Of a stretch of 64,000 nucleotides of DNA, positions 1 through 64,000 are shown in pieces. This stretch comes from Octopus sinensis (Eukaryota), in assembly GCF_006345805.1 (NCBI RefSeq), contig NC_043002.1:120032001-120096000 (forward strand), read 5' to 3'. A program made the translations under genes and the position numbers. The notes under the pieces are model-generated. The model saw only the letters and a program-made list of their open reading frames with translations, had not been told where the DNA came from and searched no databases. Positions within the stretch are counted from its first letter, which is position 1; the number at the start of each line of letters is the position of its first letter.

Positions 1-379
1 GTTTTTAGGAATTCCTACTAAGTTATGAATACTCAAACTGTGAAGTTAGTTATGTAATAACATGAAATTAGTTACCTGATAGTAAGAATTCATATAAATA
101 ACAATTCAAAGTACATAACTCTGAAAAGGACTTTTGTACTTTGCCAGAGAATACTACCCACAGTGGCGCTAGTGTTAGTATATTCGTGAATGAGTCGCTA
201 AGCGAAATAAGTGGATCTATTGTTTAGGAAGATACTATTTACTTCTTTAAGGGTTGTACTTTATAAATTGCGAAAATAGCTCAAACAGTTCAAATACTAA
301 GAAATACGTATACTCAATTTGATTTATACCAAATGATTTAGGAAATTGAATGGATTATTTTCCTTGGCTATTAAAATCT

Positions 380-604
380 GGGAGAATGGGTTACTTCCCT
401 CGGATGTTAAATGAAATGTATTAGATATATATAATGATCCTTTCCAGGGGCCCTATTATCGATTTTTTCAACAATCTTAGTATGCTATGACGTTTCCAGA
501 CTCACGAGTCAAGTTTCAACAGAATCGATAAAACGATGTAGGAGGTGTTAGCTAACAACTCCACAAACACAGCCACTGACAGAATGTACCACATATGTAG
601 CAGA
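380..604 (-). mobile_element. Probable 5' end of a non-autonomous Helitron-like element
   Basis: Minus strand reads A|TCTGCTACATAT...CTGTCAGTGGCTGTGTTTGT...CGATTCTGTTGAAACTTG, resembling Helitron 5' termini (TC after A). The 3' end was not identified, so the left boundary is approximate. Confidence 0.35.
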
Positions 605-649
605 TATATATATGAATGTGTATATGTACGTGTACATGTGTTATCTACA

Positions 650-695
<46 letters not shown>

Positions 696-783
696 ATATA
701 TCTATATATATATATATATATATATAGATATATATATATATACATACATACGAGAGCGCGTGCGTGTGTGTATGTGTGTGTGC

Positions 784-821
<38 letters not shown>

Positions 822-912
822 TTGTATATATCTGTATATACTTATATGTATTTTGTAACTATTACGTGTTGTATTTTGTATATATTATTGGAGCTGTTTT
901 GCTTCAGACGAA

Positions 913-980
<68 letters not shown>
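604..980. repeat. Compound microsatellites (TA)n/(TG)n/(GA)n
   Basis: Directly visible; they explain the low-complexity ORFs at 545-1106. Confidence 0.95.
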
Positions 981-982
<2 letters not shown>

Positions 983-1346
983 GTTGAAGATATATAGATA
1001 TTTTCGTCTTGAAAGTTTAAGAAAAAATGTTTATTTTGATAACGCGATATACAGAAATAGTAAGCGTATTTGTCACGGTTCAACGGTCCTTTGGAAGGAT
1101 TTATGAAAGCTTTGAAGAACTTAGACTGAAATTCATGTAATCAGTTAAAGGTCGCAGAAATAAAATTATGTTAAATTGAATCTATGCGGTAAGGTTTATT
1201 TTCAGAGTTAAAATAGCTTACTAATTTAAATATTTTGAACTTTCGATCGTTAAATGAATTCAAAAAAACAACAAAAACACTACTTAAATAAGCGCAGATA
1301 AAATAATCAGTAGAAGACAACACCCTGCTGATGTCTGTAGCCGGTA

Positions 1347-1560
1347 CTAGCACGCCGGGCGAAATGCTTAACGGTATTTCGCTTGTCGTTACGTTGTGAG
1401 TTCAAATTCCGCCGAGGTTGACTTTGCCTTTCATCCTTTCGGCGGCGATAAATTAAGTTCCAGTTACGCACTGGGGTCGATGTAATCGACTTAATACCTA
1501 TGTCTGCCCTTGTTTGTCCCCTCTGTGTTTAGCCCCTTGTGGGTAATAAAGAAATAGGTA
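1347..1560 (+). mobile_element. SINE family A (tRNA-like head, GCCTTTCATCCTTTCGGGGTCGATAAA core, stem-loop tail)
   Basis: B-box-like GAGTTCAAATTCC; near-identical inverted copy at 10316-10550; tail GTCCCCTCTRTGTTTAGCCCCTTGTGGGTAATAA. Confidence 0.85.
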
Positions 1561-1679
1561 CTTAAAATTCAGCTGCAATGTACGCAATTTTTATTCTGAA
1601 AATACATAATATCCTTTCACAGACACATTTTAATCGAACGACTATACAATACTTATGATTAACCCTTAGTTCTTGCAAT

Positions 1680-1717
1680 CTGTCCGTCTGTCTGTCTGTC
1701 TGTCTGTCTTTCTCTCC

Positions 1718-1762
<45 letters not shown>

Positions 1763-1900
1763 GTGTTCCTCATTGTCAAGGATATTTCTAAAAATTTTTG
1801 ATCGATGATTTGAAAGTTTCCATTTCAAGAAAGAGAGAGAGAGAGAGAGAAAGAATAGAGAGGGAGAGAAAAAGAGAAAGAGAGGGAGTGAGAGAGGGAG
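1680..1900. repeat. (CTGT)n, (CT)n and (GA)n microsatellites
   Basis: Directly visible. Confidence 0.9.
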
Positions 1901-4294
1901 ATGATGCTCATTCCAAAAGTTATTTTGAGCTGTTTCTCTTCTTGTTCTCTTTCTTTTTGATTTCAAATCTTATCTGCAGCCGCCGTTTCACTCATCTTTG
2001 TTTTGCTCATATGACTTTTCACTTGCGTTTCTAAGGTTGTTATAATGAGTGTTCAAAAGATACATGATCTTACTGGAGTCGGAGACGCGTCTGTCAGATG
2101 ACTTTCCCACTTCAGTGGATGGTAACTTTCTATAAATTAACAGTGCAAGAGTTGTTTGGTCATTCTTGTCTCTGGCATTCTTTTTGTACGACCAACTCAT
2201 TGGAGTTGGTGTTATTCAACGAATGGTTCATATTCTCATTGATATATCAATTTTGCCTGTACATCTTTGTTAGTGGTTCAAGTTGTATTGTTTTATTGCT
2301 TGATGAAATTTATCAAGCCATCATATTTGATGATTACTTTCTGCAAGTTGTTATTATCATTAAGCATTGTGGAGAGCAGAAAAAGAAGATACACTAAATT
2401 TTTAAAGATATACCGAAAGGCTTTGAGGATTTCTTGTAGTGGGTTTATGATATAATCTTTGATCGACTGAGGCTTGGACAAGGTACTGCCAAAATATATT
2501 ACAAATAAAACTACTTCGAAAATTCACTTTTCACAGTTATTTGGAGTGGACTTTCCCCGACGGATATTAAGGAAGATTCTTTGTCTTTGATATGCTGATT
2601 ATGGAATCGAAAACTTCGTAAGCACAGATTTCCATTGGAGATGATTTATAGACTTGATTCAGTTGAACATGGCACAGTATAGTCGTCATTGTGCAGGTCA
2701 CAGATAACAGTCAATTGTTAGAAAAGTCTTCCGTTTTCGTTTCTATAGTGAATGGTAACTCCAAGTTTCCATTCACGTTTGATCTTCATCTGCTCAGCAG
2801 CTACAGACGTTGAATATTGACTGGACGCGTTTACAAAGCCTTCTTTTACACCACGGTTCATATCTAAGTTTGCACTGTACTATTCTACCATGGTTGAAAT
2901 ATTTGGTGCAACATGTCTTCACATATAGCTTCTCGAATAATCTGGCTAAGTATCATAAATTATGATGATCTCGTGCTACTGTTACCTCAGCTTTTCATGA
3001 AATTGTCTAGCAGCGCAAACCTACATATGAACTATGCCACATTTAAGAGTAGAAAACGATCTATTCAGATAGTTGAATCAATTCAGCAAAATTCGAAGCA
3101 ACATCTTATCATCTAATGATAATAAAGAGATCTCACTAAAGTTGCCATATATCTTTATTTTAATTTCGACCTTTTTATTGTCGCTAGGCAAAGATCTTGC
3201 TCTCATATTCATATAGTCAGTTGATGGAGAACTCTGAGGGATTTCCTGTCATGTTTCTACAGATCACTTAAAAGACAAGGAGATAGCATGTCGTGAATCT
3301 GGCAGATAGTAATATCAAGTTCACTCGAAGACATGGTACGAACGCCCATGGATGCTTTCGAGACGTGGATAGTTATTTTATTTTATTTTAATGTACTCAA
3401 TAATTACCCTCTTCCACCATACATTGTATGGATCTGCAAGCACTTGGTATTATGGTAGCTCTGCTTACCAGGAGATATTTGTAACATTTCTTTTTACTAT
3501 GGAGGAGTGTATGTGTAACCTGTTGATTGATATAGTATGTCTGAACCTACTTATACTCAATGTAATTTTGAATTTGTAATTCTTAAATTATTAGATTTAA
3601 TGAAATGAGCAATCTAATTTTAGGGTAAAGTAATACATATTAAGAATACTTAGTAAATGCGATTTGGTCTCAAATATTAATCGCTTAAATGTTTTTGGAT
3701 TGTGAATTGTTGTGTATAATAGAATTTTCTTAGATACCTGTATACATCTAATTATTATCACAATTTGCTATATATAATGTTATGTCCAATATTATTTTTA
3801 ACAGTTTGTTTTATATATATTCTCTCTAATACCTGTACTAGTTGCCTCTCCTTAACTGTAAGTCCAGCATAGTGCCCATTTGACCGTTCTCTCATGTATG
3901 CTATATCGATAAGCTGCAGAAGTACCTCTAATCTACCTAAGTACCTCTAATCTACCTAAGATGCTTTTAACATTCTGGGCTTCCAGACATCTTTTCTAGG
4001 CCATGTTTTCTTTCCTATTCCTTCATCTTTTTGTTTATTTTGGATGCTTTTGTTTTACTCTGATGAAGCACCGTGCCCTGATTCAAATGTCGTATGAAGA
4101 TGAAGAATTTTACTTTCGCAATTATTTGTAAACATTGATCGGCACCGGATGCAGAAACGGCCGCAACATTTGTCGTGTCACACGAATGTTGTGCCATATT
4201 TTGTATTAAATAATAAGCTATAAATGTGGTCCAATTGATGTGCTTGTTGATCTGAGATCTTCATTTTCTGAATATATATATAATAAATGTCCGA

Positions 4295-4430
4295 GTGTGT
4301 GTATTTTCGCGTGTTTGTGTATAAATGGGCGCGCGCGTGCATGCGTGCGTGTGTGTATGAGTGCATGCGTGTGTGTGAGTACATGCGTGCCTGTGTGCGT
4401 GCGTACGTGTGTGCGCGTATATGTGTGTGT

Positions 4431-4480
<50 letters not shown>
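4295..4480. repeat. (TG)n/(GC)n microsatellite
   Basis: Directly visible. Confidence 0.9.
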
Positions 4481-4859
4481 CCACATATATAAAAGTATGC
4501 GCATAATATGACTTGGCTAAATCGTTAGCGCTTCAGATTGAATGCCGTAAGGTATTGGTTCCGACATTTGCCCCGAAATGAAACTACGACGATGTAAAAG
4601 TTACCCTCTTAAGCTTTTTTACCTCAAAATTCCACTCTAGTAAGAAATTTACTTCCGTTTCACTCTCGTTATTTTTCTTAGTATCGGAGAAATATGCAGT
4701 AGACAGAATTAGGAGAGTATGTTTCGTAACTTTCCCTACAAAACCTCTGTAGGACTAGAACGCTGAACACGAAACGGATAAATATTGTATATATATGTGT
4801 GGCTTTCTTACTTTCTCTCCACACCCCTTTCTTTATTCCTCTATATCTATGCAACCAAC

Positions 4860-4918
4860 AGTATATATATGTGCATATATGTGCATGTATATATAGTTAT
4901 ATATTTATATATTTGCAC

Positions 4919-4955
<37 letters not shown>

Positions 4956-5005
4956 CACATATATATATATATATTTGCACATATATATATATATATTTGC
5001 ACATG

Positions 5006-5037
<32 letters not shown>

Positions 5038-5060
5038 TACACGCACGCATACATGTACAA
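4860..5060. repeat. (TA)n microsatellite with a repeated TTTGCACAT spacer
   Basis: Directly visible. Confidence 0.9.
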
Positions 5061-6879
5061 ATAGATCGCGACAAGTGCATATCTATATTCATGCATCAAT
5101 AATTTTATGTACCCAGTTAAACAATTAGCAGTCATTCATGCGTATCTACAAGAATACACATAATCATAAAAAGAACTTGTATACACTTTATTACAGAATT
5201 TCACATTGTTTACCCTTACAAAAGCGTCCGATTCTTCTATGATCTTACTATATTAACACATTTCTGTTACTCCACTTTGTTCTGTGCAATACAAGAGAAC
5301 TGTGAAACTTCAAACGGCAAACACACTCAATTGTATTCTATGTCAATGTCACTTTACGGAACAAGGGCAACGAAGATATGAATTCGGAAATACATCACGT
5401 GCAATTATATTGATATATACATAAATATAAGTGTGTCTGTGTGCGCGCACGCCTGTGTGTGTCCGTGCGCGTGCGTCTATGTAATCCATGCATAAATATA
5501 CTATATGTATATACATCGGAAGGGAAGCAGTATCGTTTTATCATATGAGTTTCATTTATTGAAGTAGTTATCATTTTTGATAGTTATTATACAACGTATC
5601 AATACATTTACATATCTTCAATTGGCAATGCATGGATTTTTAGTCTGTGAGAATGTTTTGTAAAACTAGTTCATGTGTTATGTGCACCATCATTCATGAG
5701 AATGCGTCATCCAACGTGTGTCCCCCTTAATGAGCCCCCCTTAATTATGCTCAGCTTGCTTTCAATTTTGGTGTATTAATGCTCTGAATTTTGACTACGA
5801 TCAACCAATTACTTTATCTCGTAAATTAAAGAATCTGATGTTATTTGGAATTAGAATTGGGAAATTTGGGTAATTTTAGTCAATCAACAGACAGCGTGGC
5901 ATCAGCAGCTTGTTACCATGACAACCGCACGCTCTGTTATGGTTCACTACTGCATGTGCCACTGTTGTCTATGTTGATTTTTCACACTCAGTATTTTTAC
6001 ATATTTTTCATTTCATATATTTTGGGGACTCATTGACAGAGTTAATTCTTTTCATAAAAAATTTAATTAGGAGCATTTCTTAAACCGTTAACTTCACATT
6101 TCAACAGCTTAACTGAAATTTAGCACAGGTAACAGAAACTTAAGGTGTATTTACTTTTTTCAATAAGCAATTATGTTTAAAGTATTCGGCAGAGAGAGGT
6201 AATTAATAAATTATTATTTATTACTTTACAAATCGACAAAAATCCCTTACAGTTGTTTCAATTGCAGATCTTCAGAAAATGAATTAATTAAATTTAATAT
6301 TATTTAAAAGTCTAATCTCTTTAGAGGTAATTGAAGATATACAAAATAGGTGTTCAATTCCTGCATGTTGACTAAACGGTTAACTGATAAAATTTATACA
6401 TAACGAACATAGTATAAAAAATGGTAGTGATGCATGTTATGCTAAATATGCTACTGAGATTGAGGACACTGTGGTATTAGTTATTTATATTTCCATAATA
6501 CTCTAATTAATATGAACTTGTTCTAGTATGATTAACGTACTAATTAACCTCATATATATGCATAAGTTCTATCCTTTATTTTAATAAAACTTCCAGATAA
6601 TGAATATTAGTTTAATGAGTTTTGTGAGTCTAAAACTTACATCTTTCATATTTGGAATGTAATCGAAATTTGTACGTGAAATTTCATTGATTCCTTAATT
6701 AATAAGAAGAGGTGTTCAGCTTTAATTGCCGCTACTGTTTATCTTCGTGTCATCTGTACCGTAAATTCCCATTTACTTCACACCTACATCAAAGATAAAG
6801 GTATAATTATTGCGAAATTTAAGGATCTCTTTAAGGCAGAAATTAGTTTGCGATATTTCAATCTACTCTTATAAGACGG

Positions 6880-7050
6880 TATGCTGGCAGAATCGCTAGC
6901 ACACCGAACTAACAACTTAGCGGAATTTCGTCCGTAGTTTTGTTCTGATTTCAAATTGCACGAGTCTGCCTATCCTCTATTTGAGGTCGATAAGATACGT
7001 ACCAGTTGATCACTAGCGTTGCTGTAACTGACTTACTTCTTCCCCCAAAA
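6880..7050 (+). mobile_element. Degraded SINE family A copy
   Basis: GCTGGCAGAATCGCTAGCAC...TTCAAATT...GGTCGATAAG..TACCAGTTG matches the 1347 and 10316 copies. Confidence 0.6.
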
Positions 7051-7149
7051 CATAACACAGTTATTATTATTATTATTGTTGTTGTTGTTGTCGTTGTCGT
7101 CGTCATCGTTGCTGTCGTTATTGTTGTTGTTGTTGTTGTTGTTGTTGAC

Positions 7150-7470
7150 ATCGGACGTGTCTTCGAACGCTCCAAGTATGTTCATTTTAAAAACTTTTGT
7201 TTATACCAGTTTGGTGTCGCCTTTTCGTTGTACGTTTGTTCCAACTTGTTAATAGAAACATCAGGAACCTGTCACTGGTTTTTGTGTGTTTGTTTAGCCC
7301 CCTTGCCGGGCTATATTCGGCCCACCGCACTTATTCGGTGGGCGTGAAATCACTTACAAGTCAACAAGATGGCGGAGCGCATCTTGAAAGTGTTAAGGAA
7401 AAAACTGCCCCTCCAGTTCCTGTAACTGCTGAAGATTTCCCTCCCCTTCCTCTCCCTTACTGGTAACAAT
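7150..7470 (+). mobile_element. Possible 5' UTR and ORF1 start of a LINE
   Basis: CAAGATGGCG (YY1-like) followed by EDFPPLP-coding sequence; weak evidence. Confidence 0.3.
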
Positions 7471-7518
7471 ACAGGAGAGGGGAAGAAGGAAAGTGATACT
7501 GTCGAGAGCCTTTCGGCT

Positions 7519-7965
7519 ATCATTATCATTATTATATGGTTTGGCTCAGGTTCGATTTTTACCTGGTAGGACTTTTGTGGGTAGCGGATTACTACATGTA
7601 ACCTTAGGTATGAACAAGTTTTCCGCACTCCTTTAAGTGTTTAGAACCCTCCTGGTAATCCTTGCTGTCCCCAAGAGACACTTTCTGTCGGAGTTCTACC
7701 GGGTATTTTATTCCAATCTCCCTCAGCCGTTTGTCTATATCTTTGCTTACTGTTCCCAACGCACCAATTATTATAGGCACGACCTTTACTGTTCTCATGT
7801 TCCAAATTCTTCCTATTTCAAATTTTAAGAGATTGTATTATTTTTTCTTCTTTCTTTACTATCCTGGAATCAAACGAGTATGTTGGCTCGCTTACTAAGC
7901 ATTTCTGAAATCAAAGGGCATGATGTGTCAATTAGTAAGCATCTTGGAATCAAACGGGCATAATG
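7519..7965 (-). mobile_element. 3' fragment of an RLE-type (R4/Dong-like) LINE
   Basis: Minus strand encodes CLLIDTSCP...FDSRIVKKEEK...GRIWNMRTVKVVPIIIGALGTVSK...ELRQK, the typical C-terminal restriction-like endonuclease region. It ends in an (ATA/ATG)n tail and has (TTA)n on the other flank. Confidence 0.75.
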
Positions 7966-8054
7966 GGTCGACTGTTATTATTACTATTATTATTATCGCT
8001 GCTGTTGTTGTTGTTGGTAGTGGTGGTGGTGTTTTTGTACGTATTATTGTTAAG

Positions 8055-8165
8055 CCAGTGCATTGCCAGAATCGTTAGTACGTCGGGTAAACTGATTCGT
8101 TGTGAGTTCAAATTCCGCCGAAGTCGACTTAGTCATTCATTCTTTCGGGGTCGATAAAATAAGTG
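8055..8165 (+). mobile_element. Partial SINE family A
   Basis: CAGAATCGTTAGTACGTCGGG...GAGTTCAAATTCCGCCGAAGTCGACTT...TTTCGGGGTCGATAAAATAAG. Confidence 0.7.
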
Positions 8166-9369
8166 GATCTAGTTTTTTTTTTCCATTTGCAGAACATGCA
8201 TTTTTTAAAAGGAAGTAACAAAAAATCTGAAAATCGGCTATAATAATGTAGCCGTCCATTCTCATTGCTTTGAAAGTATGATGTTATGGAGAAAAAAAAA
8301 ATCGGAGAAAAAGTTACAGAGGTTTAAAAATCGAAAAAAACTGGGTATTTTTAGCTAATAGCGAGACAAATTTTCTGCGTTTAGCGGAGCGGTGTCAACT
8401 TTAAGGTTGTACGGTGTGAAATTTATAGTTTAGCGTCTGACCTATTCATTGTAGGTTTCTAAATAAACAGAAATACCTAATAAAATAAACATGTATCATC
8501 TTACTGTTTTTTGTCTCTTCATTGTGTGTTTTTATTATTTTTTAAATTTGTTATATGAATATATTTGTCTGCAAGTGTTTACTTTATGCGTACTTAAGTA
8601 TTATGTATACCTGCCATGTATTTATGTACATCATTAATATATAAGTGAATGTGTGTGTGGAAAGGGGGCGTCTGTCTCCGAAACTCCAAAGCTGAGTAAC
8701 GTTTTCATGTTTGGATTCGTAAACTACGATAAGAATAACACTGGTCAACAAAGAATATGTCCAAAGGAAAAGAATACCTGTATCTTATATGTCTTTGCAT
8801 GCAGAATTCAAAAATAATGTCAAATTATCTGTATCGTCCATAGTTTCTCTGTTCCACGATATTCCTCTCAGTTCCTGTTACGTGTCCTAAATTTCAGTTA
8901 AGCTGTTGAAATGTGAAGTTAACGGTTTAAGAAATGCTCCTAATTAAAATTTTTATGAAAAGAATTAACCTGGTGAAATCATAAATCCAGCTATCTGTCA
9001 ATGAGTTCCCAAAATATATGAAATGAAAAATATGTAAATACTAAGTGTGAAAAATCAACATAGACAACAGTGGCACATGCAGTAGTGAACCACAACAGAG
9101 CGTGCGGTTGTCATGGTAACAAGCTGCTGATGCCTCGCTGTCTGTTGATTGACTAAAATTACCCAAATTTCCCAATTCTAATTCCAAATAACATCAGATT
9201 CTTTAATTTACGAGATAAAGTAATTGGTTGATCGTAGTCAAAATTCAGAGCATTAATACACCAAAATTGAAAGCAAGCTGAGCAAAATTAAGACTAGATC
9301 TAAATAAGTACTACCTCCTCGAAAGTGCTGGCTTTGTGCCAAAATTTGAAGCCATTCTTCTTCTTCTTA

Positions 9370-9370
9370 A

Positions 9371-9439
<69 letters not shown>

Positions 9440-9480
9440 CATCATCATCAACATCATCATTATTATTATTATTATGATTA
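9370..9480. repeat. (ATT)n/(ATC)n microsatellite
   Basis: Directly visible. Confidence 0.95.
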
Positions 9481-9892
9481 GCCGAGGAAAACACGGCTCT
9501 GTATTTTGTTTACGAAAATCGTTAGTTTTCTCCGAATAATAGCGGTGCTTTCCTTTCATTTTCAACCAGGGTGGATAATAAGGGAACCATCTTCTGCTGG
9601 TGAGTTCCTTTTTCTTGGGGGAAATTTATTTCATATTTTATTCCATGTGGAAAAATTTAGAATTTTACTCAATGGCAGCAACAAATAGTTCCGAGGGAGT
9701 TTCAGTCGTCAATGAGAGAGTAGTGTCTTACCACAAAAATGAGAGAGAGTGACTAGTAAGCAGGCAAAACAAGATGACCATCCCAATCACTAACAACAAC
9801 TCCGACACCACCGCCACCATTACCTCTGCCACAGCCACTACGAACAACAACAATAACAACGACAGTAACAGTAAACAGCAGCAGCAACAGCA

Positions 9893-10202
9893 GACCGGGC
9901 GTTGTGTGTGTTTATTGAGCGAAAACACCCAAAAGCTCCACGAGGCTCCGGCAGGGGGTGGCGGTGACCCCTGTTGTACTCTTTCGCCCCAACTTTCTCT
10001 CACTCTTTCTTCCTGTTTCTTGTCCGTAACTTCCTACGCAACCGCTGAGCCTTGATGCGCATTCATCCATCCGTCGATGCTCTCGGTGTCGGGGGTTGAC
10101 CTGCTTTCTCTTCTGCGGGTCTTACAAATAGCAAAGGACCACGTTTCGGACTTCTCCCACTGCGAGCATTGGAACGAAGACGGCTTCACTCAACAAACAA
10201 TC
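9893..10202 (+). mobile_element. SINE family C variant (5'-truncated, different 3' half)
   Basis: The first ~130 bp match the 55943-56334 and 57015-57313 copies; the remainder is unrelated to them. Confidence 0.7.
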
Positions 10203-10315
10203 AAGCAGCAACAGCAGCAACAACAACAATAGCAAAGCTTTGACGAGAGAGAAAAATAAGCAGTACAGCTACAATGTAAATAATTTCAGCCAGTTAGTGG
10301 CTACTTCGATCATCA

Positions 10316-10550
10316 CCTATTTCATTATTACCCACAAGGGGCTAAACATAGAGGGGACAAACAAGGACAGAGATAGGTATTAAGTCGATTACATCGACCC
10401 CAGTGCGTAACTGGTACTTAATTTATCGACCCCGAAAGGATGAAAGGCAAAGTCGACCTCGGCGAAATTTGAACTCAGAATGTAGTGGCAGACGAAATAC
10501 CGCTTAGCATTTCGCCCGACGTGCTAACGCTTCTGCCAGCTCGCCGCCTT
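10316..10550 (-). mobile_element. SINE family A, essentially full length
   Basis: Minus strand starts AAGGCGGCGAGCTGGCAGAAGCGTTAGCACG, has the B-box-like GAGTTCAAATT and ends GTGGGTAATAATGAAATAGGT. Confidence 0.85.
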
Positions 10551-11239
10551 AAAACTTCGATCATCACCGCAAACAGTAGCGTCGCTTTGGCTCCGACTAA
10601 CAACGACAGGGACATCAGCAGCAAAAACGATATAATCAACATCAACAATAACAGCATCGATAAAAACAACACCCTTTGAGGAGTAAAAAAAATGCAGGAA
10701 GAAAAGCATGCGTACCTGATGAGAAAAAATCCTCAATAGAGGGGATAGGAGAACCAAGTAACTCCGGACCATCGCTATAGACGGCGACACAAATACACCA
10801 TGTACTTCCGACACTGGTGACGTAGAAGCTTTATCATGTGATGAGGTGTAATTGGGGAAAAGCGTAAAAATAGTTCAAGAAAAAGTCGTTCTAAGCTGAA
10901 CGGGAAAAGACAAGACGAGGAAAATTCACTTAATCCATCTGCTACACTAACAACAACACCGACTCACTCACCATATCCCAACAACAAAAGCAATACACAC
11001 TCATTCAACCACAACTACAACAAGCACCAAAGCAGAAACAAATATACGAAGAGAAACAACAATCACAAGAACAACTCGTACAACTTACTAGAGAGCCTCA
11101 TCACAACCTGGTTAGAGTTGTGCTCCGTTGGGGTGCTCGATAAGGTCGGGAACCATTGCCAGGGATTCCAGTTTTACCGATTCAAAATCTTCAACCAGAT
11201 TCGTTACCAGTTTTCCTTCCGATATTTTTTTTTTACTTC

Positions 11240-12750
11240 TAGAAGCCAATCCGGGCCTGTCCTATGAATTCTATGTATTCATGCCAGATTTGTTTGGTGA
11301 CCTCTTGCCAGACGTCTACCGCAACTGGCAACAGAACGGGAAAATTGCTAGTACTGTTAGCTTGTCCTGGCCAAGGTGTTATCGAAAAGGCGGGCGCTTG
11401 TCGTCGCTAGCCTGGTCGGAAAAGCGCAAAACGTGCGCAATCCCGAGGAGATCTACCCACGACAACGTCTACCTTATGCGATACATCATAGAGAGGTCTG
11501 GGACCAAAGTTAACTTCGGGAGTGCTATTATCAATTTGGATCAACCAAAAGCATTCGATAAGGTCGAACATAGCTACTTGGAAGTCGTCCAGAAAGCAGG
11601 CGATTTCGGACCCGTTTTCAGAGGCTGGATTGCTGCAATGCACAGCGGCACCTGTTCAGTGGTCATAGTAAACGGCCACCTATCAGAATCGTTTGGCATT
11701 GCACGCTCGATCTGTTAGGGTTACCCGCTGTCGTCTCTTCTGTACGTATTGACACTTGAGCCATTGATGTAGAAGGTGGAAGAGTTAAGGAGTACCCCTT
11801 TCGAACTGAGACAAGGAAGGGCAGTGTAGGCATTCGCGGACGACTTCACCGTCATGGAGTCGGACGCCGTCGAGGTGGAGACGGTCGGCACCATCCCAAA
11901 GCAATATGAGTCGGTTGCCGGGGCTAAAATCAACGCCGACACATCGGTGGGTTTTCAGCTGGCCTCGCGGAGATGCAGGGCAAAGACATCGGACGGCGTC
12001 GTCGAACGCTGGACCGACGGACCAGTTAAACTGCTTGGGATCTGGTTTGGTCCCGATCTCCAGGTTGATAAGAACTGGGACGAGGTGGAGAACAGGGTGG
12101 TCAATCTTACCCAGAAATGGGCTGAGAGGAAGCTGTCCCTGAAAGGTCAGACAGAGGTGGCGAATGTTTACATCGCTTCCGTTATCACTTATCGCCTGAC
12201 TGTCGAGCCTTGTCCCGGTTACTGCTTCACCAGGCTGGAGCATCTCTTACTTAAATTCTTGTGGAAGGGACGTGTTCCAATATAAGACCGTCAGTCTGTT
12301 GTCAGCATCCTCTGAGTGGTTGTTTAGGTATACTGTGGCCCCTAATGCGCAAATACGCTCTTAGGTCAAGCCATGTGCAACGATTTCTGGGCAGCGACTG
12401 TGTGTGGGCTCCGTTTGGGAGACTCATCTTTTCGCAACTCGTCTCCTTGAGGGAGCGGCAGTCCAGGATGAAGAAAAGATTTAGACTGGACTTCTGACAC
12501 CTAGAATGTCGTCAGGTGCCCACAGCCCTCTAACCAGTCGAGCAATGGGATCGGTGGATGTTCCGCTTTAGAAATTTATAGAGGTTTAGTGACATGGAAG
12601 TGCGACGACGTCCTCGGGGAGACACTAGGCACCGACGAGAACGAACCGCCAGTTCCGGAGGACTTTCCGGTCGGGAACTATTATGGATAATTTCCAGATG
12701 TTTATGGTCCGTCAGTTCTACCGGGGGGGGGGGGATGTTACCGGTGCGAG
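11240..12750 (+). pseudogene. Degenerate Tx1/L1-clade LINE ORF2 (reverse transcriptase region)
   Basis: Motifs TCAIPRRSTHDN, NLDQPKAFDKV (LDxxKAFD), GYPLS (QGxPLS), AFADD, GAKIN, KLLGIWFG and RKLSLKG, spread across ORFs 11128-11718 and 11854-12285. Stops and frameshifts are present; no endonuclease domain was seen. Confidence 0.9.
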
Positions 12751-12830
12751 ATATTACGTCTTGTATTACCTTACCATTAGGTATATCACATTCGCAATAA
12801 TAATAGTTTTAACATTCATACCCACACATA

Positions 12831-12997
12831 CTCTCTTTACTCTTTACTCTTTTACTCGACCCACGGGACTTATTCTTTTGTAAGCCCAGTACTTATTCTA
12901 TCGGTCTCTTTTGCCGAACCGCTAGGTATACAAGATATAAACACACCAGCATCGGTTGTCAAGCGATGCTCGGGGGACAAACGCAGACACACAAACA

Positions 12998-13065
<68 letters not shown>

Positions 13066-13232
13066 TACGACAGGCTTCTTTCAGTTTCCGTCTACCAAAT
13101 CCACTCACAAGGCATTGGTCGGCCCGGGGCTATAGCAGAAGACACTTGCCCAAGGTGCCTCACAGTGGGACTGAACCCAGAACCATGTGGTTGGTTAGCA
13201 AGCTACTTACCACACAGCCACTCCTGCGCCTA
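12831..13232 (-). mobile_element. SINE family B (tRNA head, CORE-like CCTTGGGCAAGT, internal microsatellite)
   Basis: A-box-like TGGCTGTGTGG and B-box-like GGTTCAGTCCC; more than 10 copies in the window; this copy has a 3' deletion. It resembles octopus OR-type SINEs (from recall, unverified). Confidence 0.9.
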
Positions 13233-13421
13233 TACTGCTTATTTCCGTTTCAATATTGCCATTAGGCAGTTTCCTCAGTTCCTTCTGACTGGAAGGGTTC
13301 ACAAAACATAATTTCCTTCTCGTCCTTATAAATATGTTTAGGTGTTTGTATTGGTTTTCTTGTTAGTCTGTGTAGGAAAGTAATTATGTCTAAACCGTCG
13401 CCGAGGACCGTTTCTGTTACA

Positions 13422-13497
13422 TTCTTCTTCTTCTTCTTCTTCTTCTTCTTCTTCTTCTTCTTCTTCTTCTTCTTCTTCTTCTTCTTCTCTTCTTCTT

Positions 13498-13531
<34 letters not shown>

Positions 13532-13639
13532 CTCTTCTTCTGCTACTATTACTACTACTACTACTTCTTCTTCTTCTTCTTCTTCTACTACTACTTCTAT
13601 TTCTTCTTCTGCTACTACTACTAGTACTACTACTACTAC

Positions 13640-13670
<31 letters not shown>

Positions 13671-13920
13671 ACTACTACTTCTATTTCTTCTTCTGCTACT
13701 ACTACTAGTACTACTACTACTACTACTTCTTCTTCTTCTACTACTACTTCTTCTTCTACTACTACTTCTTCTTCTACTACTACTTCTTCTTCTACTACTA
13801 CTACTTCTTGTTCTACTACTACTACTACTTCTACTACTACTACTACTATTACTACTACTACTACTACTACTTCTTCTACAACTACTACTATTACTACTAC
13901 TACTACTTCTTCTACTACTG

Positions 13921-13968
<48 letters not shown>

Positions 13969-14111
13969 TTACTACTACTACTATACTACTACTACTACTA
14001 CTACTACCTCTTCTCCTTCTTCTACTACTACTTCTTCTTCTACTACTGCTACTTCTACTACTACTACTACTTCTACTACTACTACTACCTCTTCTACTTC
14101 TTCTTCTTCTA
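13422..14111. repeat. ~690-bp compound (TTC)n/(CTA)n trinucleotide array
   Basis: Directly visible; generates spurious ORFs of 318 and 261 aa. Confidence 0.95.
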
Positions 14112-14885
14112 CAAGAAGAGTTGACAATTTTGCATAGTAACCCTCTCCTAAAGTTATCACTCCAAGTGTGATGAGTCCTAAGGCTCGAGGTCACAAATAT
14201 TGCTACGGTCGTTGACATCTCGTCTCAGTCGCTTTTTGCCGTTTAGTATCAGCACGTAATGCGAGCGGCAGAAACGAGTAGCATGCTTTGGTTGATATCT
14301 CCAAGGAAATGAAGGCTCTAATATTTTCTGTAAACTACAAGGCTATCCCAGAATTGTACTGCAATGCATAGTCTGAGAAAAAGGCAAACTGGTTGTATAG
14401 AAGTAAGAATCACTTCATTATTCTTTTTAGAAAAAATAGGAAATGTAGGAGAGAAAAAGGTAGGAAGCAGGTGAGGCAAGATTAAGAATAGGAAAATAAT
14501 AAGAGAGGAGCATGTGAGGGCATAATCCAGTTTTTTATACAAGACAACGTTACGTTATAACATTATTATCTTTTACTTTTATTTTTTTCTAATTTCAAAT
14601 ATTTAAAATTCATATTTCTTTTGCGGACTTGGTGCTTGATAGCAAAAAGTAAATTCTGGGTTGTAACAAATATTATGCCATAGATATTTGTATGAGGAAT
14701 ATAAACCTTAAATATTTCACAGAGAATAATCAATAATCACTGACCTAAATTACTTATAGACGAATCCAGAAACATAGGTGGCAGAACATATGGACAATTT
14801 GTTTCTGTAGTACCTTATTCTACACCTAATTTTAATATTCACCCCTTTTCGTTGAAACCACGGAAGAAAAATCATATACATGCAT

Positions 14886-15219
14886 ACTCTTTACTCTTTA
14901 CTCTTTTACTTGTTTCAGTCATTTGACTGCGGCCATGCTGGAGCACCGCCTTTAGTCGAGCAAATCGACCCCAGGACTTATTCTTTTCGTAAGCCCAGTA
15001 CTTATTCTATCGGTCTCTTTTGCCGAACCGCTAAGTGACGGGGACGTAAACACACCAGCATCTGTTGTCAAGCAATGCTAGGGGGACCAACACACACAAA
15101 CATACACACATACACATATACATATATACGACAGGCTTCTTTCAGTTTCCGTCGGGACTGAACCCGGAACCATGTGGTTGGTTAGCAAGCTACTTACCAC
15201 ACAGCCACTCCTGCGCCTA
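14886..15219 (-). mobile_element. SINE family B (internal deletion)
   Basis: Matches the other copies but lacks the CORE-like segment. Confidence 0.9.
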
Positions 15220-16403
15220 TGCATGTATGTATATACAAAAATACATATACATAAACTCAATAACTCGACAGAACGTTGGACTGTGTGTTACAGCGGCGAT
15301 GTAAGTGAAGAGGACAATGTAAATCACATGCAATTTCATTAGCATTCCTTTTTTTTTTAATTACACAAATTCCAATGACGGTAAAAGTATTACAAGATGC
15401 ACAAATATAATATTGTCAACAAAATAAAGGATTAGTAAAAATCGTTTGTCTTGGGTCTTCGAATCCATTAGGAGCATATGGATAATACGTATAAAGTAAT
15501 AAGGGTAAATGCAGATGGTTACAAACTTACCCACAGATATATATGTATATAGCAGCATGATTAGATTCTATTGTCAAAACATAGGTTACGCACCCTGTGA
15601 AAGAATTTTTTTATTATATCTTTATGCTAACCAATAAGTCAACATTGGAATTGACTGCGAAGACTGCATAAATCTCTGTTGTTTCACCTGAAGCGATAAA
15701 TTACAGGTCTCAGTACAAATTACAGAACGAGCGCCTTAAATCAAAGATGCGGCGTGACCTTTGTTTGAGCGAAAAACAAACAATTTTGACTGAAAGCACC
15801 AATAGTCGCAACAAAAGAAATAAACGGTTAACGTCTTTTGGGCACGTGCCCAAGTATCAAACCTCTTTGAATTACATTTTGGTTCAGAGAAAAAAAAATA
15901 CTTTGGTTTTCAAAATGTTTAATTAATAGATTTTCATATACGCTTTAATGTGTTGGTGCGCGTCTATATTTCTATCTGTCCCAGCATAATATTCACAACT
16001 ACCTTTCCAACTAGTCACTATACATCCACCCTAACCCCTCTTTCTTCCTCTCACCTTTTCTTTATTCTTCACAACTTTATACGATTCCTCATTCCCAAAT
16101 ATTTGATCTCTTCCTTCAATTTTCTACCATTTTATTTCTTCAAGCATTGTTTCTTACTTATTTTTATATACTCTTTTCAAATTACTTCTTAGGTGAGTTT
16201 AGTTGGGATTCTCAAACGAAAATGTAACCTTCATAAGCTTAAAATGTCGTCATCCTAATGAGTACGCCTCATTGAGTAAATATTACATCAGAGAATCTAC
16301 TAGTTGCGAAACATATGTAGTCTGAATTTTACCTAATCCACTTCCTCAATTTGAATATATATATATATATATATATACAAAGATAACTATACATAAACAT
16401 ATG

Positions 16404-16800
16404 TAGGCGCAGGAGTGGCTGTGTAGTAAGTAGCTTGCTAACCAACCACATGGTTCCGGGTTCAGTCCCACTGCGTGGCACCTTGGGCAAGTGTCTTCTG
16501 CTATAGCCCCGGGCCGACCAATGCCTTGTGAGTGGATTTGGTAGACGGAAACTGAAAGAAGCCTGTCGTATATATGTATATATATATATATGTGTGTGTA
16601 TATGTGTGTGTTTGTCCCCCTAGCATTGCTTGACAACCGATGCTGGTGTGTTTACGTCCCCGTCACTTAGCGGTTCGGCAAAAGAGACCGATAGAATAAG
16701 TACTGGACTTACAAAGTATAAGTCCCGGGGTCGATTTGCTCGACTAAAGGCGGTGCTCCAGCATGGCCGCAGTCAAATGACTGAAACAAGTAAAAGAGAG
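16404..16800 (+). mobile_element. SINE family B, full length
   Basis: TAGGCGCAGGAGTGGCTG...GGCCGCAGTCAAATGACTGAAACAAGTAAAAGAG. Confidence 0.92.
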
Positions 16801-17127
16801 ATATAAATGTATATGTATTTACTTATACACACACACACACACATATATATATATAGGTACATTCATACATACAAGCATACATACATATACACATAACTAT
16901 AGGAAATCTTCTTTCGGTTCCTTCTACCACAGCTACTCATAGGGGTTTGGTCGGCCCTGGGTTATAATAGAGGACACTTGCTCTAAGACCCTATTTATAC
17001 CTGTACATATATGTGTGCGTGTTATATTTCACTTGTTTTAGGGATAAGACACACACACATACACATACATGCACATTCACACACACACATATATATGTGC
17101 GTGTAATATATATATATATATATATAT

Positions 17128-17201
<74 letters not shown>

Positions 17202-17718
17202 TAAGAAGGGATTCTATCACTTTCCCTCTAGCAAATCCATTCACAAGGCCTATATACAGTGACGTTGGTGTATGTACATGCATGTATGTACATGTATATA
17301 TATATATGAGTGTGTATATGTATCAATATATATGTATATATAAATATATGTATATGTTTGTATTGGTGAGTGTGTGTATTAGAAATAAAGACAAGGGGTC
17401 GAAGAACGCGATTTCTCTTAAAATTCCAAGGGGAACAACGACGACTATTATTATTACTGCTTCTAGTTATTCGACGGTCACAGCCACTCCAAACAAAACA
17501 AGTCTTGACCACACGATTCGATTTACAAAGACCGATAGTACTAATTTGCAGTCACAGTCAGTTGAACATGTCATGCTACCAGAACCATAGGATATTATCA
17601 CGTGTTCTTACAGGAAAAAGGAAAGTAAACTCTGAATGTTAATCTTAATCGAAATTTCAAAAACCGAAATATGTAAAAGGAAAATAAAAATGTACCCAAA
17701 AGTAGCATTTTGGTTCTT

Positions 17719-17940
<222 letters not shown>

Positions 17941-19124
17941 ATTGCGTTATCCTTTACTCGGAAAAAGAAGAGTTAATATAGAATTTATAAATGTTACGTG
18001 GGCGGTAATAGTTTGAAGACAAAAAAGTTTAATATTTAATTTCATATATATTCATGTGTGATTGTGTGCCTGTGTGGTGGGAGTGAGAGTGTGTGTAATT
18101 TATTAAAAAAAGGTAATTTTTTAGTAGAAATTTAGTTTCATTTTTATTAAAATACCGACGACTTGGAAACAAAACATCTGATTACAGTTCCCCTGCATTT
18201 AGCATCTCCGATTGTCACTCTCTCCCACTTCGTTTCTTGATTTAGCCTCTATCGCTCAGTGCGATCGATTCATTGCATTTTATTTATATATAAGATAAGA
18301 TAATTAAGCTTAATGAGTTTTCAAGTACAAACGGCAAACAGCGTAGTCAAGCAAAGACGCTGCAATAGAAGAGAAATGCTGTTGAATAGTTTACAAAATT
18401 ATTTCAGTAGGCATTATGAGATAACTACAAAACATTAGCAGAACGACTCCAGCTCGTGTCGAATGATTTTAGTAAGTATAAATCTTATAAATTGGAACAA
18501 ATTCAAGTTTCAAATGCTAAAGTGTTACTCACAAAAAGAAAAAATATATATATAATATATGTGTGAGTGTGTGTGTGTGTGTGTGCGTATAGACACACAC
18601 ACACACGCACAAAAAGAAACGTAGCTTATTATATATGTTGATTACGACAAGAACGAAGGAAATAAAAAAGCATGAGGTCGAAGTTGTCGTTTGGCACGTG
18701 TCATTCTCAACGATTTTTATAGGAAAGGAACATAAGGTTAAGCGATTCCTTCAATCTTTCATTTCGCATTTCCCCCCCAAAAAATAAAAACAAAACAAAG
18801 AAAGTAACAGACTGGATATTCAAAGAATACCAGTTTCGATTTACCTGCTGAAGCACGGAAACGACTAATTCACACTACAAGATTTCGACGCCTTTCACTT
18901 ATAAATGCATTATATATCATTTACTTGTTTCAGTCGTTAGACAAAGACTATGCTGAGACCCCGTCTTGAAATATTTTTAGTCGAATGAATCGAGCCCAGT
19001 ACCATTTCGAACATGTTCGTTTTGCCGAAACACTAGTTTACGGGAACCATCACAGATTACCAAGTGATGTATGTGTAGGGGGAGCAAACACACACACACG
19101 TACATACACATATATATATATATA

Positions 19125-19232
<108 letters not shown>

Positions 19233-19415
19233 GATCGTTAGTCACTACACACATTTTTTTCTCTCCTTGTTTTCTTTTTTCTGTGTCCCTTTCTGTAGAA
19301 AAGCGTAGGCTCGAAACGTAAAATAATTTTTCTCTTCCTGAACGTTATACTAATGCATCTGTTTGTTTTGTACACCACCTGTCTTCGTCTTTTGTTTTTT
19401 TCGTAACTCTCCCTA
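19233..19415 (+). mobile_element. ~180-bp dispersed repeat with a hammerhead-like core (Penelope pLTR-like)
   Basis: Paralogues at 20003-20183 and 47740-47945; GAAAAGCGTAGGCTCGAAAC motif; all copies are flanked by (TA)n. Confidence 0.65.
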
Positions 19416-19418
19416 TAC

Positions 19419-19474
<56 letters not shown>

Positions 19475-19731
19475 ATATATAATATATATATATATACTTG
19501 TTTTAGTTTCCGTCTAACAAATCCAATGATAAAGCTTTCATCGCTCCGAGGCTATAGTTGAAGACATCCACCAACGGTGTCACGCAGTGAGAATGAACGC
19601 AGTACCATATGGCAGTGATGCATCTGCCTGGTGTAACTTTATCGGACGTGTAGTCATGATGGGTATACTGGATTTCGCATATTTCTACTGCAGAGTCATT
19701 ATGATGACATGCACTGCCCTTTCACTCACTA

Positions 19732-19764
<33 letters not shown>

Positions 19765-20002
19765 ATAAATGACAAGATTGTAATATTGCGTACATGAATG
19801 TAACTTCCTGTCTTCTGTTTCTCTATGTGTGTATGTATGCAAGTGTGTTTATAAATGTAAGTGTATCGTTCTCCTTCCCGCCACGTAATTTAGTGAACTA
19901 GGTATATATTAGCCGAAGCTCCAACATGCCCATAGTCCAGTGACTGAAACATGGAAAATAATGGGGTGGATAAATGCAATGTAGAATGCAATATACATAT
20001 AT

Positions 20003-20178
20003 AGATCACTAGCCACTACACATTCTTTATTTTCTCTCCTTGTTTCTTTCTGTGTTCCTTTCTGTGGGAGAGCGTATGCTCGAAACGTTAAAGACTTTTT
20101 CACTTTCCGAGCTTTATACTAATATATCTGTTTGTTGTCTACACCACCTGTCTTCGTCTCTTTTTTTGTGAATTCAGC

Positions 20179-20183
<5 letters not shown>
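20003..20183 (+). mobile_element. Second copy of the ~180-bp Penelope pLTR-like repeat
   Basis: Aligns with 19233-19415. Confidence 0.65.
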
Positions 20184-20214
<31 letters not shown>

Positions 20215-20287
20215 ATATTATATATAAACACACGAAGACAGATGTGGCGCTGAAGAGATGACAGATGTGTGACGAAACATTTCCGAA

Positions 20288-22410
20288 TGAAGTACATTTT
20301 AGTACCGGTTTCCGCCATTTTAGACGTTTTCACCTCAGAGTAAAATAAAAAAAAGACAATTCAATTGGAGAAAAAAAATTAAGTGAAATCTTTTGTAGAT
20401 ATCTTCATAGTCTTTGAATAGGTAAATGTTTCCATAGTTTTCAGGCAGTCTGTCTCCCTCTCTATGTCTTTGTGAATGCCTGGTTGGTAGGTAGGTAGGT
20501 AGGCATGTAGGAAGGTATGTAAGTAGGTAGGTAGGTATGTAGGTATGTAAGTAGGTAGGTAGGTAGTAGTAAATTAGAAGGAATAGTTTGGATACAGACA
20601 GTTGACGGTTTAAGCAGGAGCAATCCAATTCTGGCTAGAGAATTACTCCAATGAACTCCCACACCGCATCAAAAAAGAATTCGCAACAGAAGGGCTAAAA
20701 TTCATCTTGGAGAGTAATTTCTTCGTATTTAATGAGAACTTCTAACGACATAAATCGGGACATATATTTACTAATAGCCCGCGAACTCAAAGCAATATCT
20801 TCCATTCAACTCTTGTCATCCCAGATACACTAGAATGAATATCCCTTACAACCTGGCAAAAAGTATTTATACTATAGTATCTAATAGAAGTACCAGAGAC
20901 ACACGACTACACAAACTAAAGGGTACATCATCATCATCATCGTAGTCGAGACAATGGAATTTACTATGCTACGCCAGACTTCACGGTCCATCATAGCATT
21001 ACGGAGGTCCTGTTGCTGGATGCCTGTATCCCTGGAGATTACATCAGGGTAGGAGAGTGTGCGCCCTCTGGTATCGCGAGTAGATGGCTTCCAGAGGAGA
21101 AGAGTAGAAATTGCCTCGTTTTCAGCTCTACAACAATGTCCAGCAAACATAAGTGTATTAAAGCAGGAACTACTCACAATCACTAATTGATATAGGCTTT
21201 CAATGAGTCCTACAACTCAGCATCCACGAACTCAAACTTCACAAACTACAGAAAGATTTACAGCCAAAAGCACCACCATACATATCTACGCACAAACCCC
21301 TCAACAATGAGGCCTTCGACACCATCCTCCAGAACATTCCTATACTAAAAAGGGAGCATAGAAATCCTCCAAAAACACCCCATTATAAAGAGCGAAAGAC
21401 AATCCTGTGTTAGCAGATAATGAAAATTCTTCCAACACAGGCCCAAGTACACTCGTCGACTACATCGAAATCGTCAGTAAAAGAATGCGGAAGACCTAAC
21501 TGTGGTATTTGTGTCAACCTAATTGAGGGATCGGAATTCTCTTTCAAACAGGGTCAACATTTCACAATGGAAAACAACTTCACATGTGCATCGGAAAACC
21601 TAATATATGTATTAACTTGCTCAAGGTGTCAAGAACGATATATTGGTCGAACTAAAAACAGTTTACGTCAGAGGATGACAGTACATAGTTACCAAATTAA
21701 AATAGGAGGATACAGAAAAATAGGATTAAGCGAGAACATCGGTATTTTTTCGACTAATGAACAACCCAACTTCAGAATTTTTCGCCTCTATAAATGAAGG
21801 GACAATGCAACTTATAGTCAGCGCAATTGCAAAAAAATCATACTTTATCACAAAAGATAAACCTCTATTGAATTCCGCCACCACAGATAGAACTACAGCA
21901 AGAATTAGAACGTTCCTACCACTACCGCTACGACCACAACTGGTCACTTTTAGGTTATTTGACCATTAGAGAAGATTCCACGAACAATTTACTGCGGCAC
22001 ATTTTACTCCTACATTTTTCTTTTCTTTTCTTTCTCCTTCTCCTTCCTCTTTTCCTACCCCAACTTCTCCTCCTCCTTCATCTTCTCCTTCAACTCCTCT
22101 TCCTCATCCTTCTCTTTCTCCCACATTTCTCCTCCCTCAGCTGTTCCTGCTAAAACTCTTAATATCTGTACCAAAACTGTTCCTTCAAATTTACTACTAC
22201 TACCTACCTACCTACCTAGCAATCAGGAATTCTCAAAGACATAGAGAGTGTGACAGACTGCCTGAAAACTATGGAAATATTTATCTATTCAAAGACTATG
22301 AAAATATCTACAAAACCTTTTAATTTTTCTCTCCAATTTAACTGTCTTTCATATTTTACTTGTAGTTGAAAAAGTCTAAAATGACGAGACCCGGTACTAA
22401 AATGTTCTTC
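20288..22410 (+). mobile_element. Degenerate Penelope-like element (Neptune-like) with an inverted upstream pseudo-LTR
   Basis: RT remnants (AIQFWLE..., KQYLPFNSCHPRYTRMNIPYNLA), Cys linker CGRPNCGIC and GIY-YIG NLIYVLTCSRCQERYIGRT...LRQRM (ORF 21420-21797). 20288-20600 is an inverted copy of the 3' end at 22165-22410. Confidence 0.85.
20925..21150 (-). mobile_element. RTE-type LINE 3' fragment nested in the Penelope element
   Basis: FAGHCCRA...LLLWKP...RGR...DREVWRSIV followed by a (GAT)n tail. Confidence 0.8.
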
Positions 22411-22543
22411 ATGATGAAATTATTTTAGCCTTTTCTACCTTGTCTTATTTTCCTTATACATATCAACTCGTGTGTTACTTTCTTACCTTCTACACACACG
22501 AACACACACACATATGTATGTAGGCATATATATATATATATAT

Positions 22544-22610
<67 letters not shown>

Positions 22611-22617
22611 TCTACAT

Positions 22618-22667
<50 letters not shown>

Positions 22668-23533
22668 GCTTATGGGGAGAGAATGACAATAATCATGTTC
22701 TTAACTCGATAACTCTATACAACACAATTAGATCTTGTGTCTTATCATCTCGGTCAACTCTGAAGCAACGTATACTTACTGATTTTATTCTGAGATATAA
22801 TGTATACATCTACAAAACAGCGTCTGTTTATCGATCCTAGTTAAGTGGCTGAAGATGTTTCTCTTTGCTTAGTATACAATTTCCCTGCCAGCTGACAGAC
22901 GTGCAATAACTATGTCAATCTATCCAAGCTAATATAGATATTTGGAAGTAATTTTCTACACTAGTCGCTCAATTACATTCACAATTTAGCGTATCTCATG
23001 AGTGTCTGGTCAACATCAGTACATATTTCATTCCCTCTATATATTTATTTTCCTTGTAATGAAGCTTTTAACACGTCCAACTCCTCAGTCTTGACCCATA
23101 ACCTGGTATTTTGCGTCTTGTTAGAATATGAAAGGTAACTTCTCCATCGTGGAATATTCTGTATATGTGATGATTAATAAGTTTGCAGTGGTTTGAAAAA
23201 TAAGTTGGAGATGAATTGTTTTGTCTGCAAAATCGATGTTGAGTAATTTTTCTGAAGGAATCGAAACACACTCTCAATGCACATAATAATTACTTCAGAT
23301 ATCTCGCGAAAGCTATGCAGTATGTATCAGTTATATATTTAGCACTACTTTACTGCAAGTATTTAAGTAATCCCTTCACTCACATACACACATGCACCCA
23401 CACACAAACTCACAGTCGCTCACATAAATGTGTGCATATATATATATATGGAGAGAGAAAAAGAGCATTGATAAAGAGAGATAAAGGAAAAATGTGAGAG
23501 AAAGTCAAAGAGAATGTAAATACATACATATAT

Positions 23534-23595
<62 letters not shown>

Positions 23596-25858
23596 ATGTA
23601 TACAATGCATATATATATATATGTATGGATGTGTATATACACATATATATATATGTATATCTATGCACATATGCATGTACATGTATATATATATATATAT
23701 ATATAATATATCTGTGTGTATGTGTGTGTGTTTGTCTGCATTTCTGTATGTCTGTATGGAGGGGAGCGACAATGTGTTAAGTTCAAAACAAAGTTTACTG
23801 TGTGAACTGTAGATATGATTACATATATATAATCGATTCATAATTGATTACTATTCAATTGTCTAAAACGGTAGTCGACAACTTCTTGGAAGAGATTTAT
23901 ATACAAAACGCGACCGTCTTTAATTAAATTATACTCATTATTTTATCTTCCACAATATCTATTAAACAACAAATTTATTTTATTCGTAACTGAAATTCAT
24001 TAGTGATGTTACTCAGGAAAAGTTAAAAAGCGTGAAACAACGATTACTTATCTCCTCATTTCAGTCACAAATAAATTACTGAAAATTATATTAGCATTCA
24101 ACTTTATCATCAACTTCGACTGTTAATCTTAACTTCGTAATTCTATTTACAACGAGAAAAAGATATTAGGGACTGAAATAAACAAGGAAGTGGTGTCATG
24201 GATGTCTCTCAATACAACTATAGACGTTTAAAATATCTTGGTGTTAGAGATTACGGAAAAGACAAGAAAAATCTTATCCGTTTAATTAAATGTTCTGCGA
24301 AGTCTAGGCTTTACCAATATATCATGTGTTCTACTCTTTGCGAAAACATTCGATTAGAAAACACAAGAATTTTATTCTATTTACGATTAAGGTGCTTGCG
24401 GGCAAAGAATAAAGTTATCTGAATGAAATTGGGTGAGCAAAGGATTGGCCACTGATAGAAAAAAAAAATTAAAGATCGAAGGATAGAGCCATTGTTGTAA
24501 CATATACTCAATAACCACACTGTTTGATCTATTCTCAGCTGAAGTTATATATTAGTAATAGGAAAATGAAGTCATGTTACAAGTGGGTGTTTAAAAACTA
24601 AATACCTGTATGCCATATTATTTTATAGAATTGGAACCATTCTGAAACTTTAAATAGTGCAATCAACAAACTAACAGCAAATGAGTGAAGCAACAGCTCC
24701 TCTACACGTCGGAGTAGGCCTCGAAAGTATATAATGGTAGAAGCCATTAAAAGTATTACACATGTGATTTTTTAATTCTTTGTGTTTCAGAAGTTCTACT
24801 TCATAAATGGAACCAGGTGTGCGGAGCAGTTAAAATATATTCTTATTTAGATTTTAAAATCCTGAAATATCAAACTCTGTAATAGTCAGTACAACATTAA
24901 TAAGCAACTATAAAGACTTTTTCACATTTCTAAAATCTATGAGTTTCGAAATCTTGATAAAGCACAAAGATCTCTTGCGTGTAAAAATATGCTGCAAAAA
25001 TATTTTAGTTCCCATAATTATTGAACGAAATATAAAAATAAAAATGTTCCTACAATGCTTAAATATATAAAAGTGAAAACATAAATGGAAAAACGCTTAC
25101 AAACATGAACACATACTGACGCACAATATACATGATCGTTAATCCAACGAAAGATATTATTCTGAAAAGCCCACGAGGGGAAAAGGAACTTGTTTTATTA
25201 GACACAGGACTTTGTACAAAAATTGTATGTATGTATGTATGTACGTATGTATGCATATATGTATGTATCTATCTATCTGTCTATCTCTCTCACTATACAT
25301 ATATATAATAGACACTCACGTACATATACACACACGCACATACACACACACACGCATATAAATATATACATACTAGCATTGTGACCCGTCGTTGCCGGGT
25401 CATAGTGCTAGTGCATGTATATATGTGTATATATATGTGTACATATTACATGTACATCTATATATACATCTACACATAAAATACAAAATACAAAGTTATA
25501 TCTTGATATCGCTAGTGATAGCAATACTCAAAATATATAACAGACTGGAATTGTAAGCCCGTCTCTTACAATTTCGATCAATTGCATCTTGTCCTCCCTC
25601 TTGTATAGAAGTGTGGCTACAATCCAGCCTACCTCAACTTCGGAGGGGGGGGGCATTTTAAATTTTTATCCGGCACGTCCTACGTCCCAGATATAAAGGT
25701 AAAAATAAAATATTTCCACTTTGCAAGTTCGAGTCGAGTACTCCCTTGCACGCTCCGTTGACTCGAAACTTGCTTCTATTGTGACGAATTTACCTCCTCT
25801 GGTTAGATATCTTTCATAGTCGCACGAAGGCACTTTTCGATGGTGCTTTGCTCCAGGT

Positions 25859-27455
25859 GATTTTATTATTACCCACAAGGGGCGAACATAGAGGGGACAA
25901 TACAAACGGGGAACTTAAAATAAGAAAGCGAATGACAAGAAAAGGAAAAAATAAAAGTAAAAATGACATATGAAAGAATATTTACAATGAGATGTAAATG
26001 CCCACTCGATCCCCGGAATCGAGAGGTTACATTTTCGTCACATATATTTCACAATATTTTCTTTTTTCTCTTCTTTCTTCTCTCTCTTCTCACAATTCTA
26101 TACATATTCCATGATAGTTTTCAACTCTCTAAAGTCCATCTCTGAGCCCTCAGGCAGCCGCTCTCTCACTCGAACACTCGTGTAAAATGTTACATTCTCT
26201 CCGGCAGCTCTGAGGAACTCAGCGACTCTTTCTTCGGGGATTAGAGCAGTCTCCTGCCACTGATCGGTCATCCTGTTGACCCACACATGTCCCTCCGTAT
26301 TACTTGTCAAGTCCTTCATTTCAGGGCAGAAATGGAAGGTTACTAACTTGTAGAAGCAGTAATCCTTTTCTTTTTCTTTTTGTGTGCCGTCTTTTCTTTT
26401 CGTTTGATTCTGATCTCTCTCTTGTTTTTTTCCTGTTGTTTCTTTTCCTTTTTTTTTTTCCTGACTCTGTTTTGGTCTATTTCTTTCTTTTCTTTTATTT
26501 CTTTTACTTCATTGACTTATTATTTCCTTTCTCTTGTTGTTTTGTTTCCTTTTCTATGTTTTCTTTTTCAGTTACCGTATTCTTCTTTTCTTCGAGTTCC
26601 TGCTCGCACTCCGCTATGAATTCGTATAACGGGCACTCTTTTTTAATGTGCCCCCTTGTCCCGCACAAGTAGCAGTTTGGCTTTCTTCCCTCTACAATTA
26701 CACTGAGGGTTTTCTCATCTTCGATTTCTATTCTGTAGGGGAACCTTTCAATGTCCTCTTTTGTGGCCATCAAACACAGTTCTACCCCATATCCTCTCCA
26801 GTTTACCGCGTTGGACTCCTTAAAGGATTCCACCTCCACTTCCTCTTCTGCTGCTCCTAGAATAGCTGTTGCCAGCCATTCTGTTTTCACTTCTGGGGGT
26901 ATATTCGGGATTTTAACCCGGACCCCTCTTCTTCCCTTGTATGAGGGCCACATTATAAATGTTTCCGCTCTTAGTACAGTGGTAGCCAGTGAGGCTGCAA
27001 TTTCTTCCGTTGCACATCTCACCTCCACCGTACCAAATTTCTTGCCTCTACTCACGTAGGTCGATTTCCCCATTATGTCTCCCAGACATTTTTCGATTTC
27101 TGCTATCTCACTCTTGCCAGTTTCTTTGTATTTTTGTCTTGGGTTCTATATGTTACAGTCTTGTTTTCTTTGTCCTCTTTTGCTTTCGCGGGGGGGATTA
27201 GCTTCACGCTATCACCCTCCCTTTTGAATAGCTTTTCATATTCTTTGAGTTTACTCTTCTCAAAGAAAACATCCTTCACGATTATTGCCGAATCATTATT
27301 TTTCTTTCCCGTGACCCCCGCGTAAGTCGCCATGACTAGAGGGTCAATTCACCTTCTCCGGAAGGTTTCCACACGTGGAGGCAAACGCCTCGCGCGATAT
27401 TAATCACTTTACACAACAAAATTTCAACGTCTAATCACAGATAACAACACGTATA
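25859..27455 (-). mobile_element. ORF1-only retroelement, type A, unit 1
   Basis: Bounded by 14-bp junction motifs; near-identical to unit 2 but lacks ~165 bp of the K/E-rich region; 3' tail shared with SINE A. Confidence 0.85.
26098..27333 (-). pseudogene. Gag/ORF1-like protein (CCHC zinc knuckle), frameshifted
   Basis: Pieces 27103-27333 (MATYAGV...), 26504-27073 (CYLCGTRGHIKKEC = CX2CX4HX4C) and 26098-26319 join with small indels. The N-terminal region is possibly RRM-like (inference). Confidence 0.8.
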
Positions 27456-27469
27456 GCTTGGAGCCAGGT

Positions 27470-29224
27470 GATTTTATTATTACCCACAAGGGGCGAACAT
27501 AGAGGGGACAATACAGTCGGGGAACTTAAAATAAGAAAGCGAATGACAAGAAAAGGAAAAAATAAAAGTAAAAATGACATATGAAAGAATATTTACAATG
27601 AGATGTAAATGCCCACTCGATCCCCGGAATCGAGAGGTTACATTTTCGTCACATATATTTCACAATATTTTCTTTTTTCTCTTCTTTCTTCTCTCTCTTC
27701 TCACAATTCTATACATATCCATATAGTTTTCAACTCTCTAAAGTCATCTCTGAGCCCTCAGGCAGCCGCTCTCTCACTCGAACACTCGTGTAAAATGTTA
27801 CACTCTCTCCGGCAGCTCTGAGGAACTCAGCGACTCTTTCTTCGGGGATAGAGCAGTCTCCTGCCACTGATCGGTCATCCTGGACCCACACATGTCCCTC
27901 CGTATTACTTGTCAAGTCCTTCATTTCAGGGCAGAAATGGAAGGTTACTAACTTGTAGAAGCAGTGATTTGTTTCCGTCCTACGTTTTCCCTCGTTTTCT
28001 TTTCGGGCTTTTTCTTCCTTGTTCTCCTCTCTTTGTTTCTCTTTTTCTCTCTTTTTGCCTTCTTTTCTTTCTCCTTCCTTCTCTTGTCTTTTTGGTTCTT
28101 TGTCTGTTCTCTCTTTCTCTCGTGTTTTTTGTTCCTTTTCTTTTATTTTTGTGTGCCGTCTTTTCTTTTTTTCGTTTGATTCTGATCTCTCTCTTGTTTT
28201 TTTCCTGTTGTTCTTTTCCTTTTTTTTTCCTGACTCTGTTTTGGTTCTATTTCTTTCTTTTCTTTTATTTCTTTACCTTCATTGACTTATTTTTCCTTTC
28301 TCTTGTTGTTTTGTTTCCTTTTCTATGTTTTCTTTTTCATCTCCGTTACGTATTCTTCTTTTCTTCGAGTCCTGCTCGCACTCCGCTACGAATTCGTATA
28401 ACGGGCACTCTTTTTTAATGTGCCCCCTTGTCCCGCACAAGTAGCAGTTTGGCTTTCTTCCCTCTACAATTACACTGAGGGTTTTCTCATCTTCGATTTC
28501 TATTCTGTAGGGGAACCTTTCAATGTCCTCTTTTGTGGCCATCAAACACAGTTCTACCCCATATCCTCTCCAGTTTACCGCGTTGGACTCCTTAAAGGAT
28601 TCCACCTCCACTTCCTCTTCTGCTGCTCCTAGAATAGCTGTTGCCAGCATTCTGTTTTCATCTGGGGGTATATTCGGGATTTTAACCCGGACCCCTCTTC
28701 TTCCCTTGTATGAGGGCACATTATAAATGTTTCCGCTCTTAGTACAGTGGTAGCCAGGAGGAGGCTGCAATTTCTTCCGTTGCACATCTCACCTCCACCG
28801 TACCAAATTTCTTGCCTCTACTCACGTAGGTCGATTTCCCCATTATGTCTCCCAGACATTTTTCGATTTCTGCTATCTCCACTCTTGCCAGTTTCTTTGT
28901 ATTTTTGTCTTGGGTTCTATATGTCAGTCTTGTTTTCTTTGTCCTCTTTTGCTTTCGCGGGGGGGATTAGCTTCACGCTATCACCCTCCCTTTTGAATAG
29001 CTTTTCATATTCTTTGAGTTTACTCTTCTCAAAGAAAACATCCTTCACGATTATTGACGAATCATTATTTTTCTTTCCCGTGACCCCCGCGTAAGTCGCC
29101 ATGACTAGAGTGTCAATTCACCTTCTTCGGAAGGTTTCCACACGTGGAGGCAAACGCCTCGCGCGATATTAATCACTTTACACAACAAAATTTCAACGTC
29201 TAATCACAGATAACAACACGTATA
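27470..29224 (-). mobile_element. ORF1-only retroelement, type A, unit 2
   Basis: As unit 1, with its frameshifts at different positions. Confidence 0.85.
27708..29102 (-). pseudogene. Gag/ORF1-like protein, frameshifted (~460 aa reconstructed)
   Basis: ORF pieces 28917-29102, 28279-28785 and 27730-27924; CCHC knuckle intact. Confidence 0.8.
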
Positions 29225-29238
29225 GCTTGGAGCCAGGT

Positions 29239-31154
29239 TGTTTTATTATTACCCACTAGGGGCTACATAGATGGGACAATACAATCGGGAATGAATAATG
29301 AATTATGAAGTTTGTACAATGTGGTGGTGTAAGCCCGCTCGATCCCCGAAATCGAGCGGTTACATTTCGTCAATTAATTTTGTTCGTCAACAAATTTTCA
29401 AAATAAAACTTTTTTTACATTTTCAATATACATTTCAAAAAGTTTTACAAAGTTCAACATTTCCTTTTTTTTTTTTTTTCAGAATTTAAAGTTCTTTTTA
29501 TCATTTCCAAATTAAGTTTTCACAATACCTTTTCTATTCTATACACTCCATTATGTCTACCAAATCTGAGTAAAGTTCCATCGTTCGAGGCCACCTTTTA
29601 AGTCGGCATTTCATATGTTTTAACACGTTCTCGCCAGCTGCCTCGATGAACGCCTCGGCGTCGTTCTCGTGGATGAGTGCACCTGTTTCTTCCCATTCGG
29701 TGCCCATCCTGACCCACGTATATCCGTTTGTTGCGCTTATTAAATCTTCCATCTCCTCACAGTGCTTGTGATGGATCAACGTTCCATAGTATATTTGTAT
29801 TTTCTATTCGTACCTACGTTTTCTCTAGTTTTTCTCTTGGGACTTACTTCCTCTTTTTTCTCCTCCCCGGTTTCTCTCTTTCTCTCTTTTTGCTTTCTCT
29901 TCTTTCTTTTTCCTTCTCTTGTCTTTTTGGCTCTTTGTCTGCCGTCTCTCTACCCTGTGCCTTAAGTTCCTTTCCTGTTGTTTCTTTTCCTTTTTGCATA
30001 CCATTTTTTTCCTTTCTCTTGTTTCTGTTCCTTCTCTTGTTCTTTTCCTGCTTTTTCTCTTTCCTTTAATGTACTTTCCTTTTCTTTCTCTTGCTTCTGC
30101 CTTGGCTCCTTCTCCCTACTTCTGCACCCTGTGAATTTTGCTCCTCTTTACTATCTTCTTCCCTTTGTTTTCATTTTCCTTCAGTGCGCTGTTACTTCCC
30201 TTCTCTTGTTGCTTCTCCGTTATTTCCTTTTCCTTGTTTTCGCTGTTCTTTCCTTCGTGTTCGTTTTCCTTCTCTCCACTTTGTGTCTCTTTTTGCTCCG
30301 CTGTGAATTCATACAGCGGACATTCCTTTTTTATGTGCCCTCTTGATCCGCACAGGTAGCAATTCGGTTTTCTGCCTTCCACTATTACACTAATTGTCTT
30401 CTCGTTTTCTATTTCTATTTGGAAGGGAAATCTTTCGATGTCTTCAATTGTGGCCATCAACCACAACTCGACTCCGAATCCCTTCCAATTTACAACGTTC
30501 GTCTCCTTAATTGACCCTATTTCTACTTCCTCTTTTGCTGTGCTCCAATAATGGCTGTTACCAGCATTTCTGTTTTAATATTTGGGGGTACCTTTGGGAC
30601 TTACCCGTACCCCTCGTCTTCCTTTATACGTCGGCCACATGGTGAAATTTTCCGCTTTCAGGACAGTGGAAGCCAATGAGGCCGCCACTTCCTTTGTTGC
30701 GCATCTCACCTCCACCGTACCATATTTCTTTCCTCTGTCTACAAAAGTCGCTTTTTTCATGATGTCCCCCAGACATTTCTCTATTTCTTCAATCGTCACT
30801 CTCACCAGTTTTCTCGTGTTTCTATCTTGCGTTCTATACGTTATCGTGATGTTATTTTTCTCTTCTATTGTTTCCACAGGCGGGACCAGCTTCACGCTAT
30901 CACCCTCCCTTTTGACGAACTTCTCGTATTCTTCAATTGTTCTTTTCTAAAGAACACTTCTTTTATTCTAAGTGACTCGTCACTTTTTGTTGTGGCGACC
31001 CCCGCGTAAGTCTCCATGACTTGAGGGTCGACACACCTTCTAAAAAAGGTTCAAACACGCAGCGGCAAACGCCTCGCGCGATTCAATTTTTGGCAATTTT
31101 TTAACGTTTTTTTTCAAAATTTTCACATGCAAAAATAACTAACACAACACACTA
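29239..31154 (-). mobile_element. ORF1-only retroelement, type B, unit 3
   Basis: Diverged paralogue of type A with the same junctions, tail and hairpins. Confidence 0.85.
29512..31017 (-). pseudogene. Gag/ORF1-like protein, frameshifted (~500 aa reconstructed)
   Basis: Starts METYAGV at 31017; pieces 30575-30895, 30116-30466 (CYLCGSRGHIKKEC) and 29534-29779. Confidence 0.8.
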
Positions 31155-31168
31155 GCTTGGAGCCAGGT

Positions 31169-33070
31169 TGTTTTATTATTACCCACTAGGGGACATAGAT
31201 GGGACAATACAATCGGGAATGAATAATGAATTATGAAGTTTGTACAATGTGGTGTAATGCCCGCTCGATCCCCGAAATCGAGCGGTTACATTTCGTCAAT
31301 TATTTGTTCGTCAACAATATTTTAAATATAAAACATTTTTTACATTTTCAATACATTTCAAAAAGTTTTACAAAGTTCAACATTTCTTTTTTTTTTTTTT
31401 TCAGAATTTAAAGTTCTTTTTATCATTTCCAAATTAAGTTTTCACAATACCTTTTCTATTTATACACTCCATTATGTCTACCAAATCTGAGTAAACTTCC
31501 ATCGTTCGAGGCCACCTTTTAAGTCGGCATTTCATATGTTTTAACACGTTCTCGCCAGCTGCCTCGATGAACGCCTCGGCGTCGTTCTCGTGGACGAGTG
31601 CACCTGTTTCTTTCCATTCGGTGCCCATCCTGACCCACGTATATCCGTTTGTTACGCTTATTAAATCTTCCATCTCCTCACAGTGCCTGTGATGGATCAA
31701 CGTTCCATAGTATTTGAATTTTCTATTCGTACCTACGTTTTCTCTAGTTTTTCTCTTAGGACTTACTTCCTCTTTTTTCTCCTCCCTCGGTTTCTCTCTT
31801 TCTCTCTTTTTGCTTTCTCTTCTTTCTTTTCCTTCTCTTGTCTTTTTGGCTCTTTGTCTGCCGTCTCTCTACCCTGTGCTTAAGTTCCTTTCCTGTTGTT
31901 TTTTTCCTTTTTGCATACCATCTTTTCCTTTCTCTTGGTTCTGTTCCTTCTCTTGTTCTTTTCCTGCTTTTTCTCTTTCCTTTAATGTACTTTCTTTTCT
32001 TTCTCTGCTTCTGCCTTGGCTCCTTCTCCACTACTTCTGCACCCTGTGAATTTTGCTCCTTTTCTACTATCTTCTTCCCTTTGTTTTCATTTTCCTTCAG
32101 TGCGCTGTTACTTCCCTTCTCTTGTTGTTTCTCCGTTATTTCCTTTTCCTTGTTTTCGCTGTTCTTTCCTTCGTGTTCGTTTTCCTTCTCTCCACTTTGT
32201 GTCTTTTTGCTCCGCTGTGAATTCATACAGCGGACATTCCTTTTTTATGTGCCCTCTTGATCCGCACAGGTAGCAATTCGGTTTTCTGCCTTCCACTATT
32301 ACACTAATTGTTTTTCGTTTTCTATTTCTATTTGGAAGGGAAATCTTTCGATGTCTTCCATTGTGGCCATCAGCCACAACTCTACTCCGAATCCCTTCCA
32401 ATTTACAACGTTCGTCTCCTTAATTGACCCTATTTCTACTTCCTTTTTGCTGCCCCAATAATGGCTGTTACCAGCATTTCTGTTTTAATATCTGGGGGCA
32501 CCTTTGGGACTCTTACCCGTACCCCTCGTCTTCTTTATACGTCGGCCACATGGTGAAATTTTCCGCTTTCAGGACAGTGGAAGCCAATGAGGCCGCCACT
32601 TCCTTTGTTGCGCATCTCACCTCCACCGTACCATATTTCTTTCCTCTGTCTACAAAAGTCGCTTTTTTCATGATGTCCCCCAGACATTTCTCTATTTCTT
32701 CAATCGTCACTCTCACCAGTTTTCTCGTGTTTCTATCTTGCGTTCTATACGTTATCGTCTTGTTATTTTTCTCTTCTATTGTTTCCACAGGCGGGACCAG
32801 CTTCACGCTGTCACCCTCCCTTTTGACGAACTTCTCGTATTCCTTCAATTGTTCTTTTCTAAAGAACACTTCTCTTTATTCTAAGAGACTCGTCACTTTT
32901 TGTTGTGGCGACCCCCGCGTAAGTCTCCATGACTTGAGGGTCGACACACCTTCTATAAAAGGTTCAAACACGCAGCGGCAAACGCCTCGCGCGATTCAAT
33001 TTTTTGACAATTTTTAAAGGTTTTTTTTTCCAATTTTCACATACAAAATAACTCACAACACACGTGGATA
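31169..33070 (-). mobile_element. ORF1-only retroelement, type B, unit 4
   Basis: Near-identical to unit 3. Confidence 0.85.
31434..32930 (-). pseudogene. Gag/ORF1-like protein, frameshifted (~500 aa reconstructed)
   Basis: ATG at 32930; pieces 32513-32869, 32108-32401, 31756-32226 and 31434-31700. Confidence 0.8.
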
Positions 33071-33632
33071 GCTTTCCTCTAGGTGTGAAAATCTTTTTTC
33101 TCTACATTGTATACTTTATAGACAGTCTTTTCGTTAATTTAATTTTTTATTATCCATCTGGACTATTCCATTTCTGCACGCTAATTTTATTTTTAATTTA
33201 TTCTCATTCATGTGAAACCACTTATTCAAGTTCAAATCATTCATGCAATTTTATACCAATTGCTATTTTTACTTTTGTTATGTTACTTAGTTTGGTATAC
33301 TTTAGTTTGATTTTAATTATTACTTACTACATATAATTCAATTGTTATTATTATTTTTATTGTTAAAGTGAAAGTATCTGACATAAAATAGAGAAATGTT
33401 TTTGTTTCACTTTTAACACGTAATACTGAAATAGTGGAGAAGATATGATATTGCTATGGGCTCGCTCTAAGCAAGAAGTTGAACATTTTTTTGCCCATGA
33501 AACTACATGGACACTAAGTAAGGCATGTGTAAAATTTGAATGAAATTGGTTTTGTAGTTCTCAAGTTTTAGGGAAACACACAGACAGACAGACAGACTGA
33601 CACACATTCTCAGTTTTATATATAGAGAGATA

Positions 33633-33823
33633 TAGGCGCAGGAGTGGCTGTGTGGAAAGTAGTTTGCTTACCAGCCACAGAATTCTGGGCTCTGTCCCAC
33701 TGTGTGGCACCTTGGGCGAGTGCCTTGTCAGTGGATTTGTTTGAGTGAAACTGAAAGAAAACCATCGTATATATATATATATATATATATAACAGAGACA
33801 CACAAACATGCACACATACACAG

Positions 33824-33861
<38 letters not shown>

Positions 33862-34090
33862 TATAGGTGTGTATGTGTGTATGTTTGTGCGTCTCTTTTT
33901 GTCCCTCAACATCACTTGACAATCGTTGCTGGTGTGTTTACACCCACGTAACCCAGCGGTTCGGCAGAAGAGATCGATAGAATAAGTACTAGGGCTTACA
34001 AAGAATAAGTCCTGGGGTCGATTTGCTCAACGGAATGCGGTGAGTCCGCATGGATGAAACATGAGTGGAACAAGCAAAAGAATAAAGGAA
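33633..34090 (+). mobile_element. SINE family B, diverged
   Basis: Head TAGGCGCAGGAGTGGCTGTGTGG; expanded internal microsatellite. Confidence 0.85.
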
Positions 34091-34122
34091 TACATACAAA
34101 CACACGCACAAACAGTTGCTCC

Positions 34123-34162
<40 letters not shown>

Positions 34163-34573
34163 CAAAATATTGATTAGTGACAGACAGTAGGCAGTATTAA
34201 TACTGTCTCTGTCGATAGTAAATATTTTTCAACAAGCTAACAGACTAATCGCGACACCAGCACCTGGTCTGGTATGGTATTCTATATATCGCTGGTGAGG
34301 AGAGGAATCGCTGCTATCTCTAGAGGTCGAACGTCCTTGCGTTGACTTACATTATGCATACATGTATACATATATGTATACAGGGGGAGAGATATCGGTA
34401 TATATATACAGATATAGAGATATAGATATATGTATATGTATGCATATATTTACGTATGTATGTATGTATGTATGTATGTACGTATGTATGTATGTATGTA
34501 TGTATGTATGTATGTATGTATGTATGTATGTATGTCTGAATGAATGTCTGTTTGTCTGTATGTATGTATGTAT

Positions 34574-34981
34574 ACTCTTTACTATTTAATTGTTTCAGTA
34601 ATTTGACTGCGGCCATGCTGGAGCACCGCCTTTAGTCGAGCAAATCGACCACGGAACTTATTCTTTGTAAGCCCAGTACTTATTCTATCGGTCTCTTTTG
34701 CCGAACCGCTAAGTAACGGGGAGGTAAACACACCGGTATCGGTTGTTAAGCAATGCTAGGGGGACAAACACAGACACACAAACACACACATACACATATA
34801 TACATATACATATATACGACAGGCGTCTTTCAGTTTCCGTCTACCAAATCCACTCACAAAGCATTGGTCGGCCCGTGGCTATAGCAGAAGACACTTGCCC
34901 AAGATGCCACGCAGTGGGACTGAACCCGGAACCATGCGGTTGGTTAGCAAGCTACTTACCACACAACCACTCCTGCGCCTA
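34574..34981 (-). mobile_element. SINE family B, full length, inserted in (TATG)n
   Basis: Aligns with 16404-16800. Confidence 0.92.
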
Positions 34982-37403
34982 TGTACGTATGTATGTATGT
35001 ATGTATGCTTGAGTGTAAATGGAAACAGAGGTAAAGAATACTAATGCGAATGAGAGCAAGAAAATTCTTGATGCATCACACATACCAAGAAATTCTCAGT
35101 AGCTAGGTAATTGTGGAATGAAGCATATGTATGCATGCGTGTGTGTAATTTTGTCTTGAAAGAGCATGGTATTTTATTTTCTAAATCAATCAATTAAAGT
35201 CACATTGCATTATAAAATCTCACTTGCAAATTCCTTTTCTGTAGGAAATATTGATTGCACCTACTGTAGGTGTAAAGTGGGTACGTAGTCAAGGGATTGT
35301 AGTTGCTCCGTCAATATTTATCTATCCCTCTATAGAGGGCATTATTTTTGTGTTGGCATAATTTTTGCTTATATTTTGAAAATTTGTATGATTCTATTTA
35401 CCCATTTCGCATCATTAACCTTCTATTGATCAACCATTGAGACACGAGCAGCATAACCATCTTCAGTTTTTAAAAAAGACGCAATTTCCAAACAACTTTT
35501 TTACGTTGCTCGACTCAGCTCTAATATAAAATTCCATTAGTGTTGCAGTAATACTCTAATTAATGCAATACTGCATTGTTGAAATTTTCATCCCTACACG
35601 AATGACCGACATTCCTTAAACCAATTAGTGATTCAACTACACGAATATGTTCATGGAATTTGGCCCTACTTTTACCCTATGTATTGCATCTTGCTAAGCA
35701 AACCACACATTCTCCGTTTAGGCACAAAGCCCTCATCGTACATCGTTAATCCATCTCTGCTAAAGGTGAAGTTTATCCGATTATATATAATTATCCAATT
35801 ATATATAATCCGCTCCTCATAACGACCCAATACCTGACTTTTCTATATCTTTCTGCAACATTACGAACATCAAAGGCTTCCGAGAGGTTACCATTTTCCG
35901 CTATATAATTCGCTCAGTTTTTCTTGGTTTTTATACCCTTCAGACAGCATCCTCGTTGACACACTCCTCACCTCATGCATGTCTTCTTGCCCGTCGCTGA
36001 AACAGTATATCACCAAATACTGATTCTTTCTAGTTTCCATACCTAGCCTCTACAATATCTCCCGATCATCAACTTTATTAGACTATAAAATCACCACTTA
36101 GTGAAAACAAAGCACTCCAGCTTCGCACTTGGCAAGAATAACCAGCGAGCTCCTCTATACAGTCACATGACTAGCAAGAAATAGCAATCGAATCCCCAAC
36201 AAGTCAATGTTCATCGTCTTAAAAATCTCCGACGCATTAGCCAAAGCTCTTTATTTTATTTATTCATTTTGAAAGATAAAATAGTTACAGTTGAAATACC
36301 GTTGATCTTAAGTCTGCTCAACTTGATGCAACAGGAAAAGTAACTTACTAGGATTATTTAGTGCTTAAATTGTTCTGCTGGACACTGCCTCTTTGATCGG
36401 TCATCATTGTTTTTGATTAGAAACATCATAGAGACGTGCGACAGCTTGGTCCATTCCGAAAAAGATAACTGTTCCGGACCTGCCAAAGGCCGACTTATCG
36501 TAGGTATTTTTCTGTCTCCAAAAACGCTATCAGATATGTTGTAATCAGTCCACCCATTAAGGGTTTTTTGCAACAAGTTGCTTAAACCACATACCGAAAA
36601 TATTAGAAATAGCAGTCAAAGGTCTACTATTACTATTACTACAAAAATAAGTCTCCACAAACAACAGTATTTGTAACTCATATATGGTAAAAGAAGAAAG
36701 AAAAACAACGAAAACACACAGTCTACTGGATTCATTATGGACGATCGTTTCTGGATTAGAATCGCAAAGTTCATTTCCTTATCAACATAATATTTCCCAT
36801 AAATCTAGAAATGCTAGGAAAAAACTTACCTCCTATATATTCGATCAAGCGACATCGAAAGATATAAGACCACTAGCATATCCACATTTATATAGACAAG
36901 CGAATTCGTATCTCCCTACAGAATCTCACCACGTGAGTCACAAAAACAGTACTGCCGAAACGAAGTTTCGCAGTTATATTGTAGGGGAGTAAAAATATTC
37001 AATACAATATATACACACACACCACACACACACACACACAGAGTCAGAGAGAGGTGGTAGGCGAGAGAGATATTGAAATGTGTTTCACCGAAAAATCACC
37101 TTTCGTATCGACACAGAATATCAAGAAGATTCGATATACTGTATTGCTAATTGAGTAATATCTAGTCTTTTACTTAAACTGTTAAATATTGATGTAGGTA
37201 ATGAATATCTTTGTAATAGTCCTTAGGGATGGAGAATATTTTGTCTGAGAAATGATGTTCTTATTTACTTATTCCGCCTTTTTCGTCCTTCAGATAAACA
37301 GTGCTGCATACATACATAAGTACACACACACACACACACAAACACACACGCATTCTTTTATTCTTGTATTGGTTTCTGTCATTGGATGTTGCTGGAGCAC
37401 CAC

Positions 37404-37434
<31 letters not shown>

Positions 37435-37472
37435 CAAAAATACATAATTATATGTGTGTATATATCTATATA

Positions 37473-37506
<34 letters not shown>

Positions 37507-37528
37507 CACATACAAATACATAATTATA

Positions 37529-37565
<37 letters not shown>

Positions 37566-38405
37566 GCGTGCGTGCGTGTGTGTGTAAATTTATATATAGA
37601 TTTGGGAATCTCCGACCACTTATATTGGTGAAATGAGATGATACAACTGTTAACAATCAGGAATATATGCACAATTATGTTTTAGTTATTCATAAACAGT
37701 TTCATTAAATGCAATTTTTCAAAGTGAATCAGCTTAGAGTGAAGCCAGCGTCCGACAGGCCATCGTTTCTTTTTTGACAGCAAACGTTTGCAGAAGTGGG
37801 ATTTTGCAGCTCATATAAACACTTATAAGATTTTTCCGTCGTGCATAAAGTCAGACATCAATGTATTCATGAGAAGATTTAAGGATACGCTGACGTCTTT
37901 TGCATATCGAGTGCTTTTTTTTTTTTTATCAGAAACGGCTTTTGGTCAACACAGTAATAAGCTGACATTTTTAACATCAAGAAAAAAAATACCAGTGATG
38001 GGTTGATCTCCCTATCATTATGCTATTGTTTGAAACAGCACAGACGTTTTCTATGGTAATAAACATGCCAGTATGCCTGCATTTTGATCTGCAGGTAAAG
38101 CTTTTGTTTTCATATTAGGGAAAAATACAGTTTTATTCATACACATGTTTTTTTTTTATGCACGCAGTCACACGTGTGTACATACAAAATCGCATATATT
38201 GATTTTCTCTATAAGTTATGTCTATCAACATTTCGTAAGTATGCATGTGTAATTGTGGTGGAGAGTTTGTCTTCTCTCTCAGTAAACAGAAAATGTGCTT
38301 TCTATGGCTAAAGAGTGGTTTGGCGTTTATTTCTAGCTATGCTGGTGCTCCCTGCGCCCTTCATCACTGTTTAGTTACGGTGAATACACACACACACTCA
38401 TATAT

Positions 38406-38439
<34 letters not shown>

Positions 38440-38449
38440 GGAGAGTATT

Positions 38450-39596
38450 GTAGTTCGCTTGAAGCATTGCGTATGTTTGTAAAGAATAAAAAGTTTTTAA
38501 TGGTACAACAATACACTAGAGTACAGACAATGGGTTATATGCCTTTTGTAATTTAGTCATCCATAGTCTGATATGATATTTCGGAATAATATTCCTTCTT
38601 CAGATATTCTTGGATGGAGTCAATGCCATAATCGGTTTTTTAACGGCTTTTCTTCTCTATTTTATGGAAGCGTCTCAGCAGTAGTCTCACGATGCTCCTT
38701 CCGAAATTCCTCATGAGAAGTGTGCTAGGCCTGCTATGTATTAATCTCGTGTGTGCTGGTACATCCGTAGCGCTGCTTCTAAGTTACGTATTATACGTGC
38801 AGATTCATTTTTTCTCTTCTCTATTCTTTTTTTATTGTTATAAACTACAGATGAGCATGTTATCAAAAATGAAACTACACACATCCAGATGTATCTAAAT
38901 AATGTATTGATTACCAACCTCCAGACTGTTGTTAAATTGGGGCCCTGTTCTGTGTATATGAGTATAGCTTCCTTAATTCTTAAATTACCCAAATTTCTTT
39001 CATTGGCCTCAATTGTAATTGTTATGCTTTTGTCGGTGTTCCGGCATCTGTCTAGATGTTTTCCGAAGGAGGAAGCTCTCGTGTTCAGATATTCTTTGAT
39101 GCGGACGTGTAACGGTCTTGTTGTGCTAACCACATAGAACTTGTTGCATTTGTTACATTGTATTCTATACATAACATTAACCCGTTGGCATAAATCTGTG
39201 TCACGGATGGAACAGTTTGTTAGTGTACATATGTTTGTCCGGTACAATTCAGGACTTCCACTCGGTGCCAAAATAGGATACACCAGAAACGAACTTGCAC
39301 GTATCCAGGGTAAGTGCAGCAGAACGGAGGACAAGGTAACCCACACTACAGGCTTCCTAGAAATATTGAAAACCAACGGGTACCCTAGATCAGTTGTAAA
39401 TCGGATTAAGTACCCAAAACGACCAACACGCCGAACACATAGAAAACCCAATAACACATGCTTCCTTAAAATACCCCATTTTAGCGAGAGGATAACTACA
39501 TCCATCCGAAGAACCATAAGAAGGGCGAGACATACAACTAGCTCACCCCGGCCCCTCTCTGAGAGGACACCTCACCAAGAAAGGAACAAGGGATGA
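38450..39596 (-). mobile_element. Penelope-like element 3' part with an inverted 5' segment
   Basis: GIY-YIG region NVMYRIQCNKCNKFYVVSTTRPLHVRIKE...EAILI on minus (about 38890-39243). RT-thumb region (LKTNGYP, LKIPHFSE) on plus (39240-39596). Hammerhead-like core at ~38577-38603. Confidence 0.85.
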
Positions 39597-39924
39597 TTAA
39601 ATTACAACAGGTATACGGCCCACTGTCTGTATTATAGTGCATTGTTGTAACATTCGAAACATTTCATTCTTTATATATATATAAGTTCAGCAAAATTTAG
39701 ATTCAGAGGAATATGGTACTTAAGTCAGAGGCACCAGAATTTTGTATGGTATTATCCATATATATATATTGTTATATTTCTGATAAAAACACACGCACTA
39801 TATATAGGGCCTGTGTTTTTATTGGCTAAACTGGCAATATGACCATTCCGAAATATAACAATATCTGTTTCAACACACACCACTTCACATAAATAAATCT
39901 TGCACAACAAATATTTAAACGTAC

Positions 39925-40004
39925 ATATATCTATATATATATATATATATATATTATATATTATATAATATATATATATATATATAGATAGATAGATAGA
40001 TAGA

Positions 40005-40086
<82 letters not shown>

Positions 40087-40140
40087 GTAGATAGATAGAT
40101 AGATAGATAGATAGGCAGACAGACAAATAGATAGATACAT
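39925..40140. repeat. (TA)n + (GATA)n microsatellite
   Basis: Directly visible. Confidence 0.95.
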
Positions 40141-40541
40141 GTCTTATAATGGATATGGATGCCCTATAATCGATACAAATATCTTTTATAGAACAGGGCA
40201 ACCGAACCCCAGGAAACGGCTGTAGGATTATTAATAGGTGTAACAATACCCATACATTTTTAAAGACTCTCAGATTTACACAAGGAGCAGGCTCCGAGTG
40301 AGGAGACTAATTGATAGATAAATAAATAACAACAGATCGATAATCTGTCAATCGACTACATCTGTTTGTATCTAATTTTTAATTGATTAAAAACCCTTTT
40401 TCATCATGTGAATGCATGAATCACACACACAAACACATACACACACCCACACATATATATATAGGTATAAATATATACACCCCCATGTATATATGTATAT
40501 ATACACATGCATACATATACATATATTATAGATTCATTCAT

Positions 40542-40580
<39 letters not shown>

Positions 40581-42143
40581 CATATACATCCATCCATCCA
40601 TCCATCCATACATACATACATACATACATACATACATACATACATACATACATAAATACATATATACTTAGCGATATACATGTAGATACATAGTGCACAG
40701 CTGTTAATAGATATTTTGAATCTATTTCATTAATTCATTCTGTGATGGCATAATTGCATTTTCTGAATTATTCAAACATTAACTCAGTTCCTTCTTGAAG
40801 CAGACTGAATGAAATTACCGAACCACGTTCATGAATGTGTTGGAGAATATTAAAACCTATCTTTAAACAGATTTTAATATTCATCTCAAATGATGTCTGT
40901 GGATTCTTTGGTGTGTTATTAGATACTAATACTGTACTTCATAAGCGTATTAGAAATATTAAATGCACTAAAACATCTTCCTATAAGATTTCTGTTTACT
41001 AATCTTCCACCTGATCTCTGATCTCCTTGATCTGCTTCTGCCAGAATATGACATGATAGTGACCGCTCCCAAAAACTCTGAACAGTGATGATTATTCGAC
41101 GGGTAAATCAAATCACTGATGTAATCTTTCAGTCCTCTTAATTAGAATTGATAAAATACGAAGTAGAAAATACAATGCGATTCATGTAAGTACAACACAG
41201 AATAATGAAAAAAAACAAACAAAAAAGACATCATACATTTTATAGTCTGATAGTTGTATATATGGTACTGGTTATTTGTTCTGGCTGATCGAATTGACCA
41301 ATGAGCCATGGTTTTACATCAGTGATCAACCCAGTGGTTCTAAGTCCGTATTATACAATGTACTGTTTCCTTTTAGGGTAATAGGAAATGATTTGAAAGA
41401 GATTTAGGTGCTGTGAAAAAAGCTACCTAAATACGGTCCCACCTTTTATTTAGATAATATAGTGTTACCAGAACAATATAGGGTCTGTAATAATGTAAAG
41501 CAAACGCTTTGTGAAAATGCACACGAACTCCAGTTAAAATTATATTGTGTATTCAAATGGTCAAGACAGTATCAACTTGAATACAACACCTTTCAGTGGA
41601 GTAAAGTTTAACTTTAGATGTAAAAGATCTATAACTTAACATAAAATGGAAGATTTGTTTTTTCGATATCTATTTACCAATAACTTGTTAAACATACTTA
41701 AGTGACACTCAGATGCAAAACTGTTTTCTCCCTCTCGACTCGTATACGATCAATAGAAAAAAGTTGTGACGAAACCCAACTGAATCAAAAGTGAGTAATA
41801 CCTAATAAAGCCATGAAAATATTTATCAAGAAGCCAGACCTTTGATCTGAGGTAAAACAAATAACGACAGATTATAAAACAACAAATAATTCTTGGAAAT
41901 ATTTCATCGGTAATGTTTTGATTTCAAGAATACAAAAACAAAAAAAGAGAAAAATCAATCGTTCAATTAGACAAACCAGAAATCGATCTGTCAGGTAAAC
42001 ATCGTTTAGTAAAGGTTTTTTATAAACTTCACTCAATTCTACAAAAGCTGCCACCCACTTCCCCTCCCTTTCACACACGCTTATATATGCATTTGTCTAT
42101 GTAGGTGTGTATGTATGTACATGTAAGTATATGTGTGTATGTC

Positions 42144-42183
<40 letters not shown>

Positions 42184-42784
42184 GTGTGTGTGTGTGTGTG
42201 TGTGTGAGTGTGTGTGTGTGTGTGAGTACGTTATTGGAATCCGAAATTTCGAAACTTACCAAATCGTCACTAGAACTGTTTGGTTATCGTTGTTCAGACG
42301 ACCATGGTTATATATATATATATAATATGCAAGAAAGGATTCTAGGACGGCATTTTGCAAACATGGCAAAAATGTAGTATATTGGTTGAAGGAAGTTGAT
42401 GATGCCATCATCAACTTTGTCAGTTCTAATGAACGTAACCCGATGTGTTTAGGTGCCTAAGATCTTTAAAATCACAGAGCTCACCTTATATTTGGTTTTT
42501 TTTATATTTTCAGATTATACAGCCATGTGTCGTATGTATTTGTTCTAGAATCAGTCACATCTAATCTCACATATCTAATCTTTGTCAATCTATGAAAAAT
42601 TTTGGCTTACGAAAAGATTACGAAATAAATTTGAAAGAACAATATACAACATTCTTAGGATTTAGTGCGGTCGCGAATTAACCATCCAATTCTAAATACC
42701 ATGGAATTTATTTTCAAAAAGCCTTTAGAGAAACTTTTCTGGTTAGTTAAACATGGCTGTAATTTTAAGGAACTTTCAGTTAAT

Positions 42785-42979
42785 CTAAAGTAATTTCGAA
42801 TAAGGTGTTATTATATGCAGGCATTTACATGGGGCAGTGGAGTTGTAATTACACGGAGAAACTGCCATTGTCATTGTAAAAACATTCGAAATGTCTATTT
42901 GATGATGTGATATCGTTCGAAAAGAATGGGTCTCCATTATCGAAAATCTAATAAAATCCCTACGGTATCCATCGTACAT
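42785..42979 (-). other. Candidate host exon (unidentified)
   Basis: Strong acceptor CTCTTTTCATTTACAG directly precedes a 64-codon open frame; no homology recognised and no clear donor. Confidence 0.25.
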
Positions 42980-43279
42980 CTGTAAATGAAAAGAGACAAC
43001 ATTTAGGGATCCTCTGATAATCTGTGTTCGTGTGTGTAAGGTAATGGTTGGATTATATCAGAATGAATATTGTATATAATTTTTTCGGTTGGGAGTATTT
43101 TATTTTATTTGCAAAGCAGTCTATTCAAGAAATTGTAAAAAAAAAATGACGATACCTATAATGTTTATCAAATGTTTCACAGAAATAAGTTCGGTGGCGT
43201 TTGAAATCAAATACCGAATTTCGTTCAAATTGACGCGCAAGCTTATGAATATACATACATGTATACATACATACATACA

Positions 43280-43313
<34 letters not shown>

Positions 43314-43413
43314 CACATACACACACACACATACACACACACACACACACGCACACACACACACATATATATATATATACATATATACACATACATACAT
43401 ACATATATATATA

Positions 43414-44572
43414 TCTTTATATATATATAAAACTGAGAATGTGTGTCTCTGTCTGCTGTCTGTGTGTTTCCCTAAAACTTGAGAACTACACAACCAATTT
43501 TATTCAAATTTTACACATGCCTTACTTAGGGTCCGGGGAGTGTCATCGGCAAAAAAATGTTCAACTTCTTGCCTAGAGCGAGCCCATAGCAATATCATAT
43601 CTTCTCCACTACGATTCCCTAAAACTTGAGAACTACAGAACCAATTTCATTCAAATTTTACACATGCATTACTTAGCGACCATGTAGTTTCATGGGCAAA
43701 AAATCGTTCAACTTCTTGCCTAGAGCGAGCCCATAGCAATATCATATCTTCTCCACTATTTCAGTATTACATGTTAAAAGTGAAACAAAAACATTCTCTA
43801 TTTTATGTCAGATACTTTCACTTTAACAATAAAAATAATAATAACATTTGAATTATATGTAGTAAGTAATAATTAAATCAAACTGAAGTATATCAAACTA
43901 AGTAACATAACAAAAGTAGAAATAGCAATTGGTATAAAATCGCATCAATCACTTGAACTTGAATAAGTGGTTTCACATGAATGGGAATAAATTAAAAATA
44001 AAATTAGCGTGCAGAAATGGAATAGTCCAGATGGATAATAAAAAATTAAATTAAAGAAAAGACTATGGTCTATAAAGTATACAATGTAGAGAAAAAAGAT
44101 TTGAACACATGGAGGAAAGCACCTTCGAAAAGTGTCTTGGTGCGACTATGAAAAGTAAATTCGCCACAATAGAAGCAAGGTTCGAGTCAACGGAGCGTGC
44201 AAGGCAGTACTCGACTCGAACTTGCAAAGTGGAAATATTTTATTCTTACCTTTATATCTAGGGCGTAGGACGTCCCGGAAAAAAATTTAATATGCCCCCC
44301 CCCACCCCAGAAGTAGAGGTAGGCTGGATTGTAGCCACACTTCTATAGAAGAGGGAGGACAAGATACAATTGATTGAAATTACAAGAGACGGGCTAACAA
44401 TTTCAGTCTGTTATATATTTTGAGTATTGTTATCACTAGCGATATCAAGATATAACTTTGTAGTTTGTATTTTATGTGTAGATGTATATATATAGATGTA
44501 CACATATATATATATACACATATATACATGCACTAGCACTATGACCCGGCAACGACGGCTCTTTAATGCTAG
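43414..44572 (+). mobile_element. Non-autonomous Helitron (empty paralogue)
   Basis: A|TC start at 43414; subterminal GACCCGGCAACGACGG and CTAG|T end at 44572; no TSD; internal ~145-bp tandem duplication (43467-43610 / 43615-43757). Confidence 0.9.
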
Positions 44573-44578
44573 TATATA

Positions 44579-44611
<33 letters not shown>

Positions 44612-44665
44612 GAATATATAAGGGTATATATAGATATATATACCGTAGGGATTTTATTAGATTTT

Positions 44666-44791
44666 CGATATATAAGGATGTTTGTAAAAGGGACATGAAG
44701 GCCTGCGCATCAATATTAGCACTGGGAAGCAGTTGCTAGCAACCGTGGAGATTGGCGACGGACCGTAAAAGAGGGAACACAAAGGAGTGGC

Positions 44792-44825
<34 letters not shown>

Positions 44826-44980
44826 GAGAAATGAAAGACAAGAAAGAGACGTCAACAAGAAACTATGACACTACAACCAGCCAGGAACAGTTCGCATACA
44901 TTGCGGCACCTGCCAGAGGGAGTGTTTGTCCAGGATAGGACTACACAGCCACAGCAGGAGATGTATTAGGACATGAAATG
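44666..44980 (+). mobile_element. RTE-clade LINE 3' fragment
   Basis: YKDVCKRDMKAC...NRGDWRRTVKEG...CGTCQRECLSRIGLHSHSRRC (C2H2-type terminus of RTE ORF2). Confidence 0.8.
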
Positions 44981-45013
44981 TAAAAGCCGGACTAGATTAT
45001 TTTAAGCGCATTA

Positions 45014-45074
<61 letters not shown>

Positions 45075-45303
45075 AATATACATATACATATATACACATA
45101 TTATATAATATATTATATATAACATATCTATGTCTAATATATAATATATGCATATCCGTAGGGTTGCAATTGTAACGGTTACTAATCGATGTAGTAGATC
45201 CATTGTAGGTCTATTTGAAGCTGCATTAAAGGTAATGCAATGCTACTTCATAATAATCATCATCATTACTACTACTACAACTACTACTACTACTACTACT
45301 ACT

Positions 45304-45355
<52 letters not shown>

Positions 45356-45548
45356 CAATATTAGTACTCCAGGAAATCTATATGGTTAAGGTAATATATT
45401 TAGAATTATCCAACGGTATATATCTCTAAATTCTTATCTCATGAGAGATATTATTGGATTTATATACTAACCGTTGGGTAATCTATTTTGAATACCTGAT
45501 TGTGAGAAAACCGGTAAACTTTGGAGAAATCCCTTACTAGTTACCAAA

Positions 45549-45588
<40 letters not shown>

Positions 45589-46219
45589 ATAATATTAGGG
45601 ATTAATCCAAACTTACAGGGAAAAATTAGACTATAAATCCAATTTTATAGTATAAATATATTATATTATATTAAATTAGAGATAAAAACACTATTAGGCA
45701 AATGAAACAGTGAAAAACATAAGCCAATACATAAAATTAATTTTAAAATATAAAAGTTAAAATTTAAAAAATTATTTTAATAATTTAAACTTATAAATTT
45801 TAATATATATATATATACGAATATATATATATTATGTATGTATATTTTTTATATTTATATATTATTTTATTAATTAATTAATTAATTAATTTTTTTTTTA
45901 TAAATATCGAAAGTATTAAAAGTTTAATAAAATATTTCAAAATATCAAGAGATTAGTCGTAACGTCGCAGAATATTAGATTATTATAAACATGATTAAGT
46001 ATATTTTCATTGCATTGAGTTACATTTAAATGGATGATTCAAAACTTCGATATGTATAACACGTGTGCTGAGGATTTTGAAAACATGCAGTTAATTTAGT
46101 TGTATTATTCTTCATCTTAAAGGTTTTAAGAATATTAAAGACCCCTAATTACACCAAGTTGCTTCACTTCTATTTCTAATGTTTACTCGTAGTGTTCAAG
46201 CATCTTTATAGTTTCGTTC

Positions 46220-46278
<59 letters not shown>

Positions 46279-46529
46279 TGTGTGTTCGTGTGTGTGGGAG
46301 TGCGTCTGGTTGTGTATGTGTGAGCTTCATGTACATGTTCATACATGCTCGTCTCTAACATTAATTTTATCTTTTTCTCATCAGACTCCCTCAACTTTTC
46401 GATTTTGAGCGTAATGGTTACATTATGATCCACTGTTTTTATTTCCCCTCGAAGCCCTGATTCTGATGTTCAAACCTGTTCTCCATATGTTTATACAAAC
46501 TTTCACGTTCAATATTTCATAATCGTTAA

Positions 46530-46952
46530 CAGGCGCAGGAGTGGCTGTGTGGTAAGTAGCTTGCTAAACAACCACATGGTTCCGGGTTCAGTCCCACTGC
46601 GTGGCATCTTGGGCAAGTGTCTTCTACTATAGCCCCGGGCCGACCAATGCCTTGTGAGTGGATTTGGTAGACGGAAACTGAAAGAAGCCTGTCGTATATA
46701 TGTATATATATATATGTGTGTGTGTGTCTGTGTGTGTGTTTGTGGTCTGTGTTTGTCCCCCTAGCATTGCTTGACAACCGATGCTGGTGTGTTTACGTCC
46801 CCGTCACTTAGCAGTTCGGCAAAAGAAACTGATAGAAAAAGTACTGGGCTTACAAAGAATAAGTCCCGGGTCGATTTGCTCGACTAAAGGCGGTGCTCCA
46901 GCATGGCCGCAGTCAAATGACTGAAACAAGTAAAAGAGTAAAGAGTAAAGAG
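46530..46952 (+). mobile_element. SINE family B, full length
   Basis: Aligns with the other copies; (AGAGTAA)n tail. Confidence 0.92.
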
Positions 46953-47739
46953 AGATCGGGAACAGGAAACGTAGGATGATAATTATGGGACTTTCACTTT
47001 CCAATGAATTGTATAACATTACGTTTAGAATTGAAATGGTGTAATTCTATTTGTTTATAATTCGACATTTATCTATCAGTGTGTCCACCAATATATCTCT
47101 GTTTCTCACCAATACTTTACATATACATATTTTGTTTGATAGGTGTATGTAGGAGTACATGTCTAAGACACTTAGCATTACCAATACAGACAACACGTTG
47201 CCGACGTTTCCGTGCGAAGCTCCAAGTTTTAATAAATATGTCAAAGCAGATTTCAGAAATCTCTTCGAATGAAAACTAATGAACAGACACAAAAAAAGCA
47301 CACGCTAACCTAAATGACACTAAATTCATCAAATTTGGTCGGTATCTTGTTTATAACATATCTATACATCAACATTACATATTTCTCTTTTTCTCCCTAT
47401 ACACCTTCCCTGCTTCTCTCTCACTCCCTCTCAATAAATATATATATATGTAGTTCAGAGACGGAGACAGAGAAGAGAAGATAGTCACAGTGGTAGCGTG
47501 ACAGCAAGAAAGATAAACAAACATATTAGTGAGTTAAATATAAAAGTAAGCAGACAAACATATATAGAAGAGATCAGACGTGTGCTAGCGTAATATGTTT
47601 GCTTGTTATGCACACACACCACACACATACATACACACACACACACACATACATAGATATACATATAGATATAGATAGATATGTAAATGTTATATATATA
47701 TATACATACATTTTTATATATATATATATATATCTCGCC

Positions 47740-47945
47740 ATGTTGATTCGCTAGCCTCTGCACGCATTTTTTCTCTCTCCTTGTTTCTCTCCGTGTTTCT
47801 TTTCTGTGTATCTTTCTGTTGAAGAGCGTAGGCTCGAAACGTAAAAGACTTGTTTTATTTCTATTCCTGAGCGCCATACTAATACAATTGTTTGTTTGTA
47901 CTCCACCTGCCTTCGTCTTTTGTTTATTTTCATAAAGCTTCCCGT
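47740..47945 (+). mobile_element. Third copy of the Penelope pLTR-like repeat
   Basis: TTGAAGAGCGTAGGCTCGAAAC at 47819-47840; aligns with 19233-19415. Confidence 0.65.
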
Positions 47946-48231
47946 TATATATATATACATGTATATGTATGTATTAAGCGGAATCTCTTGTAGTGTAACG
48001 CTGACAAGGTTTCCGCAATTTCTTACTTAACGGCATCCTTAGATGATATAATACTTTTATAATATTGAAACGGTTGTAATGCACATTAGTTGTTACCTGT
48101 ATAGGTGTACGTTGTTAATTCACTCGACCATAACGCACAGTCTGGTTCGATAAGCGAAACCACGTCTCATGCAGCTGTTCGTGTATAGTTGTGTCTACGT
48201 TTACATGTGAACATAGTATAGATATACTGAA

Positions 48232-48297
<66 letters not shown>

Positions 48298-49545
48298 ATA
48301 TATATGTATATATATATATGTATGTATATATGTATATATATATATGTATTATGTATGTATATAATTCCAATATATGTGTGTGTGTATGTGTGATTGTATC
48401 TTTGTAGATATATGTGTATGATTGTATATGTGTAGACATTAAGAGATGGGAGAATGTGAATGGGAGAATATGGAGAGAAGGAAAAATAGATGTCTAAATA
48501 TAATTCTCAAATAGGTGAAAACTGGCCAAATTAATACGAGCTATTACTATTTCCAGCACACTTGCAGCACAATTTCCAGATGTCTTTATATTGTAAGGAT
48601 CAAGAGATCTTGGAGGTGAATGACATATTGGTATTGAGTTAATTGCGAAAGGTTCACTACTCACCGCTCTCTACCTTCAATCTGCTCTTTTCTGGCAGAA
48701 CAGAACCCTGGCTGCCTCCAACGAAATGTTTGCCAGATTAATCTCCACTGCTTCAGGTTCCATGGAAAATTAAATTAATATTTCAATTAAATATTTTCTC
48801 CCTGTATATTTACAATATTTATTTATGTGGAGTTTGACTTCAGAACGTAAATACGGCTGAAATACCGCTCAGCATTTTGTCCGTTCTACTAACTACTCTG
48901 CCGGCTCGCAACTTTTCCTCTATGGATTATTTTGGAATTATATATTGATAGAATGATTGTAGATTGTAAGTAACATTCCAACTTGAGCTTTGATGGAAAG
49001 TACACTGAGACTTGAACCTCAGAGTAGTTCGAGTTTCTAGGTCCTTATATTAAGTAAAATAAACTAGAGCTTATAACAATCAATTTCCTTTATAATATCA
49101 ACTCTCAGAAGTGAAAAACGAACGCCACAAATACAAGTTTACAGTTCCTTAAAACAATTAAATTTCGTGTAGTATGGAATATGGAACTGGACTTCTTTTA
49201 CATTTTCCATAATGATCTGAGTAATGATATGATTTATGTGAAAAATTAGTATAGATTCTTATCTCGCAGTCTTTCTTTGATCGTGACGTTATACAGTAAT
49301 TATGTGTATATGTGTGTATATGTATGTTTGCTTGTTTGTGTGCGTGTGTGGGTGTGGGTGTGTATGTGTGTATGTGTGTTTCATGGACACGTTTATAAAA
49401 CAAGTTCGTTTCCAATATATCGTTCTAGCCGTATGGATTCTGTTTTATTCGTATATAGTATAATTAGTCGCTAGTTAGCTGATGTAGCCCCTGTTCATAA
49501 GAAAACAGATTGTTTCTATCAGAATGTTTCTAATGTTCGGCAGCT

Positions 49546-49965
49546 AGGCGTAGGAGTGGCTGTGTGGTAAGTAGCTTGCTAACCAACCACATGGTTCCAG
49601 GTTCAATCCCACTGCGTGGCATCTTGGGCAAGTGTCTTCTGCTATAGCCCCGGGCCGACCAATGCCATGTGAGTGGATTTGGTTGACGGAAACTGAAAGA
49701 AGCCTGTCGTATATATGTATATATATATGTATGTGTGTATGTGTGTTTGTGTGTCTGTGTTTGTCCCCCTAGCATTGCTTGACAGCCGATGCTGGTGTGT
49801 TTACGTCCCCGTCACTTAGCGGTTCGGCAAAAAGAGACCGATAGAATAAGTACTGGGCTTACATAAGAATAAGTCCCGGGGTCGAGTTGCTCGACTAAAG
49901 GCGGTGCTCCAGCATGGCGGCAGTCAAATGACTGAAAGAAGTAAAAGAGTAAAAGAGAAAAGAGA
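49546..49965 (+). mobile_element. SINE family B, full length
   Basis: Aligns with the other copies. Confidence 0.92.
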
Positions 49966-50747
49966 GCTATATCTTGAAGGTTCACTGACAATATATATTC
50001 TGTCTCTCTCACACCGTTAACTGTTACTGATCATTATGTTGAGAAACCAATATTCACCCTACAATCAGGTAAAGCAGCGAGTAAGTCCTCATTTTTGTTC
50101 TTATATATATCTTAGCTAAAAAGTAAGACGCAAGAAAAGTTTCACGATTATGCTATGACTCATAAGCAAATGTCATTTAATACTGCATGACTTTATAAAA
50201 TTTCACATCTCGTCCCTATATCTCTTTGTAAACAACAAAATTCACTTTTTTCAATTATTGGTAGATTTTATCTCTTTATTTACGCTTTCCTGTTAACGAT
50301 ACAAGATGTAAATCTTTTAGTATCGTCAAAATGTACTACAAGATGAAAATTCTTCTATTGTATATTTGTGTGTGTGAGTGCGTATGTGTGTGAGTGTGTG
50401 TGTGTGTGTGTGTAAAAACCATTAAGATATTTTTCATGATATATATAAGATCCACTTGATTATACAACTGTATTCAATAGAGCTATACATTAAGGTAATT
50501 TCTTTTAATGTAGAAGGAAATAAATATAATGAATATAAACGTCTTCTTAAAATTACGGTATTCATTTCAATCGAAGTTGGATATGAAAGAAATACTGTAA
50601 AAGCTTACGGTCTATAAAATCTTCGCTAGAGGTTTTGAAATTAACACTGCAGTCATTTGTAGAAAGCTAATTTTATAAGTAAAGTTTTATCAGTGAATTG
50701 AAATGGTATTCGGTGTTCGCTGTGGTGATGTAGGGTTTAATATATAT

Positions 50748-50789
<42 letters not shown>

Positions 50790-51114
50790 TGAGAAAGTTG
50801 GTGTGTGAAAGCACGTGGTTGAATATATAGAAAATAGTAAAAAGTGAAAAAAACTACAGAAGGCTTGTTTTAAAAGGTTAAAAAATATATATTTGAGTCA
50901 TTATGTCAGAAGAATGTTATAAATTTTTTCATACAGTGACATAGTTTTTGAAGAAATTACCGGTTTCGTTATATATATATATATAATATATATAATTCAA
51001 CAATTGAGGGTAAAATTAATTAATTATTAATCATTTCACCAAGTATTCAGTATGTAAAGGGACCATTTAAGGCGAATTCAAATTATTACATTATATAAAA
51101 GGGCTTAGTAAAAT

Positions 51115-51423
51115 AAATTACTTTGCCAATACTGAACTCATTAGAATAGTAGCTAAAAAACTTTTTAAAACTATTTCTAATACTTAAAGAAAATCTCTCT
51201 CATATAGTGTTTGCTCAATTCAACTCACGAAAGTATGGGGGTAAAGACATTAAAAAATCAAATGCAAAGGTATTTGATTTTTTAATGTCTTTACCCCCAT
51301 ACTTTCGTGAGTGAATTGAGCAAACACTATATGAGAGAGATTTTCTTTAAGTATTAGAAATAGTTTTAAAAAAGTTTTTTTAGCTACTATTTCTAATGAG
51401 TTCAGTATGTGGCAAAGTAATTT
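51115..51423. repeat. Near-perfect palindrome (~150-bp arms, ~4-nt loop)
   Basis: Arms are reverse-complementary around AAAG at 51266-51269. Confidence 0.9.
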
Positions 51424-51489
<66 letters not shown>

Positions 51490-51597
51490 TATATATATAT
51501 AAATATGCATATATTTGTGCGTGTATATGAATATACACACAGATATATACTTACATATATGTGTCTGTGTTTCTTTGCATGTGTGAATATGTTTTGT

Positions 51598-51780
51598 CTT
51601 TTATTTCTTTCAGGCACTGGACTGCGGTCATGCCAGGCCACTGCTTTGAAAGGTTTAGTCGAAAAAATCGGCTCCCATTGTACTTGTTCATCAGATTCAT
51701 TTTGCAGAAATGCCAAGTAACGAGCACGCAAACTACCAGCACTTGCCTTCAATCGTTGCTGGAGATATACAGAGACACTC
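51598..51780 (-). mobile_element. Old SINE family B-related 3' fragment
   Basis: GACTGCGGTCATGCC...GGTTTAGTCGAA matches the family B tail. Confidence 0.55.
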
Positions 51781-51941
51781 ATAAAAACATGCATATATCT
51801 GTATGTATGTATGTATGTATGTTTGTATGTATGTTTGTATGTATGTATGCATGTAATATATATATACATATATATATATGCATGCATATACATATATATA
51901 CATATACATACATACCATACATACATATATATATATACATA

Positions 51942-52011
<70 letters not shown>

Positions 52012-52859
52012 TACATACATAACAAAGCAATCAATGGTTGTACGTGAATAGGTCTTCACAGTTATTCAACCATGCCATGGTATTCTACAGAAAAGGAATT
52101 CCTTTATTTTCTATGGAGTACCGACTCACTCACCGCTAATAAGTTAGTTTACAAAATATTCTGATATATTAATGCTTTAGAAGAACACTAAAGTCTTGTT
52201 TTCGATATGGATATCCACTATATTTACAAGAATAGCTAGAGCAATGGATTTGGAACATTCGATTTCAGTGAGTGTTTGAAGAATTGGGGTTTCAGATAAT
52301 ATCTGAATGAAATTCGAAGATAATTTTACCATTTTATATTATGAATGCAAGAGTTAGGAGAGAGAGAGGAATGAGAAGGAGAAGAGAATCGTAATTGAAA
52401 ACAAAGATTTTTATCGATTTTGATATTTTGAAAAAGTGTAGTAGCTGCGAAATTGTTATAAAAGTTGATAACAAATAAGATTGTAGTTTAGAATTATAAA
52501 CGTTAAGTCTGATTATGTTTACACTTTACAGAAGTTCAATAGTTTCTAATGACATCGAAAATATATTCACAAGTCTAAATGAACTGTCTTGTAGTTTGTT
52601 TCTGAAAATGTTGTTCCTTTTCTTTACAAAGATATTCGAGTTTGATATACGATTAAGAGGTCAGCATTAAAGTTTGTCTTGTAGCAAAATTTGTATTTTA
52701 TATTATAGTTATAGTTAATGTTGGTTGTATAAGCATGTGAAATTCATTAGCTGCATTTGCCAGCCTTTTCTATTTAAGACTTTAAAATGGTAAAAAACAA
52801 AAACATCGATAGTAATACCGGTTTCAACTTTTACCACAGAGCCAGCTGTTTCGCCAGAA

Positions 52860-53180
52860 GAGGATAAGTCATTTACATTGAGTCTTGTAATTACCTCACC
52901 GACCACTAAAAGATGAAAGGCCAAGTCGACATCGGCAGAATTTGAATTCACAACATAAAGACGGACGAAATGACGCTAAGCGGTTTCAAATTTTGGCAAC
53001 AGGCCAGCAATTTCGGGGCAAGGGGCAAGCCGATTATATCGACCACAGTGCTCAACATGTCCTTATGTTAGCGACCCCAGGGGATGAAGTGGCATTAGCG
53101 AAATTTGAACTCAGAACGTAAAAGCGAAAGAAATGCTGCCAACAATTTTGCTCATTGTGCTAACCATTCTTTCAGCTTAT
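52860..53180 (-). mobile_element. Two degraded SINE family A-related fragments
   Basis: GATGAAAGGCCAAGTCGAC..GAATTTGAA and AAATTTGAACTCAGAACGT motifs. Confidence 0.55.
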
Positions 53181-53454
53181 ATTTCATATCGAATGTAATA
53201 TAAGCCACCTTGCAACGCTGAGAATCTTTCTTTCTTATCTTTTTGTCAGTATTTTAGCCTTCGCAACAATATATGATATCAGTTTCGATCACAATATACG
53301 GCACACTGTCATCACCTCGGACAGACTAATAACTTCGAAGTAAAATCTAACAGTCGGACAACGCGCACATATGTAATGGCGTATGTGTGTTTGTGTGTGG
53401 AGGAGGGTGGGGTATTTATGTATGAATGTATGTGTATATGTATTCATTTATATA

Positions 53455-55048
53455 TCAGGCTGAGTGAAAAGTAACCAACGTTTTGAAACATAAATTCATC
53501 ACAATATATTTCAACAATGCGGAAATTTTATTCATCAAAGTAAGTACCATTACAATCTACACATTTTTACCAACCAGTTACCAGTTTGTCTATTCAAGCA
53601 ACATAAAAAATAGGGAGTTCTGGAGCTGATGAACTCTTTGAACGCACTTTCAGCATCGGCTTGATTTTTTAACTCCTTCTCTCGCAGGAAACCATCAAGG
53701 TGCTTAAAAAAGTGGTAGTCGTTAGGAGAAGGGTCTGGGGAATTAGCTGGGTGGGGAAGAACTTCGAAGGCAAGTTCCCTCAACTTCTGGAGCGTCATTA
53801 GGGAAACGTGTGGTCGAGCACTGTCATAAAGAATGATTTTCCCTCTTCTGTTGACCAGTCTGGGACGGAGGGTAACAGTTTTTCGTTCATTTTGTCAATT
53901 CCATGGCAATATGTTTCTGCAGTAAAGGCTTTTTCGGGTTTTAAGAAGTTATAGTGGATGAGTCCACAACCAAAGAGTCACCATAACCTTATTTTTGAAG
54001 AGACCGCTTTTAGGGAAAGGTTTTCGGTGCTTCATTTTGGTCCAACCACTGCAAAGAACGTTTTTCATTGCAAGTTACAATACGGTCGGGAAATGGATCG
54101 GTCAGTTTACGGAGAAGAAGAGATGAACAAATTTCATATCTGCGCATTTTCTATTTCCATTTAATCGTGTGGTACCCAGAAGTCAAACTATTTTGATTTT
54201 CCGATCGCATGCAAATGGTTGCTGTTTCTGGTGAACTGTAAGTTCTTTTGCCGGTTCTCGAGCGGTTTTACGTGGATCGTCTTTAACTGGCCGTCATCGA
54301 TGACAGATGTGCATCCACTACGCTCACGATCCTCAAGGCACAGTCTCGAATGCAAAATCATTTAAACCATTTTCGAGGTGACCATTCAACGTTTCGTTGA
54401 TATCGCGAGGAGTTTCAGCTGCTTTACGTCCGTTTTTGAAGTTGAATAGGAGTGGCTGTGTGGTAAGTAGCTTGCTAACCAACCACATGGTTCCGGGTTC
54501 AGTCCCACTGCGTGGCATCTTGGGCAAGTGTCTTCTGCTATAGCCCCGGACTGACCAATGCCTTGTGAGTGGATTTGGTAGACAGAAACTGAAAGAAGCC
54601 TGTCCTATATATGTATATATATATATATATGTGCGTGCGTGTGTGTGTCTGTGTTTGTCCCCCTAGCATTGCTTGACAACCGATGCTGGTGTGTTTACGT
54701 CCCCGTCACTTAGCGGTTCGGCAAAAAGAGACCGATAGAATAAGTACTGGGCTTACAAAAGAATAAGTCCCGGGGTCGAGTTACTCGACTAAAGGCGGTG
54801 CTCCAGCATGGCCGCAGTCAAATGACTGAAACAAGTAAAAGAGTATCGCGCTTTGACAGTTGCATTTCAGATGATTGTAACAAGGGTGAAAAAAGTATCA
54901 ATGTTAATTTATTGATGTATTTGGGCAAGTCTGTGTATGTATTATTAGAAAATTGGCAAAATATGTTTTTAAAAAATTAAAAAATCTACAAAACTCCGGT
55001 ACAGATTCTTCATGGTTCAAAACGTTGCTTACATTTTACTCAACTTGA
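53455..55048 (-). mobile_element. Degenerate mariner (Tc1/mariner) transposon
   Basis: Imperfect ~33-bp TIRs with TA on the left. Transposase remnants KAAETPRDIN, WVPHD, DSARPH and HPANSPDPSPNDYHFF (YSPDLAP-like). Interrupted by a SINE B. Confidence 0.9.
54446..54844 (+). mobile_element. SINE family B inserted in the mariner
   Basis: Aligns with the other copies; splits the 5' part of the transposase. Confidence 0.92.
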
Positions 55049-55496
55049 CATGTATGCATGTATATACTACCTGACGTACCTGGTAATTCCCGAGAAAACG
55101 AGGGTATCGCTTGGTTCCTTTCTCATAATTGTTTCGCTAATCCAGTAACAACAATACAAAGAATGTAGGCCTTAATACAGTTTTTGTGCGTTCACGGAGA
55201 TTACCGAACAAGGCAATCAATAGTTGTACGTGAATAGGTCTTCACAGTTGTCCAAGCATGCCATAGTATTCTACAGAAAATAGGCAGGCGACAACATGCC
55301 AAACGGAGTTAATAAATTTTTCGTAAATAATGTTTGGATTATTTATTTAACAAACTTTAGATTTTCAATATAGATACATATTGAGTAACAAACATGTTTT
55401 AGAGAAAAAATGTACGTATAATATAACACTGCTGATGTGAATATTGCCTTGTTGCTGCTACCTCAAAAACAACATTAAACAACAACAACAACAACA

Positions 55497-55527
<31 letters not shown>

Positions 55528-55530
55528 ATG

Positions 55531-55575
<45 letters not shown>

Positions 55576-55942
55576 TTTTCTGAAGTAGGCGCAATCGATT
55601 CCAGCGCATTGATTTAGTGACCCCGGAGAAAAGGAAGGCAAAGTTGCCTGCGACAATATTTTAACTCGGAATGTAAAGAGCAGGTAAATACCGTAAAGTA
55701 TTGGGGCATTCTAAATACCGCAAGTTAATTTTCTCAACGCCCCAATTATTCTTCTAAACGACCACCAAAATTTGCAACAACAATTGAGGTTGAAGACCTA
55801 AAATTTGAATTTGGGAATAGTCTATTATATTCACCCAAGTACTTGACAAGAACTTCATTTATAGACCGCGGAGGAATGAGGAAACTTTACGTAGACTGGG
55901 TTTCAACTCAAATCTCAGGAACACAAATATTGTCTAAATATA

Positions 55943-56334
55943 TCTCTCTCTTTGCACTCCGTCGGTTACGACGATGAGGGTTCCGGTTGATCCGAATCAA
56001 CGGAACAGCCTGCTCGTGAGATTAACGTGTAAGTAGCTGAGCGCTCCACAGACACGTGCACCCTTAACGTAGTTCTCGGGGATATTCAGCGTGACACAGA
56101 GAGTGACAAGGCCGGACCTTTGAAATACAGGTACAACAGAAACAGGAAGTAAGAGTGAGAGAAAGTTGTGGTGAAAGAGTAGAGCAGGGATCACCACCAT
56201 CCCCTGCCGGAGCCTCGTGGAACTTTTAGGTGTTTTCGCTCAATAAACACTCACAACGCCCGGTCTGGGAATCGAAACCGCGATCCTATGACCGCGCGTC
56301 CCCTGCCCTAATCACTGGGCCATTGCGCCTCCAC
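55943..56334 (-). mobile_element. SINE family C, full length, tRNA-derived
   Basis: A box TGGCCCAGTGA, B box GGTTTCGATTCC; 12-bp TSD TGTCTAAATATA (55931-55942, 56335-56346). Confidence 0.9.
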
Positions 56335-57014
56335 TGTCTAAATATAACATCAGCTTAAAGAAAAACTGTTTATTGTCAACTCTCTTTGGACAGTTATAGC
56401 TACTTTAAGTTTGGATATTCCCCAAAATTACTTGCTATTGTGAAAACTTGACAGTCGACAATTCCAAAGCAAATTCTCTCAGTCGACATTTCAAACCTCT
56501 TGAAATTAATCAAAAGTTTCAAAAAGTTTTGATAAGAAACAATTTTTTTTCTTTTGATTAGAATTCAATATAGATAAAACACTAAATTAGTCTATTGATT
56601 ATCTGTAGTTATAGCAAGATTCATTTACATGTTGCGTTGTAATAAAAATAGTGGAAGGAAGCTTATAAGGTAAAACAATCATGTATAACTAACAAAATAT
56701 AGTCTAAAATGAAAGTGAATCGTTAATTTAATTTGATATTCTCTAGAGGAAGCTGCTATTTTCTCTTCATTCTGTTTACACCTCATTTACTCTGACAATT
56801 ATTTACTTTTACAAATATCTTAAAAGTGTTTGGAGATTATTCTAGTTCTAAAGATTTCAAATATTCAAATCCTGCTTATTTTAATGATTTCACCTTCGGC
56901 AATATTCCATTAATACGTTTAGTTGTCTACAAAATATTAGATATCTTGCTTCATCTCCATAAACGCGTAAAACTTTACTCCTGTTAGCCATGTCATATGA
57001 TGCATTTTTCATAT

Positions 57015-57313
57015 TGTTTATTGAGCGAAAACACCTAAAGCTCCACGAGGCTCCGGCAGGGGATGGTGGTGATCCCTGCTCTACTCTTTCACCACAACTT
57101 TCTCTCACTCTTACTTCCTGTTTCTGTTGTACCTGTATTTCAAAGGGCCGGCCTTGTCACTCTCTGTGTCACGCTGAATATCCCCGAGAACTACGTTAAG
57201 GGTACACGTGTCTGTGGAGTGCTCAGCCACTTACACGTTAATTCCACGAGCAGGCTGTTCCGTTGATTCGGATCAACCGGAACCCTCGTCGTCGTAACCG
57301 ACGGAGTGCTTCC
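57015..57313 (+). mobile_element. SINE family C, 5'-truncated
   Basis: 18-bp TSD ATGA(T/G)GCATTTTTCATAT (56997-57014, 57314-57331). Confidence 0.9.
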
Positions 57314-57584
57314 ATGAGGCATTTTTCATATATCTTATATTTCGCTATAGTACGTGTATGTTACAGTGTGGCTGGAAAAGGCGCTTCCCTCAAAGAAATC
57401 TTCCTGTTTTTGCTAATAGGTGACTTGAAAAGATAACGTTCAATTTTCTTTAAAATATAAGGAATTTTATATTTGGCGAGCATGTTATTAGCACATCTAA
57501 CTGAGCTACAATTCTGCAATAGTCCTTATGAACTGAACCAATCACTCCAGTCAATGTATTCATCTTAAATAATCATTTCTGCTG

Positions 57585-57780
57585 GAAGCACAAGGCCTCG
57601 CACTTGGGGGAAGGGATTACATCGATTACATCGACTCCAGTGCGTAACTGGTACTAAATTTATCGACCCTGAAAGGCAAAGTTGACCCCGACGGAATTTG
57701 AAGTCAGATCGTAGCGACGGGCGAAATACTGCTAAGCATTTCGTCGAGTGTGCTAACGATTCTGCCAGCTAGCCACCTAG
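57585..57780 (-). mobile_element. SINE family A variant
   Basis: Head and core match 10316-10550; the tail differs. Confidence 0.75.
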
Positions 57781-58509
57781 TCATCTTAAATATTATTTTC
57801 TCACAAGACTCTGAAATGCCTAGGAGTATATTGATGCATTATTTCTTAATAGAAAACGTCACGTGATATTTCCTGAATTATCAAAGGACGAAAATATACA
57901 TTTCCGGGTTACAGACGAAAAAATTAGGAATTTATGACGTTCATTCCTGGGCCAAGAACATTACTAATATAAATAATTTTCTCTCTGTAGATCGCCCCCC
58001 CCCCAGCTTATGCCACTGGTATATGCTTTCGAATAAATGCTTCAGTTTAACTAGAAGAAAATACAATTATGTTGTGAGATGTTATGATCGAGTCCCAAAT
58101 ATGTAACATTTTCTAACACTTGCGGTGGTGTTGGTGGGAGGGGGAGGAATTTCTTAAAACATTAAAGAATTAATTGATGATTGGATTCTGCCCACTAAAG
58201 ATATAAAGGAATGCCAATCCTTCATCAACGCGTTTCCCAATAAACCTTCAATTGTATTAGAATAAACATAATTATTTATCCATTCGAGTTAATATTTTAT
58301 TAGTTATGTTTAACTGTCCTCTGTAATATGAACAAAATATTAAGTTTTCGGATCTGTTAACCCATTATTTCAATAAACTTAATTGGGACTGGATAAGGGC
58401 TCCGCGGCGCTGCACATCAACTAAACGTTGTGAATTCAAAGATTCGTGTATCTCATCACAATATGTTCGTTACAGTGAATTACTATAAAAATGTAAAATT
58501 GTAATACTT

Positions 58510-58760
58510 TACGCAGCACCTTGGGCAAGTCTCTTCTTCCACAGCCCCTGGACCAATAAATGTTTCATATGTGAATTTGGTAGAAGGAAACATTGTGAAG
58601 CCAGTTGTTTGTCATCTCAACCCGCTTAGTTTGTTTACGTCCCTGTTGCATAGTGACCCGGCAAAAGTGACTCATAGAATTGCAAGACTTAAAAAAATGA
58701 CATAACCGCTGGTGTCGATTTGGCTTCAGTCAAATAACTGAAACGAGAAAAAAATGAAAG
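58510..58760 (+). mobile_element. Degraded SINE family B
   Basis: CACCTTGGGCAAGT...CAGTCAAATAACTGAAAC. Confidence 0.6.
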
Positions 58761-59319
58761 ATAATATTTCGATTACACTTAATAATTCAATGATGTAAAA
58801 GCATGTCAATAAATGTGATAACTAATGAAGAATTAAGCATATACATAACGACATGTGGTGCTTACACATTCACAGTATATGCAACGAATTCTTAAAAGAA
58901 ACCTCCATTTCTGTTTATTAGTAATTTATAAAAACAACAGACACGTATTTCAGTGGTTAGACAAGAAACACTGTTCCTCATATCAATATGAAAGGAAGGA
59001 CCATGCCAAAAAGTCAAGATCTTAACCACTCGAGCATTACCAATGACTTTAACTATTAAATAAACCAGCCTATGAAGTGTTCTCGACGTGGTCAGAACCT
59101 GCTAGAAATAGTTGCTAAATTTCCTTCGAATAACATCCAACCAACTTTAAAAAAGAAAGGTCGCTTCGAATTATGGAGTCTTAAATAGTGTATATCTTCA
59201 ATAAAAGATGAATGTTCATACCTGAAAAACATACCTGAAAAACATTTTTCTACAAGCCTGATCAATGGTAGCGGGCTTGAGACTCATCAACAATAACTAT
59301 GAATAAAAGTATCGAATAT

Positions 59320-59552
59320 ACTCTTTTTTACTCTTTTTACTCTTTTACTTGTTTCAGTCATTTGACTGCGGCTATGCTGGAGCACCGCCTTTAGTCGAGC
59401 AAATCGACCCCGGGACTTATTCTTTTTGTAAGCCCAGTACTTATTCTATCGGTCTCTTTTTGCCGAACCGCTAAGTGACGAGGACGTAAACACACCAGCA
59501 TCGGTTGTCAAGCAATGCTAGGGGGACAAACACAGACACACAAACACACACA

Positions 59553-59624
<72 letters not shown>

Positions 59625-59789
59625 CGACGGGCTTCTTTCAGTTTCCGTCTACCAAATCCACTCACAAGGCTTTGGTCGGCCCGAGGCTATAGCAGAAGAC
59701 ACTTGCCCAAGATGCCACGCAGTGGGACTGAACCCGGGACCACGTGGCTGGTTAGAAAGCTACTTACCACACAGCCGCTCCTGCGCCTA
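59320..59789 (-). mobile_element. SINE family B, full length
   Basis: Aligns with the other copies. Confidence 0.92.
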
Positions 59790-60060
59790 TCGTGATATTG
59801 CATGGAATATCATTGCACACTCACGTTTTTTAGCACAGCATCATATTACTGTTCCAGCAGTATTCATTTCATGTTTTGATAGGCTGTTTAGACTTGAATT
59901 CAGATCTATCATTGGTTTCTATGTTTCAATGAGTATGTGTGTACATGGCAGGGAAGGATTTATTGCAAAATTATTTTCGTTTCTGTGAACAGATGTAAGC
60001 GTATCAGTATGTTATCAGAGTTTATGGATTTCAAATTCCATATTGCTAGTAAATAATTTA

Positions 60061-60095
<35 letters not shown>

Positions 60096-62067
60096 ATATG
60101 TATGTATGCATGTATGTATGTATGTATGCATGTATAGATATATACAGAGAGAGAGAGAGAGAGAGAGAAAGTTAGATAAATATATAGATAGGTAAATAGA
60201 TAAATAGATAGACAGAGAGATTGTGCCCGTATTATTTTATATGTGCGTGTGCATACACATATTGTATACATATACATACATACATATACATACATATATA
60301 TATATATATGCATATGTATATATATATATACATATATATATACATATATATGTATGTATATATATATTATTTAGTGTGCATTATATTCTCTATTATAGGT
60401 ACTTCTGAGGAATCTTTGCGTATGCCTTATTCTCTAGTGGCATCAAAAGTATCTTTATTCTAGTGATGTCCATTGTATGTTATTGAAGTCAATGCTTTCA
60501 ATTAATTCATCCTTTTTAGTAATTCTGGAGCCACTAAAATCAGTTTTATCTCCACGTAAGTTTGGCACGCTCCGACTGATCTTATTGCTATCTACATAAT
60601 TTCCAACAAAAGATGCATCAACAACTAATGCCTATAGGTTCCTAAAAGATGATGTTGTAGAAAGATATTCACCTAATTACGCATAGAATATCGCTAGGTT
60701 TCCAAATAATAAAGTAAGAATATGTTGCAAACTTGAACGGATCAGTTAATGTAACTAAGCAGTGAAGAATGTGTCACTATGTGATAATAGCATAACTTTC
60801 GTATCTTCTCTCAGTAAATTTCGCAATGCTATAAGGCTCTCGGTTATTTCACCTGACAATGTATCTAGGGGAAAATATTGTATATCTTTATGGGCAATTC
60901 TAGTATTGGAGATTTAATTTAGATTACAGAGAAATATGCCCGAATGCAGATTGAAATATGACATACAAAAGTGAACTTCTTTGTCTCTTGCTTTTTGCAT
61001 GAAACACTGGAAACACTATTCTGTTGCCTTTTGAATACATGAAACGCTGACTTGCTGCTACTGTTATTGCAAACCTACCAAGTTCATGCATAATATACGC
61101 AATGAAATATTTTATTTGTTCTTTATTGATTTCATTCAGTAATTCCCAGCGTATATATTGGCAACGTATTGTTGTTATTTATAAATTAGAAAATTCTATA
61201 AGTTTTTACATATTTACCAGTTGGAATGCAAATGGGAAAGTATTCAATTTTAAAGAAAAATTATATATTTTTACTTTAGAATATTATTTAGACTATTTTA
61301 TAACTGTTATTGTGTCTATAGATTTTAATGGAGATGGTGTAGAAGAAATTACTGTCATAATTATTAACGATACATCCCTTATATGTGCGAGGAGTAGAAA
61401 TTAACTTGCATTTAGTTAATTCACAAATCGTTTCCTTATTTATATCGTTGATTGGACACAAAACATTTTGATATTTGTTTACAATTGAAGCAGACAATAG
61501 AAATTTGGTTAACGAAGCACATAGCAACGTGAAGCTCATAGCGAAGTTTCCTCGTATTTTTTTTACTAAACTTTACGATGTTGATTTCTAGCATGGAATG
61601 AATGCATTTATAAAAAGAAAGACTGCTTGTGTGTCATAACTTTGAAAAATTTGCAATATCATTGATACCTTAAAAAACGTTAAAGTCAGGGTATCTACAC
61701 CTAACTACGTGGTTTATAAAATTATAGTTATTTTGGTTCTCCATTCAATAAATGTAAATCATGAACTGGTGTCTACCAGGTTTAGAAGAAAATCCTGATA
61801 TACATACTCAACCCCAGAAAGTGTGTTTACGCATGTACGTGTTTATAACTTGAACGTACTTTTTGAATACGTAAGGAAGTAATAAGTCCACTCAGCGTTG
61901 TAAAATTTCACAAGGCAAAATTTGCAACATCAATCCGTCCAGGCGGAATTAAATCTGATATACTATGGAATCCATGAAATGCTTGCGTTTATTTTAATCT
62001 ATTAAGGATCCGCTTCCCATAAATATTGAAATGTAATAATTCAATGGAACAATTTTTTTTTTTTTTT

Positions 62068-62470
62068 TTTTACTTGTTTCAGTCATTTGACTGCGGCCAT
62101 GCTGGAGCACCGCCTTTGTCGAGCAGATCGACCCCGGGACTTATTCTTTGTAAGCCCAGCACTTATTCTATCGGTCTCTTTTTGCCGAACCGCTAAGTGA
62201 TGGGGACATGAACATACCAGCATCGGTTGTCGAGCAATGCTAGGGGGACAAACACAGACACACAAACACATACACACACACTTACATATATATATATATA
62301 CATATATACGACAGGCTTCTTTCAGTTTCCGTCTACCAAATCCACTCACAAGGCATTGGTCGGCCCGAGGCTATAGTAGAAGCCACTTGCCCAAGGTGCC
62401 ACGCAGTGGGATTGAACCCGGAACCATGTGGTTGGTTAGCAAGCTACTTACCACACAGCCACTCCTGCGC
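62068..62470 (-). mobile_element. SINE family B, full length, with a poly(A)-like tail
   Basis: Aligns with the other copies; adjacent T-run on the plus strand. Confidence 0.92.
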
Positions 62471-63204
62471 CATGATAGATGACAGTCTGCGATTCGGAGC
62501 TCGAATCAAGAAATTCATTACTATATTTCATACAAACAGACATTAAAGCTTCCTGAACATCGTAATACTAATACTCCTTAACTTGAACCTATTTTCTCCC
62601 TCAATCATCTTGCTATTTCTGGTTTCGAAGAAGCCTTATACTTTCATTCAATCAAATTAACTCTCATGCTATAATCTCAGTGATCAGATGCGCTTAAAAA
62701 TTCGTAACATTATCCGGTAAATTAGCTACAAATCTCGCTTGAACTATAACAGTATAACACTCATGCTATCAATCAGTGACATCTCCAATAAAACATAACA
62801 GGAAGGATTTTCTAATTGTGTAATAAATGAAAATTCTAATGAAATTTTAGTTATTAGCTCTTATCATTGTCAGTAAAGAATGATAGGTCCACGCAGACTC
62901 TTTATCGACAATTTTGGAAACAGCAATGTGTATAACATTTATATACATATGTGTGTGTGTGTGTGTGGGGGGGTATAATTAAAAAGGAATATAAGAATAT
63001 ATATTACGAAGGATATATCATAAACAAGTAATAATTATTAATTAATATATCAGTGGTTAAACATGTAATAATAAATTAGATAAAAGAAGAGTGTAATTAT
63101 GAATAAATCACAAATATAACGGAGTGGGTTTCAAAAACACCTACATGTTTAGAAATAGCAATCAAAAGCCACTATAAAACCTCTATTATCACTCATATTT
63201 TATC

Positions 63205-63690
63205 TCCTTCCAATAAAGCCATCAGACTGCAGCCAAGCTGGAGCACTGCGTTAAAGGGTTTTAAAGGAACAAATCAACCCCAGGACTTATTCATTGTAAG
63301 CCTAGTACTTATTATATCGGTCACTTTTGCCAAATCGCTGGGTTACGGGAACATAAACACACCAGTAACGATTGTCAAGCGACGATGGGGCGGACAAACA
63401 GAGACACAAAGACACATACACATAAATATGCGTATATATATATGTGTGTGTGTATGTGTATGTGTGTGTGTGCACGTGCGCGTGTGCGTGTGTGTGTGTT
63501 TGTTTGTATATATATATATATATATACACCGGGATTCTTTTAGTTTCCATCTACAAAATCCTCTCTCAAGATTTTGGTCAGCCCAAGGATATAGTGGAAG
63601 ACACTTAACCAAGATGCCACGCAGTGGGACTGAATCCAGAACCATGTCGCTGGGAAGCAAGCTTCTTACCACACAGACATGCATGCGACT
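63205..63690 (-). mobile_element. SINE family B, older diverged subfamily
   Basis: Same layout with many substitutions. Confidence 0.8.
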
Positions 63691-64000
63691 TTTACCATTA
63701 CAGTCTTTTACAACACATATACAAACTTGTTAGCAGTTCAAATAGGCCTGAGGCAAATTCGAACCCGCACTGCATTTTATCATGGAGAAAACTTCTCGAA
63801 ATACACCGACTCTGTTCGGTGCTGGTGCATGCATGAATTTCGCAGTTGTAATCTCTTCTTCAGGAAAGGTATACGTTACGAATTGACAAGAGAGATAGGT
63901 CTCTCTTATTAAATTCGCATCATTGGTTGCGCTAGTCTGCGGCTCATCGTAGAGGAAATATGGAATGGAACCGCTAATCATTGATGTGTGTTAATACTAA

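Follow-up and report, generated by a model that had tools for sequence, protein, structure and literature searches.

Each single ingredient of the retroelement system considered here has a precedent, in R1 tandem arrays, in Tx1-Mar/SINEU-3 and in HAL1. In Drosophila, R1 elements build tandem arrays by inserting into the 14-bp target-site duplication (TSD) that borders the 5′ end of a copy already in place, and melanogaster-type R1 RNAs contain upstream target sequence, as seen at off-target insertions (PMC2718515). The octopus system resembles R1 in its site-specific APE-type LINE, its probable growth of arrays on 5′-end TSDs and its possible later expansion by unequal exchange (PMC2718515; 10.1101/158386). 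However, R1 belongs to another clade, its target is 28S rDNA and its spacer stays host sequence, whereas the octopus spacer forms heritable, diverged lineages that are common to families with 36–59% ORF1 identity and found at many dispersed loci. The crocodilian Tx1-Mar/SINEU-3 system likewise joins a Tx1-type LINE, a target in a non-autonomous DNA transposon and mobilised non-autonomous partners; tandem insertions there sandwich a TSD and are read as sequential insertion, and the comparable targeting of Tx1D by Tx1L is cited (PMC4494074). The octopus target is instead a Helitron, the partners are 1.7–1.9-kb ORF1-coding elements rather than snRNA-derived SINEs, and the arrays reach at least 15 units of mixed families, with a junction that mutates and is carried by the donor rather than being a plain local TSD.

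HAL1 (half-L1) elements are non-autonomous members of the L1 group with ORF1p as the sole product; they are mammalian L1 derivatives, and target specificity and arrays are not mentioned in the available part of their account (PMC5753468). The octopus units are an analogue of HAL1 and not a member: they too are intact ORF1-only elements under purifying selection, but they are octopus elements, not of mammalian L1 descent, and have a non-poly(A) tail in common with a Tx1-like LINE. Drosophila telomeres, too, have polarised head-to-tail arrays in which Gag-only elements stand beside RT-coding partners; there HeT-A, TART and TAHRE, of the jockey clade, attach at chromosome ends, are not known to need an endonuclease cut or to leave a TSD, and have transcripts that include a little upstream sequence; the octopus elements, in contrast, insert internally at a cut site. 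In Octopus vulgaris, active L1-Tx1 and Helitron families have been described, nesting and arrays being absent from the available part of that account (PMC13282606), and in the main texts of a mostly open-access literature we found no prior description of a Helitron-targeting Tx1 element or of read-through concatemer retrotransposition.

Results

The window, a 64,000-nucleotide stretch of the Octopus sinensis genome (NC_043002.1, positions 120,032,001 to 120,096,000), contains an array of four short ORF1-only retroelements that follow one another head-to-tail at a single fixed position of a Helitron transposon, and comparable arrays occur at dozens of other places in the genome. In window positions, the features are:

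33085..33626, minus strand: 5′ half of the host non-autonomous Helitron, with 5′ TC, TATATATAAAA and a GTCT microsatellite
33071..33084, minus strand: left junction ACCTAG-AGGAAAGC, adjoining unit A1
31169..33070, minus strand: unit A1, family A ORF1-only retroelement, ORF1 frameshifted in the assembly used
31155..31168, minus strand: internal junction A1/A2, ACCTGG-CTCCAAGC, local host core and donor-type spacer
29239..31154, minus strand: unit A2, family A, TAGTGTG leader, zinc knuckle in ORF1 (zf-CCHC E=6.6e-6)
29225..29238, minus strand: internal junction A2/B1, ACCTGG-CTCCAAGC
27470..29224, minus strand: unit B1, family B ORF1-only retroelement
27456..27469, minus strand: internal junction B1/B2, ACCTGG-CTCCAAGC
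25859..27455, minus strand: unit B2, family B, ~160 bp internal deletion (zf-CCHC E=3.9e-5)
25845..25858, minus strand: right junction ACCTGG-AGCAAAGC, the original host site, ACCTG/ACCATCG Helitron subtype
25373..25844, minus strand: 3′ half of the host Helitron, with subterminal hairpin (-10.5 kcal/mol, DNA parameters) and CTAG end
43414..44572, plus strand: empty Helitron copy, ACATG/ACCTTCG subtype, target site at 44107-44120

The host has the class features of a Helitron, namely 5′ TC, 3′ CTAG, a subterminal hairpin and a T after the 3′ end. Its 5′ half, which terminates in ...GATTTTCAC at the putative nick site, is 94.7% identical to the empty copy (43615-44120); the hairpin is perfect in the filled Helitron and degraded in the empty copy, and the two differ in subtype (ACCTG/ACCATCG when filled, ACATG/ACCTTCG in the empty copy with its site at 44107).

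Family A ORF1 is intact (493 aa) in two other A copies and family B ORF1 (462–469 aa) in 7 of the scanned copies, the ORF1 of B1 having 97% identity to a predicted protein of Octopus vulgaris. The ORF1s of both families carry zf-CCHC, and a CX2CX4HX4C motif is visible in the ORF1 translations of the partner families L and M; such a CCHC zinc knuckle in ORF1 is a feature of the Tx1 clade. Over the first 235 codons, dN/dS is 0.18 within B (206 pairs) and 0.12 within A (3 pairs), with dN 0.175 and dS 1.53 between A and B; the A and B units are ORF1-only elements under purifying selection.

The autonomous partner LINE, 5.2 kb long, has an intact frame of 1132 aa that codes for EEP, RVT_1 and zf-RVT domains (Exo_endo_phos 2e-13, RVT_1 2.5e-31, zf-RVT 1.4e-8), and the best solved relative of its ORF2 is human L1 ORF2p (E=1e-65). 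With an APE endonuclease, an RT and a C-terminal zinc-binding domain, it fits the L1/Tx1-type driver that an earlier note on this DNA had proposed. This assignment is made on the domains, the nearest structure and the target-sequence preference, itself a Tx1-clade feature; among 76 partner homologues none is a named animal Tx1 relative, the sole Tx1 name being fungal at 26% identity. A ~50-nt 3′ tail, not poly(A), is common to the ORF1-only units and the partner. The ORF1s of the families share only 36–59% identity, about 36% between the ORF1-only units and the partner, indicating lineages that are old and independent of one another but retain a common tail. Because the A and B units have tail and target in common with the partner, we infer that the A and B units are mobilised in trans by the partner ORF2p.

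Among the counts that follow, those on B 5′ ends, 3′ tails and flanks of empty Helitron sites draw on 100 of 142, 100 of 554 and 100 of at least 939, respectively, and the array tallies (33 stretches or loci) leave out four likely haplotigs or segmental duplicates (C9003, C3f, C9c and C8e) and one chance pattern match (C1d). All six junction 14-mers of the window are correct in position and sequence as the earlier note gave them, and AC[AC]T[AG]G-N4-AAGC matches the window at exactly these six places. The three internal junctions, which divide the four minus-strand units, are all ACCTGGCTCCAAGC followed by TA; the A and B unit bodies are only ~71% alike, yet the junction is identical, so that it is no by-product of unit similarity. 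Its claimed invariance holds within the window array but not across 56 loci, where 39 of 139 internal junction matches have the spacer GCTCCAAGC (spurious regex matches account for 3 of the 139). The spacer states AGGA, CGGA, CGCC and CTCC are all present among the loci, CTCC or CGCC stands at the left junction, directly abutting the Helitron, in 10 arrays, and solo copies bear variant 14-mers. ACCTGGCTCCAAGC is one among many Helitron 14-mer variants travelling at the 5′ ends of the elements. One contig, from a sequencing run only guessed to be RNA, spans a junction and is given no weight as evidence.

The left 14-mer (33071..33084) was likely carried in by unit A1 rather than being a clean host TSD. 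A TATCCAC leader is paired with AGGAAA[G/T]C junctions in further arrays too, left 14-mer and right host copy are the same in only 2 of 32 loci, and TTTTCAC, just before the left junction of the window array, is found in 0 of 100 among the at least 939 empty sites, which leaves the 8–14-bp host TSD proposed earlier doubtful.

Genome-wide, elements end at one Helitron site, GAAC^AC[A/C]TGGAGGAAAGC, in 42 of the 56 examined loci (22 of the 56 picked by similarity to the window junction), which confirms the site-specific insertion that had been proposed. Among 100 of the 554 3′ tails, taken without selection, 21 of 53 terminal ends lie at this site and 47 are internal junctions (hand count). Off target, the sites start with ACNTG, and N4-AAGC occurs in 0 of 32 (hand count). 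The idea that ACCTGGCTCCAAGC is itself the native target, residing in another multicopy locus (snRNA, rDNA, a tRNA cluster or a satellite) for which the Helitron is a look-alike secondary site, would suit the absence of the CTCC spacer from the Helitron and the existence of a second recurrent target (AACTGAATACT...). It is nevertheless highly improbable: the 13-mer CCTGGCTCCAAGC has 30 exact matches in 2.72 Gb (3 for a control), 22 of them element junctions and 8 scattered non-element sites that form no multicopy array, at least 939 empty copies of the Helitron target exist, and intermediates join the CTCC spacer to the Helitron spacer, although the assembly could lack some rDNA or satellite sequence.

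Off-target sites have 10–19-bp TSDs starting AC(N)TG (10–19 bp for B and A copies, 14–17 bp for truncated L copies), and full-length off-target copies are preceded by (G/C)GAAC and the 14-mer extension; three off-target stretches (L214, L221 and L222) gave no usable element match. One solo off-target B has CTCCAAG inside its own TSD, two more solo B copies have GAAC and a 14-mer following 16-bp TSDs, and non-host 14-mers are present in 4 of 4 solo L, M or A insertions within Helitrons. The donor core matches the off-target site at all 5 bases in 3 of 6 sites and partially in 2 more. Variable TSDs and 5′ truncation, the hallmark of target-primed reverse transcription, are found for the partner families L and M. 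A circular intermediate and a site-specific recombinase that uses the 14-mer as an attP-like site could be imagined, since ACCTGG-CT-CCAAGC is an imperfect palindrome and circles would yield head-to-tail multimers; however, a recombinase domain was found neither in the units nor in the partner, and the off-target copies, whose TSDs vary and whose 5′ ends are truncated as is usual in target-primed reverse transcription, effectively refute it.

The window array likely grew on the spot by serial insertion, because every unit brings at its front end a version of the target site that is inherited and has mutated. At the last internal junction, base 3 is C in 8/8 hosts of the ACCTG subtype (C-hosts) versus 0/28 hosts of the ACATG subtype (A-hosts; Fisher p=3e-8), and over all internal junctions in 27/27 for C-hosts versus 4/83 for A-hosts; such tracking of the local Helitron subtype favours serial insertion in place. 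All three internal cores of the window match the local ACCTG subtype, the less often filled one, and the TAGTGTG leader and CTCC spacer of A2 recur in a C-host array with core ACCTG and, in an A lineage with the same TAGTG leader, in an A-host array with core ACATG. Two loci show serial insertion directly: in one, an M has entered just ahead of a B, with a duplication of ~20 nt; in the other, an unrelated target holds a B-M tandem split by its own TSD. Leading units are 5′-truncated in 3 arrays. For the window itself we infer the order of events. The earlier proposals that the target is regenerated at each junction, letting arrays keep growing, and that terminal homology has a role were both supported.

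Several observations run counter to this. The autonomous unit is 3′-most in 25 of the 26 complete arrays that have one (hand count), at odds with independent serial draws; B-before-L similarity is correlated across arrays (Mantel r=0.43, p=0.02, n=18); units are mosaics, which blurs lineage tracing; and one internal B is without its first ~90 bases (C6d). Three train-like arrays, described below, also count against it. If the 3′ end of an RNA read into the next 14-mer and paired with the target, imports too would match the host subtype; the matches between donor core and off-target site given above bear on this. Counts of private substitutions at each array position were left out of dating, since unequal sampling of the families and sequencing error confound them.

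Part of the array could instead have arisen by recombination, in that only two insertions, one B and then one A, were each doubled by unequal sister-chromatid exchange and not by retroposition. B1 and B2 are mutually nearest among 107 B units (0.99% substitutions), the nearest relative lies in the same array for 44 of 83 B units genome-wide (2.3 expected), median distances are 1.15% within arrays versus 3.19% between, and R1 arrays are reported to expand so (10.1101/158386). As an explanation of the whole array it is improbable, however: A1 and A2 are not mutually nearest, have different leaders and share many of their differing sites with other lineages, and being thus unlike one another they point to two donors, so that unequal exchange would apply to B1/B2 only, there complementing growth in place.

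It is also unlikely, though less so, that all of the array, or a part with at least A2-B1, was assembled elsewhere and arrived as one retroposed read-through RNA. The CTCC spacer, taken earlier as a sign of an imported concatemer, fails as such because monomers too bear non-host spacers, and all three internal cores fit the local host subtype. Off-target dimers occur within a single TSD, and the A1/A2 joint is 97% like one in a C16 array, as import would have it; but the C16 units are 1.1–1.8% away and mosaic, with no ordered copy, and the A2-B1 pair lies 2.4–4.6% (A) and 1.8–6.4% (B) from all 5 other A-to-B pairs, no sibling of its joint above 94% being found among 40 scored candidates. The array is also without an ORF2 unit, so that a 3.7–7.2-kb RNA would need mobilising in trans.

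The general idea of multimer retroposition fared better than its application to the window, being backed at three other loci. The arrays on C1 (B6A9L), C3 (B4A2L) and C7 (B5A2L-B-L) resemble one transferred train: they have the same unit order, one L sublineage (C3-C7 0.37%) and the rare junction (C/A)CACGGCGGAAAT, and their B runs are 0.0–0.8% and their A runs 0.4–0.8% apart for most pairs. Their Helitron hosts differ by 5.4–7.4%, against a median of 6.1% among 63 copies (seven mis-anchored rows with distances >12% left out). Movement of the filled Helitrons as a whole was rejected for these arrays, their hosts being unrelated. Three arrays like one B-A-L train in unrelated Helitrons make it likely that multimer transfer exists in the system; at the window array it probably did not occur. 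A tentative extension, towards which we lean slightly less than towards its contrary, is that ordered B-A-L trains of at least 9 kb each pass through one read-through RNA on their way into a new Helitron. The ORF1-only units would then travel in cis with the LINE that drives them, and the 14-mer that they inherit would serve as a barcode passed between unrelated families.

Discussion

We consider it probable (roughly 0.7) that the array was built in place by repeated insertion at the 5′ junction, by the enzyme of the 5.2-kb L1/Tx1-type LINE. Site specificity, the shared tail, the autonomous partner, the off-target TSDs and the (G/C)GAAC and 14-mer extension are directly observed parts of this proposal, and its steps would be as follows. 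The LINE endonuclease would nick 5′ of ACNTG, at GAAC^ACATGGAGGAAAGC on the Helitron target and at AAAATC^ on internal junctions, with a top-strand cut ~14–19 nt downstream. With a putative transcript start a few bases upstream of the 14-mer preceding each unit, the last part of the cDNA would be a copy of the site into which the donor had once inserted, and this copy could anneal to the top-strand overhang. The first ~5 bases would usually be local, and the spacer and leader would come from the donor, giving ACCTGG (host) followed by CTCCAAGC (donor); as the cDNA would carry the donor 14-mer to the new site, the 14-mer would be a heritable TSD. The new 5′ junction would again be a target, so that arrays would extend 5′-ward and keep the host copy at the 3′ end. 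CTCC likely mutated from the Helitron's own spacer (AGGA > CGGA > CGCC > CTCC), and near-identical neighbours such as B1/B2 may have been added or homogenised locally, either because transcripts of the array re-inserted into it or because unequal exchange took place.

The second-strand step of LINE insertion has been described as poorly understood (PMC6895275). The octopus system is young, with copies 0–3% apart and intact ORFs, and is dispersed over dozens of independent loci, so that its junctions are a natural read-out of LINE 5′-end joining, in terms of target versus cDNA bases. It illustrates one way in which a site-specific LINE can give rise to satellite-like arrays, together with several old ORF1-only lineages maintained under selection, and several elements may here have been retroposed together. 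An inert repeat of ~1,000 copies as the favoured site of a LINE endonuclease provides a testable targeting model, and, if the copying of B-A-L trains is true, the 14-mer barcode would record the insertion history of each array.

The array and its Helitron host

A motif search recovered all six 14-mers (five junctions and one empty Helitron site) that the earlier note had described in the window, each at its position and with its sequence, and AC[AC]T[AG]G-N4-AAGC had zero further matches there. The junction 14-mers are the boundaries of four head-to-tail units from two retroelement families (A and B, ~71% alike in sequence), each with a gag-like ORF1 bearing a CCHC knuckle and none with an RT. 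On either side of the array lies one half of a ~1.1-kb repeat whose ends are of Helitron type.

Units A1 and A2, minus strand, ~1.9 kb each
Units B1 and B2, minus strand, 1.76 and 1.6 kb
Window 43414-44572, empty Helitron copy

The empty copy contains a 147-bp tandem duplication (43468-43758). A genome search with a junction-spanning query turned up arrays of this kind on many chromosomes. For comparison, 19 of them were joined by loci picked in order along the chromosomes from the 100 B 5' ends listed (of 142), and by others drawn from tail and Helitron-site lists, giving 56 after removal of four likely duplicates and one chance match.

ORF1-only families and their partner LINE

Arrays elsewhere are mixtures of A, B, other ~1.7-kb ORF1-only families and 5.2-kb LINE-type elements (L and M). 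In one natural L copy a 1132-aa frame is intact and encodes endonuclease, RT and zf-RVT domains, for which human L1 ORF2p is the closest solved structure, and the last ~50 nt are common to A, B, L, M, the ORF1-only family C and an abundant SINE. ORF1 is intact in seven B copies (462-469 aa; 97% identity to an Octopus vulgaris predicted protein) and two A copies (493 aa), and the numerous frameshifts in other copies may, we infer, be sequencing errors at homopolymer runs. The divergence of ORF1 between A and B (dN 0.175, dS 1.53), with a ratio of 0.18 within B, shows purifying selection. Taken with an identity of only ~36% to the LINE's own ORF1, this marks A and B as old ORF1-only lineages and not as fresh deletion products.

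A SINE-like abundant repeat in the window (1300-1560, plus strand; 10319-10550, minus strand) matches the A/B/L/M 3' tail over its last ~45 nt, which suggests mobilization by this LINE group. A degraded RT remnant (11116-12700, plus strand; no Pfam match) resembles L ORF2 by eye and is read as an older relative. The first B unit of locus L037 (G000:C10072) differs by ~8% from every other B, its ORF1 showing numerous K>R/E and I>V replacements, as A-to-G hypermutation would produce; variable sites in several L 5' regions likewise look rich in G. RNA editing prior to insertion is our guess for such changes.

Insertion target

At 42 of the 56 loci the Helitron sequence AC[A/C]TGGAGGAAAGCACC comes after the last unit; one further case is visible at locus C1e. 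Among 100 of 554 tails, listed without selection, 47 lay at internal junctions, 21 at Helitron ends and 32 elsewhere; these last included seven exact ACNTG starts and no N4-AAGC (hand counts; control 12 matches). Empty Helitron sites number at least 939, in two subtypes (ACCTG with ACCATCG, ACATG with ACCTTCG), whereas CCTGGCTCCAAGC, proposed earlier as the native target, has only 30 matches in the 2.72-Gb genome, 22 at element junctions and eight at scattered sites. The native target is therefore the Helitron; the site-specificity claimed in the earlier note is borne out, the sequence it named is not. The core needed by the enzyme appears, from these flanks, to be ACNTG.

Sites of the ACCTG type make up over half of the 100 empty sites listed (of at least 939), yet among the 21 filled right ends of the unselected tails they number only 2; the ACATG subtype seems to be preferred. 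Further ORF1-only families (C and E; L049-L050/L135, L165, L201), which end in a AATAAAGAAAT tail, insert into the same Helitron at another point, following GAGAAAAAAG and ~20 bp upstream of the main site; they are found in the main arrays as well. Another repeat (L213, L039-L040/L134, L055-L056, L163) contains a second target that recurs, ACTTATTCATCGATAC... / AACTGAATACTCG..., again with tandem insertions and the local TSD between units. At L225, an A array in a Helitron has the junction ATGCCAGTCTTCATTG, like a site near position 990 of the Helitron right half where M is inserted at L224; this junction is possibly a TSD captured from that third site.

Origin of the 14-mer

Off-target full-length units have their own 10-19-bp TSD, then GAAC, CGAAC or GGAAC and a Helitron-like 14-mer, and one solo off-target B carries CTCCAAG at its 5' end. 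The left 14-mer differs from the right host copy in all four solo insertions in Helitrons, and of 32 loci overall, 2 have identical left and right copies. CTCC or CGCC adjoins the Helitron left half in 10 arrays. Spacer variants (AGGAAAGC; AGGAAATC/T; CGGAAAGC/ATT/ACGC; CGCCAAGC; CTCCAAGC; TCGG/TCTG/TCCG-AAATC) are usually array-specific and cross family boundaries, and read as a mutational series anchored on host sequence. The alternative that the 14-mer is a fixed terminal sequence without target similarity holds in one half: the 14-mer moves with the element, yet it derives from the target and varies. If the transcript starts just upstream of the 14-mer, as we infer, an old TSD would thereby become heritable.

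The window's left flank, TTTTCAC, also occurs at the left junctions of five loci but in none of the 100 empty sites listed (of at least 939); a donor is therefore a likelier source of the left 14-mer than a clean TSD, which disfavors the host-site duplication previously proposed there.

Growth in place or import

At the last internal junction, base 3 is C in 8/8 arrays in C-type hosts (ACCTG Helitrons) vs 0/28 in A-type hosts (ACATG; p=3e-8), and over all internal junctions in 27/27 vs 4/83. The A lineage that combines the TAGTG leader and CTCC spacer of the window reads ACCTG where the host is C-type (two arrays) and ACATG where it is A-type (one array), and private host variants recur in adjacent junctions (arrays C14c and C2). 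Serial insertion is seen directly in two cases. In one, M entered ahead of a B and left a ~20-nt duplication; in the other, B and M lie in tandem at another target, with a TSD from that target between them. Among five other A-to-B pairs none is close to the window's A2-B1 pair, and a genome search for its joint gave 94% at best. Because junctions track the host, serial cases exist and A2-B1 has no close counterpart, we favor serial addition of new units at the 5' junction, as the claim of growth at a regenerated junction would have it, and then local amplification, since the nearest relative of a B unit lies within the same array in 44 of 83 cases.

Transfer of ready-made multimers, which the earlier note supposed for the window array, is plausible for the system generally, at slightly under even odds. 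Pairing of the RNA 3' end with the target core would make imports match the host subtype too, and the donor core is fully matched at 3 of 6 off-target sites. Units are mosaics, which counted against growth in place, and a search for transcripts yielded no RNA evidence. Three arrays on three chromosomes, in unrelated Helitron copies, have B, A and L sublineages in common, ordered alike, along with a rare junction; a transferred B-A-L train would explain them most simply, though three series of insertions made in parallel from one dominant source are possible. Of 26 complete arrays with an autonomous unit, 25 have it in the 3'-most position (hand count), which fits cis-mobilized trains or LINE-first founding. 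For the window array, which has no LINE unit, import is unlikely, and the unmatched A2-B1 pair also speaks for serial insertion.

Other repeats in the window

GIY-YIG-like remnants are probably Penelope-like elements, a 296-bp inverted repeat (97% identity, arms 765 bp apart) is possibly a TIR element or MITE, and a ~420-bp repeat with an internal CA/TA microsatellite has five copies (85-95% identity).

21414-21797, plus strand, GIY-YIG-like remnant (Pfam GIY-YIG E=8e-5)
38741-39571, minus strand, GIY-YIG-like remnant (no Pfam GIY-YIG match)
55954-56249 and 57015-57309, inverted repeat arms
46531-46954, 49546-49966, 54448-54845, 59327-59788 and 62068-62471, ~420-bp repeat copies

Comparison with known systems

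The literature covered, which took in PMC13282606 but not Repbase or subscription journals, described no LINE that targets Helitrons and has ORF1-only partners and junction variants that are heritable. Serial insertion is reported for R1 at the 5' junction (PMC2718515) and for SINEU-3 (PMC4494074). The octopus arrays work like the R1 tandem arrays (PMC2718515; 10.1101/158386) and Tx1-Mar/SINEU-3 (PMC4494074), with A and B as passengers resembling HAL1 (PMC5753468).
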